From the NCBI GenBank assembly GCA_963826525.1, contig CAWGXH010000003.1, forward strand, positions 448,001 through 512,000: DNA of 64,000 bases, written 5' to 3'. A program made the translations under genes and the position numbers. The notes beneath the pieces were generated by a model. It was not told the origin of the DNA. It made no database searches and saw only the letters and a program-made list of their open reading frames with translations. Origin of the DNA: an uncultured Methanomicrobiaceae archaeon (GTDB lineage Archaea > Halobacteriota > Methanomicrobia > Methanomicrobiales > Methanoculleaceae). This document shows, in pieces, positions 1 through 64,000 of this stretch; within the stretch, counting starts at the first letter, position 1; each line of letters starts with the position of its first letter.

Positions 1-786
1 GAAGGTTTCGGGGAGCGATGTCGTCGGTGCCGCAACGATGGCGCCGGACGGCGCGTAGGTCATCAACTGGAGGGTGAGAGCGCTGCGGATCACGATATCG
101 CGATACGGCCCCTGGTAGGTGCATCTGCCGCTCCATTTCTGCCAGTAATCGGTCGTCGCTTTCAGGGCGTCTTCCGGAGCAAGCTGCGGCAGGGCAGCAT
201 CGTCCTCTGTTGCGAGCGTGAATGCTGCCTTTTCACCGGCATGCAGCACGAACCGACAGGTCAGCGCCCCGTTCGAGGCATCCGCCTCCCATGCCGCCGG
301 CCCGGCGATCGTATAGGTCGCGAACGTCGCCTGGTTCCCGTGGGATGTAAATGCCGGGAGTGTGCGGGCGTAGTTCGGACGGGGCAGACAACGGCAGACG
401 ATCCCTATCTTCCCGTCGGTGCATTCCGCGAGGCGTACGATCCTGCCGGGGGCCGGAAGCCTGCGGAGCCGTGCAACGCTCTCGATGTCCATGAAGTCCC
501 GCAGGACTACGGTTCCGGCAGTGCACCGGAATGTCGTTTCAAGGATGTTTGTTGCTGTACGGTACCGGTGCGAACTCTCGAACGGGTCTTCCGGCTGTAT
601 GCTCCAGTAGCCGCCACGATCCGGATCGAGAATACGGGCAAAGAGCGACGGCGAGTCGAACCGATGGAAGCAGAGCCAGTCGATTGACCCCCTGCTGCTG
701 ACGAGCGCCGCGGTATGACCGTTCCCGATCACGCCGTAGTCTTCGATTGGTCGGTACCCGTCATCCTCCGGGATCCGGTCGGGCAT
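1..786 (-). CDS. Glycoside hydrolase family 15 (glucoamylase/trehalase-like), 5' part; runs off window edge
   Basis: Manual translation from ATG 786: MPDRIPEDDGYRPIEDYGVIGNGHTAALVSSRGSIDWLCFHRFDSPSLFARILDPDRGG ... RSALTLQLMTYAPSGAIVAAPTTSLPE, the typical GH15 N-terminal and catalytic-domain motifs. Not in the ORF track because there is no stop in the window. Confidence 0.9.
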   Translation of the reverse strand, partial: MPDRIPEDDGYRPIEDYGVIGNGHTAALVSSRGSIDWLCFHRFDSPSLFARILDPDRGGYWSIQPEDPFESSHRYRTATNILETTFRCTAGTVVLRDFMDIESVARLRRLPAPGRIVRLAECTDGKIGIVCRCLPRPNYARTLPAFTSHGNQATFATYTIAGPAAWEADASNGALTCRFVLHAGEKAAFTLATEDDAALPQLAPEDALKATTDYWQKWSGRCTYQGPYRDIVIRSALTLQLMTYAPSGAIVAAPTTSLPETF

Positions 787-787
787 A

Positions 788-2206
788 TCAATCACGTCGC
801 TCCGGTGCGCCCTTCAGTTCACGGGGGTGTCTGCCGGCTCTGAAGTGTTCTTCGATCTCTTCGAGCGTGAGCCCTTTCGTCTCCGGCACCAGTCTTAAGA
901 CGAAGATCCATGCAAAGATACCCACGAGTGCGTAGAGCCAGAAGACACCTGCCCGTCCCAGCGCTCCGACCAGTGTCAGGAACGTCAGGGTGATGAGAAA
1001 GTTCGCAGCCCAGTTGGCGATGGTTGCGACGCTCATGGCACGGCCCCGTACATTGAGCGGGTAAATCTCGGAGATCAGCAGCCAGAACACCGGTCCGAGG
1101 CCGATGGCAAATGAGACGACGTATGCCATCAGGCCGATCGCGGTTATCAGCCCGAGGAGAGTACTCCCCTGAACGGTTCCGCCGAAAGCGAACCCCGCCC
1201 CGAGCAGGGCGAGGCTCGCGACCATGCCGCCGATGCCCACGAGGAGAAGTGGACGGCGCCCGGCCCGGTCCACGAGCACGATGGCGGCAACGGTCCCGAG
1301 GACGTTCACGACACCGACGCCTGCAGTCGCTGCGATCGAGGCACCGGCCGAGTGCAGTCCGGCAAACTGGAAGATGGTCGGGGCGTAATAGATGACGGTA
1401 TTGATACCGGTGAACTGCTGCAGGACGGCCAGGCCGAGACCGACGATCAGGGGCATTCTCATCGACGATGCCAGCAGGTCCGACCAGCTCCCGGCTTTCT
1501 GTACCTTGACCGCTCGCTCGATCTCGTCAAGCTCGTTCGATACGTCCCGGGTTCCGCGGATCTTCCGGAGAACGCCGGTTGCCCGATCGGAGTGATTATG
1601 GGAGACGAGCCACCGGGGACTGCCCGGGAGCAGGAACATCCCGACGAGGAGGACGGTGGCCGGCACTGCACCGAATGCAAACATGGCGCGCCAGTCGCCG
1701 CTTGCGGAGAAGAGGTAATCGACTCCGTACGAGACGAGGATCCCGATGGTGATGAAGAGCTGGTTGAGCGAGACCATGCCGCCGCGGAGCGCCGGAGGCG
1801 CAAGCTCCGATATGTAGAGAGGAACGACGAACGATGCGACACCGATGGCCATGCCTATCAGCACGCGGCCGACGAGGAAGATGGGCAGGCCCCCGGCAAT
1901 GACGACGATCGCCGTGCCTGCGAGGAACACGGCCGATGCAGCGATGATCGAGGGGCGCCGCCCAATCCTGTCGGCAAGGAGACCCCCGGCTATCGCACCC
2001 AGAATTGCGCCGACGAGCACCGAGCTGGTCGCGATCTCTTCCAGGGTCGGCGAGAGGCCGAAGTCCCCGGTGATGAAGAGGATCGCTCCCGAAATGACCC
2101 CTGTGTCGTACCCGAAGAGGATCCCGCCGATGGCCGCTATTGCAACGGCAATGTAGATGAACGGCGTGAGACCGGATCTCTTCGGCTCTCCGCCCTGTGC
2201 TTTCAT
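788..2206 (-). CDS. Sugar porter family MFS transporter (GalP/XylE-like)
   Basis: GGILFGYDTGVISGA, DRIGRR, PLYISELAP..RG, QQFTGINTVIYYA, PETKG.TLEEI motifs; 12-TM pattern; start moved to ATG 2206 after a GGAGAAGGTGG RBS. Confidence 0.95.
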   Translation of the reverse strand: MKAQGGEPKRSGLTPFIYIAVAIAAIGGILFGYDTGVISGAILFITGDFGLSPTLEEIATSSVLVGAILGAIAGGLLADRIGRRPSIIAASAVFLAGTAIVVIAGGLPIFLVGRVLIGMAIGVASFVVPLYISELAPPALRGGMVSLNQLFITIGILVSYGVDYLFSASGDWRAMFAFGAVPATVLLVGMFLLPGSPRWLVSHNHSDRATGVLRKIRGTRDVSNELDEIERAVKVQKAGSWSDLLASSMRMPLIVGLGLAVLQQFTGINTVIYYAPTIFQFAGLHSAGASIAATAGVGVVNVLGTVAAIVLVDRAGRRPLLLVGIGGMVASLALLGAGFAFGGTVQGSTLLGLITAIGLMAYVVSFAIGLGPVFWLLISEIYPLNVRGRAMSVATIANWAANFLITLTFLTLVGALGRAGVFWLYALVGIFAWIFVLRLVPETKGLTLEEIEEHFRAGRHPRELKGAPERRD

Positions 2207-2424
2207 GCTCCACCTTCTCCTTGATTTCAAGCGGCCCTGTTCCGAAAGGCTCCCTCACCGTCAGGCAGGACCGATACAATCACACGGCAAACACACCATT
2301 GCCCCTCAGAATATGCATCGTGCGATCTACTGTCTCTCATCAGGTGACTGGTGCTGTGTCCGTGGAGACATAAAGATAGTGGTGCGCCGGACTTTGCATC
2401 TCATAAGTACCTATTTTTCAAGAC

Positions 2425-2516
2425 TTTAGGGGCACCCCATACTTTCGGTGCAAGAATTGTGCTTTAGGTGCAGAGCTCGTTGTTTAGGTGCAGAATTGGC
2501 TTTAGGTGCAAAGCCG
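2425..2516 (+). repeat. Array of five TTT(A/C)GG(T/G)GCA decamers at 18-20 bp spacing
   Basis: Copies start at 2425, 2443, 2463, 2483 and 2501. Confidence 0.8.
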
Positions 2517-2660
2517 AACCGTGCTTTCATTTCTCATTAAAAATATCTGGGCTTCCCCTTTCTCATCGCCCTGTAAGGTGGTTGCAACCATGTCGGATGT
2601 TGAAAGGTTCGGCCTATTCTACGAAGGATTGTCTACGCCTCGATAAACACCCGGTAACCC

Positions 2661-3247
2661 CTATGTCAGCGGCGTGACCTGTATCTGTTTCGAAAGGTTG
2701 TAGGCGGTCGAAAGATCGCTCTCATTATACACGAGCACCCTTCCCTCGACGAGTAATCTATTGTCCGAAGCGGCCAATTGCGTCAGTCCCGTTGGTACAG
2801 TCCCCTTCCAACCCGGTCCGGTGATGAGATAGGAACCCGCCTGGGTGCCGGTGGTGCGTTGGCCGACATAGAAGGGGTCACCCCAGGGGTCGACGAACTC
2901 TACACTATAGTATCGTCCATCCATGTCCGGCACGTGCAAGACCTGCGGCCCTTTGCTCAAATCGAGCACGCCGATAGTGTAGAGCACGTCGTGGTTTGCG
3001 CCTGCCACGTTGTTGTGGGTGGATGGGGAAGCGAGAGTTGTCAAGGTGTAAAGCGTATTGACAGGGATGCCGGTGGAATTCGGCGTTGCTCCGAAGCCGT
3101 TATCGATAATCGAGTTTTCCCATGTGGTGTAAATGATATGGGGATAATAGTAGATGTAGAGGGGGGTGCCTATTGCCAGGTACCGATGAGCACTGTCACG
3201 GCGAACAGGCGTCGATTCTTGTGTTTATTACTTTTACTATCCGGCAT
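2661..3247 (-). CDS. DUF1254-domain protein with N-terminal membrane anchor (frameshift ~3180)
   Basis: NHDVLYTIGVLDLSKGPQVLHVPDMDGRYYSVEF..GQRTTGT.AG.YLITGPGWKG matches the DUF1254 pattern; ATG 3247 overlaps the upstream stop (TGATG); one missing base near 3180. Confidence 0.75.
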
Positions 3248-3861
3248 CAGCGCACCTCCACGACCGGCGGCACCTGGTACGTACCATTCAGGATCGCCTG
3301 GCCGGGCAGGTAGGCGCGAAGCCACAGTCTGAAGTTGCCGGAGGGTGCCGGCAGCCAGTTTGACTCGTTGCCGGATGGAGGTGCGTTTTGTATGGTGATG
3401 TCAACGGACCCGTCAGTGTTCGGCACAAGGTCCGAATATGTACCGACGTTATAGCGGTTTATCGAATTGTTCACCATATGATTGGTTAAGTCGGTCATTG
3501 TCAGCGACCAGAAGGCATCGCTGGGAGGGAGCCCTCCGGCCGGGAAGTGCAACAAATAGTTATGTGTTCCGTTCAGCCTGGCTCCCGTGCTGTCCACGGT
3601 TGTCGTCCAGTACACCGCCTCCTCCGCCACGTTGGCGCCGGGAAGGACCTGGGAGAACGCTGCCCGTGAGAGTATGTTGCCGTCCCATTTCCCGTAATCC
3701 AAGGTGGTGCTCCAGCCATTGAGCGTGATTTCCATGGTGTGTGCCTCAATGTAAATGAGCGTGCCTCCAAGGCCGAATGATGCCAGCACCGCCCCCACGA
3801 TAATTCCGAGCACTATCACGCCGATGATTTTTATTTTACTCATTGACTCCGCCACCGTCAT
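3247..3861 (-). CDS. DUF1214-domain protein with N-terminal TM helix
   Basis: NGW...ANVAEEAVY...D..G..L.G...Y.LHFP...PP..AFWSLT...N.INRY...NWLPAP.G.F.L.LRAY.P is the DUF1214 signature. Confidence 0.85.
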   Translation of the reverse strand: MTVAESMSKIKIIGVIVLGIIVGAVLASFGLGGTLIYIEAHTMEITLNGWSTTLDYGKWDGNILSRAAFSQVLPGANVAEEAVYWTTTVDSTGARLNGTHNYLLHFPAGGLPPSDAFWSLTMTDLTNHMVNNSINRYNVGTYSDLVPNTDGSVDITIQNAPPSGNESNWLPAPSGNFRLWLRAYLPGQAILNGTYQVPPVVEVR

Positions 3862-3968
3862 ATATTCGGTCGCTGTTATAACGGGATTTGTATTACATAA
3901 ACTTGAGGATACTATTTATCCCCCTAATATCGTGGATCTCATTTGAACCGAGCTTCTGTCAAAGTGAC

Positions 3969-4040
3969 TTTATGTGCAAAGCCCAAAAGGCAGTATATCA
4001 AGACGTTAGGTGCAGAATTGGGACTTTAGGTGCAAAGCCG
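3969..4040 (+). repeat. Second cluster of the TTTAGGTGCA motif; direct repeat of ~2484-2516
   Basis: ttaggtgcagaattgggactttaggtgcaaagccg (~4006-4040) vs ttaggtgcagaattggctttaggtgcaaagccg (~2484-2516); an extra degenerate copy at 3969. Confidence 0.8.
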
Positions 4041-4194
4041 GTGCGCCGTACTCCGCAGATTGCCTGCTCGAAGCAGCTGCAGTGAGGAGCCCGTGGCTGG
4101 AAAGGCCCTCGTGCCCCGCCGACCGGGAGACCATCATTCCCGTCTCTGCCCGACTTCCGTAGCAGGGCCGTGCAGGGCGATTGTGCGGGAATCA

Positions 4195-4210
4195 GGGAAA
4201 TATATTTATG
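4195..4210 (+). promoter_or_regulatory. Archaeal BRE/TATA promoter of small membrane protein
   Basis: GGGAAATATATTTATG ~20-25 bp before GTG 4227; paralogous element at ~5663-5677. Confidence 0.55.
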
Positions 4211-4226
4211 CCACCATAGAAATGAC

Positions 4227-4415
4227 GTGGACTTTCATCGTCTCTCCGGACAGCGGTGGCGTATTCTCGGCGTGGGTAGTCTCGGCATCCTCGTCATTCT
4301 TGCTGCTATGGCGAACCCGCTCATCGCACTTATATCGCTGATGATTCTGGTGACCGTCGGCGTACTGCTGATCACGCTTACGGTGATCAGGATGCTTTCA
4401 GCATCCCGGCAGTAA
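4227..4415 (+). CDS. Small 2-TM membrane protein (paralog of 5694..5882)
   Basis: MDFHRLSGQRWRILGVGSLGILVILAAMANP aligns with MDLFHLAGRRWRLLGAGVLGIFVVLAAIAYP. Confidence 0.65.
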   Translation: MDFHRLSGQRWRILGVGSLGILVILAAMANPLIALISLMILVTVGVLLITLTVIRMLSASRQ

Positions 4416-4471
4416 AACCAGCGAAGGGGTATCGTCAAAAAATGTGGCGGTGAGGGGATCCGGGTATGCCT

Positions 4472-5413
4472 TCACGCTCCCGCTGTGACGACGAAGGTTC
4501 CGGTCATGATGGTCGGGTGGACGTCGCACCGGAAGAAGTAGTTGCCGGGCGTACTCGGTGCGGTGAAGGTGTACTTGATCGTGGCCGGGCCGGTGATGAT
4601 CTGCCCCGTGAAGATGGCGTTCTGGGCGGCGGGGGTATCGTAGACCGCAAAGTTGTGCGGAATGCCCGAATCCTCGTTGTCGAAGTCCACCGTCACGTTT
4701 GCCCCCGCGGGCACCGTGATCGTGCTCGTGTTAAACGCGATGTTCTTTGCGATCAGCCCGACGGTCACGCTCAGACCCCTGCTCGTCATGTTCTGCGTCT
4801 GGTTCTGCGCCTGTCCGGTTACGTTGACGCCCGGTGGGATCAGCACTGCATCGATGGTGTGAACGATCCCGTTGCTTGCGTTGGTATCGGCCTGGACGAC
4901 CGTTGCATTGTCGATCATGAGCGTGCCGTTCTGCACGGTCACGGTCAGGTTCTGCCCGGAAAGCGTCTGCAGCATGGTCATATTGGTCATATTCTGCGTG
5001 GCGTTCGAGGTCGCGTTGGACCCGGTCATGTTCATGAGATCTGCGGTCGTGTACGTGCCCTGAACCACGTGGAACCTGAGGATCTCGCTCAGCATGGTCG
5101 TGTTGTTCAGGAGCCGGCTCACGGTCTGGTTGCCGAGATCGTCGAATGCCTGATTGTCGGGCGCGAAGACCGTGTACGGTCCCGTGCCGTTCAGTTCTTC
5201 GGTCAGGTTTGCCGCCCGAATCGCCGTTGCCAGAGTGGATAGATTCCCATTCTGCTCGATGACGCCGACGACCGTTATGTTGGGGGTCATATTCCCGGTC
5301 TGGTTCGCGGGACTCATCGTGGTATTCTGCTCCCCGACCGGCATCCCTATAACGGCAGCAGGGATCGCCAGCAGGAGCAGGGTGCACATGCTCATCCATA
5401 CGATATATTTCAT
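4472..5413 (-). CDS. Secreted fasciclin (FAS1)-cupredoxin fusion
   Basis: Signal peptide; FAS1 motifs GPYTVFAPDNQAF, ILRFHVV, NGIVHTIDAVL; C-terminal type-1 Cu site PHNF...FRCDVHPTIMTG (His/Cys/His/Met). Confidence 0.9.
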   Translation of the reverse strand: MKYIVWMSMCTLLLLAIPAAVIGMPVGEQNTTMSPANQTGNMTPNITVVGVIEQNGNLSTLATAIRAANLTEELNGTGPYTVFAPDNQAFDDLGNQTVSRLLNNTTMLSEILRFHVVQGTYTTADLMNMTGSNATSNATQNMTNMTMLQTLSGQNLTVTVQNGTLMIDNATVVQADTNASNGIVHTIDAVLIPPGVNVTGQAQNQTQNMTSRGLSVTVGLIAKNIAFNTSTITVPAGANVTVDFDNEDSGIPHNFAVYDTPAAQNAIFTGQIITGPATIKYTFTAPSTPGNYFFRCDVHPTIMTGTFVVTAGA

Positions 5414-5693
5414 AGACTTCCCTCCATGGGTGACCTGAGGGATTTTTGCAATAATATATAAATGTGATTATAATTCTCCGGCGCCGGGATAATCCGGCCG
5501 GGGAGCGCCTCGCACAATTGCGAAAGGAGGTATCCGGTAGGTGAAACTCGATTTTTCCCCGCAGAGGTGGAGGGCCCGGCGTGGTTCCCGGTGGATACCG
5601 GCTGCCTGTCGGAGGTCTTCAGGGAACGCAGCCCTGCTCCCATAACGCCTGTGCGGGAGTGAGGGAATATATTTAACCAGCCATAGGAATGCT

Positions 5694-5882
5694 ATGGATC
5701 TTTTTCACCTCGCCGGACGGCGATGGCGGCTCCTCGGGGCGGGAGTTCTGGGCATCTTCGTCGTTCTTGCCGCGATTGCATATCCGGGGATTGCACTCGG
5801 TTTATGTATTACCCTGGTTGGCCTTGCGACCGTGCTGGTGTCGCTTGCCATGACCGGAGTGCTGGAGAAGTCCCGGGAGTGA
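5694..5882 (+). CDS. Small 2-TM membrane protein (paralog of 4227..4415)
   Basis: Hydrophobic 62-aa ORF preceded by the GAATATATTTAA TATA element. Confidence 0.65.
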   Translation: MDLFHLAGRRWRLLGAGVLGIFVVLAAIAYPGIALGLCITLVGLATVLVSLAMTGVLEKSRE

Positions 5883-6002
5883 AGGCTCCCCTACGCATTG
5901 ACTGCACGGGCGATCCTGCGGTGTCCTGCGGTGCGGTAAACCGCTCCTCATCCGAATGTCTCTCCTGCGTGGGAAGGGGGGGTGAGTCCGGGTGCCGGCC
6001 GG

Positions 6003-7634
6003 TTATACCGATGCTTCATCGGTGGGCTGGTAGGAGGTGTGCTTGAAGACGTACCAGATCAGCAGCCAGTTAAAGCCGATGATGATCCCCCAGACTGCAA
6101 GAATCTGCGGCATGGGTATGGGTGTGGGGAACGCCGTGCCGCCCGGCACCGGGATGAGCTCGTAGACCATCCAGGGAGACCGGGCTGATTCCCGTACAAA
6201 TCCCATCACCAGCACGATGGCCATCCCCAGGATGCCTGCGGTGAACGCCGCCGTGATCGACCCCCGGCTCAGGTAACCCCACTGCCCTTCTTTCGCCTCG
6301 CTGGTCAGTACGATCGTATCCAGCATGAGTATCGCGGCACCGATCGCCGCCATCACCCACAGGGCGACATATTTTGCCTCCATGGACCCTATCGGGTTGA
6401 TCCATGCTCCCGGTTCGGTGGAGTAGACCGAACCGAGCCACGCCGGCTGGATAAGGACGAAGGCGGCCACGAGAACGATCGCAAAGAACCCCCAGAACAT
6501 GGTTCGCAGGGTACGGTTTTCCGGCCGGGAGAGGAGCTGATCCCGCCTGCTGATGAAATAGGCAATGATGGTCAGAACGAGGCCGGAGAACAGCCCGACC
6601 ATAAAGAGCATCTCCCAGGCACGGGGGCCGTGCATGATCATAGCGAATGCACCGGGCGAGTTTTGCATGATGCTGGTCATGTACTGCTGCCCGAGGACGG
6701 GCTGCATGATCAGCCCCACCAGACCCCATAAGAGGCCGTAGGCCGCCACCCAGTCCCATTGCTTCTTCGAAGCGAAATCGTCTCTTCCCCGGTAGTGCAT
6801 CATCGCCATGGTTGCCGTCAGGAAACCGACAAACGATACTGCAGCAGCGAGCCGGTGAAACGTCAGCTGCCATAAGGTCGGGTTGTACCATGCCAGCAGC
6901 AGGTCGCCCGCTGCGATTGGAAACAGACCGGTGGTCGTATAGTCGATTGAGGGGATGTTCGGGGTCAGCATGCCGGAACCCATCATGGTGATGGCAATCA
7001 TCTGGAGGAAGGTGGCGACGGCAAAGGCGACGCCGACGAACAGATGCCATCCGGTGCTGATCCTGTCCCACCCGAACCACAAGATAAACATCAGCGTGAT
7101 GATCAGGCCGTAGAAGAGGAGATACGCGAAGAACGGCCACCACCATAGTTTGAATGCATTCATCGCGAATGTGGGAAAGAGCGCGATGAAGTACAGAATG
7201 GCTGCCGCTCCGAAGGTGCCGACCGCAGAGACGGTGATGATATTGAGGAGCGTGAGGGACCTCGCCAGGTTTTTGTAGCGCATCTTCTTATGCCGGTGGT
7301 AGAAGACGATCGTCGCCAGAATGATCCAGGACCCTCCTACGGCCAGATTCGCCAGGACGGTATGCGTCAGCAGGACGGCGGCTATGATGATCGAACGGCC
7401 GGAACCTCCCATATCGACCTCCTGGATCGGCAGGTTCGCCGGCTGCTCGACGGTTACCCCGGCAATCTGGTCCTGGAGCAGTTCGGTCGACGAGATAAGA
7501 CCGCCCTGCAGGGGTACGAATACCGTGGTCAGAATGATGAGGTAGACGACGACTGCGATAATGATCCCCCAGATGATCCTCAACCGAGGATTCTTTTCGA
7601 CATCGGTTCGCCCCGATTCTGCATTTCCCTCCAT
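6003..7634 (-). CDS. Cytochrome bd subunit I superfamily protein, CydA'-like copy
   Basis: THTVLANLAVGG (His19-like), TFHRLAAA (His186-like), MGFVRESARSPW.VY (E445/GRQPW-like); full-length paralog of 8132..9785; start MEGNAES at 7634. Confidence 0.85.
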   Translation of the reverse strand: MEGNAESGRTDVEKNPRLRIIWGIIIAVVVYLIILTTVFVPLQGGLISSTELLQDQIAGVTVEQPANLPIQEVDMGGSGRSIIIAAVLLTHTVLANLAVGGSWIILATIVFYHRHKKMRYKNLARSLTLLNIITVSAVGTFGAAAILYFIALFPTFAMNAFKLWWWPFFAYLLFYGLIITLMFILWFGWDRISTGWHLFVGVAFAVATFLQMIAITMMGSGMLTPNIPSIDYTTTGLFPIAAGDLLLAWYNPTLWQLTFHRLAAAVSFVGFLTATMAMMHYRGRDDFASKKQWDWVAAYGLLWGLVGLIMQPVLGQQYMTSIMQNSPGAFAMIMHGPRAWEMLFMVGLFSGLVLTIIAYFISRRDQLLSRPENRTLRTMFWGFFAIVLVAAFVLIQPAWLGSVYSTEPGAWINPIGSMEAKYVALWVMAAIGAAILMLDTIVLTSEAKEGQWGYLSRGSITAAFTAGILGMAIVLVMGFVRESARSPWMVYELIPVPGGTAFPTPIPMPQILAVWGIIIGFNWLLIWYVFKHTSYQPTDEASV

Positions 7635-7705
7635 ACAACATCCTCCGTCAGGCATCCGGTATCCTGAATGTACTTCCCTGTATGTACCCCGTCCGGGGCC
7701 GGAAT

Positions 7706-8050
7706 TCAGACATCTGCACACCTCTTCTCCCCTGTATTCGAGTCTCCGGCGCCTGAACGGATCGAAACGATCGGTCTCGGCCGGAAACGTGCGGGAGGTC
7801 CGGCAGAGTATCCACGGCGAGAGAGGGCAGGGAGATCACACGCTGGTGTGCCCGTTCGAACGTGCGGAATACGCTCCTTCCACCGGACTGCAGTCTTCTT
7901 CGGTTCCGTCTTCATGGTCATGACCTCGATCAGAGTTGCGGGACAGCGGATCACGGTCAGGCCGAGCGCCCAGAACAGGTAGATCACCAGAATCATATAG
8001 CCGATGATCGCTCCCCACACGACGTAGAATCGGACTCTTCGTTCAGGCAT
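7706..8050 (-). CDS. Small protein with a single N-terminal TM helix between the two CydA-like genes; 3' end uncertain
   Basis: MPERRVRFYVVWGAIIGYMILVIYLFWALGLTVI after a GGTGA-type RBS; the remainder may be frameshifted or a second ORF. Confidence 0.5.
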   Translation of the reverse strand: MPERRVRFYVVWGAIIGYMILVIYLFWALGLTVIRCPATLIEVMTMKTEPKKTAVRWKERIPHVRTGTPACDLPALSRRGYSAGPPARFRPRPIVSIRSGAGDSNTGEKRCADV

Positions 8051-8131
8051 CCGTCATCACCGCCGTATCTCCGTGCATATTCATCTCTCCTTGCTTTCTC
8101 TCCATACCCGGAGAGGGAGAAGTGCTCTGCA

Positions 8132-9785
8132 TCAGAGTTCCTCCTTCGTCTCCGGATGCTCTGCGGTCACCTTTGTTGTGAACCAGAATATTGCCCAGAT
8201 CAGGACAAGGATCACCCCCCAGATGACGAAGATCTGCGGCATCGGCACCGGCGTCGGGAATTGCTGCCCTCCGGGCACGGGCACGATATTATAGAACAGC
8301 CACGGCGATCTGCCCGACTCCCGCACGTAGCCCATCACGATGATGATCCACGAACCGAGCACCCCGGCCACCGCTCCCGCCCACCGCGACGAATGGGTTA
8401 TGGAGCCCCATTCGGACTCCAGCCGCCGGCCAAGGATGAGGGCATCGATCCCCAGCATGACCAGGCCAACGCCGATCAGGATGATCAGAGCGATAAATTT
8501 CCAGTACATGAAGCCGAGCGGGTTGATGATCGCGCTGACGTCATACTTGCTCGTCACGCCTCCAAGCCATGCGGGGTTGACGAGGAAGAAGCCGACGGCT
8601 GCGATGACGACGACGAACGCCCGGAAGAGTTGTCGTATTCTGCGATTCTCGGGTCGTCTCAGCACCCGATCCCGCCGCTCAATGTAGTAGACAAGCACAA
8701 AGAGGAGGAGGAATGTGAGCAGGGCGAGCATCATCAGCATCTCCCATGCCCGGGGTCCGTGTCATGATCATGCTGAACGCCTGCGGCTGTTTGGTGAAGA
8801 TGGTGAACATGTACCAGAGGCCGAACACAGGCTGGAAGACCAGTCCGAGCAGTCCCCAGAGGATGCCATACGACCCTGCCCAATCCCAGAACCGTTTCGA
8901 AGACGAATTTTTCTGGTCGTAGAAATGGAGCATGGCAAAGAACGCGATCATGAACCCGAAGAACGAGGCGGCGGCAGCCACGCGATGGAACTGGAGCGGC
9001 CATATGGTCGCGTTGAACCACCAGTTCATGTAATTTGCAAACGGCATGCAGAAGAAGCAGCTCGTCTCGTTGAGCCAGTTGATGCTGGTCGCCCCTGCGG
9101 CAGGCGTCAGCATCCCGGCGGCGATGGTGTCGATCAGTGTCGTCTGCAGAAAAACGTCGAGCGGGTAGAATACGGCGAGGACCATCGTCCATGCCGGTTT
9201 TATCTTGCCCCAGCTGAACCAGAGGGTGTAGAGGAAGAATATCTCGGCTCCGAAGGTGATCGCCTCTATGAAGAGCGGCCACCAGTAGATGTGGAACGCG
9301 TTGACGGCGAATGTCGGGAAGAGCGAGATGAAGAAGGTCATCCCCCCGATGGCGTAGGTTGCACCCGCAGAGAAGAGGATGACGTTGAAGAGCAGGAGAG
9401 ACCGTCCGAGGTGCAGGTACCGGGTCTGGCTGCTGAGGAACCACAGGGCGATCGTGGCGAGGATCACCCAACCCCCTCCCAGGTGCAGGTTGGCGAAGAC
9501 GACGTGGGAGAGCATGACGAAGGCGATGAAGATCGACCTCCCCGAACTTCCGAGATCCGTCAGTTGAATCGGCACCTGTTCCTCGTATGCCGGGTTCGCG
9601 GCCGCCAACTCGGTTGAAAAGATCGATGTCGAAGAGGTGAGCCCTCCCTGTTGAGGTACGATGTAGACGATGAGAATGATAAGGAAGATTGCCAATGCAG
9701 CGAGAAGTCCGTAGATCTTTCTCATATCGCCCCTCGGCTCAGCATCCGGGGGGGATTGCCCTGTATCCGTATACCCGTTGGACAT
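8132..9785 (-). CDS. cydA: Cytochrome bd subunit I superfamily protein, CydA-like copy (frameshift ~8762)
   Basis: SHVVFANLHLGG, IEAITFGAE (E99/E107-like), QFHRVAAA, MGYVRESGRSPW; removing one base at ~8762 restores MIMHGPRAWEML as in the paralog. Confidence 0.85.
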
Positions 9786-9813
9786 GCTCCTCGGCGGCAG
9801 TCTACAGAGTTAT

Positions 9814-9829
9814 GTCATAAAAACCTTTC
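9814..9829 (-). promoter_or_regulatory. BRE/TATA promoter upstream of the cydA-like pair
   Basis: Minus strand GAAAGGTTTTTATGAC ~30 bp before ATG 9785. Confidence 0.55.
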
Positions 9830-10042
9830 TTCCGATCGTGCCGGGAACCTGTGCTTCTGCCGGACGGCCGGGTATTGTGGGAGAGAGATGCCGATGGGTT
9901 CATTCTGTACACGCACCGCTCTGCCTATGCCGTTCCGGTGCGTGGAACTCGTCTATCCGGGTGCCGCATGCCCCGGGCGGAACGGTGATTGAGTGGAAAA
10001 GAGAGGGTTACGGTTTCCCCTCAGCGATGTTCGTTTCGTCCA

Positions 10043-11774
10043 TCAGGCCGTCGTCGAAGTGTTACCTCCGGGAAGGCCGAATGCGACGACGTATCCGCCA
10101 GGATTCTGGGTCTGTATGCCACCTGCGGGTACCAGGAGCACTCCGTTGCCGATGGACGGCCCGCCGACGGAGGCCTGCGAACCGAGCTGGAACCGCCAGA
10201 GTTCGTTCCCGGTATCCGCATCAAGGGCGAAGATGGAACCCGTAGCCCACTTCGGAGACCAGGTCGGGCCGCCGAAGGCGCTGTACTCGTAGGGTGTGCC
10301 GACCGTCGATACGTTGCCGCTGAAGACCACACCGTTCGTCACGAGAGGCGAGCACCAGGTGGGGGTGTAGGTGTCGTACTGCCACTTGATGTTGCCGGTC
10401 GCGGCATCGAGCGCCACCACGGACCCGTTGCCGATGCCGTTCGGCATCGCATCGAATGCCGGTTTCGCACTGCCTCCGGGGCTGGGCAGCGTGGAGAAGA
10501 TCATGCCCTGGTTGCTCACGGCGGCGTAGACGGTGCCGTTGTCGTCAGCCGCAGTGTAGGCCTCGATGCCGTCACCCGGTCCCGGCCAGGTCACCGGACT
10601 GCCGTTCTGCGTCGGCGTAGAATTGTCGTTCATCGTAATGGCGAGGTTCTTCCACCAGACGATCTCGCCGGTGTCCGGATTCATCGCCGCGATGTCTCCA
10701 TGTTTATCGTGGCCGATGACGTACTTGGTCGTGCCGTTCGAGGTGTTGACGGTGACCAGGTTCGTGCCCCAGGCGGTATCCCAGTCGTGGGTGTCGGGCG
10801 TCTGCACCGGGAAGATCGTGCCGTTCGCCACGAAGGGCGTCGCCCAGAGGATCGAGCCGTTGGTGCAGTCCACTGCAATCACGTTGCTGGTGTAGTTGTT
10901 GGCGCCCGGTCGGGTTTCTGCGTTAAAGTCCGGTGCTGCGTTGCCGACCGGCAGGTAGACGACGCCTTTCTCCTCGTCCACCGCTCCTCCTGACCAGGTG
11001 GTTGCCCCGCCATTCATGGTCGTGTTATTGCCCGTGACCCACGCCCCGACAGCGGTCTCGGTCTGCCAGAGCATGGAGCCGTTCTCCTTGCTGACGCCGG
11101 TCACCGTTCCCCTTGCCGGGAACCCGAACGGCGGATCATCGCCGAGAGCGGATCCCGCGATGATGACGTCGTTGCAGATGAGCGGGGGTGCGGAGATTCT
11201 CCAGGCGCTGCCGTTCTGGAGATTCGGAGACTCCCATACCCTCTCACCGGTCTCGGCGTTCAGCGCCACGATCGTTCCGTTCGCAATGGTGGGCACATAG
11301 AGGGTGCCGTTCTCGTAGGTCATCCCGTGAGCGGTCGAGACCCGCGGAAGACTGGCTCCGGCAACGAGCGTGACGTTCGTGTCGTAGAACCACTTCACCG
11401 TACCGGTGTTGAGGTCGAAAGCGATCACCTGGGCTCCGTTGTTCTCGACATACCCGGTATCGCCGACGATCAACGGCGGCGCTTCTACGGTATACTCGGT
11501 GTTCAGGATCCACTTCACCTGCAGCTGATCGACGTTATCTCTTCCGATCGCTGTCTGCGGGCTATACCGCGACATAGCATTGTCATAATTGGTCATCGGC
11601 CAGTCTTCGGGCGTCACCGTATAGGCGCTGCCCGCACTGCTGGTCGCATTGGTCGTTACGCTGGTGGTCTGGTTCATGTGGTTGGGTCTGATTCTCCTGG
11701 GCACACGCGCCGATCGGGAGCAGAACCGCCATCACCAGGGCAACGATCAATACGCCTTTCCAAATATCTTTCAT
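10043..11774 (-). CDS. Secreted PQQ-dependent dehydrogenase-like beta-propeller protein (frameshift ~11690)
   Basis: Signal peptide MKDIWKGVLIVALVMAVLLPIGACA in ORF 11583..11774; DWPMTNYD..SRYSP...NV..L..KW, repeated A.D..TG...W blades, GG..W...AVD.....VY...GN..P....RPGANNY, HDWD. Confidence 0.85.
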
Positions 11775-12122
11775 GTGTGCATCTCCTGGCCCAGGGATGC
11801 GCGAATCGCTTGTCGTGTCCGGCGTGCCGAATGTACCTGGGTCTCGTGTAATAGGGTGTAATGTGATCGTACCGCTCCATCCGCAGGGTCAAGCCCTTTC
11901 CTGCACAACGGAATATCTAGATTTCTCTGTATGGAAGATAGCGCGAAATTATCTGATCAATTGCATAAAAATCGGGTGTCCTGGCATTCCGGTAAACGAC
12001 GAAATTTCCGGAGATTATTCAAAAGCATCCCTTCTCGACCGGCTTCGTTGTGACCCCCGGTCAGCGGTGAATCGCCGGTTTCCCTGCACATCAGGCGGGG
12101 CGGGTCACTGTGCAGGACGGTT

Positions 12123-12134
12123 GAAAAAGAAAAA
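12123..12134 (-). terminator. Oligo-T archaeal terminator candidate
   Basis: TTTTTCTTTTT on the minus strand just after the stop at 12141. Confidence 0.45.
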
Positions 12135-12140
12135 TTCGAG

Positions 12141-13193
12141 TTACGAATACCCGGGGGAATTCGGGGGGACGACGTACCAGAGGCCGCCGAACTGGTTCAG
12201 CCCCTGGCCTGAGGTCTGGCCCGGCGACGTATCCGCGGCATAGTAATACAGGGGCATTCCTTTGTATGCGGTCTGCTTCGACCCGTCACTCCTGGTAAAC
12301 GAGGTGAAGTCGGAGGCTTTCAGGTCGGACGGGACAGATATCGACGAGGCATAGAAGACCGGCCACACCCCGGTACATCCTCCGCTGCAGGAACTCTTAT
12401 CCCTGGAGTCGGTCGTGAAATTGTACAGCGTCCTTCCTTTCCCATCGACCAGGAATGTTCCCAGCTGGCTGGTCGAGCTGGTCTTCACGGTATACGACGT
12501 GGATGAAGACGTCCCCGTCGGGGTCGGGGTAGCCGTTGTGGCTGTGGTTGTTGCCGTCGCGGTCGGAGTGGGTGCGGCAGTCGTCGCCGTGGTGTTCGCT
12601 GCGGTCGTGGCCGTCGTGGTCGGGGTAGTTGTTGTTGCCGTAGTATTCGTTGCAGCCGGGGTAGCCGTGGTTACGTTTGCTGCTGTCGTGGTCGGGGTGG
12701 TCGTCGCCGTGGTCGCCGTGGTTGTGGGTGTAGCAGTTGCGGTTGCGGTGGCCGTCGTCGCCGCCGACTGCACGAAGACCTCAACCGAATCGGCGACGGA
12801 GGGGTTCAAGGGTGTGTTATCGTTATTGACCAGTTGGACTGCGAATACGTGGGTGCCCGGCTGGACATTCTCCCAGGTGTATGAGGTATCCGCCGTGGGG
12901 GGAGCGGTCCCTTCTCTCGTGATGGCAGGGCTGCCCGGCTCGATCGGGATCGAAGAGACGTCCATGTAATACAGAAGGTGCCCCTCGCCCGGGACGTTCG
13001 CCTGCCCGGTCTTGTTCACCAGCGTGATCTGGCCGACATCGACGGTCACCTGGACGCTGCCGGTAGGGATCTGCGCTCCGCTCTGAGGCGAGGTGATCGT
13101 CACCATCGGCTGTGCCGTCGATACACAGGCGGCGAGGATGGTGGCAATCGCCAGAATGAGAAAAGACAGGGCTATTACATGAAACCGGTTCAT
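12141..13193 (-). CDS. Lipoprotein: Ig-like domain + Thr/Ala linker + Lipoprotein_15 (Yx4D secreted repeat) domain
   Basis: Lipobox LAAC; C-terminal LVDGKGRTLYNFTTD..CSGGC..WP...RSDGSKQTAYKGMPLYYYAAD..PG...GQG....WYV. Confidence 0.85.
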   Translation of the reverse strand: MNRFHVIALSFLILAIATILAACVSTAQPMVTITSPQSGAQIPTGSVQVTVDVGQITLVNKTGQANVPGEGHLLYYMDVSSIPIEPGSPAITREGTAPPTADTSYTWENVQPGTHVFAVQLVNNDNTPLNPSVADSVEVFVQSAATTATATATATPTTTATTATTTPTTTAANVTTATPAATNTTATTTTPTTTATTAANTTATTAAPTPTATATTTATTATPTPTGTSSSTSYTVKTSSTSQLGTFLVDGKGRTLYNFTTDSRDKSSCSGGCTGVWPVFYASSISVPSDLKASDFTSFTRSDGSKQTAYKGMPLYYYAADTSPGQTSGQGLNQFGGLWYVVPPNSPGYS

Positions 13194-13231
13194 GAGCGGA
13201 TAGTCCCGGAGATCTGATACAAAAATGTTTC

Positions 13232-14910
13232 TCACGGCGAAGCCCGGCACCCTGCCATGGTAACGGCGTACCCCTGGCCTGGAAGGGATCGTTCTCCGGC
13301 GTCCCCTGCAACGACCTGGGTCTTCCCGTCTCTGCCGGTAACGGGAGGTTTTCACCCCCGATCCGGAGCGCAATGATCGAAGGAGTGCCGTTCGAACCGA
13401 ATCCTCCTCCGGCGGGCCAGATTATGGTATCGTTGACGACGGCAGGCCATGCAGTGATGCGGTCCGGCGCAGTATAATTCCAGACGGCCTCGCCGGTCGT
13501 GCGGTTCAACGCGTATAAATTCCCGTCAAAGGTACCGGTAAAGACCAGATCGTTGACGACCGTGGCTCCTCCGACATCGACGGTGGGAAAGGTGCGTTCC
13601 CAGACGATCTTGCCGGTGTCGACCTCAATCGCAACCAGACTTCCATTGCCTTCCTGATAGGGTGGGATGTAGGGGGTTACGTTCCCTGCGAAGTACGCAT
13701 CGGACGACCAGTTCACGTAGAGGTTGTTGTATGCGGCAAACACGACCCCGTCGCTGTACGCCATGGGGGTTTCAACACCGCCCAGCGTACCCGGATAGAC
13801 CGTTGTGCGTCCGGGGGGAAGGGCTGCCAGCTGGTCGTTCTGATGCCTGCCGACGACTGTTTCCCAGAGGATGAAGCCGTTCGTCCGGTTAAATGCGTAG
13901 ACCCGCCCCATTTTGCCCGCCCCGATCACAATGTCCTGATCGAGGCCGCTGATGTTTGCGGAGGTCAGTATCGGGGGAATCTGGAAATCATAGTCGAAGA
14001 GGCCGTGCGGGACGACTTGCGTGTACCAGAATCATGCTGCCGGTCGAGTGGTTCAGAGCGAGAAGGCAGTTCGTATAGAGATTCGGGCCCGGCCGGCTCG
14101 CCCCGTTCGGGTAATCCTCGGTGCCGACGAAGGGTGCGGGGTTCCCGGTACCCAGAACATGATGCCGGTAGCCGGATCGATGGACGGGGTATACCAGCAT
14201 CCGCCGCCGCTATTGATCTCAGGGTGCCCCCAGAGATCGGGCGAGTCCACGGTGCTGATGTTCCAGACAACCTCCCCGGTCTCCTGATCCAGGGCGGTGA
14301 TCATCCCGATGCCGCCGGGGGCATAATCTATGTCCCCGATACCCGGTACGGTCGATGCGTACACCAGGCCGTCATAGACGGCGGGCTGAATATCGATCCC
14401 CGTGGTCGCCACGTTCGAGAGCCTCGTAGACCAGATCTCCGAACCGGTGGTGGCGTTCACGGCAGTCATCGTATACACGCCTCCGGCAAAGAATACCTTT
14501 CCCCATCCGACGGCAGGACCGTTTGGCCCGAGCACAAGTTCGGACGTGGGTTCAGAGCGCCATCGCACTGCACCGGTCCGCAGGTCGATAGCAGAGACGT
14601 TGGCTCTTCCGTCCTGGAAATAGACCGTATCACCCATGATAATAGGATTGCTCTGGGCGCCGCCGAACGGATTGGTGCCCGTGATGTTCCGCGACCAGGC
14701 GAGCTTGAGATCCGTGACCGTTGTGGAGTTGATGGGAGAATGCATGGTAGCCCGGGTATTGTTGTAATCAAAGTTCGGCAGCGGCCAATCATTGGCGTAC
14801 GTGACCACCTCCGGAGGAATGGCCGGGTTTGCGGGCTCCGCAGCAAGCGCCGGAGAGGCAATGAGCCAGAGGCTCAGGATAACCACGCAAAAAGCGATCT
14901 TCCGATGCAT
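13232..14910 (-). CDS. Second secreted PQQ-dependent dehydrogenase-like beta-propeller (frameshifts ~14145, ~14030; 3' end approximate)
   Basis: Stitched from ORFs 14053..15078, 13988..14200 and 12823..13929: signal peptide MHRKIAF..ALA, NDWPLPNFDY.NTR, GGGCW..PSID, GTGNPAP...SRPGPNLYTN, QVVPHGLFDYDFQ, GAGKMGRVYAFNR, GGVETPMA. Confidence 0.8.
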
Positions 14911-15274
14911 AATGGGGACAGCATCCGAAACCGGATAGATAAGCATTCCCCCTGCTCCCCGGACGGTGTGCCGGGTACTCACCGAGGTCATCCCGAAATT
15001 CCCGTGCCGGGAGGGGGCACCTCCTCCCGGACTCACGCATCCTGCTGCAATAGTCGGCAGTGCGGCGGAGAGAAGCACGACAGAGAGGAGAATCCTTCAG
15101 TGTGCCGCAGATTCGGTAGGTTCCGTCGTATGTTTCGCCAGGGCGGGCTGTCCGCGGATCGTCGGCCGGTCATTGATGCGAGGCAGAGTCCTGTCGTCGG
15201 GAAGGCTCGACATCCTGATTGCGGAAAAAAAAGACGGGATCTGTCCGGGAACCCTGCATGCCGAGCCTGCCCGG

Positions 15275-16062
15275 TCACGATCCCGGCGTCACCGTGGGCG
15301 TGACGATATACGTGACGTTCCCGGGCCCCACCGATCACCTCTCCCGTCACGGTCGCGAGCGGGGTAATGGTCGGCAGCGGCGTAATCGTTCCGAGAGTGA
15401 GTATGGGGCCGGAGGCCGTTGTCGGCGGTACGGTTGCTCCCGGTCCCACGGCAATCAGCTCCGCAATACCCACTGCGGGCGGATCGAGCGGGGTAGTATT
15501 CGTCAGGACCAACTGTGCGGAGAAGTTGTGAATACCAGGTGTCAGATTATGCCAGGTATACGTGACATTCGTTGAGATTGCCGTAGAACCCGTCGCACCT
15601 TCGGGGAGGACGTCCGCCTTCGTATCCAGGGCGGTCTGCGGTGCGGCGTCGAGGTAGTAGACGATACGTCCCTGATCGTACGTGCTTGAGATGTTTTCAT
15701 ACGTCGATGTCAGGCTAAAGTTCTCCACGAGGACCTCAATGGTCACATCCGTCGAGGGGACTGCACTATCATACTGCGGCGATAGTATCGTGATCTTCGG
15801 GTTGCCGCTGCCTGGTACTACTCCCGGCGTCATGCCCGCTGCAGGCCCTGCAGGCTGCGTGGTCTCTGCCGGCGCCGTCGTGGTTACGTTTGCTGCTGCC
15901 GTGGTCGCGGGAGGTGTGGGTGTCGCGGTTGGGGTGACGGTGCCGTGGCGTTTCCTGATGGGCTCGTGCATCCCGCTCCGAGACAGAAGGCCCCGAGAAT
16001 GAATATGATTGCCAATATCCCGGCTTTTTTATACCTGGTGGCGAATGATGCCCTCGTGCCAT
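15275..16062 (-). CDS. Lipoprotein with Thr-rich linker and an Ig-like domain paralogous to the N-domain of 12141..13193 (several frameshifts)
   Basis: Reframed N-terminus ...AGILAIIFILGAFCLGAGCTSPSGNAT; PKITILSPQ...YYLD...YTWHNLTPGIHNFSAQLV....PLDP aligns with PMVTITSPQ...YYMD...YTWENVQPGTHVFAVQLV....PLNP. Confidence 0.7.
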
Positions 16063-16287
16063 ATATGCTTTCCCGTCATCTACGGTCGACCGCCCCGTGA
16101 ATCGATCCGCACAACCGTGCTGTCGGCACTCCTCCGCAATTCAGGTGCGGATGGTTTCACGAGAACGAAAGAGATCTCGACTTTCGGATGACCGGGCACT
16201 CTCCGAAGGGTATACCGGTGCCGGCCGAATACGATCGGCGGATCAAAAGAAGGTCGGGGTGGTTCCCCCGTCCCCGGCGACCCTGGC

Positions 16288-16738
16288 TCAGGTTACGATG
16301 AACTGTCCGGTCATGATTCCCGGGTGGACGTCGCACCGGAAGAAGTAGGTGCCGGGCTGGCTGGGTGCGGTGAAGGTGTAGGTCGTGGTTGCAGGACCGG
16401 TGATGATCTCGCCTTTGAAGATGGCGTTCTGGGCGGCAGAAGTGTCGTAGACCGCGAAGTTGTGCTGGATGCCGGAGTCCTCGTTGGTGAAGTCCACCGT
16501 CACGTTTGCCCCTGCGGGTACCGTGATCGTGCTCGTGTTATATGCGATGTCCTTTGCGATCAGCCCGATGGTCACGCTCTGCCCGCCTCCGGTGGCTGTT
16601 GTGGTGGTCGGGGTTGTGGTGGTCGGGGTTGCCGTTGTCGGCGTGGTCTGGTTTCCTCCGGAGGAGGAAGTTACAGCCGGCGATCAGGACGACTGCCACA
16701 ACCGCGAGGAGTATCATAATTCGATATGGTGACGCCAT
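16288..16738 (-). CDS. Cupredoxin lipoprotein (plastocyanin/halocyanin-like; frameshift ~16670)
   Basis: MASPYRIMILLAVVAVVLIAGC lipobox, Thr-rich tether, QHNF...FRCDVHPGIMTG; domain nearly identical to that in 4472..5413. Confidence 0.88.
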
Positions 16739-16991
16739 GGGCGAAGACGGGACGTTGTGCATAATAAATGTTGCGCCTACCCGTGACGGATGCTCATGGC
16801 GCTTGAGGATAAAGGTCTCCGGGAAAAGTGTGCCGTGCGTCGGACACTTCCTCCTCGTGCCGGTTCGTTCGTTTCCTGCGGCCTCGCCGGATCGCCGGCT
16901 TCTGCCGGCACCAGGTGAGCGGGTCGACCGGTTTTCCGATCGGTGCCGGTTGAGGGCAGGAGTTAAATACAAGCCGATGGCAATGGCGACC

Positions 16992-17354
16992 ATGGCACGG
17001 TTAACCTCACTGGAGGGTCTGAGTACGGAAGCGAAGATCGGTAAGGTCGTGGTGCTGATCTCGATCATCCTGAGCATTATCGCGATCATTCTCATCCTCT
17101 TCATCGGGACATTTGCTCTCGACATGCTGCGTGCTATCCCCGGCATATGGGTGACCGGGATCTTTATCGTGGCGCTGATAAAGGTGATCGCGGTCGCACT
17201 CGGGGTCCTCTCACTGCAGATGACGACCGAGAATAGGTGGAAGCGGGCAGGAGTCTACGCCCTCATCGCCAGTGTCGTGCCGCCGCTCGACCTGCTCATG
17301 CTGCTCGGCGGAATCTTCTTCCTCACCAGCCCCGAAGCCCGTTCTCAATCCTGA
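16992..17354 (+). CDS. Hypothetical 3-4 TM membrane protein
   Basis: Hydrophobic C-terminal part of ORF 16542..17354; TTAAATA box ~25 bp upstream. Confidence 0.65.
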   Translation: MARLTSLEGLSTEAKIGKVVVLISIILSIIAIILILFIGTFALDMLRAIPGIWVTGIFIVALIKVIAVALGVLSLQMTTENRWKRAGVYALIASVVPPLDLLMLLGGIFFLTSPEARSQS

Positions 17355-17468
17355 CCGGATGCAGGCATGGCGGGAGCAGGGATCCGGTCATGCGGGCCGC
17401 CGGCCGGATCTTTTTCTTTCCTGATGGACGGATGACGCGGTGAAAGGCGGGAAAACCCGCAGTCCCGG

Positions 17469-19917
17469 TCACCTGGCCCACCGGATCTCGCCGTGATCGA
17501 TGAGTTTGTAGACGCGAACTTTCACCCAGTCCATGATCACGAGCTCCTCGACGATGGAGTACAGCCAGACGATCCCGGCCAGGTACCAGCCGATCGGCGT
17601 GACCCCGATACCGACGGCGACGATGACGGTTGCAATGGCCTTGGTGATGATGGCCGACCAGAGCAGAGCCGAACCCGGCCTGATCGACCAGAACGGCCCT
17701 CTGGTGCGGGAGACGAAGATCGTGAGGTGCCCCGCCACCGCCAGCTTCAGGAAGATGAGCGACTGGACGACCGCAAGGCTCAGCCCCAGCGTTACGTAGG
17801 CCAGATAGAAGAGAATAATCGTGGCGATGACACCCACGAATCCGATGAGTGTCGCAAGGGTGATGATCTCCCGCATCTTCCACTGTTCCGGAGACTGTGA
17901 GTAGAGGACGTTATCGTAGGCGATGGTCATGATCGGGAGGTCGTTTAAGAGCGACAGGAGCACGATCAGCAGTGCGGTGATCGGGAAGACGTTGAAGATG
18001 ATGATGATGGACGTGACGAAGAAGAGCACGCGGATGGTCTCGGCGATACGGTAGATCACGTAATGCACCATGCGCTGGAAGATTCTCCGGCTCTCCTTGA
18101 TCGCCTCGATGATCACCGAGAGCCCCGGTTTCGTGATCACGATCGATGCCGCCGATTTCGCCGCATCGGTGGCACCGGCGACCGCGATGCCGACATCGGC
18201 CTTCTTGAGGGCGGGTGCGTCGTTCACGCCGTCGCCGGTCATGCCGACGATGTGCCCCCGGGACTGGAGGAGGGAGACGATACGGTACCTATGTTCGGGG
18301 AAGACCTCGGCGAAGCCGTCCGCCTTCTCCACGATCTCCCCCGCCTCGGTGTCGTGCTCGTTCAGGAAAGCGTCGGCGGTGGTGATATTCGTCTTTAAGT
18401 TCACCTCTTTTGCGATCTCTTTTGCGATCGCCACGTGATCCCCGGTGACCATCTTGATCTCGAGCCCCATCTCCTCCGCCGTCTTGATGGTCTCCGCCGA
18501 ATCGGTCACGGGGCGGATCGTAGAGCCCGAGCACCCCGACGTACGTCCAGGTATCCCCGTCGCCGCTCCGTGCGACGCCGAGCATCCGGTATCCTTTTTT
18601 CGCAAAGGTATTCGAGAGATCGTCGATCTTCCCGCCGATCTCCTCGTTCCCGCCCGTCAGTTTCTGGATCACCTGGGGAGCGCCCTTCGCCACCTTAAAC
18701 TCGTTGCCCTCGCCGTCCCGCACCGTCGCCTCCGTGCGTTTGACCACGGGATCGAAGGGCTTGAACGCGGCAACGGTGTAGGAGCCGAGTTTCCCTTTGA
18801 GGCCCTGCCCCTGTTTCGAGTCGATGATCGCGACATCGATGGGGTCCTGATCCTCTTCCCTCGATGCGAGCAGGGCATCGAGCAGCACATCGTCCTTCCC
18901 GGCATCGCCGAACGGCACGATCTCGGAGAGGGTGAGTTTGTTCTCCGTTATCGTTCCCGTCTTGTCGGAACAGAGGATATCGACGCCGGCCATCTCCTCG
19001 ATGGCAACCAGTTTGCTGACGATCGCATTGTACTTCGTGAGCGCCACCGCTCCGACGGCCATGGTGATCGACAGGACGGCCGGCATGGCGGCAGGAATCG
19101 CCGCCACGATCAGGACGAGTGCGAACTGGAGCGTAGAGAGAATGCTCTCCTGCCGGATGATTGCGACGAGAAACGTGATTGCGACCAGGCCGATTGCGAG
19201 GACGATCAGGTAATCCCCGATCTTCAGGACGGCTTTCTGGAAGTGGCTGACCGTTGCCGCCTCTTCGGCAAGTTCGGCGGTCTTCCCAAAGAATGTCTTC
19301 AGTCCCGTCGTCACCACGACACCGGTCATTTCGCCCTGTTTTGCGATGGAGCCGGAGTAGGCGACATCCGATGCGTGTTTCTCGACCGGCAGCGACTCCC
19401 CGGTCAGTGCGGATTCATCTGCCGAGAGGTAGTCTCCTTCCACGAGCTTGATATCGGCGGGAATGATGTCCCCCATCCGCACCCGGACGATATCGCCGGG
19501 GACGAGCTCCCGTGCAGTGACCTCCTGCCATTTCCCGTCCCGCAATACCCGTGCTTTCACTGCAAGCCGTTTTTTAAGCATTGCAATGGCGTTTCCCGCC
19601 TGGCGGCCCTGCCAGAAACCGACGACTGCGTTGATGAGGAGCAGCGCCAGGATGAACGCGAAATCCTCCCACTTCTGGGTGACTGCGGAGATTATTACCG
19701 CAGCCTCGATCATATAGGGGATGGGGCCTCTGAAATACTGTAAAAACTCAAGAATCGGATTTCTTTTCGTTTCCGCGAGCTCGTTGTATCCGTACTGCTG
19801 AATCCTGTTCTGCGCCTCCGATGCGGAAAGACCTTTCCGGCTGGTAGACAGGGCCTGATATACGTCATCCACGGACGCTGATTTGGCATCGTCCGTGCTG
19901 ATCTCGTCCTTCCCCAT
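17469..19917 (-). CDS. P-type IIIA plasma-membrane H+-ATPase, copy 1 (frameshift ~18505)
   Basis: TGES, CSDKTGT, KGAP, MVTGDH, MTGDGVNDAPALKKADVGIA, YRI and TM6 LLND; ORFs 18289..19917 + 17469..18605. Confidence 0.92.
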
Positions 19918-20014
19918 GAACCTCCCCCCTGCCCTCTTACTGCCGGGAGTATATTAAATGCTGGTGCCGCCGGAAGAACCTGCGATGCTCCCTCTCTGCC
20001 GGGCGTATCCGGCA

Positions 20015-21788
20015 GCTCGAGCAGATACGCTTCCGAGGCGTATCTGCGCATCATCACGTGGCTGTTGAAGTAGTACGCAATCAAACCGACGGCGTTCTTC
20101 ATACGGTGCGTCCACTCGTCCTCCATGCTATAGTAGAGGGGCAGAATGACGTACTCGAGTTTGTTGTAGAGATCCCGGAGCTCCTGCGCTCTCCGCTGCT
20201 CTTCGGTGACCGGTTCATCGGGTCCCGGGCCAATCGCCCAGCCGGTGACGCCTTCGACGCATCCCTCGACCCACCAGCCGTCCAGGACACTGAAGTTCAT
20301 GACGCCGTTAAACGCTGCCTTCATCCCGCTGGTCCCGGACGCCTCCATGGGGGGGAGCGGAGTATTCAGCCAGACGTCCACGCCGGACGTGAGTTTTCCT
20401 GCCAGGTCCATGGAGTAGTTCTCCAGATAGACCACCTCGATCTCGCCCTTCAGCCGATCGCGGAATGCATAGATGTCCTTGATGAGCTGCTTGCCGCCCT
20501 CGTCATGCGGGTGCGCCTTTCCGGAAAAGAGCAGTCTGGATCGGCCATTTTCGGTTGATCTCCTTCAGCCGTTCGAGGTCGGAGAAGATCAGGGTTGCCC
20601 GTTTGTACCCGGTGGCCCTGCGTGCAAACCCGATCGTCATGGCCTTTGGATCCAGGTTCACTCCGGTCGATCCGCGAACGTCGTCGATGAGTGCCTCTTT
20701 TGCCTTTACATGGGCATCCCAGATCTCCTCGTTCGGGATCTTCCCGACCCGCACGAGCAGTTCGGGTTCGTTCGCCCACCCGCGAATGTATCGGTCGAAC
20801 AGTTTTCGAAACTCGGGACTGGTCCAGGTGAACGGGTGGACGCCGTTGGTAATCTCGCGAATGTGGTATCCGTGAAAGAGCTTCTGGGAGTACTCCTGGT
20901 GGGCTTTGGCGACGCCGTTGTGGTATTTGCTCATGTTCAGCGCGAGAAGGGTCAGGTTCAGCCGGTCCTCGCCTCCGTACTTCTTCAGGGTGTCGATGGG
21001 GAAGTCGAGCGCTTTTCCGACATCGTCGTACGAAAAGGTATCCATTGCAGCGGCAACGGGCGTATGGGTCGTAAACACACACATATCGCCTGCCGTATCG
21101 GCATCATAGCCGTTCATCGTCATGAGCTCGAGGGTGAGAAGGCTGGAGTGCCCCTCGTTCATGTGGTATCGTTCTACCCTGAAGTTCAGGGCTTTCAGCA
21201 TCCTGACGCCGCCGATACCCAGCACGATCTCCTGCCTGAGCCGATAAGCACTGTCGCTGCCGTAGAGGTAACTCGTAATCTGCCGATCGTCCGGCGCATT
21301 CTCCTCCAGATCCGTATCGAGGAGGATGACCGGGAACCAGGCCGCCCACCGGGCTTTCATGGTCATGGAACCAGGCACGGATACGGACGTCCCGGCCATC
21401 GATGCGTACGGTGACCGTCCGAGGGCAGGAGCCGCATGTACTGAGCGGGGTCCCATTCGTCCGGAAGTTCCTGCTGCACCCCGTCCCCGGTTATCTTCTG
21501 CCTCAGGTATCCTTTTCTGCTGACCAGCGTGACCGCGACGAGCGGAATGCGGAGATCCGCACTGGATCTGACCGCATCTCCGGCGAGAACTCCCAGTCCT
21601 CCGCTGTACGTCGGAATGTCGCTCTGTAATCCGATCTCCATCGAAAAGTATGCGATGCGCGAACCTTCCAGAAAACGGCGCCTGTGAATCTCACTGTCGA
21701 AGTAGTAGGTCTTCCCCCAGGCATCCGCCTTGTACTGTGCCGTTTCGGTGTCGACCGGGCTTCCGGATATGGGATCTTTTACAATCAT
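20015..21788 (-). CDS. glgP: Alpha-glucan (glycogen/maltodextrin) phosphorylase with N-terminal YHS-like domain (frameshifts ~21420, ~21332, ~20540; stop approximate)
   Basis: AYFSMEIG...[55 protein letters not shown] (PLP lysine), SVLDGWW. Confidence 0.9.
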
Positions 21789-22397
21789 GGCGTATTCGCC
21801 CCCCCTCGGGTGTGACCACTCCGGCATATGTCGCCGGACTATCCATGCTGCAAAAGCCCTTGTCAAGAGCGTCCGCATCACGCCGGCCATGGCTGGATGG
21901 GGCTGTATACCCGATCGACTGGATGTCTCATAGATCGGGGTATATACAGGTATCGCTCTCCGGCAGTAGGTGACGACCCCGGACAATTCCGGCCGCCCGG
22001 ATGATCCGTGCAGCATGCCCCTGTCGATACAACAGTGCCCGCCGGGCTCCCCTCTTTTACCCCTTATCTCACCGTATACCGGCACTTCCACATTCAAAAC
22101 CCGCAGACCGGCGTATCGGTACTCAAGACGGAGCGGTTCGCGGCATGTCATCCCTGTGCACCGGGCCGTTTGAAACCCGGGAAACGGGATTCGGCACTGT
22201 TCCCGATGAAGATCCGATGCCGTGCCTGAGGATACTGCACAGTTCATACGTGATCAGTCTGCAAAAGAGCGGCCGGAATCTATTAAAGGTCTGTTGCCGA
22301 TATGCCGATGGCGTGGCCATCCGGATGCCCGAAGATGCATGCGGTCGGACGGGTTTTGGTTTGAGCACATTGTCCGTGATTGGGGGCGAAGTCACGT

Positions 22398-23633
22398 ATG
22401 GATGCAATACCCGACATAGGGATACAAGACTATGAAAAATACATCGGGGCCGGAGCGGTCAGACGTATTCTGGATAAAGCACGGCAGCTTCGGGACCTCC
22501 ACATCGTTAACATCAATTCGACCTATTACGGGGGAGGCGTCTCCCAGTTTCTCTCATCGACGACACTTCTGATGAATAGCCTGGGTATCAGGACCGGGTG
22601 GCGGGTGGTTCACGGCTCCCCGGACTTCTTCAGCGTCACCAAGAAGTTCCACAATGCTCTCCAGGGGGCGGCCATCAACCTCACCGACAGGAAGATGCAA
22701 CTCTATGAGCAGGTCGTGTACCAGAACGCACTGCGCAATCACCTCGACCATGATATCGTCTTCGTGCACGATCCGCAGCCCCTTCCCCTGATCCAGCATT
22801 ACCGGAAGGACGACCCCTGGATATGGCGATGCCATATCGACCTGACCCGGCCGAACAAGAAGGTCTGGGACTACCTCCTCCGGTTTATCCGCCGGTACGA
22901 TGCCGTTATTCTGAGCAGCAGGGATTACCGGCAGGAGCTGAACGTTCCGCAGGTTTTCTTCATGCCGAGCATCGATCCCTTCACCATTACCAATAGGGAG
23001 CTGACCGAGGAGGAGATCGACGAGCGCCTGGAACACTATCATATTCCCACCGATCTTCCGCTCGTCGTGCAGATATCCCGCTTCGACCGCTGGAAAGACC
23101 CGGTAGGCGTCATCAAGGCGTTCAAGATCGCCAGGAAGAAGGTGGCGTGTACGCTCGTGCTGCTGGGCAATGTGGCGACGGACGATCCCGAAGGTCAGGC
23201 CGTGTATCGTTCGCTCCTGAAGAACCGGGAAGAGCGCATCATCATTATCAGCCGCCAGGATAGCGCGCTCGTCAACGCCCTGCAGCGTCGGGCGGCGGTT
23301 GTTCTGCAGAAATCCATCCGCGAGGGATTCGGCCTCACCGTGGCCGAGGCGATGTGGAAGGGCACGCCGGTCATCGGCGGGAACGTGGGGGGCATCCGCT
23401 ACCAGATTCGCGACGGTGTGAATGGATTCCTGGTATCGTCCGTGGAGGAGGCGGCCGACCGGATCGTGCAGGTGATCACCGATCCGGACCTCAGGAACCG
23501 GCTGGGACGGGAGGCGCATGAATCGGTGCGCCGGAACTTCCTGCTCACACGCTCCATAGAACAGGATCTCGACCTTATCGGTGCAATAAAACCTGAGTTC
23601 CGGCTCTCCGATGCGGTGAAAAAGTACGAGTGA
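22398..23633 (+). CDS. treT: Trehalose synthase (glycosyl-transferring, GT4 TreT family)
   Basis: INSTYYGGGV, TKKFHNALQG, HDPQP, WRCHID, QISRFDRWKDP, QKSIREGFGLTVAEAMWK. Confidence 0.88.
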   Translation: MDAIPDIGIQDYEKYIGAGAVRRILDKARQLRDLHIVNINSTYYGGGVSQFLSSTTLLMNSLGIRTGWRVVHGSPDFFSVTKKFHNALQGAAINLTDRKMQLYEQVVYQNALRNHLDHDIVFVHDPQPLPLIQHYRKDDPWIWRCHIDLTRPNKKVWDYLLRFIRRYDAVILSSRDYRQELNVPQVFFMPSIDPFTITNRELTEEEIDERLEHYHIPTDLPLVVQISRFDRWKDPVGVIKAFKIARKKVACTLVLLGNVATDDPEGQAVYRSLLKNREERIIIISRQDSALVNALQRRAAVVLQKSIREGFGLTVAEAMWKGTPVIGGNVGGIRYQIRDGVNGFLVSSVEEAADRIVQVITDPDLRNRLGREAHESVRRNFLLTRSIEQDLDLIGAIKPEFRLSDAVKKYE

Positions 23634-23655
23634 TGGCGGCGTTCATGACCCACCA

Positions 23656-24624
23656 TCATTCCGAGAGGAGCGAGAACAGTCTCCTGACGTCGGCATCGAG
23701 CGGCCTTTTCTTCTGCCAGGTCTCGTCGAACGGCGTATAGGCGATCTCCCCTTTCACCTCTCCCACCATACAGCCGCTCCGGCCCTCGAGGAGCGCGGTA
23801 ACGGCTGCTACGCCCAGGACACTTCCGAGCACGCGGTCACGCACGGTGGGCGGCCCTCCCCGCTGGAGATGCCCGAGAACAACGACACGGGACTCGTAGT
23901 TCAGGAATTTCCGAACCTCGTCGGCGATCCGGAAACTCTTCCCCGGGTTTTTCCCCTCCGCCACCACCACGATGGCGCTTTTCTTGCCGATTTTAAAACC
24001 CTCTTTGAGCCGGTCGCTCAGTTCGGCACTGGAGATCGGCTCCTCGGGGATGACCAGCTCTTCGGCACCCCCGGCGATGCCGCTCTCCAGCGCAAGGAAC
24101 CCGGTATGGTGCCCCATCACCTCCACGAAGAAGAGGCGTTCGTGCGACCGTGCCGTGTCGCGGATCCGGTCGATCGCGTTGAGGGCGCAGTTCGCGGCGG
24201 TGTCAAAGCCGATGCTGGAGTCGGTTCCGTACACATCGTTATCGATGCTTCCGGGTACCCCTACGAGTGTCGTTCCCCACTCGGCAGCCAGCAGGCTTGC
24301 CCCGTGGAACGTCCCTTCGCCGCCGATGAGGATCAAACCGTCCAGGCCCGCCTGCCCGATAACCTCCGCAGCTCGTGCTCGCCCCTCCCGGGTCATGAAC
24401 TCCGGGCTTCGGGACGTCTCGAGGATGGTGCCGCCGAGATGAATGGTGTTCCGGATGGCCGTCCGGTCGAGCGGCACGATATCCCCCTCGATAAGCCCGG
24501 CATACCCCCGGCGTATTCCGACGATCTCCAGTCCGTGTGCCAGTGCGGCGCGTACCGCAGCACGGATGCAGGCGTTCATGCCCGGGGCGTCACCGCCGCT
24601 TGTTAAGATTCCGATTCGCTTCAT
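23656..24624 (-). CDS. pfkA: 6-phosphofructokinase, PfkA family (ATP-type residues)
   Basis: TSGGDAPGMN, GGTILETSR, IGGEGT, PGSIDND, GFDTA, EVMG, LGHLQRGG. Confidence 0.92.
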   Translation of the reverse strand: MKRIGILTSGGDAPGMNACIRAAVRAALAHGLEIVGIRRGYAGLIEGDIVPLDRTAIRNTIHLGGTILETSRSPEFMTREGRARAAEVIGQAGLDGLILIGGEGTFHGASLLAAEWGTTLVGVPGSIDNDVYGTDSSIGFDTAANCALNAIDRIRDTARSHERLFFVEVMGHHTGFLALESGIAGGAEELVIPEEPISSAELSDRLKEGFKIGKKSAIVVVAEGKNPGKSFRIADEVRKFLNYESRVVVLGHLQRGGPPTVRDRVLGSVLGVAAVTALLEGRSGCMVGEVKGEIAYTPFDETWQKKRPLDADVRRLFSLLSE

Positions 24625-24783
24625 GTCTCATCCGGTGCCGGGTATGCGATAGCCTATGTAAATAAAGGCGCCTCATCACAGGCGCCGAAGGGAGGGGACA
24701 CGGGTATCCGGGTTTGGGCTGCTCATGACCCCGGCCGGATGACAACCGACGGCTGCCCTCTCTCCATGCGGAGGTGAACTTCG

Positions 24784-25545
24784 ATGGCAGTGCTGATTAT
24801 GCTACGACATGGCGAAAGCCTCTGGAATCGGAAGGGTACGTTCACGGGCTGGACCGACGTGGATCTCTCGGAGGACGGTATCCGGGAAGCCCACCGTGCT
24901 GCGGAGCTCCTGCGGGAAGGCGGATATACGTTTGATAGTGCCTACACCTCCGTGCTCAAGCGTGCCATCAGGACGCTCTGGATCGTCATGGACGACATGG
25001 ACCTCATGTACGTCCCCGTGCACCGGTCGTGGCGGCTGAACGAGAAGAGCTACGGCGCATTGCAGGGCCTCGACAAGCACGAGACCGCCCAAAAGTACGG
25101 TGCGGAGCAGGTGCACCTCTGGCGGCGCGGTTTTGACGTCCGTCCGCCGCCGCTCGCCCCGGATGATCCGCGGCATCCCGGGTTCGATCCCCGCTATGCG
25201 GATCTGACACCCGACGAGCTGCCGGCGACCGAGTCGCTGCACGATACGCTCAACCGGACACTCCCGTACTGGCACGAACGGATAGCGGCATGCCTGCGGG
25301 ACGGGAAGACCCCCCTTATCGCGGCGCACGGGAACAGTCTCCGTGCGCTGGTCAAATATCTCGACGACGTCCCGGACGAAGCGATAGCAGATCTCAACAT
25401 TCCCACGGGCTACCCGCTGATCTACGAACTGGACGAGGATCTGCATGCCGTCCGCCATTACTACCTCGGGAACCCGGATGAGATTGCACGGGCCACGCAG
25501 GCGGTGGCACAGCAGGCCACGCCGGGGACTCCCCCGCGGGGATGA
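24784..25545 (+). CDS. gpmA: 2,3-bisphosphoglycerate-dependent phosphoglycerate mutase
   Basis: LRHGES.WN..FTGW.D, RLNE..YG.LQG, WRR, AHGNSLR, IPTG.P. Confidence 0.95.
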
Positions 25546-25550
25546 GGCAC

Positions 25551-26909
25551 ATGGGAACGATCTTCAAGGCATACGATATCCGGGGAGCATATCCGGACGA
25601 GCTTGATGAGGATACGGCCCGCCGGATCGGTGCCGGTTTCGCCCGGCTCCTGCAGGCGGAGACGATCGTCGTCGGGCGGGACATGCGGCTCTCCTCGCCG
25701 TCGCTTGCCGAGGCCTTCATCGAGGGAGCGCTCTCTGCCGGAGCGTCGGTGACCGATGTCGGGATGGTGAGCACGCCGCTCCTCTACCATGCCATCATCG
25801 ACGGCTGGTTCGACGGAGGTGCCATGGTGACGGCATCGCATCTGCCCGGTCGGATGAACGGGTTCAAACTCTGCCGCGAGAACGCGATCCCGCTCAGCGG
25901 TGATGCAGGATTGCCCGCACTGGAGCGTCTGGTCGGGGAATCGCCACCGGTTCCGCCACGGCCGATAACCGGCAAATATCGACGGCTCTCTGTGATGGAA
26001 GGCTATATCGAGATGCTCTTTTCGTTCGTCAGGCCGGGGCGGCCGCTCAACGTCATCGTCGACGCCGGCAGCGGCATGGCCGGACCGGAAGTCCCCCGCC
26101 TTGCTGCAAAGGTTCCGGGATGGACGTTTTCCTTCAGGGATGTGGAGCCCGACGGCAGGTTCCCCGACCATATCGCAAATCCCCTGGTCGCCTCGACGAC
26201 CCGTGAACTGCAGGCCGAGGTCGTCCGGGAGCAGGCCGATATCGGCGTCGCATTCGACGGGGACGCCGACCGGTGCGGGTTCATCGACGAAGAGGGGAGT
26301 CGCGTTCCGGAAGACCTGGTGACGGCGCTCATCGCCGAGGTCTTTCTGCAGCGCCATCCCGGGGGGACGATCCTCTACGACCTCAGGTCGAGCCGCGTCG
26401 TCCCGGAGACGATCGAAAGGCTCGGCGGGAAGGCCGTGCGATGCAGGGTGGGGCATGCGTTTATCAAGGCGCAGATGCGCGAGGAAGAGGCTTTGTTCGC
26501 GGGAGAGCTCTCCGGGCACTACTATTACCGCGATACCGGCTACACCGACAACGCCGTGATGACGATGATCCAGATGTTAAATCTCCTCTCCCTGAAACAG
26601 GAGCCCCTCTCCCGCCTTATCGCGCCGCTGAAGAAGTACGCTTCAACCGGCGAGATCAACATTCGGGTGAAGGACAAAGACGCCGTGCTCGCCGCTCTCG
26701 CGGATCGCTGCAGCGATGCGAAGATTGACCGGCTCGACGGCCTGACGGTCGAGTATCCGTCGTGGTGGTTCAACATCCGCCCCTCTCACACCGAGCCCGT
26801 TCTCCGGCTCAACCTGGAGGCACGGGACAGGGAAGCCATGGAGACGAAGAAACAGGACGTCCTGGCAATCGTGTCGAAGACCGACCCGGCTATGCGCATC
26901 GCGGAGTAA
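25551..26909 (+). CDS. Phosphomannomutase/phosphoglucomutase
   Basis: FKAYDIRG, TASH, FDGDADR, GELSGH, RPSHTEP. Confidence 0.93.
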   Translation: MGTIFKAYDIRGAYPDELDEDTARRIGAGFARLLQAETIVVGRDMRLSSPSLAEAFIEGALSAGASVTDVGMVSTPLLYHAIIDGWFDGGAMVTASHLPGRMNGFKLCRENAIPLSGDAGLPALERLVGESPPVPPRPITGKYRRLSVMEGYIEMLFSFVRPGRPLNVIVDAGSGMAGPEVPRLAAKVPGWTFSFRDVEPDGRFPDHIANPLVASTTRELQAEVVREQADIGVAFDGDADRCGFIDEEGSRVPEDLVTALIAEVFLQRHPGGTILYDLRSSRVVPETIERLGGKAVRCRVGHAFIKAQMREEEALFAGELSGHYYYRDTGYTDNAVMTMIQMLNLLSLKQEPLSRLIAPLKKYASTGEINIRVKDKDAVLAALADRCSDAKIDRLDGLTVEYPSWWFNIRPSHTEPVLRLNLEARDREAMETKKQDVLAIVSKTDPAMRIAE

Positions 26910-27112
26910 CGGTGCCGCCGGGTGCCTCCACGCGAACCCACAAAGCAGTCGAGCTCCGGGACGGGGAGAGCGGGTAGCGAAGTACAACCGGCTGCTGCAG
27001 TCTTCGCCGGAAGAGAAGCATCCACCGCGAACGGCTCCGCTGTTCTGCGGATCGGGGCAAAGGTTATACGCCTGGGTGGCGTAAGCACCGCGTCCGACAA
27101 GGGGGAATTGCC

Positions 27113-28126
27113 ATGAAAAAAGTTGCGATTAATGGATTCGGGCGTATCGGGCGGATGATTCTCTCCAATTACCTGATCGACCCGCCGGGCAACATCGAGA
27201 TTGTTGCGGTCAACGATCCGAAACCGCCGGATGTACTCGCCTACCTGGTGAAGTACGACTCGGTGCACGGAAGAGCGCCTTTCACGGTCGAAGCGGGGTC
27301 GGATCACCTTCGGCTCGGGTCGCGAAAAGTGGCCGTACTCGGCGAGAGGGATCCTGCCGCCCTTCCGTGGAACGATCTCGGTGTCGATCTGGTGCTCGAA
27401 TGCACCGGGCGGTTCACCGACAGGAACGACGCTGCAAAGCATCTGGATGCCGGGGCGTCCCGGGTCATCATCAGCGCACCGTCGCACAATCCCGATCTGA
27501 CGGTCGTGCTGGGTGTCAACGAACAGGACTACGATCCCGCCCGGCATACCGTCGTATCGAACGCGTCCTGCACGACCAACGCCCTGGCGCCGGCAGCGAA
27601 GGTGCTCAACGATGCCTTCGGCGTCGACCACCTGATGGCGACGGCGATTCATGCCTATACCGCCACCCAGGCGCTGGTCGATAAGGCCGCCCCGAAAGTG
27701 CGCCGCGGACGCGCTGCGGCGGTCTCGCTGATCCCGACGACGACCGGCGCCGCCATTGCCACCACCCGCGTTCTGCCGGAACTCACCGGCAAGATGGATG
27801 CGATCGCGGTGCGGGCACCCATCCCGGACGGGTCTATCATCGATATCGTTGCCCAGCTGAAGCGGAATGTGACGGCGGATGAGGTGAATGCGGCCATGAA
27901 AGCGGCTGCCGAGGGGCACATGCAGGGTTTTCTCGCGTATACGGAGGAATACCTGGTTTCGGCGGATATCATCGGCGATCCCCATTCCGGTGTGGTCGAC
28001 GGACGGTCCACCAGCGTCGTCGACGGGCGGATGGCCCGGGTCATGGTCTGGTACGACAACGAGTTCGGGTATGCCCGGCGCATGGTCGACCTCGCCTCGT
28101 ACATGGCGTCCCGGGAGGAGGGATGA
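27113..28126 (+). CDS. gap: Glyceraldehyde-3-phosphate dehydrogenase, class I (bacterial type)
   Basis: INGFGRIGR, YDSVHG, ECTG, SNASCTTN, HAYT, IPTTTGAA, WYDNE.GY. Confidence 0.95.
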   Translation: MKKVAINGFGRIGRMILSNYLIDPPGNIEIVAVNDPKPPDVLAYLVKYDSVHGRAPFTVEAGSDHLRLGSRKVAVLGERDPAALPWNDLGVDLVLECTGRFTDRNDAAKHLDAGASRVIISAPSHNPDLTVVLGVNEQDYDPARHTVVSNASCTTNALAPAAKVLNDAFGVDHLMATAIHAYTATQALVDKAAPKVRRGRAAAVSLIPTTTGAAIATTRVLPELTGKMDAIAVRAPIPDGSIIDIVAQLKRNVTADEVNAAMKAAAEGHMQGFLAYTEEYLVSADIIGDPHSGVVDGRSTSVVDGRMARVMVWYDNEFGYARRMVDLASYMASREEG

Positions 28127-28170
28127 CGTCAGCGGCCGCACGATCGGATCGCTGATACGGGGGAGATACC

Positions 28171-29242
28171 ATGGTAAAACTGGTATTTTTCGATCTGGAC
28201 GAGCAGGAGCAGTCCGTCATCCGGGATGCGTTCGCAGGCGAGAGCGGATACGAGGTTGCCGTGCACGGCGAACCGCTCACGACCCGAAGCGCACCGCTTG
28301 CCCGGGATGCAGACGGGATCGGGGTATTCGTTCAGTCGCATATCACCCGTGAGATCCTGGATGCGCTACCGAACCTCCGGATGATCGCCGCTATGTCCAC
28401 CGGCTTTGACAACATCGACCTGGAAGCCTGCAGGACGCGCAACATCGCCGTCTGCAATGTGCCGTCGTACGGCGACAACACCGTGGCGGAGTATGCGTTC
28501 GGGCTTATGCTGGCTCTCACCCGGAAGCTTCGGCCGACGTTCCGGCGGGTCGATCAGGGGGAGTTCAGCCGTGAGGGGCTGCGGGGAATGGATCTGAAGG
28601 GAAAGACCCTCGGCCTGATCGGGACCGGCCATATCGGGTCGCACCTTGCACGCCTTGCGTGGGCGGCCGGAATGACGGTGATCGCCTACGACCCGCATCC
28701 GAAACCTGATCTCGCCCGAGCAGTACGGGGTGACCTTCCTGAGCCTCGAGGATGTCCTCAGGCAGTCGGACGTCGTCAGCCTGCACGTCCCGTACACGAA
28801 ATCCACGCACCACCTGATCGATGCCGAGCGGCTTGCGCTGTTCAAGCATACTGCATTTCTCATCAACACCTCGCGGGGAAGAGTGGTGGACACGAAGGCC
28901 GTCTCCGATGCCCTGCGGGACGGGCGCCTCGGCGGGGTAGCACTCGATACCTTCGAAGGGGAGCAGGTCTGGATCGAAGAAGAATTCTTGAAAAGAGATG
29001 ATGTCGCCGCGATCGTGCTGCGGGAGGCGATGGAGAGTTTCTCCATCCTGCACTCCGATCGCGCGATACTCACGCCGCACAACGCCTACAACACGGCGGA
29101 GGCCCTGGGGCGGATACTGACTACCAGTGCCGACAATATCAGGGCGTTTTTGCCGGCGACCCGCAGAATGTGGTTGCCGAAACATACCATACGCCGGCGG
29201 CGCGAGCTGCACCGGCGGCACGATAGGGGGAGTACACCATGA
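28171..29242 (+). CDS. D-isomer-specific 2-hydroxyacid dehydrogenase (D-lactate dehydrogenase-like; frameshifts ~28720, ~29150)
   Basis: STGFDNID, NVPSYG..TVAE, GLIGTGHIG, SLHVP, INTSRG, LDTFEGE, TPHNAYNT.EA. Confidence 0.88.
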
Positions 29243-31690
29243 AACAGGATGCAAAGTATATCCGCTGGTTCGAGGATATCCGAAACGAAGATGTTCCTCT
29301 GGTCGGCGGGAAAAATGCCTCACTCGGTGAGATGTACAGTGAACTGACCGCAAAAGGCGTGAAGATCCCGGGCGGCTTCGCCATTACCGCCGACGGCTAC
29401 TGGCACGTGCTGAAGGCCGGGGGAATCCTCGACGAGATGAAGTCCGCCATGGAAGGGCTGGACCGGAACAGTGTCGCCGATCTCGCGACCCGGGGGAAAC
29501 GTGCACGCGACCTCATCCTCGGGGCAGGCATCCCGGACGATCTCTGGGCCGAGGTGAAGGCCGCATACGATATGCTCTGCGACGAGTACGGCGCGGATAC
29601 CGATGTCGCGGTCAGGAACTCCGCGACGGCCGAAGACCTGCCTACGGCATCGTTCGCCGGCCAGCAGGAGACCTTCCTGAATATCCGCGGGTATCAGGCA
29701 CTCCGGGAAGCAGTGAGCAAATGCCTTGCCTCCCTCTTCACCGACCGGGCGATCGCCTACCGGGTGGACAACCACTTCGACCAGTTCAAGGTCGCCCTCT
29801 CGGTCGGGATCATGAAGATGGTGCGCTCGGACTTATCTTCGAGCGGGGTCATCTTCACGCTCGACACCGACACCGGATTCCGCGATGTGGTGCTCGTCAC
29901 CGGGTCGTACGGGCTCGGTGAGAATATCGTCCAGGGCGCCGTCAACCCGGATGAGTTCTACGTCTTCAAACCGACCTTCCGGAAAGGCTTTCGGGCGCTT
30001 GTCCGGAAGAACCTCGGCGATAAAAAGATGAAACTGATCTACGGCCACGGCGGGGCAAAAGAGGTGACCCGGAATGTCGAGGTGCCGGAGGCCGATCGGA
30101 AGAAGTTCTGTATCACGGACGACGACGTGCTGACGCTCGCCGGATACGCGCTCACCATCGAGGATCATTACTCGCAGAAAGCCGGCAAACCGGTGCCGAT
30201 GGATATCGAATGGGCTAAAGACGGCGAAACCGGGGAGTTGTTTATTGTACAGGCCCGCCCCGAGACGGTGCAGTCACAGAAGACCGGGGATACCCTCGAG
30301 ACGTACCGTATCGACAAGCGAGGAACGGTTCTGGTGACGGGGAAGAGCATCGGCGATAAGATCGCTGCAGGGAAGGCTCGCGTCATCACCGATGTCTCGA
30401 GGCTCTCGACCTTCAAACCGGGCGAGATCCTGATCTCCGACACCACGACACCGGACTGGGAGCCCGTGATGAAGACGGCCGCCGCCCTCGTGACCAATCG
30501 CGGGGGAAGAACCTCCCATGCCGCCATCGTCAGCCGCGAACTCGGCATCCCTGCCGTCGTCGGCACGGATGATGCAACCGAGAAGATCCCGACGGGCACC
30601 GACGTGACGGTCAGCTGCGCCGAGGGCGAGGAGGGCTTTGTCTACGGCGGGATCCTGAAGTTCCATGTCGAAAAGACCAGCCTGAAGGACCTCAAACGGC
30701 CGAGGACCGAGATGATGATGAACCTCGGGAACCCGGACGAGGCGTTCGGGCTTGCGATGATCCCAAGCGACGGTATCGGGCTTGCCAGGATGGAGTTCAT
30801 CATTGCAAGCTCTATCAAAGTCCATCCGATGGCGCTCATTCACCCGGAAAAGGTTCAGGATGACGATGTCCGGCAGGCGATTGCGGATCTTACCTTCGGG
30901 TATGAGGATAAAAGCGAATATTTTGTCGAAAAACTCGCGCAGGGAGCCGGGACCATCGCAGCGGCGTTCTACCCGAACCCCGTCGTCGTCCGGATGAGCG
31001 ACTTCAAGACCAACGAATACGCGAACCTGCTCGGCGGGAAGGTACTTCGAGCCGGAGGAAGCCAACCCGATGCTCGGTTTCCGCGGCGCGGTCCGGTACT
31101 ACGACGAGCGCTACCGGGAGGGCTTTGCGCTCGAGTGCCGGGCGATGAAACGTGTCCGGGACGAGATGGGCCTTACGAACCTGATCGTCATGATTCCCTT
31201 CTGCCGCCGGGTCGAGGAGGCGAAGAAGGTCATCGGGGAACTCGAGAAGAACGGTCTTCGGCGCGGCGAGAACGGCCTTCAGATCTACCAGATGTGCGAA
31301 ATTCCGAATAATGTCGTACTGATCGACGAGTTCAGCGAATTCTTCGACGGATTTTCGATCGGGTCGAACGACCTGACCCAGCTCACGCTCGGCGTCGACC
31401 GTGATTCCGCGATTATTGTGCAGGAGTTCGACGAGCGCGATCCGGGTGTCGAGAAGATGGTTGCCATGGCCGTTGAAGGGTGCCGGCGAAACCACCGGCA
31501 CAGCGGGCTCTGCGGTCAGGCGCCGAGCGACTTCCCGGAGTTCGCCGACTTCCTGGTCGAGCAGGGCATCAACTCCATATCGGTCAACCCTGACGCCCTG
31601 CTGAAGATCACGCTCCGGGTGGTGGAGATGGAGGAGAAGATGAAAGCGGAAGAGGAGGAGAAGAAGAAGGTCGCAGCGGCACCCCGGTAG
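29239..31690 (+). CDS. ppsA: Phosphoenolpyruvate synthase (frameshift ~31040)
   Basis: VGGKNASLGEM, SATAEDLP.ASFAGQQET, MDIEWAKD, QARPETV, GGRTSHAAIVSRELG, NPMLGFRG, FSIGSNDLTQL, CGQAPSD. Confidence 0.95.
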
Positions 31691-32298
31691 ATACCGTTCG
31701 GGGAACGGGGGAGGGGAACACGCCCTCTCTCCGTCCTGAATTAAGGCTAGATTAACGTTATTTTCCGATTTTACGAAGGTTTCAGAGGGCCGGATTCCGG
31801 CTCTGGAATTAAACGGAGGATTTCGCTCAGATTCCTGAAAAACGGCAGAATCATAGGGGTATATCGCCCATATGAGCAGCGGTAATTTTCGGACGATGTT
31901 TCGTATGGCTCGCCCCGAGATCTGCCGTCTACGGGCTTCTGTGAGGGTCGAAATCGGCAGGATTTTTCGGTTCCGGAATTTGGGAGGGATTGCTGAACCG
32001 GATGGCGGCCGGTCGTTCACCGAAGGCCGTGAGGAGATGGGCAAGGACGTGCTTGAGAACCCGGAGCTCGTGCGGAAGCTGCTGAACGAGCTGATCGAGG
32101 AGGAGAAGCGGAAGGGGGAGATCTGATGCTCACGAATAGACCGGAGGGACGGGTTTGCTCCTCGCGGATCCGATCCGGGGAGAGACGGTACGATCGCACG
32201 TCTGCGGTGTAACGGCGAACGCGATCACCCTCAGGTACACCGAAATTAATAATTATGTTAATGTTGGTGTACTAAAAAGAGGATGTGAGAGATAGCCC

Positions 32299-33058
32299 GT
32301 GACGATCGAGATCCTGAAGGCCATCGCCCGCGACGGACAGGTGTTCACGCTCGAGCAGCCTGCACCGGAAGACCCGGATCCCGAAAAACATACTCTCAGT
32401 GATGCTTTCCCGGTGGGAAGATCGGGGTTTCGTCGAGCGGATCGAGCGGGGAAAATACCTGATCATCCCGCTGGAGAGCGAGAAGGGCAGGTACACGCTC
32501 CACGAGTTTGTGATTGCATCGCACCTCGTCCGGCCGTCCGCTATTGCGTACTGGAGCGCCCTCCACTATCACGGCCTGACCGAACAGATCCCGATAACGG
32601 TCTTTGTCCAGACGACGGCGCGGAAGAAGAACAACCAGATCGAGGTGTTCGGCGTGAACTACCGGATCGTGCGGGTAAAGCCGGAGAAGTTCTTCGGGTT
32701 CAAGAAGGAATGGATTGAGGAGACACCGGTCACCGTCACCGACAGGGAGAAGACGGTGATCGACTGCCTCGACAGACCCGAATACGCAGGAGGGATCATC
32801 GAGGTCGCAAAGGCGCTGGAGAACACATCGCTGGATCGCGAGAACCTGAGCCGGTACGCCTGGAAGATCGGGAACAATGCTGTTGTCCGGAGGCTCGGGT
32901 ACCTGAGCGAACGCATGGGAATTCCACTCGATCTGCCTCCCCCAACATCCAGAAAGTACCTCCTCCTCGATCCCACGATGCCGCACGAGGGAGAGACTGA
33001 TCCGAGGTGGCGGCTGGTCGTCAACGTCGAGAACGCGCTTCCGGAGAGCTCCGAATGA
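32299..33058 (+). CDS. abiEi: Type IV TA antitoxin, AbiEi-like (frameshift ~32390)
   Basis: N-terminal wHTH; ERIERGKY, AYWSALHYHGLTEQIP, TDREKTVIDCLDRP, RRLGYL; overlaps the downstream NTase gene (ATGA). Confidence 0.82.
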
Positions 33059-33843
33059 TACCGATCCGCGAGATTAAAGAGGCCGCCCGTGCCTTCGGGG
33101 TTCCGCCCTCGACGATCGAACGGGACTATGCACAGAACTGGCTCCTCGCTCATATGAGTGCTCTCCCTATGGCGCTGAAAGGGGAAACCGGAATCCGGAA
33201 AGTTTTCATCGAGAACTACCGTTTCTCGGACGATCTCGACTTCACTCTGTTGGAACCGTGTGATAAGGAGGCCTTGCAGGAGGCGGTGAGAGATGCAGTA
33301 GCCCGCACACGAGAGGTAAGCGGCATCAGGTTCGAGGAGGATATTGGCATTATCGAGACGGCGACCGGATTCCGGGCGACGGCCATGTTCAGGATCATCC
33401 CCATGAACGCATCCACTTCCACGAGGATCGTCATCGACCTCACGACCATGAGTAACGAAAGCGTCATGCTTCCTATTGAGACGAAACGGATCTACCACCC
33501 GTATTCGGACAACCTCAACGCCGGGGTACCCAGTTACTGCCTGGAGGAGATCATGGCCGAGAAGATCCGCTCTCTTTTCCAGCGGATACGCCCCCGGGAT
33601 ATCTACGATATCCAGAGCCTTGCCGACCGCGTGAACCCGGACGCCGTGAGGAGCATTCTCGGCCGGAAATGCGAATGCAAAGAGGTCGTCCCGGATAACT
33701 CCGCGCTCGCGGGAAGGCGCGAACGGTTCTCAGCATCATGGAACGCATCGCTCCGGCACCAGATGAAGGCCGTTCCGGATTTCGAGGAGGCATTTGAACG
33801 GGCGTTGGGGTGTGTCGAACAGTATACTCAGGCGACCGGGTGA
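33055..33843 (+). CDS. abiEii: Type IV TA toxin, AbiEii-like nucleotidyltransferase
   Basis: IERDY, LKGET (canonical KGGT), YRFSDDLDF, AEKIRSL..R.RPRDIYD. Confidence 0.85.
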   Translation: MIPIREIKEAARAFGVPPSTIERDYAQNWLLAHMSALPMALKGETGIRKVFIENYRFSDDLDFTLLEPCDKEALQEAVRDAVARTREVSGIRFEEDIGIIETATGFRATAMFRIIPMNASTSTRIVIDLTTMSNESVMLPIETKRIYHPYSDNLNAGVPSYCLEEIMAEKIRSLFQRIRPRDIYDIQSLADRVNPDAVRSILGRKCECKEVVPDNSALAGRRERFSASWNASLRHQMKAVPDFEEAFERALGCVEQYTQATG

Positions 33844-33873
33844 TGTTCCAGCATAGGTATCGGAGCGATCGGG

Positions 33874-34152
33874 ATGCCGCATACCTACGCAATCGAGATC
33901 TTCTACAGCGACGAGGATGAGGGGTTCATCGCCGTCGTTCCGGAGCTTGCCGGGTGTTCCGCATTCGGTGAGACCGACGGGGAGGCGCTCTCTGAAGTGG
34001 AGGTGGCTATCGACCTCTGGCTCGAGACTGCCCGGGAAGAGGGGCGGGAGATCCCGGAGCCGAGCAGCAATGAACGAACCGGGGACGCTCGCCTACGGCC
34101 TCGGCGGCACACCCGCCCTACCGGGAGAACCGTACCCCGCTATGGTCGATGA
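33874..34152 (+). CDS. hicB: HicB-family antitoxin
   Basis: YAIEIFYSDEDEGFIAVVPELAGCSAFGET..EAL......I..WLE.A...G..IPEP. Confidence 0.85.
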   Translation: MPHTYAIEIFYSDEDEGFIAVVPELAGCSAFGETDGEALSEVEVAIDLWLETAREEGREIPEPSSNERTGDARLRPRRHTRPTGRTVPRYGR

Positions 34153-36562
34153 TCTCGTACGTCCTGACCTTGACAAAATCCAGGACCAAAAAGCCGATGA
34201 TCGCATAGAGCCAGACGAACCCTGCCAGGTACCAGCCGATCGGCGTGACGAAGATCCCGTATACCACGATGATGGTAGCAATGACCTTGGTAATGATGGC
34301 CGACCAGAGCAGAGCCGATCCCGGCCTGACCGACCAGAAGGGACCCCTCGTTCGGGTGACGAAGATGGTGAGGTGCCCCGCCACCGCCAGTTTCAGGAAG
34401 ATGAGCGACTGAATGACCGGAAGGCTCAGGTGCAGCGGTCCCTGTGCGATGTACAGGAGGGTGAATGAAAAGACGACTCCCACAAAGCCGAGGACCGTCG
34501 AGAGGGTGAGGATCTCCTGCATCTTCCACTTTTCAGGGGATTTTGAGTAGATGACGTTGTCGTAGGCGATGGTCATGATCGGAATATCGTTCAGGAGCGC
34601 CAGCAGCACGATCATGAGAGCGGTGATCGGAAAGAAGTTGAAGAACAGAATGGAGAAGGTGACGAAGAAGAGCACGCGGATGGTCTCGGTAATACGGTAG
34701 ATCACGTAGTGATTCATCCGCTGAAAGATCTTCCGGCTCTCTTTTATCGCATCGATGATAACCGAGAGCCCGGGCTTTGTGAACACGATCGATGCCGCCG
34801 ATTTCGCCGCATCCGTGGCGCCGGCAACTGCGATACCGACGTCCGCCTTTTTGAGGGCGGGCGCATCATTCACGCCGTCGCCGGTCATGCCGACGATGTG
34901 TCCCCGCCCCTCCAGGAGCGAGACGATACGGTACTTATGTTCGGGAAACACTTCGGCAAAACCGTCCGCCTTTTCCACGATCTCTCCCGCCTCGGTGTCG
35001 TGCTCGTTCAGGAAGGCATCGGCAGTGACGATATCGGACTTTAAGTTCACTTCCCGTGCAATCTCCCTGGCGATTGCCACGTGGTCGCCGGTGACCATCT
35101 TGATCTCAAGCCCCATCTCCTGCGCCGTCTTGATGGTTGCCGCCGAATCGGCACGGGGCGGATCATGGAGACCGAGCACCCCGGTATAGACCCAGACATC
35201 GTTGTCGCTGCTCCTCGCCACGCCGAGCATACGGAACCCTTTTTTCGCAAAGTCATTCGAGAGCTCGTCGATGCGCTCTTCGAGGTCCTTGCTCCCGCCT
35301 GTGAGCTGCAGGATCACCTGCGGCGCACCCTTTGCCACGCTGAACCGAGCGCCGTCCGCACCCTCTATGGTGGCCTGTGTGCGCTTAACGACGGGATCGA
35401 AGGGTTTGAAATTCAGAACCTTGTATGCGGCGGCTTTTTCCTGCCGACCTTTAGCCTGTTCCGACGTGATGATCGCCATGTCGATGGGGTCCTGATCCTC
35501 CTCCCTCGATGCGAGTATGGCGTCCAGCAGCACGTCCTCCTTCGTGACCGCTTCGAACGGCACGATATCGGAGAGGGTGAGGCTGTTCTCCGTTATCGTT
35601 CCGGTTTTATCGCAGCAGAGCACGTCGACCCCGGCCATCTCTTCGATGGCAACGAGCTTGCTGACGATGGCTTCTTTCCTGGCGAGCGCCACCGCCCCGA
35701 CTGCCATGGTGATGGACAGGACAGCCGGCATTGCCGCAGGAATCGCCGCCACGATCAGGACGAGTGCGAACTGGAGCGTGTCGAGCAGGTTTTCCTGCCG
35801 GAAGATCGAGACGATGAAGGTGACGGCAACCATGGCGATTGCCATGATGATGAGATAATCCCCTATTTTGACAACGGCTCTCTGGAAGTGGCTGACGGTT
35901 ACCGCCTCTTCGGCGAGCCGGGCGGTTTTGCCGAAGAAGGTATCCACTCCTGTGGATACCACCAGTCCGGTCATTTCACCCTGCTTCACAATGGAGCCGG
36001 CATAGCCGACGTCCGAGATCTGTTTGTCGACCGGCATCGACTCCCCGGTCAGTGCGGATTCGTCTGCCGAGAGGTACTCCCCCTCGATGAGCTTGATGTC
36101 CGCGGGGACGACATCCCCGAGCCGGATACGGACGATGTCGCCGGGCACGAGCTCGCGTGCGGGCAGTTTCTGCCATCTGCCGTCGCGCAGCACCCGTGCC
36201 TCGAGCGCAAGCCGTTCTCTCAGCATCTCGATGGCGTTTCCTGCCTGCCGCTCCTGCCAGAAACCGACAATCGCGTTGATGAGGAGCAGTGAGGAGATGA
36301 TCGCGAAGTCCTCCCAGCGCTGAATGACGGCAGAGATGACCAGGGCCGCTTCGATCATCAACGGGATAGGGCCCCAGAAATACTTCAGGAACTTGAGAAT
36401 CGGGTTCTCTTTCTTCTCCGGAATCTCGTTGTACCCATATGTCTGAACGCGGTTTTGAGCCTCGGACCCGGTCAGCCCTTCCCGTTGCGATGAGAGGGTC
36501 TCGAAGAGATCATCTATGGTTTTGCCTTTGGCCTCCTCCGTAGTGATCAGCTGTCCCGCCAT
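34118..36562 (-). CDS. P-type IIIA plasma-membrane H+-ATPase, copy 2 (intact)
   Basis: TGES, CCDKTGT, KGAP, FPEHKY, MTGDGVNDAPALKKADVGIA, YRI, LLND; close paralog of 17469..19917. Confidence 0.95.
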   Translation of the reverse strand: MAGQLITTEEAKGKTIDDLFETLSSQREGLTGSEAQNRVQTYGYNEIPEKKENPILKFLKYFWGPIPLMIEAALVISAVIQRWEDFAIISSLLLINAIVGFWQERQAGNAIEMLRERLALEARVLRDGRWQKLPARELVPGDIVRIRLGDVVPADIKLIEGEYLSADESALTGESMPVDKQISDVGYAGSIVKQGEMTGLVVSTGVDTFFGKTARLAEEAVTVSHFQRAVVKIGDYLIIMAIAMVAVTFIVSIFRQENLLDTLQFALVLIVAAIPAAMPAVLSITMAVGAVALARKEAIVSKLVAIEEMAGVDVLCCDKTGTITENSLTLSDIVPFEAVTKEDVLLDAILASREEDQDPIDMAIITSEQAKGRQEKAAAYKVLNFKPFDPVVKRTQATIEGADGARFSVAKGAPQVILQLTGGSKDLEERIDELSNDFAKKGFRMLGVARSSDNDVWVYTGVLGLHDPPRADSAATIKTAQEMGLEIKMVTGDHVAIAREIAREVNLKSDIVTADAFLNEHDTEAGEIVEKADGFAEVFPEHKYRIVSLLEGRGHIVGMTGDGVNDAPALKKADVGIAVAGATDAAKSAASIVFTKPGLSVIIDAIKESRKIFQRMNHYVIYRITETIRVLFFVTFSILFFNFFPITALMIVLLALLNDIPIMTIAYDNVIYSKSPEKWKMQEILTLSTVLGFVGVVFSFTLLYIAQGPLHLSLPVIQSLIFLKLAVAGHLTIFVTRTRGPFWSVRPGSALLWSAIITKVIATIIVVYGIFVTPIGWYLAGFVWLYAIIGFLVLDFVKVRTYEIIDHSGVRFSR

Positions 36563-36986
36563 GGCGCCCCGCGGCACTCTTTTCAAACCATACTATATAA
36601 ACTGCAATGATTCGCCGGGGGGATGCAGGCGGATGCATTGCACGGATGTCGGCATCCGCCCCCCCCTCAGGCCCGATGGTGCCGGGCAAATCCATGGGGA
36701 TCAGAGTGCCGGCACCGCGACATCAGACAATTCCGTACACATCCCGTGGAAACCCTGGCGCCGGGTACGGGGCAAATCGTTAGCGTGGACCTCCAGGCCG
36801 TTCCGATCGCTTTTCGACCGCTACCCGGGAAGGGCGGCCGGTGCCCGAAGCGCTTGAAGTGGAGGCTTATGGGGATCAGAACCGGGGTTCGGAGTAGCCT
36901 TTCCTACATGGCTGCCTGACCGGAGCAACGCTACGGATGGGCCCCCAACGCAATGATTATATATAGTGTGTGTACTGGGTCTCCCT

Positions 36987-37490
36987 ATGAGACCAATAGG
37001 AGTTCTTCTCATGGCACTTCTTGTGGTGAGCGCATGCGTTCTCATCGCAGGGTGCACATCGCCCAGCGGGAACGCCACCACCCAGGCGACGACTCCGCCA
37101 ACCACGGCGGCAACGAATGCAACGAATACCACGGCGTATACCGTGATGACCGCCTCGAGCAGCCAGCTGGGGACATACCTGGTCGACGGGAAGGGAGTGA
37201 CCCTGTACAATTTCACGATTGACTCCAAGGATCAGAGTGCCTGCAGCGGAGCATGCGTGAATGTGTGGCCGGTCTTCTATGCCTCGTCAATAACCGTCCC
37301 GTCCGATCTGAATGCGTCCGACTTCACCTCGTTTACCAGGAGTGATGGGGCGATGCAGACCGCATACAAGGGAATGCCCCTGTACTACTATGCCGCGGAT
37401 ACATCGCCGGGTCAGACCACCGGGCAGGGACTGAATCAGTTCGGCGGCCTCTGGTACGTCATTCCCCCGGATTCCCCCGGGTATGCGTAA
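36987..37490 (+). CDS. Lipoprotein with Lipoprotein_15 (Yx4D) domain
   Basis: IAGC lipobox; domain highly similar to the C-domain of 12141..13193; TTATATATA box at ~36957; T-tract after the stop. Confidence 0.88.
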   Translation: MRPIGVLLMALLVVSACVLIAGCTSPSGNATTQATTPPTTAATNATNTTAYTVMTASSSQLGTYLVDGKGVTLYNFTIDSKDQSACSGACVNVWPVFYASSITVPSDLNASDFTSFTRSDGAMQTAYKGMPLYYYAADTSPGQTTGQGLNQFGGLWYVIPPDSPGYA

Positions 37491-37555
37491 CTCAATTATC
37501 CTTTTTTCAACTGTCCTGTTCCCGCACAGCTTCGCGGTCCGATGTCCCATGCGCA

Positions 37556-37640
37556 GACCATCACCGGCCCTGCAACCACGACCTACACCTTGACCGCACC
37601 GAGCCCCAGCCCGGACACCGATGCTTTCCGGTGCTATTGC
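37556..37640 (+). pseudogene. Cupredoxin C-terminal remnant
   Basis: TITGPATTTYTLTAPSPSPDTDAFRC vs IITGPATTTYTFTAPSQPGTYFFRC of 16288..16738; the distal His and Met are lost. Confidence 0.7.
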
Positions 37641-37839
37641 ACACTTGCAGCAGCCTCAAAGGGAGGGGGGATGGCCTCCCTTGCCGGGATCGGCAGCGTC
37701 TTGCCGTTCGGGTCCCTGTATGGGGCGCTGCCGGGCACCGGCAGTCCTGCACCGCTCACGGTGATACTTGCCCCGCTGACTGCTCTTCTCCTCTGTGGGA
37801 TTTCGCCGTCTCCCCGCGCCTGTTTCGTGGCCTGTAAGG

Positions 37840-38095
37840 TGGGATGACCTCCTATTCATAGTTCGTCCATAGTCTTCAAATCCCTCAGGGAACCCTTTCA
37901 ACGACCCAAGTATATTACCATATCTTCGCGACCCGGTGTGCAAAATCTCTAGGGAAACGCCCTCGCTCTTCTCGATATAATTAAAGTGTAAAAACAGCGT
38001 ATTTTCCACGTTTTCGTATGAAAAATTTATTGAGCGATTTGATTGTGCCAACACCCGAACTCGTAATACGTTAGCGTCTTTCAGAGAATTATGAG
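37840..38095 (-). pseudogene. Lower-GC gene fragment of unknown family
   Basis: AT-richer stretch reading ...LHFNYIEKSEGVSLEILHTG...ILGSLKG with no clear start or stop of its own. Confidence 0.35.
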
Positions 38096-38099
38096 AAAT

Positions 38100-39146
38100 T
38101 CACCTCCCTGGCGCAACCATTGATTTGGATTGAGGCATCTTTGCACTGAAGGTCCTTCGGATGTGCGGTGCACCAAGGTATGGGAACTCGTAGAGCATGT
38201 CAGCGTGTGGTCCTGTCTTGTCACTGGTCACTTTGCCGTTGAACACCGTCAGAAAGAGGCCTTTCCCATCGTCCGTGGGCTTCCTCCCGTTTGCGGGATA
38301 CGCTGCTTCCTTCTTGGGATCATAGGGCAATACATCAGGCAACAGGCTTCTCGCTGCCGCTTCCGCCCCTTTCTGGGTATACCCACCGGTCTGCTCCAGA
38401 ACATGTGCGAACATAGGCACAAATCGCTCGTCTTGCGCCGGCTCGCCATCCAGGTATGCCTCTCTCTGGGCTTCCGCCATAAAGGGGGTCTGGGAGGGTC
38501 TCGCACCGCGGTCCGCCTGCACCCAAGCACCGTCAACCTGCAAGAACGTCCGAACCCATAAGTTCAACCTTACTCCACCGCCAAATTCACTGACGGGCAA
38601 CTCTAAGGCTATGCTGCAGACATCCTTGTCGGCAAACCAGTCCGTCCCGGTGAACTGCATATTGTTCAAAACACCACCGACATCGAAGAAGAACGGATCG
38701 CTGCGCCAGCCAGCGAACAAGCGATAAGCACCAGACTCCGCCACCTTTGCCTCGGGACCCATTGAAACGGGCGATCCCTGGAAGATAACCTTTCCGTCTT
38801 CACCCCTTTTGGCAACCTCTGCTCCCTCCGCTCGACGTACAGTCGCCGTCATCATACCATTTTCGTTATAGGAGAAGCGCATTCGATAAGCAATGTCAGC
38901 GACCATATCCCCGTTTGTGTCTACCCTTAGTTCATAGAGACCCTCCGGCGCGTAGGGTTCGTTGGTTGTCGGTTCCTGCTGGTTGAACGGTTTCTCTGGA
39001 TTGAACCCATGAGAAGGATGCGTATTTATGATAATGATGGACTTGCTGGCGTCGCCGGGTTTGGGAAAGGCAAAAAGATCGGTGAAATCCACACGAGCGT
39101 CTCCACGAGGGAAGCCAAAATTTGGTCCTGAATAATGGTGTGTCAT
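38100..39146 (-). CDS. DUF4331-family protein
   Basis: HH.SGP...D.TDLFAF, YELRVDTNGD.VAD, FAG.RSDPFFFD, Q.DR.ARP, LLPD.L, NGR..TDD, FPYLG.PH. Confidence 0.8.
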   Translation of the reverse strand: MTHHYSGPNFGFPRGDARVDFTDLFAFPKPGDASKSIIIINTHPSHGFNPEKPFNQQEPTTNEPYAPEGLYELRVDTNGDMVADIAYRMRFSYNENGMMTATVRRAEGAEVAKRGEDGKVIFQGSPVSMGPEAKVAESGAYRLFAGWRSDPFFFDVGGVLNNMQFTGTDWFADKDVCSIALELPVSEFGGGVRLNLWVRTFLQVDGAWVQADRGARPSQTPFMAEAQREAYLDGEPAQDERFVPMFAHVLEQTGGYTQKGAEAAARSLLPDVLPYDPKKEAAYPANGRKPTDDGKGLFLTVFNGKVTSDKTGPHADMLYEFPYLGAPHIRRTFSAKMPQSKSMVAPGR

Positions 39147-39458
39147 GAAAGCACCAGCGGGTTAGGGTCACCTTACTTATTTAAACATTTGTGTCCGTAT
39201 AGCGCAATCACCCATTGTAACTGCACCGTGCAATTACAATTGAATCAATCAAACGAAAGGTCACATCTAGTCCAAATGCAATTTGTTAAAACGAAAGATG
39301 TCTGTGCTATCTAAACCAGAACAGCGCGTAATAGGCTTCGGACATCCACACCGATTCCGAAATGATGGCTGATTAGCCAGTCGGGGGTCTCCGTGGATCT
39401 CTTCGTAGACCCTCATCAGCGTGCCTTCGGGGATCACCTCGATCAGATATTGGATCGC

Positions 39459-39548
39459 CCTTTCCGCTCTTCGCATTCTGCTTCATGTAGTGCAGCGTCC
39501 CCTTCGAGAACCCCATCTTCTTCATTCCGTATACGACATAGTCGAGAG
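39459..39548 (-). pseudogene. Probable remnant of the C-terminal HTH of a methanogen stand-alone Cas1
   Basis: Reframed: LSTMSYTE(W)KKMGFSKGTLHYMKQNAKSGK; family assignment is from my recollection of Methanomicrobia Cas1-solo C-termini, not a search. Confidence 0.55.
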
Positions 39549-39588
39549 GGGAAGGCTTTTTTTCCGCCAACCATCACAAGGACACACC

Positions 39589-40028
39589 ATGCACCAGGTA
39601 ATCTATGACTCACGAGGCGGCAACACCAAAAAGGTGGCGGATGCGATCGCCGAGGAGTGGGTGTTGCGGCGGAGGATGTCAGGACCGCTTCCCTCGGACC
39701 GGCCGACGGCATCCTGTTCCTCGGCTCGGGCTGCTACGGTGGCAGGCCCGGAGAATATATGGCGGAGTTTATCGAGAAGAACGATTTCAAGGGCAGGCGG
39801 GTCGCCCTGTTCGGTACCACCGAGGGAGGCACGGGCATTGAAGTGAAAACTATGGAGGAGGCCTTGGAAGAGGAGGGTGCCGAGGTGCTGGGGAGTTATT
39901 TCTGCAAGATTCAGGCAATCGGGCTCTTCAGCCGTGACCACCCGGATTCCGACGAGATCGACGCCGCCAGGACGTTCGCCAGGGAAACGGCCGGTCTCCC
40001 ATCACTTCGCCACCCTGTATCGCGATGA
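39589..40028 (+). CDS. Flavodoxin, copy 1 (frameshift ~39660)
   Basis: VIYDSRGGNTKKVADAIA, FLGSGCYGG, VALFGT, HPD......AR.FA. Confidence 0.85.
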
Positions 40029-40213
40029 TGTCCGTGCCAGCTTCCCGCATGTACCCCGGATGATTCCCCGTTGTGCCGAAGTCACGAGCACCCGGCTCAT
40101 CGTATGAGATGAAACGTCTATTCCCTGTGCCGTTACGTGCTGTACTTCGGGTAAGGGTAGACTTATATTATCAACTCTGTATTCGGAGTGCATACTTAAC
40201 GAGGAGAATTGAA

Positions 40214-40615
40214 ATGTCTTCATCATCTGATAGAAAGGCGTCTTTTGGGAATTCGGAGCGGATACTGGCAGTTTTGTTTGGAGTGGGAATCATCGTGGGC
40301 TTCCTGTTGACTCCGTTGGGATTCGAGACTCGTATGAATGAACTGCGGACCCCGGCGTTCGCAGCGTTTTTTGTGATCGTGGGGTTGTTGCTTCCGATAG
40401 CCGGACTGGTTTTGCTGTTCCGAAGACCAAAACTCGCCGGTGTTCTGGCGGTAATCGACGCTTCGCTCCTCTTCCTCACCGCACCCGCCGACCAGGCATT
40501 GTTTTTCTTCACGGTTCCCCCTCCGCCTGCCGTTACGGCCGGTGAGTACATTCTCATCTTCGTGGGAATCGGCTATATGCTGTACGGACCGCGAGTCTAT
40601 GACAGGTGCACGTAA
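40214..40615 (+). CDS. Hypothetical 4-TM membrane protein
   Basis: GAGGAG RBS before ATG 40214; four hydrophobic segments. Confidence 0.7.
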   Translation: MSSSSDRKASFGNSERILAVLFGVGIIVGFLLTPLGFETRMNELRTPAFAAFFVIVGLLLPIAGLVLLFRRPKLAGVLAVIDASLLFLTAPADQALFFFTVPPPPAVTAGEYILIFVGIGYMLYGPRVYDRCT

Positions 40616-40942
40616 GGCAACGTGAACTCATTCACTGGCAGAAGAATCGAGACCACCCAGAACCCCCTAGGATTTATACTGCCCCTGATGCCCCTTTTTT
40701 TGTTGAATGATCCGATAGGAGTGCTTCGATTCGGATCGATCTTTCCATCCGCGGCCATTTCTGGGACGTGCTCCACGTCAGGGATAGGTTGGATATGTTG
40801 GAAAAGGGGCAATGAGCAAAGAAAGTATAATTCATTGATTGTTTTTTGTGGTATGATGGGGATTATTACGATGAGAACAGGGCGCAAAATATCGGTTTAT
40901 TTTAATAGTTGAAACTGGCTATTTTAAAAAATAGGGATATCT

Positions 40943-42370
40943 GTGATCAAATATTTTAAGCGTAACAAGTCCGATGTAAAAAAGAATCTGCCTTTTTTTA
41001 TAGATCTGGCAAAGAAAACCAAAAAAGAAGATTTTTTCTGTGATTCGCTTCTTTATGCAATCTCTGCCAATCCGAATCTCACAAAAGAACAGTTTTTGGA
41101 CATCTTTTCGGGTATTCCACACGGTCAGATCCCGGATTTCTATAGGTACAACTTCTTCAAACACTTAATTAGGTCCTCCCCGGAGAAAGAGAAGCTGGAA
41201 TGGATGTGGGAAATTGCAAAACAAGTGGAACTTTCAAAAAGTACGTATCCTCTACTGACAGTTGGAAGGTATATCTTGCAGCATCTTGACGAAAACGATA
41301 GTCTGCGAATTGATGTCACCGAACGTTTCACACGATTGAAAGGTAAAACCGTTTTCAATGAAACTCAGCAACAGGTATGGCCTGTTGGTGCCAATTTGAC
41401 CCTTGTAGAAACGTTAATGAAATCTGAGCAGGACATGGGTAACTTTGATGAGTATGCCGATATGTACGATAACGCCCGTTTTCGATACGGAGATAGTGAC
41501 TGTGAATGGCTGCTATACATGAATTTAGCAAAAAATCCACATCTTGACGATAAGAGAACGAGCAAGATATTCAATGAAGTAAAAAAAATTCCGGATGAAC
41601 TGGAACGAGCAATCGTCATGCAGGAATTGCTCAGTCAATCACATATTTCCGGGGAATTATTTGATGAAATGTTTGCATACCGGAAAGAGATCAAATTTGT
41701 GACACTCTGGAATAAATTCTATATCGGAGCTGCCAATAATACTACCCACGTTGGACGCGTGTCTAAATTTTTACATAAATACGTGAAGAACCTTATCAGC
41801 GCCGCTAGTGAAAGATATCTGGTTTTTTCCGGCATGGCGCGAAATCCATCCGTACCCCTTGACCAGATCGATAAGTTGATCGCGATTCTGGAAAAACAGG
41901 TGCGAGAAAATTTCTTCCTTAAAAACGGTCTCATGGCTCGCGAGATGTTCCAGGTGTTTTCCGGTTTACTTGCACGAAAAGGTTTGGGACATGAAAGAAT
42001 AGAGAAAATACTCACGATCTTTTTTGACTATCTGGATACACATAACAACTCGCAGAGAAGACATGAAGATGTCCACCAATGGATGAGCAGGAGACTAAAT
42101 TTGTCTGAATTCGAGATGGATGATGAACTATTTTCTTTTTACATACGAAGAGCGCGTGAAAATGTTCATAAATATTTTCTGTTAGCGCAAATACTGCCGA
42201 ATGTGAATCTTACAGAGAGACAATTCGGTGAAGTTGTCAGGATGCTTGATCGTGCTTACTTCAAAAAAGATACTTTTGTAGGAATCGGAACTTCTTCCTA
42301 TCGGTATGCAGAAAGATGTTTATTATATTTCTGGGTTTCAAACAAATACGTTGACAACAAAGTAACATAA
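40943..42370 (+). CDS. Low-GC hypothetical protein with degenerate helical (LRV/HEAT-like) repeats
   Basis: 475-aa ORF in markedly AT-rich DNA; recurring A.NP.L/V motif (ANPNLT, AKNPHL, ARNPSV, PNVNLT). Confidence 0.7.
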   Translation: MIKYFKRNKSDVKKNLPFFIDLAKKTKKEDFFCDSLLYAISANPNLTKEQFLDIFSGIPHGQIPDFYRYNFFKHLIRSSPEKEKLEWMWEIAKQVELSKSTYPLLTVGRYILQHLDENDSLRIDVTERFTRLKGKTVFNETQQQVWPVGANLTLVETLMKSEQDMGNFDEYADMYDNARFRYGDSDCEWLLYMNLAKNPHLDDKRTSKIFNEVKKIPDELERAIVMQELLSQSHISGELFDEMFAYRKEIKFVTLWNKFYIGAANNTTHVGRVSKFLHKYVKNLISAASERYLVFSGMARNPSVPLDQIDKLIAILEKQVRENFFLKNGLMAREMFQVFSGLLARKGLGHERIEKILTIFFDYLDTHNNSQRRHEDVHQWMSRRLNLSEFEMDDELFSFYIRRARENVHKYFLLAQILPNVNLTERQFGEVVRMLDRAYFKKDTFVGIGTSSYRYAERCLLYFWVSNKYVDNKVT

Positions 42371-42800
42371 CCGGAAAATCTGGGCTTATCTGCTGGTATG
42401 AAAACCATCCTCGCTTTTCATTCTTATCTATGAGCCAAAGGCTCATAGCGCGCTGTGTTGCATAAATATTGAAAACCATTGCTGCTTCCCTCTATTGTCC
42501 ATTCCAGGCCAGTGAGCCCATATTGAATAACTCTGTAAAGAAGCAGGGACTATGCTTCTTTTGGACATTGAGTTGCTATACTTCCTTTTTCACTATCCTC
42601 ATGTAGGAATTATGCAACACGGCACCTGACGTGAAACGTTCAAATAGCAATAGGAATATCAAATCTCACCAGGGTGTATCCTCAGTCGAGCAGAGGTTGA
42701 AAATGATGATGCAGAGAGCATGGTTTTCCAGGAGGGGCAGATCGATCATGAATATGAATACAGGCTCAATGAAGCGTTCCTGGGCAAGAGCTGAGCATGT

Positions 42801-43685
42801 ATGACGCAATTTGATCCTTTCTTTATTGCCATAGGCACGCTGGGCGTGTTGATATTTGTCATTACCAGCATGCTTGGCATGGGGTTTAGCCTGACCATTC
42901 CCCAGATCGTGACCCCGCTGAAGAACAGAAAGCTGATCATCATGTCCCTTGTAGCAAACTTCGTTCTCGTGCCTATCCTGGCATTAGTGATCGTGGGTTT
43001 CATCCCGATCTCTGAGGGACTGAAGATCGGCCTGATTCTGGGGGGTTTCGCTGCAGGGGCGCCGTTCCTGCCCAAGCTGGTACAGGTGGCCAAAGGCGAC
43101 ATGGCGTTCACCGCCGGGCTGATGGTCCTCTTGATGGTGGTAACTATCGCCTATCTGCCCATAGTTCTGCCATTTGTATTGACTGGCGTGCAGGTTAATC
43201 CCTGGGAGATCGCCAGGAGCCTTATCGTATTGATGCTCATTCCGCTCGCGATTGCCCTTTTCATTCGAGCCAGGTATGAAGAAGCGGCCAAGGGCCTCAT
43301 CCATCTGATGACCATGGCTGCCAACCTGTCTCTGGCGGCAATGTTCATCGGATATTTTGTGGGTTATGCCGATGTAACCTATGGAGTTCTTGGAACCGGC
43401 GGAATTCTGGTGGCCATCCTCCTGGTTGTTGGCGCCGTTATCATAGGCTATCTCCTGGGCGGGACAGATAAGGGCGATAAAAAGGTTCTTGCACTCGGAA
43501 CGGGTCAACGAAATTTAGCCGCCGCGTTTGCCGTTGCCTCCAGCAATTTTGCCACCAATCCAGAAGTCTTGATAGAGGTTATGGACGTGGCAGTGATAGG
43601 ATTTATTATCTTGTTGTTCGTTGCCGGGGAACTTGGCAGGCGCAGTGCACCAGGAGCTGAGAAGAGCGTGAAGGCAGCGACATGA
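42801..43685 (+). CDS. Bile acid:sodium symporter (BASS) family transporter
   Basis: SMLGMG.SL, ANFVLVP, AAGAPFLPKL, GTGQRN. Confidence 0.88.
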   Translation: MTQFDPFFIAIGTLGVLIFVITSMLGMGFSLTIPQIVTPLKNRKLIIMSLVANFVLVPILALVIVGFIPISEGLKIGLILGGFAAGAPFLPKLVQVAKGDMAFTAGLMVLLMVVTIAYLPIVLPFVLTGVQVNPWEIARSLIVLMLIPLAIALFIRARYEEAAKGLIHLMTMAANLSLAAMFIGYFVGYADVTYGVLGTGGILVAILLVVGAVIIGYLLGGTDKGDKKVLALGTGQRNLAAAFAVASSNFATNPEVLIEVMDVAVIGFIILLFVAGELGRRSAPGAEKSVKAAT

Positions 43686-44180
43686 AGGGTATCTGCCCTC
43701 GTTTCGATGGTTATCCGGTCGTTCGAAAGAGACATGGCGGGTTCATTGAGAAGCTATGCGGGTTATATCTCCAAAAACACCCCCACCTATGGTCGTTGTC
43801 ATGGTCACGGCGGTTCGAATTTGCCCCTCGCACCGCTTTTCAGATAGCTATCTCAGAAAATGGCCCCCTATGCCGCTTGTGATGCCACTTCGCCGCCGTT
43901 ATCGTGATGGAACCAAAAAAGAGCCCGAACGCCCGGGTCAACCGTCTCCAGGCCTCGGAAATAAAATTTAAAATCATTCTCTGCACCCCTGAAGAGAATC
44001 CTCACACGCGGTCTATCCCGGATCGTGATGGTGGTCTTCTACGGATCTGCTCTTTTACATTACGATATTCTGTATCCGTTACGGGCTCCAGCCATATGGC
44101 ATCTCCTTTCTGGGCATTCGGCGTTATCGAGGGGTGAATCAGCCAGCTATCCGGTGCAGCACCGTGCCAGTGCTTCACGT

Positions 44181-44484
44181 TTCTCGCATTTCACTTCCGG
44201 GATGTTGCTATTACAAAAATGCCCCCCCCGCATTCGGGCTCAATGTCCTGGTAGCGGGGCTCCTCAGCCTTCTACTGGCGAATACGGCTCCGGCAACTCC
44301 AAGCAGCCCGATACCAAGAATACCGATCAACGCAGCGACTCCGGACTCAATGATATGCAAAAACAGAAGGGCGGCCGCCGCCAATGCGATACACAATCCA
44401 ACAATAAACAGGGATAGCCCGAGTACGGTTTTGTTCATGTGTAAGCTTCTCAAATTCGTTATACGTCTTTTATTATTAAATGGC
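44181..44484 (+). repeat. ~300-bp direct repeat, copy 1 (copy 2 at ~51103..51406)
   Basis: ttctcgcatttcacttccgggatgttgctattacaaaaa ... ttgttcatgtg...cttctcaaattc..ta.acgtcttttat is shared. Confidence 0.9.
44211..44438 (-). CDS. Small 2-TM membrane protein (duplicated)
   Basis: MNKTVLGLSLFIVGLCIALAAAALLFLHIIESGVAALIGILGIGLLG. Confidence 0.65.
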   Translation of the reverse strand: MNKTVLGLSLFIVGLCIALAAAALLFLHIIESGVAALIGILGIGLLGVAGAVFASRRLRSPATRTLSPNAGGAFL

Positions 44485-44693
44485 CTCCTATGACGAGCCC
44501 CGCATGGCCTCGCCAGTTCCCCGATTAGAAAAGAAAGGGGAGGTATCAGCCAACGAGGCTTGAAAACCTCATGCGTCGATTGCGTGATAGATGGGCGAGC
44601 CCTTCCCGCCGATCACATCCCGGTGGGACCGGTGCTCGATCGCCTGCCGGCCATCGGTACCGAGGGATAAAAGCCGGGACGGGTTTGACGGGA

Positions 44694-44952
44694 TTATCCC
44701 AGGAGTTTCTTCTTCGCGGCCGCGTACTCCTCGTCGGACAGGGCGCCTGACTGGTGCAGCTCGGACAGTTTCTCGATCTGTGCAACGAGGTCCTCCGTGG
44801 GCGGCGGTGCCGCCGGCGGTGCCGCTGGAGCCGCCACTGGCGCAGCAGGCGCAGGCCTGCTGACTGTATGCCTCTGGTTGTGCCGTCTGTTCCTCCGCCC
44901 GCCGCTGCCCCATCCTATACCCTGCAGCGAGCGCCAACCCTCTTCCTCTCAT
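44694..44952 (-). CDS. SHOCT-domain small protein (frameshift ~44850)
   Basis: Reframed C-terminus: APAAPPAAPPPTEDLVAQIEKLSELHQSGALSDEEYAAAKKKLLG. Confidence 0.8.
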
Positions 44953-44954
44953 CC

Positions 44955-45407
44955 TCAGGCCCCCGGTGCTGCTATCATTGATACTTTGACTTTCTCAATC
45001 GTCTCCGGCGGAATCCTTCCCATCTCGACCAGTTCGGCATCCGCGCCCATCAGCGCCTCCTTGAACCGGATGGCCCAGAGGTTCTCGATGAGCAGGAGCA
45101 GGCCCGAGCTGTTCTTTGGGAGATTCTCCGTGAAGGCCTCGATATCGCCCTCGGTGAACCATTCGTCCGTGCGACGGGCCACCTCGCGGTAGGCGGCGCC
45201 CGCCTCTCCTTTCAGATCCTCGGCCTCGACATTCACCAGCTTCCCCGTCTCGTCCTTCATGACGAAGACGAGGTCCATCACGCGAATGATACCGTTCTGT
45301 TCCAGGCGGGCGAGCTCCGGTGCAATCTTCCCGGTGAATTTGTTCCCGGGAAACTTCACGATCAGGAAGTCCACGGGACCCATGACTCTGCCAACACTTT
45401 CTGCCAT
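44955..45407 (-). CDS. DUF6325/DUF1269-like protein
   Basis: GPVDFLIVKFPGNKFTG.IAP.L..L...GIIRV.DLVFV.KD ... LLLIENLWA ... GRIP; the usual neighbour of SHOCT genes. Confidence 0.75.
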   Translation of the reverse strand: MAESVGRVMGPVDFLIVKFPGNKFTGKIAPELARLEQNGIIRVMDLVFVMKDETGKLVNVEAEDLKGEAGAAYREVARRTDEWFTEGDIEAFTENLPKNSSGLLLLIENLWAIRFKEALMGADAELVEMGRIPPETIEKVKVSMIAAPGA

Positions 45408-45753
45408 ACTCATCACCTTTGTCGGGGTATGGAGGACACCATCCTCATGGAGATATATAAAGGCTTGGAACTCACGTTCCGATCGCCGGATGGATGTATC
45501 CTGACCCGGAAGGTATGACGGCCAAAGCCTCAAAGGTGCTCATGCCTCCGGCTGGCGGAGGATGCCCGATCGGCGCGAGTGCGATGGAAGGTCGCTGCTT
45601 TTGACCTCCGGAGAGGCGTCTCGATGGGACGGTCCCTTTTTCGCTAAGTCCCGGCCGACCCCAGAGGGTCCGGATAGAGCGACGCCAGGAGATCAAGCGC
45701 AGCTGTGCCGAGACGACCACAAACTAAATGCAATCCTAAAATTAAGATGACAT

Positions 45754-46506
45754 ATGGAAACCAATCCAATTTTTAAGATTTTTGAATCGTTTCCCAGGCA
45801 GGGGGCGGGGGATGATGAGCACACGGGAAAGGCATTTTCACTCATCGCAGAACCACCAAAAGGAGGTGGTGAGATCCTTGATGTTGGTTGCGGGAAGGGT
45901 GTACAGACGATGGCCCTTGCCCGCCTGTGCCCGTCCTGCAGGATAATAGCGACAGATATACACCAGCCTTTCCTCGATGCGGTGGATGAAAAAATTGCAG
46001 CCGAAGGTTTTTCCGGGAGAATCAAAACGGTCTGTGCATCTATGGACGATCTTCCCTTTGGAGAGGAGTCTTTCGACATTATATGGGCTGAAGGATGTTC
46101 ATCCATCATAGGCATCGAAAATGCCGTCAGGTACTGGAAAAAACTCCTGAAACAGGGGGGATACATGATGATCTCGGATATATTCTGGTTTACGGAGACC
46201 CCCTCTGATGAGGCACGGGAATTCTTCGCCGAATTCCATCCCGCAATGATGATCGAAGATAAAGGATTTGAGATCATCCGGAATGCCGGGCTTGAGCTGG
46301 TTGGATCCTTCAGGCTTCCTTCACGAGTATGGGAAGAAAGTTTCTACGGTAGATTGAGGGAGAAGTTTGGAGAACTCGAAGAGGAATATGCAGATGATGA
46401 GGGCGCTCTGATGGTCATTGAGGGGTTGAAAAGGCAGACCAAAATCTTTGAGAAATACTCGGATGAGTTTGGGAATACATATTATGTAATGAGAAAACCA
46501 TTGTGA
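45754..46506 (+). CDS. Class I SAM-dependent methyltransferase
   Basis: PRQGAG, ILDVGCGKG, SMDDLPF..ESFDIIWAEG, LKQGG. Confidence 0.9.
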   Translation: METNPIFKIFESFPRQGAGDDEHTGKAFSLIAEPPKGGGEILDVGCGKGVQTMALARLCPSCRIIATDIHQPFLDAVDEKIAAEGFSGRIKTVCASMDDLPFGEESFDIIWAEGCSSIIGIENAVRYWKKLLKQGGYMMISDIFWFTETPSDEAREFFAEFHPAMMIEDKGFEIIRNAGLELVGSFRLPSRVWEESFYGRLREKFGELEEEYADDEGALMVIEGLKRQTKIFEKYSDEFGNTYYVMRKPL

Positions 46507-46629
46507 AGAATAGTAGATGAAAGCACTTCTCATTTTTCACGTTTAATAAACATAGAATACGTCAATATTTTCAATTCTTCTAAATCCGGCCTTTATTCAA
46601 TGATTTTCCAGGCCATTACGATATGATTC

Positions 46630-46895
46630 TTGGGCTCCGGTCGGGATGGCCGCGATGAGCCAGTCGGTTCACTCGATCACCGGGCTTGTGGAGCAGGTAC
46701 CCTGTGAGACGTCCTCCCGCTACCATCTCAAGAAACTGGATATGGGCGAGTTGGAACGGAAGAGCGCTGCTATCCTCGCTCACTTCGTGCATCACGTCCT
46801 GAAACCCGGGACCGCGTATCAGTTCGCGATCGACTCCACCGACGATCCCTGCTACGGGGCGGCCACCGGCGAGAACGAACCCTTTTATATACTTC
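46630..46895 (+). mobile_element. ISH3-family transposase remnant
   Basis: PCETS.RYHLKKLDM..LE.....IL......LKPG..YQFAID.TDDP.YG resembles the N-terminal part of archaeal ISH3 DDE transposases; truncated. Confidence 0.65.
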
Positions 46896-46913
46896 GATGC
46901 GGGAAGGAAGAGC

Positions 46914-47546
46914 ATGGTAGTACCGGTCGATGCAATACGGTCGATCCACAATGCATTCAGGAAGGACATGGCGCAGATCGACGCCGCAGCCGTGGATCTG
47001 GCTCGAGGAGATTCAAGTGCTTCAGTCATCCTCGAACGGTTCCGGTTTCTTAACGAAGCGCTCGATTGGCATGCCAAAGGGGAGGAGGCCGGGGTCTTTC
47101 CTGCACTTGAGAAGGTCGCACCCGATGTCGCCTGGCCGTATGAACGGGATCACCGCGGTCTGGATGAAGCGTATGGCACCCTGAACCGGGCGTATACCGA
47201 TATGGACCGCCTGCAGATCGCCCGCGCCAGCGCCGCTCTCCGTTTCCACCTCAAAATCCATCTGGCGAAAGAAGATGCCCATCTCTACCGTATTTTCGAG
47301 GAGCGAATCCCTATCCCGGAACAGAAGAAGGCGCTGGGGATCATGGCGGCCAGCGTCCCGCAGGAACGGTTCCTTGAACTGGCGGAGTGGTGGATTTCCA
47401 TGGTCGGGCAGGGGGATCGAGAGAATATTATCCGGATCTGGCAGATGGTGCTGCCTCCTCCCGCCTTTGCCGAAGTACGGGAAGTCATTCAAAAGGTCAC
47501 CGGCAGCGATTGGATTGAACTTACGCGGCGGATACCGGGTCTCTGA
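46914..47546 (+). CDS. Hemerythrin-like (HHE cation-binding) domain protein
   Basis: IHNAFRKD, HAKGEE..VFPAL, DH, HLKIHLAKED. Confidence 0.82.
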   Translation: MVVPVDAIRSIHNAFRKDMAQIDAAAVDLARGDSSASVILERFRFLNEALDWHAKGEEAGVFPALEKVAPDVAWPYERDHRGLDEAYGTLNRAYTDMDRLQIARASAALRFHLKIHLAKEDAHLYRIFEERIPIPEQKKALGIMAASVPQERFLELAEWWISMVGQGDRENIIRIWQMVLPPPAFAEVREVIQKVTGSDWIELTRRIPGL

Positions 47547-47864
47547 CCCTGGCCGGGTCGAAGGCGCCGGGGTAAGGGTGTCTCGCTGGAGTTCGCCGGC
47601 TTGGGCCCGTCTTCTCGCATGTTCGTATTGGGTAATAGGTATCTCGAAAAATGCCTCCCTTATGGCGGCTGTGATATCACCTATTCCTGATATCCCTGCG
47701 TCATCTGCACGCTCGTACTATTCAGGTTACCGCAGTGCGGGGACGTGATGCCTACGGACCAATTACCCATCCCGTTGCCCAAAAGCTATTTCAATCCGGG
47801 AGGGAACAACGGGGGTCGATTCCTCGATACAAAAATTGTGGGAAGGGATGAAAGAGGGGTGTAA

Positions 47865-48476
47865 ATGGAGAAACCATTGTATCGAATCGGTTTCTGGTCG
47901 GCGTCTGTAGCATCTGTTGCAGTATTAGGATTCGATATCGCTCAAATTCTGCAGATTATAGGCACGCTTGGGCATCCATGGGATGAGATTCTGATCTACG
48001 GATTTTCCCTTTTTATTGCAACGCCATTTATGCTCTCTTTGCTTGCACTGCACTACATCACACCGGAAGTGAAGAGATTTTGGAGCCATGCGGCGGTTCT
48101 CTTTGCCCTGGCGTATGCCATATATGTCAGTTTTAATTACGTTGTTCAACTGACGGCTGTCATTCCGTATGCCGCCCCCGAACCGGTTCTTGTACAGACA
48201 CCGCACTCCCTCTTCTGGACTGCCGATGCATTGGGATACATCGCATTGGGTTTTGCTACGTTATTTGCGGTCCCGATATTCGCGAAACAGGGGCTACAGA
48301 AGTGGGTCCGGTGGTTTTTCCTGGCCAATGCCCTGATCACGCCGTTGATTGCCTTCGTCTATTTTTATCCGAATTTTTCCACGGCATTGCTGCTGCTGGG
48401 TTCGCCGTGGATCGTGACCACGACAGGCTCGATAGTAGTATTAGCGCTCTTTTTTCGGAGCGGAGCGGAACTATGA
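47865..48476 (+). CDS. Hypothetical 6-TM membrane protein
   Basis: RBS GAGGGG; six hydrophobic segments. Confidence 0.75.
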   Translation: MEKPLYRIGFWSASVASVAVLGFDIAQILQIIGTLGHPWDEILIYGFSLFIATPFMLSLLALHYITPEVKRFWSHAAVLFALAYAIYVSFNYVVQLTAVIPYAAPEPVLVQTPHSLFWTADALGYIALGFATLFAVPIFAKQGLQKWVRWFFLANALITPLIAFVYFYPNFSTALLLLGSPWIVTTTGSIVVLALFFRSGAEL

Positions 48477-48786
48477 AGCAAGAATATAGATTTCAAAAAT
48501 GTCCCTGAAAGCGTGTTATGACGGTTCGTGACCGGACACTATGCGGACGATTGGGATCTGGAACCAACGGCATGACGAGCCGGATGTCCAGAAAACCATG
48601 GTCGGAAATTCTCATCTCCGAGCAGAAGCGAAGGTAAGATTGTATGGCCATTGAATCTAATAGACGCAAGGAATGAGCTTCTTGATCTTGCGAGCATACT
48701 CTTCGCATTCTTGCCCGAACTTGGCGGACAGAACCTTCTCTTCAACTCTGATCCTGTGAAGCGGCCCGTATGCAGCAGACGTGTGT

Positions 48787-49898
48787 TCACCAGTACATCT
48801 TCAATAACGGGATTTTGCGGAAGACAAAGTGTGTCGCTGCAAAGCATAACGGAACGCAGATGACGCAGAGCATGAGCCATGTAGCAACCGGGTACAACAC
48901 GACCGGGCTGAGCAGTAGAGCGACTGCGACGATGATCGGAGGATGGAACATATAGACTGCAAACGAATTGTCCGACAGTTTTTTGACCAACGTACCCTGG
49001 CGGTTGAATTTCTCCCTGAAGACGGCGATCAGTCCGATGCTCATGGCAACCGCTACAAAAGATTCCCATACCGAAAATCCTGCGCTCTGCCAGGTCAGCC
49101 CTCCCTGCAGGGCGGCCACATCTCCACTTACCGTGGCTGCTATCACCAGCGCCAGCCATGCGAGGAAGCCCAGAGCGATACCGCTGATAAGCCACCTTTT
49201 TCCGGTTCGATAGCTGATCCCGGCGAACAGGTTGTTTCTGTACGCCAGGATACCCACGACGAAAAGGGCGATGTACAAAGCGAAGTAGCAGAGCTGCATG
49301 TTCAGGACGCTTGTCCCGATCGGCTGGACGATCCGGATCAGAAAGGCGGAGACGGCGATGATCAGGATAAGGATGACTGCCCTGGCAAACGAGGGCTCAA
49401 GCTGCTTTTGGTCAGGTGCAGGAGCGGACCTGCGGGGAATCAGACGCACCAGCCCGTACATCAGCGAAAAGCCAAAGAGCGCCACCGCGAACCACATCAC
49501 CCCGGTGCTCGAGAGAAAGCCGATAATGTCAAAGCCGGTCCACGGATTGCCGAGTTCTACGTATTCGATGAACGGCGTTATTGCTACCATATAGATCAGC
49601 GTAGGGATGATCAGGCGCCGGAACCTCTCTTTGCCGAACCGGCCGAAGCCTTTCCGGTCGTACTCCCTGCGGCAAAATAGCCGGCGATCAGAAACAAGAG
49701 CCCCAGGAAGTATGCCTGTTGAAACGATAGGTAGAATGCAAACCAAATGGTGGATAGCGTGTCCAGTTGCGTGTTTGCAATATGGTACCAACTGCCAAAG
49801 CCGCTGTATGTCACTGCCAGGTGATGCATGACGACAAACGCGATTACCGTCAGTCTCAGATTGTCGATGTAATGGAGCCTTTCCTTGACGTTCCCCAC
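48787..49898 (-). CDS. Acyltransferase-3 (OpgC/MdoC-like) membrane protein (frameshift ~49660)
   Basis: RLHYIDNLR...VVMHH...Y, LLFLIAGYF, ERFRRL.IP, MWF, YMFHP. Confidence 0.82.
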
Positions 49899-50404
49899 TT
49901 CATTTCGGATTGAGACGGCTGTCAATCGAGACTCACTTCCACTTCGTGAGTATCTCTTCTCGTCGGAACATAAATGTACTCAAGAAGAATAGAGCCGCAC
50001 CGGCGATCACGAGAATGAGCGAAATGATCGGAAGGGTATTGATGTCGAATATTATAACTCCTGTCGCTCCTGCAACGAAGACGGCCCTAAACGGGATAAA
50101 CACGAGCTCTCCCTCACGTGCCTGTTCATAGTGAACGGTTTATTTATTCACCTAATTATATTACTGTAATTAAATAATATTGCATCCGATACGAGAATTA
50201 TAGTTATCAGGCGTGCAGGGTGTTTACCGGAATAATTGCAGTTCCTGCAGGGAATCTCCGGGGCTGTCACGCTGTTTCCGGGATCTACTGCCTCCCGGGA
50301 GAGATCTGTGATGCACTTCTCCGGCACTCATGTACCGGCGGATGACCGTTCGTTCCTGTTTGCGAGCAGTTTGCAGTGCAGGAGGTGGAGATGCGCGGTC
50401 CATT

Positions 50405-50490
50405 CAATCCCTTCAGCATTCTTCTTCAGATAACGGAGCGTCCCATTCGAGAACCCCGTTTTTTCATTCCGTGTACGACATATTCAGGAG
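50405..50490 (-). pseudogene. Second copy of the probable Cas1-solo C-terminal remnant
   Basis: Reframed: LLNMSYTE(W)KK.GFSNGTLRYLKKNAEG; same TGG->TGA lesion as the copy at 39.5 kb. Confidence 0.5.
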
Positions 50491-50530
50491 GAAAGGATTT
50501 TCTTTACCGGCAAACATTACGGAATACATC

Positions 50531-50944
50531 ATGCACCAGGTAATCTACTACTCGAGGGGTGGCAACACCAAAAAGGTGGCGGACGCGATCGCGGGGGAAC
50601 TGAGCGTAACAGCGGTAGACGTTCAGGCCGCTTCTCTTGAGGCGGGCGACGGCGTCGTGTTCCTCGGCTCCGGCTGCTACGGCGGCAGGCCCGGGGAACA
50701 CATGCTGAAATTTATCGAGGCGGGCGACTTCCGGGCTAGAAGGGTCGCCCTGTTCGGGACGTCCGGGGGAGGCGCGGGCAACGAAGTAAAGGGCATGGAG
50801 GCGGCCGTGAAAGAGAAGGGTGCCGAGGTGCTGGGGAGCTACTTCTGCAAAGGTCAAACCGCCCTGCTCGTCAACCGCGGCCACCCGGATTCCGCCGACC
50901 TCGAGGCTGCCAGGACGTTCGCCAGGGAGATGGCCGGCCTGTAG
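50531..50944 (+). CDS. Flavodoxin, copy 2
   Basis: VIYYSRGGNTKKVADAIA, FLGSGCYGG, VALFGTSG; paralog of 39589..40028. Confidence 0.9.
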   Translation: MHQVIYYSRGGNTKKVADAIAGELSVTAVDVQAASLEAGDGVVFLGSGCYGGRPGEHMLKFIEAGDFRARRVALFGTSGGGAGNEVKGMEAAVKEKGAEVLGSYFCKGQTALLVNRGHPDSADLEAARTFAREMAGL

Positions 50945-51102
50945 GTGCCGTCGATAAGGCCGACTGATCATCGTTCGGATCGCTTGGGCCAGCCCTACCT
51001 GCGCTGCCCTCGGCGGCCCCGATACTGATGATCGGTTCGTCGTAGCCAGGTCGAAGGCGACAGGAAAGGCGTTTCGCGGGAGTTCACCGGTTTAAATCCG
51101 TC

Positions 51103-51406
51103 TTCTCGCATTTCACTTCCGGGATGTTGCTATTACAAAAAATGCCCCCCGCATTCGGGCTCAGTGTCCTGGTAGCGGGGCTCCTCAGTTCCTACTGGCA
51201 AATACGGCTCCGGCAGTCTCCAATCAGCCCGATACCCAGGATACCGATCATCGCGGCGACTCCGGACTCAATGATATGTAAAAACAGAAGGGCAGCCGCC
51301 GCCAATGCGATACACAACCCAACAATAAACAGGAATAGTCCAAGTACAGTTTTGTTCATGTGTGTAACTTCTCAAATTCATTAAACGTCTTTTATCATTT
51401 AAAGGC
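51103..51406 (+). repeat. ~300-bp direct repeat, copy 2, containing a probably frameshifted copy of the small membrane gene (minus strand, ATG 51359)
   Basis: Aligns by eye with 44181..44484. Confidence 0.88.
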
Positions 51407-51659
51407 AACTGATTCCGCCTAAACAGTGAACATGTTTACGCCGGCCGGGATTTTCTCGTTCGACTATGTTTTTTAAAAAATTGCACCGTTCTCCAGGAAA
51501 GAGGCGGGGTTATAGGGTAGTGCCCTAGAATGTAACTGAAAATATATTTCAGAGAATCTGGCCGAATCGCGTTGAGCAATAACCTGCGTTCATAATAAAA
51601 ACTCGCACAGTGAGAGTGTTTCCATTATCAGTTGTTTCTTGGGGTACTACCCTGAGTTC

Positions 51660-52337
51660 TCACTGCTCTTCCTTCTTCAATGGACGTTTGAGGGTTCGTC
51701 CATAGAGCAGGGGTTGGAGGATGAAGTAGATCGCTACGGCAATGTAAATCGCGATTGCCACCTGGGGTAGGATCAGCGCGAGCAGCACGCCGATTCCGTC
51801 GAGAAAGATGCCGTATCGCCGCTGGTGCTCCAGGACCCGGAGATCCTCTTCTGCAAGACGGTCGATGAGCAATGTCGGGCGCCGGGCAAGGTAGCGCATG
51901 ATCCGATCCAGCATGAATGACGCGAGAAACAGATCCAGTCCGTAAATGACCACCGACAGCCGGGAACCAGGTCCGACGAGATGCGTGGCCATCAGGCTCG
52001 TAGAGAACGGGAGCAGGGAGACGAAGAAGAGCATCACGAGCGTCATCCGGAACGTGACATGGTCTTCCTGTTCCGTCAGTCGGGTGATAGACGAGTGCGT
52101 GATCCAGAACCCGCCGATAAATACGAAACTGACGACGTAGGCGAGGAAGTAGGGCCACTCTCCCAGGAGTGCCAACAGCAGGTCTTCGGTAGCTTCCGGC
52201 ACGGGGAGTTCGAGGACAAGCAGCGTGATGACGATCGCGAAGACGCCGTCGGCGAATGCGCTCAGCCGATCGGCGGGGAGAAAATCGAACAGGTGGTTTC
52301 GACCGGATCTCTTCGGGCTATCATCAGGGGCAGCCAT
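51660..52337 (-). CDS. TMEM175-family (DUF1211) potassium channel
   Basis: RLSAFADGVFAIVITLLVLEL, AYVVSF..IG.FW..H, LLPFST. Confidence 0.88.
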   Translation of the reverse strand: MAAPDDSPKRSGRNHLFDFLPADRLSAFADGVFAIVITLLVLELPVPEATEDLLLALLGEWPYFLAYVVSFVFIGGFWITHSSITRLTEQEDHVTFRMTLVMLFFVSLLPFSTSLMATHLVGPGSRLSVVIYGLDLFLASFMLDRIMRYLARRPTLLIDRLAEEDLRVLEHQRRYGIFLDGIGVLLALILPQVAIAIYIAVAIYFILQPLLYGRTLKRPLKKEEQ

Positions 52338-52762
52338 TATCTCTCACCTCCACTTCGGCATGATGCGAAGAAGAGATAAAAAAGGGTTTGGGTGGTCGCC
52401 CCTCGAGAAAGTCGATCTGGAAGAGAGCGGTGAAGCCCTGACGCCCGACTTCTCGGCTGCTCTGCTCCTGCTCCAAGACAACCTCCGCCGGGAATGTCGT
52501 CACCAGCATGAGCGGCAACCATGCCACGATGGTAACGTTCGCACTGGGCGATGGTAGTTGGGATTCGTGACGGTCTTTGCCTGACTCTGTCGATTATGCG
52601 CTATATTTACGCTCTGATGAACCGTTTTGAGGAGGAGTCGTCTTGTTTTGAAGTAGCTATTTATAGCCCTGAGAGTATTACCACGCATCGTCAAAGTTCC
52701 GCACCATTGCCGCCAGTTGTTTCGGAAATGCGGAGAAGATCGGGAATTGACAGGAGCCGGAT

Positions 52763-54001
52763 ATGCTTCCGCTAGAGAAACTGTGGTATCGAAAACTTCT
52801 CCTTCTTGCACTCGCGCTCGGTGCGGCTGGCGGTCTGTGGGCTCTCCTCTTCATGGGAACTATCAATACGGGTACCGGCTTTTTCTTCGGCGACTCCGGC
52901 ACCGGCTGGTGGACCGGCAGGTGGTGGTGGATACCCTTAACAGCCCTTGGGGGGCTTATGGTTGCCGTGCTCCGCAAAATCTGGAAGATCTCCCCAGAGG
53001 TTCCGGGAGCAACAGCACTCGCTCAGCAGGCGTGGATCGATACGGGAACGGCACCGTACTGGGTTGCCGTATCGGTAGTTTCGCTCATTACCGGCGCAAG
53101 TCTGGGTCCGTCGTTCGGCCTCGTCGTGATGGCCGGCGGTTTTGGCTCATGGCTTGTGACCCGTCTCCGGATACCGGATGAAGAAGCAAAACAGGAGTAT
53201 ACGTTAACCGGTATGGCGAGTGGACTCGGGGGTGCCTTTGCCGCTCCCCTGCTTGCGACAGTTCTGGCCTCTGAACTCTCACCGACTCCGAAGCGGAACT
53301 ATCTGGCCGCATTCGTCCCCGAACTTTTTGGAGCAACCATCGGATTTATCATTTTCTTTGGCGTGACAGGGAGTGCGATACTGGGTTCCTATCCCCTTCC
53401 GGTTTTCGAGTTCCAGTATGTTCATCTGCTGACAGGAGTGCTGCTCGGCGTTCTGTCCGCATTCGTAATGATGGTATTCGTCCTCATCAGCAAGCTGGTC
53501 TCTGCCGCAGTCGAACGGATCTCCAACCCTCTTGTGCGTGGCAGCATCGGCGGTGCATTCGTCGGCCTCATCGCATATGCGCTCCCCCTCACGGCGACCG
53601 GCGGCAGCAGCCAGCTTGCCACGGAACTTCAGATCTCTGCCGCACTCGGGGCCGGTTTTATTGCCGCCGTCCTGATCGCCAAGATGTTCGCAGTTGCGCT
53701 GAGTCAGTCGAGCGGTTTTCTGGGTGGTTTGGTCTTCCCCATGATCTTTATGGGGGGAACAGCGGGGCTCCTGGTACACACCGTATTCCCTGATATCCCG
53801 GTTGCACTGTCTGTTGGAGCTATGCTGGCGGCAGTGCCCGGTGCTTACTTAACCGCACCGGTTGCCATGATCCTGATAGCGTTCGGTACGGTTGGCATAA
53901 GTCCGGAGGCGATGGTTCCGGTTGGCATTGCCGTTGTTACGGCACAGATCACGGCATCTCTCTTTCGGGCCTTTGTGATACAAGAGCAGAAGCCCGAATA
54001 G
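52763..54001 (+). CDS. ClC chloride channel-family protein (YfeO-like)
   Basis: GASLGP, GMA.GLGGAF.APL....ASE, AK..A.AL...SGF.GG.VFP.IF.G. Confidence 0.82.
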   Translation: MLPLEKLWYRKLLLLALALGAAGGLWALLFMGTINTGTGFFFGDSGTGWWTGRWWWIPLTALGGLMVAVLRKIWKISPEVPGATALAQQAWIDTGTAPYWVAVSVVSLITGASLGPSFGLVVMAGGFGSWLVTRLRIPDEEAKQEYTLTGMASGLGGAFAAPLLATVLASELSPTPKRNYLAAFVPELFGATIGFIIFFGVTGSAILGSYPLPVFEFQYVHLLTGVLLGVLSAFVMMVFVLISKLVSAAVERISNPLVRGSIGGAFVGLIAYALPLTATGGSSQLATELQISAALGAGFIAAVLIAKMFAVALSQSSGFLGGLVFPMIFMGGTAGLLVHTVFPDIPVALSVGAMLAAVPGAYLTAPVAMILIAFGTVGISPEAMVPVGIAVVTAQITASLFRAFVIQEQKPE

Positions 54002-54059
54002 CAGGCTCAATAATTGTCTGGAGCGATCCCCGGTCATCGGAAACCGGGTACGTTTTTGC

Positions 54060-54340
54060 CGTGGCCACGGGCAGACTCTCGCTGCCGTCTCCCGAGCTCC
54101 CCGCCGACGAAGATCGGCGGCACGAGACCAATCAGCGCTGCGACGAGGATCATCACCATGCCGTCCTGGCCGGTGAAGGTAAGGGCGGTAATCGCCAGCA
54201 CCGCCGAGATAGATCCCGCGTTTGAGCATGCAGAGCAGGATGCAGAAGCCGTTGACGATCCTGACGCCCTGCTCGGAGAGGACTCCTTTGAGGAAGATGG
54301 CGGCCGTATGCCCGGCGGCCAGTGTCAGGAGGCCGAGACA
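54060..54340 (-). pseudogene. Degenerate BASS transporter C-terminus
   Basis: Reframed ...SAVLAITALTFTGQDGMVMILVAALIGLVPPIFVGGELGRR resembles RNLAAAFAVASSNF...LFVAGELGRR of 42801..43685. Confidence 0.45.
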
Positions 54341-54667
54341 CGATATAGAGAAGCCGGAATAGGTGCTCTGCATCTTCCAGTACGCAGCAAGCGGTATCGC
54401 AAGGAACACCTCCACGACATTCCAGCACCGGTCCGTCATATCGAGAGCCTTTCGCAGTGAACGGAATCCGTGGCCGGATCATGTCTGTACAGGACACCAT
54501 AGAGGAGACGCATCCCGGTCTAACCCCCTGGAGTGAACTGTCTGATCCAGAGAGGGAAGAAGATCGAAACGAGTCCTGACCATCCCCTGGATGGACCTGA
54601 AGATTATTCAGTCATACTATCTATCGGTGTATTCGTCCTCTTTGCCGCGGATTGCCGTATTTCGGCA

Positions 54668-54895
54668 TTATCTCCTGAAGATGCGGCAGTTGTAGTACAG
54701 GTGTAGCACCAGCACGATCAGGAATGGGCCCCAGAGAAGAAAGTGGATCTGCTGGGAGAGCGCCTTATCGAGGAGCCCAAACGTCAGGGGCCGCACCAGC
54801 CCCGGCTGCGTGATCCCGAAGCCGCTGATCAGGAAGAGGAGCGTAAGTCCGAGGAGGGTCCAGGAGACCAGTTTTCGATAGGTGAACCGCACCAT
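54668..54895 (-). CDS. Small 2-TM protein with two His (DUF4405/cytochrome b-like)
   Basis: LLFLISGFG...QIHFLL...LVLHL; directly downstream of the Mo-oxidoreductase. Confidence 0.65.
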   Translation of the reverse strand: MVRFTYRKLVSWTLLGLTLLFLISGFGITQPGLVRPLTFGLLDKALSQQIHFLLWGPFLIVLVLHLYYNCRIFRR

Positions 54896-54907
54896 CCTTC
54901 TTCCTCC

Positions 54908-55595
54908 CTATCCCCGGTCGAAGAAGGATCGGTCAATGCTCCCGTTGTTCGCATACCCCCGGCTCTCCCAGTAGCCGCGGTAGTTCTCATCGTCGGATAC
55001 CTCGATCCGGGTCACCCATTTCACCCACTTATAGCCCCAGCGATCCTCGGCCACCAGCTGGAAGGGGAATCCCCGCTCAGCCGGCAGGGTGACGTTGTTT
55101 ATGGCATAGGCCAGCAGGATGTCCCGGTCCTCGATGTAGGCAAGGGGAAGTGAGGAGGAGTAGCCGTCCGCCGCGTAGAAGATGACCGTACTTGCTCCCG
55201 GCTTCACCCCCGCCTCCTGCAGGAGATCCTTAACTCTCAGTCCCTCCCAGAGGATGGTGACATCCCAGCCTTCCACGCAGTAGAGGGTAACAACCTTGCG
55301 GTAGTGAGGGAACCGCTCCAGGAGCGCATCGTAGGAGTATACCTTTCTGCTCGCCACCTGTCCGTCGATGGTGAGCGTGTAGGTGCTCGCATTCACGTAC
55401 TGCGGGCCATGGATCGAGTTCTCACGAAAATCCGCAATCGAGGAGAGCTGCTCCCCCTGGTCACTCCCGCACCTCTGCAGGTGCAAGCTCCGTCACTTCC
55501 GATCTGCTCTCCACCAGGTCGAGGGCGTAGAGAACGGTGATGGCGCCGATCAGCACTATGACTATGATCAGGCCCGTGCGGCGTCCAATGCGCAT
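54908..55595 (-). CDS. Sulfite-oxidase-family molybdopterin oxidoreductase (MsrP/YuiH-like), membrane anchored (frameshift ~55480)
   Basis: L.IDG.V, TLYCVEGW (Mo-binding Cys), WEG, DGYSSSLPL, LAY..N...LP..RGFP..LV, GYKWVKWV..I, GYWE.RGY. Confidence 0.88.
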
Positions 55596-55689
55596 GAAGG
55601 TTCCTCCATCTGATTCCTATAACCGCTGAAGTGTGGCACCCGGTCCATATAAATACACTGCAGCTCCCCCGGGGAGGAGATCCGCAGGC

Positions 55690-56081
55690 CGATCGCGCAG
55701 CGGCAGGACGATCGGCACGTATGCGATTGTCACCACCATCAGGAGCACCATCAGCCCTACGGCAAAGGCGATGTCCCCCTTCGCCACCTGCGCGAGTTTC
55801 GGCAGGAACGGGGCTCCTGCGGCAGTCCCGAGGATGAACAGGCCGATGGAGAGCCCTTCGGAGAGCGGGAAGATCAGCAGGAGAACGAGCGTAAGCAGCG
55901 GTACCAGGACAAAGTTTGCTGCCAGGGAGAGGATCACCAGCCGTATATTCTTCAGCGGTTCGATGATCTGCTGCACGGTCAGGGCGAATCCCATACCGAG
56001 CATGCTCGAGAGCACGAAGATCACTGCCGCAAGAACGCCGATCGTCTCGAGGAAGTCCAGAAACGATACGGTTGTTACCAT
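55690..56081 (-). pseudogene. Truncated BASS transporter N-terminal half
   Basis: Near-identical to the first ~125 aa of 42801..43685, ending after YVPIVLPL. Confidence 0.75.
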
Positions 56082-56204
56082 ACCGTCACTCTATCCGCCG
56101 GATCGGCATACGCCAGTCAACTGCTGAACTGATCTCATGCTCCCCGATCTTACCGTTCATTCAAACATTTTCCCCGGGATCTCTCTTGCGGATGGTAGGC
56201 CCGA

Positions 56205-56874
56205 TCACCAGGGGTCAAAGTTGCAGACGTTGTCGATACAGCCCTGGTACATGTTCGCCAGGTCGTCGGCGACGATGTGGGCGAGACCGGTTGTATCGAT
56301 GACCAGGTTCCGCTCGAGGGTCTTCGACTTGAACTCCCACCCCTCGCCCGGCTTCAGCCGCTGGTCGAGGTTCGGGAGATCCGCCTCGGTCAGGGTGCGG
56401 TCGACGTGGTTCGTATACGTCTGCATGACAAAGGTATGCCCGTCCGGTGAGCGGAGCATGAAGACCGGCCTGCCCGCCAGGGTACTCGTATGTGGTGACG
56501 CGGCGGATCTGCGTCGGCTTGTAGGCGATCGCGGCCTGCCCCACCTCCGGGGTGAAGGCGGGAGGCATCTGCATCCTGGCCACGAAGTTGAACACGAGGC
56601 CTTTGAAATCACGGGGTTCGCCGGCCAGGAGAAACGTCAGATGGTCCATCATCCAGAAGCGCCGTGGATTCTTCCAGACGAGATCCACCTGCGCCTCCTT
56701 CGCCAGCTCTTCAGCGTCCATGGGGTCGTACTTCTCGGGCGGGCAGGTGTTCAGTCCCGTCGTGTTGTAGACCAGCGCTTCCCACTTTCCCAGTTCGCCT
56801 TTCAGCAGGAATAATTCGCACTGGGGAGAGTTGCGGGCATCCTCGATGTAAAGAGTCTTTCCAGTCTCGATCAT
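56205..56874 (-). CDS. Conserved hypothetical protein (frameshift ~56480); paralog of 58765..59557
   Basis: R...CE.....YNTTGLN.CP...D.E.LAK.....V..NP.R.W.MD...PVF.L....G.T.V...Y....D.TLT..DLPNLD.RLK...GW....L.R.L. Confidence 0.7.
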
Positions 56875-57299
56875 AGTCTTCCTCCTTGGGTAGCCAGGGT
56901 GGTTTAAGATCAGGCCACTCCAGAGATATCACCGGTAATAAACCTTCCCTGCCTTCAGCGCGGTCGCGTCTCATCCGTCGCCTTCGTTCTGCACTACGGA
57001 CGAAAGGCCGTCAGGAACGACGTCTTCGGCGCGGGCAGCCTGAAACAGTTGCACGTGAATGTATTACATTCCTGAGAAAAGTGAACGATTACATTGGTCC
57101 CCTTTTGGTCTGAGAGCCCTGCATTTTCCCCTTCATCCTGCTGGCGGGCTTCCGGAGCGTGGGTAATGGTTTCGCACATCACTACCCCCATCGCGTCCAT
57201 AAAGCCCTTCGTGGGTGCGACCGCGAAGCAGTTACTTTTTTGTGGCATACTTGTCCATGAGGACGATCATCTAATACAAACCTGAAGGGGTGCTTGCTC

Positions 57300-58499
57300 A
57301 TGGAAACCAGAGATGGTAAAGGTATGAAATCGATCGATCCCGGGTCCAGGTCCCTGCCGGTGCCGGCATTTGCGGGCGGAACGAAGGCGATCACCATGAC
57401 TCCGGTTGTGGGCACGCCGCGACGGGAGTACGCCGGGATGTTCATCCCCGGTGACGAGCAGCTGGAGGACGGCGAGATGCGAGTGACGGTGCTCGGTAGC
57501 GGCAACCCCTGGGTGACGCGTGGCCAGGCCTCGGCCGGCATCCTCGTCGAAGTCGGGAACGCCGAGCGCGACCTCCTGGTCTTCGACCTCGGCAGCGGCT
57601 CCCTCGCGAACTTTGCGAGTCTGAAGCTGCCGGTCAACAAGCTCAACAAGGTGTTCCTGACTCATCTGCACGCCGACCACATGGGCGACCTCATCACGCT
57701 CTCCGGGAGCTTCTCAAAGATAGGCCGGGCGGACGGACCGATCTACGTATGGGGGCCCAGCGGGACCGAGCCTCGCCTGGGCACGCGGCACTTCGTCGAA
57801 TCGATCGAGGAAGCGCTTGCGTGGGACACCGAAGCCGGGCGCGGCGCCATAAATCCGGACAGCATGAGGATCGTGGTGTCCGAGTTCGACTTCAGCCGGA
57901 CCCAGGTGGTCTACGAGGAGAACGGCGTGAAGGTGACGTCGTTTCCCGTCGTCCACGCGCTCAACGGCGCTGTCGGCTATCGCATCGATTTCGCCGACCT
58001 GTCGCTCGTTTATTCGGGAGATACTCGAGCGTGCTGGCCACTCGTGCGTGCATGCAACGGCGGCGTCGACCTGCTCATTCACGAGTGCTTCCCACCGGCG
58101 GCGGCACTCGCTGCCGCTTCGGGCCTCTCCATTGAGCGGGCGACGATGGCGCTCAATGCCGCCCACACCTCGCCGCAGGCCGCCGGCAAGGTGTTCGGAC
58201 TCGTGAGGCCGCGCATGGCCGGCCTCTGGCATACGCTCCTCCTGCCCCGGGTCATCCCCCTGGTCTTCTCGGAGCTTGGTGCGGCGTATGACGGCCCCGT
58301 TGTCCAGACCCAGGATCTGACGGTATTCAACGTGACGAAAGAAGCTGTGGTCGCTCGCCAGGCAAAGGTGGTGGATCAGTTGCCGCCGATCCCGGGTGAG
58401 CAGCGTGTCGCCTACACGCCCTTCGAGCCGACGCCACCCGCCTGGTGGGCGGAGGCACTCATCCCGCTCGACGACGTTCCAGCATCCCGCCGTACGTGA
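57300..58499 (+). CDS. MBL-fold metallo-hydrolase (RNase Z/arylsulfatase-like)
   Basis: VTVLGSG.P, FDLGSG, FLTHLHADH.GD, H...GAVGYR, YSGDT, DLLIHE, HTSP. Confidence 0.88.
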   Translation: METRDGKGMKSIDPGSRSLPVPAFAGGTKAITMTPVVGTPRREYAGMFIPGDEQLEDGEMRVTVLGSGNPWVTRGQASAGILVEVGNAERDLLVFDLGSGSLANFASLKLPVNKLNKVFLTHLHADHMGDLITLSGSFSKIGRADGPIYVWGPSGTEPRLGTRHFVESIEEALAWDTEAGRGAINPDSMRIVVSEFDFSRTQVVYEENGVKVTSFPVVHALNGAVGYRIDFADLSLVYSGDTRACWPLVRACNGGVDLLIHECFPPAAALAAASGLSIERATMALNAAHTSPQAAGKVFGLVRPRMAGLWHTLLLPRVIPLVFSELGAAYDGPVVQTQDLTVFNVTKEAVVARQAKVVDQLPPIPGEQRVAYTPFEPTPPAWWAEALIPLDDVPASRRT

Positions 58500-58764
58500 C
58501 GCATGAGGAGATCCCTGGGGGAAGATCCGAAGGTACGGTAGAATCGGTACACTACAAACACGATGAATTCCGCGGCCGTCAGGGAGAAGATCCCGGGCTA
58601 ATCCCACCATGTTTCTGTAAGATGCTGCCAATCCATCAAATTACCGGAGGGCTCGAAGGTGTTCCTTCGACGCCTGCCGATTCGCCGTGGTCTGCCGGTT
58701 CTTCGTGGGATCCGGAAAAGAGAGAAATGTCCCGGGGAACCTCTCTTTCGGATGAAGATCCCGT

Positions 58765-59557
58765 CTACGGCATGTAATTGACCGTGCCGGGATCCAGCGC
58801 GTCCCAGGAACCGCCCAGTTCGTCCCACATGATCCGCGCCGATCCGCCGACGGGCGTCAGGGTAAGATCCCGATCCAGGGTCTCTGGTTCGGAGTTTCCA
58901 GCCTGCAGGCAGACTCTTGAGCCGCTTGTCCAGGTTCGGGAGATCCGCATAGGTCAGGGTCGGGTCCATGGCGGTTGTGTAGTTCTTATAGACCCAGGTT
59001 GTCCCCTCGGCGTCCTCCAGCAGAAAGACGGGCTTGTCTTTCTCAAAGGTGATGATTGAACTGCGCTTAAAAAACTTCGACGTGTACTGGACCTTCGTGG
59101 GATCGAGGACCTGGGGCTTGCCCGTGGGTAATGGCTCCAGTTCACCCCAGTAATGCGCCTTGAGGCCGTTGAAATCGCGCATGGTTGTCGACGCAGGTAT
59201 TTCGAGTCTGTCTATCAGCCAGTATCTGCGTCCTATGGGGGGGTTTAAGGAAGCGCTCTCCACCTGGTACTGTTTCGCCAGCGCCTCTTTATCGAGGCCC
59301 TTGTAGAGGGTTTCGGGGCATGAGTCTCCCGGGTCGTTCAGCCCGGTCGTGCCGTACGTCCCGCCCGGACCGCACCATAGTATCACTTCGCAGAGGCTCA
59401 CGTTCCGCAGGTTCGAAAATGTCTGCATGACCATTGTGGCCTTGTCCTGCACGTTCATCTCGCAGCCGGAGATCGGGCTTGTGGCCGCAGGGGTGACCAT
59501 AAAGGTCTGCGCTGCGCCCGTCCGACCTGGTGTGGGTTCATCGGTTGTTTTCTTCAT
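58765..59557 (-). CDS. Conserved hypothetical protein (frameshift ~58880); paralog of 56205..56874
   Basis: Shared motifs as above; GGAGG RBS before ATG 59557. Confidence 0.7.
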
Positions 59558-59701
59558 CAAATAACCTCCGTTAACGGTTGCGGGAAATATATGAAAGACG
59601 ATAATAACGTATCCCTCTCCACCCTGACCTGCACGTGTCGTGGTTATGCCATCTGTACGGGTAAGAAGGGTTGGACGTGAAATGTACAGCGACATACATC
59701 G

Positions 59702-61585
59702 TCAATCGACCCTCCGTATCGGCGGACACTCCCACGTCGCATCCACGACTTCCTGGTGCGGGACATACAGGCGCAGAATGGGGAACCATGCGCCGCTGCC
59801 GGTCGGCAGCCAGTTCGACTCTTTATCCGCTCCGGGTGATTCGTCCTGGAAGTAGAAGGTCGTCCCGCCATCCGCATTCTTCCTGACGCCCGGCACCCGG
59901 TCACCGATGGAGTAGCGGTTGATCGGGTTTTTGATCAGGTTCATGTCGGTGCCATAGGCGGTCATCGACCAGAATGCATCGACGGGCGGTTCCGAGCCCC
60001 TGAGGAAAGTCACCTCGTACTTATGAGCGCCCGTGAGCGGTTCGCCCCTATCGTCCGTGAAGTTGATCAGGTAGACCGCTTCGGCCGGGTCGTTGGCGGC
60101 TATGCCGGCCAGAGACTGGCAGGCGGCCCGCAGGAGAAACTCATCGCCGAACCGGCCTTCGCTGGGTGGAGGGTAGCGCCAGCCGTTGACGACCGTCGCC
60201 CAGGACCCGGCCGCGAAATACTGCCGCAGCAGCAGCATGCCTGCGCCCGCCGCGCGCTGCAGCGCCTTCTTCACCGCATCCGGCTGCTGATCTACGTCCC
60301 GGTCAGGTCCGATGCCGATCGTCGCGAACTGCTTGAGCAGGATCTCGTGGTGCGCCGGGGCCGGGTTCTCGGCCAGCATGGCGTTGAGCGCTTTCCACGG
60401 GCCCATCGGATCCTCGGCCGCTGCTGCGGGCCTGTAGACGTCACGGCGTTCGGGCCGGGGAGCGTCGGACTGGCCCCAGAGGCTCAGCGGTGTCAGCCTG
60501 TACTGCGCCTGGAGGGCGTGAACGGCGGGCAGGTCATCGGCTCCGTTCACCAGGGTGCGGCCCAGGATCAACATCCAGGGCGTCGGGCAGGACGGCGTCA
60601 CCGCGGTCACGCCCTCGGGGAGATCGCCGCGCCAGTCGGGGCCGATGAGCGCATAGTGGCCTGCCGGTGGATCCGACGCGCTGGCCGACATAGGCGAAGT
60701 TGTCCGAGGTATACCCCACGAGCTGAAACGTCCAGTAGCGTTCCGGCGAGATCTCGGGAACGGTGAGGATCATCGGCTCCGCGCTCGAGCTCCACCCAGG
60801 CGATTGAGTACAGAGTATCGTTGTTCGGGCAGCCGCCGTCGCGGTAGGTGGCGTCGATCACCTCGGTGGCATGCCAGAACGTGTTGACCGGTGCATACGG
60901 AACATGCTTCGGGTCCTGGGATATATTCGTCCACTTGTAGCGGGTCTGCGCATTATAGACGTACGGGAAACCGTAGATGAACGCCTGCAATGCCAGTGAG
61001 TAGGCGTTCTCCGCTTGCCAGTCGAAGACCGCGGCCGCAACAGGCGCCGATGCCCGCGGAGCCGCACCTGCCTTCGCTTCGAGGTCGTTCGTACCCTCTG
61101 CCGCGCCGAGACCCGCGCCGATACGCTTCAGATCGTCGGCGGTCAGAATCCGGGCGCCTGCTCTCCGGATGCTGTCCTCGATCTCTCCGGCGGACTGCGG
61201 GTTGATGAAGAGGCCGACGGCCACCGCACCGGGGTTCAAAGCATGACCCAGGTGGGTCGCCCGGACATTCAGCTCCGCGGGGCTGCCAACCGGTTTGCCG
61301 GCGACGGCGGTCAGGTTCGCCGCAACACGTTCAGCTCAGCGCCGCGACGTCCACGCCCGAGGTCGAACCGATCTCGATGACGCTGACGCCAACCTCCCCC
61401 TGATCGTTCTTCGCGAGGACCAGGATATTGCTGACGTTGACCATCCGGAGCCGGGAACGAAGCCGCTCGATCGTCTCCAGTGCAGCGTCGGCCGCTGCCC
61501 TGCTCGCAAAGACCCCGGCCACCAGGTGCTGCTTTTCCGGGAGCGGCTCCGGTTTCGACACTCGCTTTTCCTGTTGTAATTCCAT
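59702..61585 (-). CDS. DUF1269-like + DUF1254 + DUF1214 fusion protein (frameshifts ~61335, ~60780, ~60660)
   Basis: AFIYGFP, PNNDTLYS.AW, RYWTFQL, GRTLV, ANDPAEAVY, PPVDAFWSMT.Y, NPINRYSIGDR, NWLP, LRLY.P across ORFs 61331..61594, 60607..61239, 60534..60773 and 59702..60691. Confidence 0.75.
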
Positions 61586-61786
61586 TGATCTCACCTCATA
61601 TGGCGTTACATAATGCCTGGATTGGGCTGCTTCAGTTGACGTGCCGCGCCTCTGGCTCTCTCCAGCTAGAGGTTGCCCGGGCCGACTTGGAGTACCGCCG
61701 GAAGCATACCCGCCAGTCAGGCATAGTATGGATGGAGACAGGATTCCCTGAATAAAAAATGAAAGCGGGCCAGTCTCGGCACCGAC

Positions 61787-62350
61787 TCATCGTGCCGGGG
61801 CAGCCATCGGCTTCTTCTGCTCCTGTGCATCGGCCGCTTCGACCGCGTCCCGAAGCGCCGCTCCGGCCATCACGAGGGCTTCCGGCGTGACCATGCCCTG
61901 GGCGATAAGGAACCCGTTTGCATCTCGGAGCGCCTGTTTGAGGTCCTTCGCCCAGAGGTGCTCGATGAGCATGATGCCGGCGGCGGTGTCGTTCGGGATT
62001 TCGTCCGCGATCCTCTTGACGTTCTCCTCGGTCATCCCGAAGCTCCTCTCGGCAGCCGCCATGGTGCCGGCCTCGGCACCGGTCTGTGCTCCCTCCTCCC
62101 CGCCGGCCCCGAAGCCGATGAGCGCGCCGACGACGGAGCCGAAGCGCTCACGCTCCTCATCGCTCAGCTGGGTAGCCTCCACGCCGCTGACCTTGCCGTC
62201 TGCGTCTTTGTACACGAACCGGAGGTCGATCATCCTGACGACACCCTTCTCCATCGCCGACCCGAGCGCTTTTCGGATCTGGCCGTGGAAGTCCGGGTTC
62301 TCGAATCCGATGACCAGGAGCTGCATCGGTCCATACATAACTTCAGCCAT
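61787..62350 (-). CDS. DUF6325/DUF1269-like protein
   Basis: GPMQLLVIGF....F.G.I...L......VR.ID..FV.KD, glycine-zipper GSVVGALIG.GAGG, LIEHLWA. Confidence 0.75.
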   Translation of the reverse strand: MAEVMYGPMQLLVIGFENPDFHGQIRKALGSAMEKGVVRMIDLRFVYKDADGKVSGVEATQLSDEERERFGSVVGALIGFGAGGEEGAQTGAEAGTMAAAERSFGMTEENVKRIADEIPNDTAAGIMLIEHLWAKDLKQALRDANGFLIAQGMVTPEALVMAGAALRDAVEAADAQEQKKPMAAPAR

Positions 62351-63058
62351 GTTGTGTTCCCCCTTGACTAAATACATAGGTTGCCCGCCCGCACGCCATG
62401 ATCCGGTGCCCCATGCTGACGAATCAAAGAGCAGAGTGTTTCTCCCTGCAATCTTCACGCCTCTCTGGCAGCGTGCAGACCGGCGGCGGGTTCGAACCAT
62501 GATGGGGTGTCAAATATAAAATAGTATTTATACAATTCAGGTACGCCCGAATATCCGGATACTTTCCGTTTTCAGAGCCATTTCTCCCCAATCAGGCTCC
62601 GTGCCCTCCGGCATTCCTGTCCTGCCGTCTCGACGGACTCGTTGATTGCTCATCTCTCAGTTTTTCTTCTTTCTTTGCTGCGATACAGAGCAATCCGGCA
62701 TCACCCCGGCGGGGCAGAACCGCTCTCTGCCGTTCGTTCCTGAGTCCGGAATCCCACAAAATCCGGTGCAACCGCCGCAGGTATCTATATATACTCTCTC
62801 CTCTATCCTGCCGCGACGTGGGATCAGTGATACCGTGGACGTTTTCACCCTACACCGCCTGCAAGTAGTTCTTCCCTTTTCAGAACGGTTAACAAGACAT
62901 ACGCACGTCCGGCGCAGCGGAGATACCCGGGAAACGGGGAGAACACCATCCACCTGTCTGCACAGGACCAACGCACGCGGGATCGTGATCGCATGCACAC
63001 GAGCTCTCCCGCCTCTCAAGAGACGGAGAACTTGCAACAGTCGAGGAAGGTGAAACAT

Positions 63059-64000
63059 ATGAGAAGTATATCTTTCAAGGCGATGACCGTCGCGATTCTC
63101 GTCATCGTCGTCATCTGTGCGACGGGACTCGTTTCGGCACTGCCACCTATCGGGCAGCCTACGGGACCGCCGGTAGTAGTCGCACCTCCGACTACGGTAC
63201 CGCCGACACCGACGCGAACCCCAATCGTCGGACCGACAATAGTAGTCGAACCGCCAATAGCCGTACTTCCGACGGATACACCCCGGATACTGCCGACGGT
63301 CACACTGACGCCGACGCCGACAATGACACCGTCGGTCACGCCTACGCCAACGCAAACACCGACCGTGACACCGACGCCAACGGTCACGCCGACGGCTACC
63401 CCTACAGCCACACCTACGCAGTCGCAACCATCGACGGTCACCCCTCTGCGGCCGTCACCGCCGGCGGTCGCACCTCCGCAATTGCCGCCGCCGTCCCAGC
63501 AGAACGTCTCGGCAGGTGCCGGGATACAGGTATCGAGCGGCCCGGCGGATACTATGTATCCTGCAATATCCGGAGAGAGTATCATCTGGGTGAAGAACGA
63601 TTCATCGAACGATTCGGTCTCGGTGCAGCTCTACAATACGTCCTCGGGAAACACCTCGACCATATCCAATGCCACGTCGGTCCCTCTCGTTATGCCGTAC
63701 CAACTTGCCATCGCTCAAAATAACGCTGTCTGGTCGGGAACAGACCCGCAGACGGGAGGCATCAACATCTACCTCTACGACACCGCTTCGGCCGGGCTCC
63801 GGCAGGTGACGGAAGACGGCCCCGGGGCGCAGCTGGACCCGGGTGTTTCGGAAGGCTACATCATCTGGACGAACCTTACGAACGAGTCGAGCGATGTATA
63901 CCTCTACGAGATTGCAGGCGGAAACATCACACCCCTGGTCACCGATCCCTACTACCAGATGGAGACGGCCATCGGTGGAAATACGACGGCCTGGGTGGAT
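63059..64000 (+). CDS. Cell-surface protein with Pro/Thr linker and methanogen-type beta-propeller repeats; runs off window edge
   Basis: GGTGA RBS; MRSISFKAMTVAILVIVVICATGLVSA signal; PT repeats; YPAISG..I.W, IYLYD, Q.DP.VS...I.W, DVYLY repeats. Confidence 0.82.
   Translation, partial: MRSISFKAMTVAILVIVVICATGLVSALPPIGQPTGPPVVVAPPTTVPPTPTRTPIVGPTIVVEPPIAVLPTDTPRILPTVTLTPTPTMTPSVTPTPTQTPTVTPTPTVTPTATPTATPTQSQPSTVTPLRPSPPAVAPPQLPPPSQQNVSAGAGIQVSSGPADTMYPAISGESIIWVKNDSSNDSVSVQLYNTSSGNTSTISNATSVPLVMPYQLAIAQNNAVWSGTDPQTGGINIYLYDTASAGLRQVTEDGPGAQLDPGVSEGYIIWTNLTNESSDVYLYEIAGGNITPLVTDPYYQMETAIGGNTTAWVD

Follow-up and report, generated by a model that had tools for sequence, protein, structure and literature searches.

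Results

A tandem pair of CydA-like genes among cupredoxin and PQQ-type genes

The window analysed here is a 64,000-nt stretch of a contig (CAWGXH010000003.1) from an uncultured Methanomicrobiaceae archaeon. A pair of CydA-like genes lies on its minus strand, in a cluster that also holds two cupredoxin ORFs and two PQQ-type genes. From upstream to downstream along that strand, the features are:

16288..16575, minus strand: cupredoxin-domain ORF, heading the cluster
12823..15078, minus strand: second PQQ-type propeller gene; two in-frame stops and a garbled stretch break it
10043..11704, minus strand: PQQ-dehydrogenase-type beta-propeller, directly upstream of the 'a' gene (PF01011, 5.6e-47)
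8132..9785, minus strand: upstream CydA-like gene, 'a' type; read-through product 550 aa
8757..8762, minus strand: 1-nt insertion (+1 frameshift) in the 'a' gene, resulting in ORFs 9785..8679 and 8740..8132
start at 7955..8050, continuing to 7706, minus strand: small single-TM ORF between 'a' and 'b'
6003..7634, minus strand: downstream CydA-like gene, 'b' type, 543 aa from MEGN
4472..5413, minus strand: secreted fasciclin + cupredoxin protein (PF02469, 4.8e-34; PF13473, 1.3e-9; PF00127, 3.4e-6)

The longest ORF of the downstream gene starts at 7721, and its MEGN start lies at 7634. In a pairwise comparison the two CydA-like proteins align over 549 columns at 43% identity (E 1e-164). Neither cydB nor cydX is present. 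The spacer between the genes measures about 500 nt, versus 100–164 nt in 13 other measured pairs; a stretch of ~540 nt between a and b is unique in the genome, and the idea that it is a repeat was rejected. The small ORF within it resembles an ORF of ~40 aa conserved in pairs of the Methanoculleus clade, which makes it a candidate small subunit.

Both proteins belong to the CydA family. Pfam model PF01654 matches the downstream copy at 4.4e-14 and the upstream copy at 8.4e-11 plus 1.2e-4; against a cut-off of 26.2 bits, b scores 52.3 and the N-terminal portion of a 41.5. A profile built from 30 sequences finds solved CydA chains (5doq_A, 7.7e-14; 6rko_A, 1.3e-10). A single-sequence search of solved structures with read-through a returned no match at E up to 1, and no NCBIfam model matches a, b or two orthologs.

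The frameshift in the upstream gene

The initial annotation overlooked a break in the upstream copy. In the window this copy is split near 8757–8762, and the Glu445-like motif of a can be read only across the break (read-through code CGGA = G). Reading through gives MIMTGPRAWEM, where the intact ortholog in genome G015 has NIMTGPRAWEM. An assembly indel is the probable cause, since splits across frames also affect 25 of the 65 conserved genes that were tested in the assembly, some of them three or four times. Within the window alone, one PQQ-type gene, a P-type ATPase, a phosphorylase and a DUF1254/DUF1214 gene are also broken. Given breakage on this scale, one break in 3.3 kb is roughly what assembly error alone would produce. 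A programmed frameshift was considered and rejected, since the G015 ortholog is intact and breaks occur assembly-wide. Three DNA sequencing runs, all from one study, share 0.05–0.10 of the 9.2-kb stretch; none of their public read contigs spans the frameshift site or codon 200, and no RNA runs matching the stretch are listed. Apart from the record's own truncated call (P0122), no database protein exceeds ~60% identity to the a copy.

Haem-ligand and proton-channel positions

Residue equivalences were counted along a profile alignment to the solved E. coli and Geobacillus CydA. In a, H94 corresponds to His19, E174 to Glu99, E181 to Glu107, position 200 to His126, H267 to His186 and E489 to Glu445; position 200 is Thr, and M426 is kept. 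In b, H91, H197, H260, M418 and E482 are kept, and Y171 and I178 replace Glu99 and Glu107. Thus, at the di-haem site and proton channel positions compared, a has H94, E174 and E181, whereas b has H91 only. These assignments agree with those proposed from the sequence by the initial annotation for all six E. coli residues: His19-, His186- and Glu445-like residues occur in both copies, and the Glu99/Glu107-like pair only in the upstream one, with Tyr/Ile downstream. The strings on which that proposal was built are all present (IEAITFGAE versus AYLLFYGLI, AWTM versus GWHL, CFFCM, and MGYVRESGRSPW / MGFVRESARSPW). The C-terminal stretch that bears Glu445 is a weak local profile match, in which the common E-x-x-R-x-P-W string is unambiguous. 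In a weak local match, the HMM aligns E. coli Met393 to a Leu ten positions beyond the invariant Met; this invariant Met would be the partner of His186.

The Lys252/Glu257-type motif, which we take to mark the quinol site, is absent from both proteins, as had been claimed: the upstream copy reads QPQAFSMIM and the downstream copy SPGAFAMIM. No CxxCH haem c motif occurs in b or in the a sequence as printed, and there is no C-terminal extension.

Two further differences between the copies had been proposed, and neither stands as a property of the pair. The strings behind the His126 difference are real, and a does have Thr there in the window; at this position, though, 120 of 122 database and window homologs have His, as do 58 of 59 locus proteins. 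This His is common to a-type and b-type proteins; Thr occurs only in the window's a, and Gln in one other homolog. The CFFC motif is likewise present as a string in the upstream copy, but no other homolog has Cys at either position. The +2 frame at this spot reads ELLLLH, closer to the GLLxMP of the orthologs, and since the assembly is indel-rich the motif may be an artefact. Both the Thr and CFFC are confined to this one sequence and unreliable.

Predicted fold and assembly

Each protein is predicted to consist of an extra N-terminal helix, a nine-helix CydA core and a two-helix hairpin. The initial annotation, too, had an extra N-terminal TM segment in both copies. For b, an ortholog that shares 59% identity with the copy in the window was modelled with AF2 (pLDDT 78.9, pTM 0.85). 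The model contains 12 long helices, and a putative TM hairpin at 337–395 takes the place of the periplasmic quinol-binding Q-loop. In a Foldseek search with this model, the top ten matches are subunit-I-sized chains of bd oxidases (E 5.5e-10 to 2.3e-7), with TM-scores up to 0.66 at sequence identities of 13–18%; subunit-II-sized chains appear only from E 1.4e-3.

It had also been suggested that the two proteins form a heterodimer. The support for this is in silico: the a-then-b order is constant in 15 of 15 pairs, and a complex prediction passed its controls. For an intact Methanoculleus pair, ipSAE was 0.66 (runs 0.66, 0.63 and 0.66), versus 0.00 for the best of three controls. The mark applied to ipSAE is reached by 116 of 157 solved complexes and by 2 of 215 mismatched pairs, counts that are only rough because our own alignments were used. 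At least 97% of contacts agree between runs, and partner pLDDT is at least 74. The predicted interface involves TM2/TM3, the loop 233–240, TM9 and the linker 64–75 of both chains; the Glu positions and their replacements lie outside these contacts. One caveat is that such a prediction may pass through likeness to solved CydAB, and that it is blind to a/b versus a/a or b/b. The canonical CydA–CydB interface is of the TM2/TM3/TM9 type, and most likely a and b form a pseudo-symmetric heterodimer through the same faces.

Distribution and origin of the asymmetry

The subfamily is compact in sequence space: among full-length proteins, scores drop from above 600 bits (three clusters at 50% identity) to ~235 bits for the relatives that come next. 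Its hosts are mostly archaea of anoxic habitats, Asgard lineages included, and 51 of the 59 loci found are archaeal. Methanoculleus chikugoensis and M. bourgensis are named among the database matches as cultured carriers.

The order is the same in all 15 tandem pairs found: where the relevant gene portion is present, the upstream copy has Glu/Glu and the downstream copy lacks them. The positions aligned with His19 and His186, an invariant Met and an invariant Lys are found in 59 of 59 locus proteins, and the Glu445 position is kept in 58, the exception being a truncated gene. Both channel Glu are kept in 45 of 59 and lost in 12 (every tandem downstream copy, plus L029); two single copies, L049 and L055, keep the first Glu only. 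Every full-length b (7/7 in the Methanoculleus clade, 4/4 in Methanotrichaceae) retains the His19-, His186- and Glu445-aligned positions together with the invariant Met that opens the TM7-like helix.

Locus L029, from a Methanoculleus MAG, appeared to hold a solitary b-type gene. That reading was rejected, as the gene is an a/b chimera that matches an a copy at 90% identity over residues 1–170 and a b copy at 91–95% over the remainder. It was left out of the tree, and it is the only apparent case among the loci of a b-type gene that lacks an a-type neighbour.

In the tree, a and b of Methanomicrobiaceae fall together in one clade (SH-aLRT 97), and those of Methanotrichaceae are sisters in another (SH-aLRT 98). 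As judged from these sequences, the Glu/Glu versus Glu-less asymmetry arose twice independently, once in each family. Both b clades altered the same otherwise near-invariant residues of TM2/TM3, namely N134, E174, F178, E181 and Y186.

Candidate electron-donor genes and haem supply

Of 61 sources, 26 have cupredoxin ORFs, and in 18 of these the ORF comes immediately upstream, on the same strand. Pfam agrees for all 12 cupredoxins tested, including a PQQ + cupredoxin fusion (L047) and five-domain cupredoxins. In the window neither cupredoxin ORF immediately precedes a: the distance is 6.5 kb for the upstream one, and the other is found 590 nt downstream of b. Here the Usp/ABC-2 module, which in most cases comes next after the oxidase genes, is on another contig. 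The fasciclin + cupredoxin protein at 4472..5413 has an intact type-1 copper ligand pattern (H...C-x2-H-x3-M) and is a candidate electron donor. The propeller at 10043..11704 scores 168 bits against TIGR03075, under the model's cut-off. The methanogen order to which the host belongs is not known to have quinones or cytochromes. The flanking cupredoxin and PQQ-type propeller genes suggest a cupredoxin-fed oxygen reductase.

For haem supply, the genome encodes an AhbA/B-like pair and three radical-SAM proteins resembling AhbC, AhbD or NirJ, the latter under the NCBIfam equivalog cut-offs (298 versus 500, 332 versus 650). Of 38 relatives without the oxidase genes, 20 also have AhbA/B-like genes.

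Discussion

Murali, Gennis and Hemp (2021; 10.1101/2021.01.16.426971) describe 'a' subfamilies that keep E99/E107 and 'b' subfamilies that do not, with His19 kept in all, and an OR-N family that lacks the quinol site. The asymmetry seen here is this already published 'a/b' pattern of the quinol-site-free bd superfamily (OR-N/OR-C). The likeness, as described in that preprint, extends to adjacent duplicate CydA paralogs, to repeated independent duplications and to non-quinol donors encoded nearby, as here. Likeness to OR-N in particular was judged on described features (no quinol site, no haem c motifs, alternative donors adjoining). There are also differences. OR-N proteins are described with 10 helices (N3–N5) or 14 (N1/N2), versus 12 predicted here, and as rare in Archaea, whereas our loci are mostly archaeal. 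The b copies here keep the positions equivalent to His186, the Met and Glu445. The word 'cupredoxin' is absent from the main text of the preprint, whereas a cupredoxin neighbours the present pair. OR-C proteins have CxxCH in a C-terminal periplasmic extension and ~8 helices; the pair here has neither motif nor extension. OR-N1/OR-N2 proteins of Nitrospira, Nitrospina and 'Ca. Manganitrophus', called 'CydAA'-like', are described as uncharacterised and quinol-site-free, with 14 helices, and are thought to be high-affinity O2 reductases fed by a periplasmic carrier (PMC10839748). Their hosts are aerobic or microaerobic bacteria with cytochrome c as the presumed donor, rather than anaerobic archaea with cupredoxin neighbours. 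Our literature search found no description of this system in methanogens or of a cupredoxin partner.

Two better-known enzymes help to place the pair. Like CydAA' (qOR4a/qOR4b) of Caldivirga maquilingensis and other archaea, it has two CydA paralogs and no CydB, and the second CydAA' paralog likewise lacks E99/E107 and keeps His19 and His126. However, CydA (qOR4a) of that enzyme has a quinol site and oxidises quinol, whereas neither subunit here has such a site, and the b558 ligands are poorly conserved in CydA' but kept in both subunits here. Canonical CydAB (E. coli 6RKO/6RX4, Geobacillus thermodenitrificans 5DOQ) shares the fold, the ligand and channel residues of a and, in the predicted a/b dimer, the type of interface. 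It differs in that the present pair has a TM hairpin for the Q-loop, an extra N-terminal helix and a CydA paralog in place of CydB.

On balance, we favour the view that the pair is an OR-N-like, quinol-site-free a/b member of the bd superfamily, working as a cupredoxin-fed heterodimer that scavenges trace O2, and that the frameshift is an assembly error. Subunit a, which keeps three haem sites and the cytoplasmic proton channel with its Glu99/Glu107 equivalents, would be where O2 is probably reduced to water. In subunit b the haem-ligand positions are kept and the polar residues of the channel lost; this subunit would probably hold haems that take in or store electrons while itself being unable to turn over O2. 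Judging from the gene neighbourhood, the most likely source of electrons lies outside the membrane, with a blue-copper cupredoxin delivering them in place of quinol; in relatives such a cupredoxin is sometimes fused to a PQQ-type propeller protein. The likely role in a strict anaerobe would be scavenging of trace O2 with charge separation. That one subunit is catalytic and the other an electron relay, as the initial annotation had also put forward, is a possible reading; the catalytic/non-catalytic split in it follows the a/b scheme of Murali et al. 2021 and is thus not a new inference. A more elaborate proposal, possible but tentative, is a copper-to-haem respiratory branch in methanogens not known to have quinones or c-type cytochromes, leading from a surface PQQ-type dehydrogenase, fused or coupled to a cupredoxin, by single electrons to a six-haem a/b heterodimer. 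Here b would be an electron store that lets a carry four-electron reduction of O2 to completion from a one-electron donor, and the ~40-aa protein a lineage-specific third subunit.

Several alternatives bear on the heterodimer and on its second subunit. The paralogs might not pair at all, with an a2 homodimer as the oxidase and b2 serving in sensing, peroxide or NO handling, or electron storage. Most relatives have a single copy (44 of 59 fetched loci lack a tandem pair), and homodimerisation is probably ancestral, since a lone copy must either act by itself or pair with its own kind; the complex prediction, too, is compatible with a/a or b/b. We nevertheless regard separate homodimers as improbable. 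The order and short spacing of a and b are strictly kept in the 15 pairs, the independent loss of identical channel residues by two b lineages makes more sense if a supplies the function, and no b-type gene without an a-type neighbour was found, L029 being a chimera. Nor need b carry haem: in canonical bd oxidases the second subunit has the same fold and no haem, and the second subunit of CydAA' keeps its b558 ligands poorly, so that b could be a structural partner like CydB whose conserved 'ligand' residues serve otherwise. This seems very improbable, as none of the four ligand-equivalent positions varies among the 11 full-length b proteins, which come from two independent lineages, and the b model is far closer to subunit I than to subunit II. 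We therefore infer haem in b, on the strength of these conserved positions.

It has also to be asked whether the complex reduces O2, and whether it works in this genome. As a transmembrane haem wire, the complex would exchange electrons with the outside, taking them up in direct interspecies electron transfer (DIET) for instance, along a path from surface cupredoxin and PQQ-domain proteins through the haems to an intracellular acceptor. This would suit strict anaerobes, and also a gene cluster that encodes secreted proteins with cupredoxin and PQQ domains. Genes of Methanosarcina barkeri for cupredoxin-domain and PQQ-domain proteins and for a 'cytochrome bd-type quinol oxidase' are reported as 2- to 7-fold up in DIET growth (PMC6315138). 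The bd gene there, credited with 9 TM helices, is probably of the canonical type, however. The near-invariance of the Glu99/Glu107 channel and three haem sites in 45 of 59 proteins better fits proton-coupled O2 chemistry, and no conserved cytoplasmic redox partner adjoins the genes; a haem wire is thus unlikely. Decay of the locus in the window genome, with the frameshift and the His-to-Thr change both real and the oxidase non-working, is also doubtful, to a slightly greater degree. If both changes were real, the catalytic subunit would be damaged in the window. In keeping with decay are the break itself, the Thr at a position where 58 of 59 locus proteins have His, the long a–b spacer and the presence of oxidase genes in only 3 of 41 related genomes. 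On the other side, frame-splitting affects conserved genes throughout the assembly and other genes of the window, and both halves of a are otherwise well conserved.

No quinol-site-free bd-type enzyme is known to have been purified, and subunit make-up and function are described as unconfirmed (PMC10839748). Because cultured Methanoculleus species carry the genes, the a/b hypothesis and the cupredoxin donor can be tested at the bench. The parallel loss of the proton channel in two b lineages offers a natural experiment in how a homodimeric oxidase becomes a heterodimer of catalytic and non-catalytic subunits. For methane ecology, the system would give methanogens one concrete means against traces of oxygen.

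Results

A diverged pair of CydA-like genes

The paralogs lie in a cluster of genes on one strand:

16575 down to 4472, minus strand: cluster comprising, in order, a cupredoxin ORF, two PQQ-type propeller genes (one broken), a, a small ORF, b, and a fasciclin + cupredoxin protein
9785..8132, minus strand: upstream CydA-like gene (a), split into ORFs 9785..8679 and 8740..8132
7634..6003, minus strand: downstream CydA-like gene (b), 543 aa, intact

Gene a carries a +1 frameshift near 8757-8762. Reading through with a four-letter step (CGGA=G) yields a 550-aa protein (P0001), whose junction, MIMTGPRAWEM, agrees with NIMTGPRAWEM of the intact ortholog in related genome G015. The two products are 43% identical (E 1e-164), and both match Pfam PF01654, weakly yet over the cut-off. 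A genome-wide search found no bd-type genes besides these two.

Residue equivalences were counted along the printed alignments of a 30-sequence profile to solved CydA chains (5doq_A, 7.7e-14; 6rko_A, 1.3e-10). In upstream-copy numbering, H94, H267 and E489 correspond to His19, His186 and Glu445, the last a haem ligand in solved structures; E174 corresponds to Glu99, E181 to Glu107 (with spacing one residue shorter, of the Geobacillus type), and position 200 to His126. The initial annotation, which had assigned haem-ligand positions to both copies and the glutamates to the copy with IEAITFGAE, is thus correct on these points when aligned by profile to bd oxidase structures. Murali, Gennis and Hemp (2021, bioRxiv 10.1101/2021.01.16.426971) describe His19 in their main text as an active-site haem ligand, place E99/E107 and H126 in the proton channel, and give H186/M393 as the ligands of haem b558. 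E. coli Met393 falls on Leu in the profile alignment, where the match is weak. Ten positions before that Leu is an invariant Met (M426, in the string NPxGxMxxK), which lies exactly at the start of a TM7-like helix in the AF2 model and is probably the equivalent of Met393.

The glutamate asymmetry recurs across lineages

Database searches returned 233 homologs with b as query and 195 with a, the best 120 of each being listed. Scanning species-representative genomes yielded 59 loci. By title, 51 of these are archaeal (Methanomicrobiales, Methanotrichaceae, other Methanosarcinales, Methanomassiliicoccales, Thermoplasmatales, Asgard lineages and unclassified archaea) and eight bacterial (Anaerolineae, Christensenella, Sphaerochaeta, Peptococcaceae, Atribacterota). 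Most loci have a single cydA-like gene. Fifteen sources have a tandem pair, some of them near-duplicates of one another: the window, ten of the Methanoculleus clade (nine fetched loci and G015), and four Methanotrichaceae loci.

The His19 and His186 positions, the invariant Met and an invariant Lys are found in 59/59 aligned locus proteins. Both glutamates are present in 45 of the 59, and two single copies (L049 and L055) retain the first alone. Both are substituted in 12, which are exactly the downstream copies of pairs plus one further locus, L029; in place of the glutamates the Methanoculleus clade has Tyr/Ile or Tyr/Val, and Methanotrichaceae have Asn/Gln or Thr/Gln. L029 (6902-8637, from a Methanoculleus MAG) was considered as a solitary b gene and rejected as an a/b chimera: up to residue 170 it shares 90% identity with an a copy, and from there on 91-95% with a b copy. 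This gene is also frameshifted near its end, and the chimera probably reflects collapse of two paralogs in assembly.

A quick maximum-likelihood tree was built from 58 rows, excluding L029. In it, Methanomicrobiaceae a and b fall within one clade (SH-aLRT 97), and Methanotrichaceae a and b are sisters within another (SH-aLRT 98). These separate placements imply two independent duplications. Residues N134, E174, F178, E181 and Y186 of TM2/TM3 are changed in both b lineages and near-invariant elsewhere; the b lineages show convergent loss of polar residues of the channel. The main observation of a/b asymmetry is real and robust.

Predicted architecture and dimer

An AF2 model (pLDDT 78.9, pTM 0.85) was made from P0163, an intact b ortholog that is encoded at a Methanoculleus locus and shares 59% identity with the window's b. 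The model has 12 long helices. They include an extra N-terminal helix and a nine-helix core, and the outer linker is conserved, its P-x-Q and P-x-Q residues being invariant; a hairpin at 337-395 stands in place of the Q-loop. In Foldseek the top hits of this model are ten subunit-I-sized bd oxidase chains, subunit-II-sized chains being about five orders of magnitude weaker.

Complex prediction took both chains from the same Methanoculleus locus (a, residues 40-535; b, residues 38-533), each with an alignment. Three runs gave ipSAE of 0.66, 0.63 and 0.66 (best of three controls, 0.00), at least 97% contact agreement and partner pLDDT of at least 74. The mark applied is reached by 116/157 solved complexes and 2/215 mismatched pairs, and is rough here, since our own alignments were used. 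The predicted interface is pseudo-symmetric, formed by TM2, TM3, TM9, a loop and the outer linker, with the Glu positions and their replacements outside it. The pass may stem from resemblance to solved CydAB complexes, and the prediction leaves a/b and a/a dimers unseparated.

Genomic neighbourhood

Of 61 sources, 26 have a cupredoxin ORF detected by a local profile, and every one of these is a methanogen or Thermoplasmatota locus; in 18 of the 26 the ORF is directly upstream on the same strand. Pfam confirmed 12/12 tested; these have one or five cupredoxin domains, or a fusion to a PQQ-type propeller. In the fasciclin + cupredoxin protein after b the type-1 copper ligand pattern is intact. 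Counted over every lineage, the most frequent neighbours encode a Usp + PCP_red protein (36 sources), an ABC ATPase (24) and an ABC-2 permease (20); in most relatives they form a module immediately following the cydA-like gene. Non-methanogen loci have an additional 231-aa protein without a name (19 sources).

Small ORFs in related loci and a second island on contig C4 of the same assembly

L010 8629-8751, L012 8617-8739, others: ~40-aa ORF
L018 5180-5875, L043 8662-9348, 17 other loci: ~231-aa protein
C4, ~1589.6-1594.7 kb (L089) and 1600.8-1610.5 kb (L090): second island

The ~40-aa, single-helix ORF (...ALTYxMWVAIAVYIGIAIYVFWHFGFTKLPPP) lies between a and b, starting on the stop codon of a, in 9/9 Methanoculleus-clade pairs examined and in 0/4 Methanotrichaceae pairs. 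The window's version (region 7706-8132) is divergent and over-long (8050..7706); a 29-aa ORF overlaps the stop of a. CydX is the small subunit of canonical bd, and by analogy the ~40-aa ORF may encode a lineage-specific small subunit.

Bacterial and Asgard loci have the order cydA-like gene, ~231-aa protein, Usp+PCP_red protein. The sole match of the ~231-aa protein is PNPOx-like and sub-threshold (E 0.0026); cupredoxin-bearing methanogen loci are mostly without it. The window also encodes secreted proteins with Thr-rich linkers at 12141-13373 and 15033-15971, both within the cupredoxin/PQQ cluster, and at 36966-37490. The one at 12141-13373 carries Lipoprotein_15 repeats together with a GEGH-containing domain, whose counterpart in related locus L053 matches DUF4399; Lipoprotein_15 repeats are also found at 36966-37490, and 15033-15971 has no Pfam match. 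Window positions 40001-44000 have a G+C of 0.461, against 0.53-0.64 elsewhere in the window, and may be foreign DNA; a 475-aa ORF there (40943-42370) has no Pfam match.

In the window's genome the Usp/ABC-2 module is on a different contig from a and b (C4, ~1607-1610 kb). Two AhbA/B-like (siroheme decarboxylase) genes are clustered 13 kb from it with three AhbC/AhbD/NirJ-like radical-SAM genes, the latter scoring under their equivalog cut-offs. One radical-SAM gene of the island is split, and another PQQ-type dehydrogenase gene and the Usp/ABC-2 module belong to the island as well. AhbA/B-like genes occur in 23/41 related genomes, among them all 3 oxidase-gene carriers, so haem synthesis in the host is plausible yet not specific to carriers.

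Assembly quality

Because the frameshift site lies outside the coverage of public read contigs, we measured the assembly error rate directly, using ORFs of at least 300 aa taken from a 200-kb portion of the same-genus genome G001. Orthologs of 60% identity or above were found for 65 of them, all on C4; in 25 cases the ortholog was spread across at least two reading frames, some with three or four breaks. A single break in 3.3 kb is expected at this rate, and the frameshift in a is therefore most likely an assembly artefact. Other window genes are broken too. The second PQQ-type gene (12823-15078) contains a garbled stretch and two in-frame stops, and breaks also affect a P-type ATPase, a DUF1254/DUF1214 gene and a glycogen phosphorylase.

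Window regions cited for frame breaks: 2661-3861, 12823-15078, 17469-19917, 19710-22247

One short-read contig of 224 nt (run X1, depth 3.4) is identical to the window apart from lacking one base at 14973; this is consistent with assembly indels, and a lone low-depth contig may itself err.

Two further features of a had been singled out. A His126-like residue was said to be present in b and missing from a; the positional equivalence holds and the asymmetry does not, since Thr at position 200 is confined to the error-prone a sequence (His in 120/122 homologs among the matches listed, and in 58/59 locus proteins). The CFFCM loop motif may likewise be an artefact: every other homolog compared lacks Cys at either CFFC position, and the +2 frame reads ELLLLH there, nearer to the GLLxMP of orthologs. 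In so error-rich an assembly, neither the frameshift nor Thr200 nor the CFFC motif should be interpreted, and every single-base feature calls for independent reads.

Discussion

The locus belongs to a known a/b class of quinol-site-free bd-type proteins. The main text of Murali et al. (bioRxiv 10.1101/2021.01.16.426971) divides the superfamily into qOR, OR-C and OR-N, with His19 common to all paralogs and E99/E107 retained in 'a' subfamilies and not in 'b'; pairs arose by several independent duplications and probably form one enzyme. With this scheme in print, the asymmetry seen in the window is a rediscovery of that pattern. It is reasonable to propose, as the initial annotation did, a heterodimer of one catalytic and one haem-containing electron-relay subunit, a proposal already published in general form. 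Window-type pairs add to that main text 12 predicted helices, a mainly archaeal distribution, cupredoxin neighbours and, in the Methanoculleus clade, the conserved ~40-aa ORF between a and b. Retention of b558-type ligand positions in b also goes beyond it.

Literature searches found no description of such a system in methanogens. The main rival explanation is that the a/b complex would be an electron-uptake conduit, as suggested by a report that cupredoxin, PQQ-domain and bd-type genes of Methanosarcina barkeri are up during DIET growth (PMC6315138). Returning to the heterodimer of catalytic and relay subunits, cupredoxin is the probable electron donor. Together with the existence of cultured carriers, this probable donor makes the system a tractable case.
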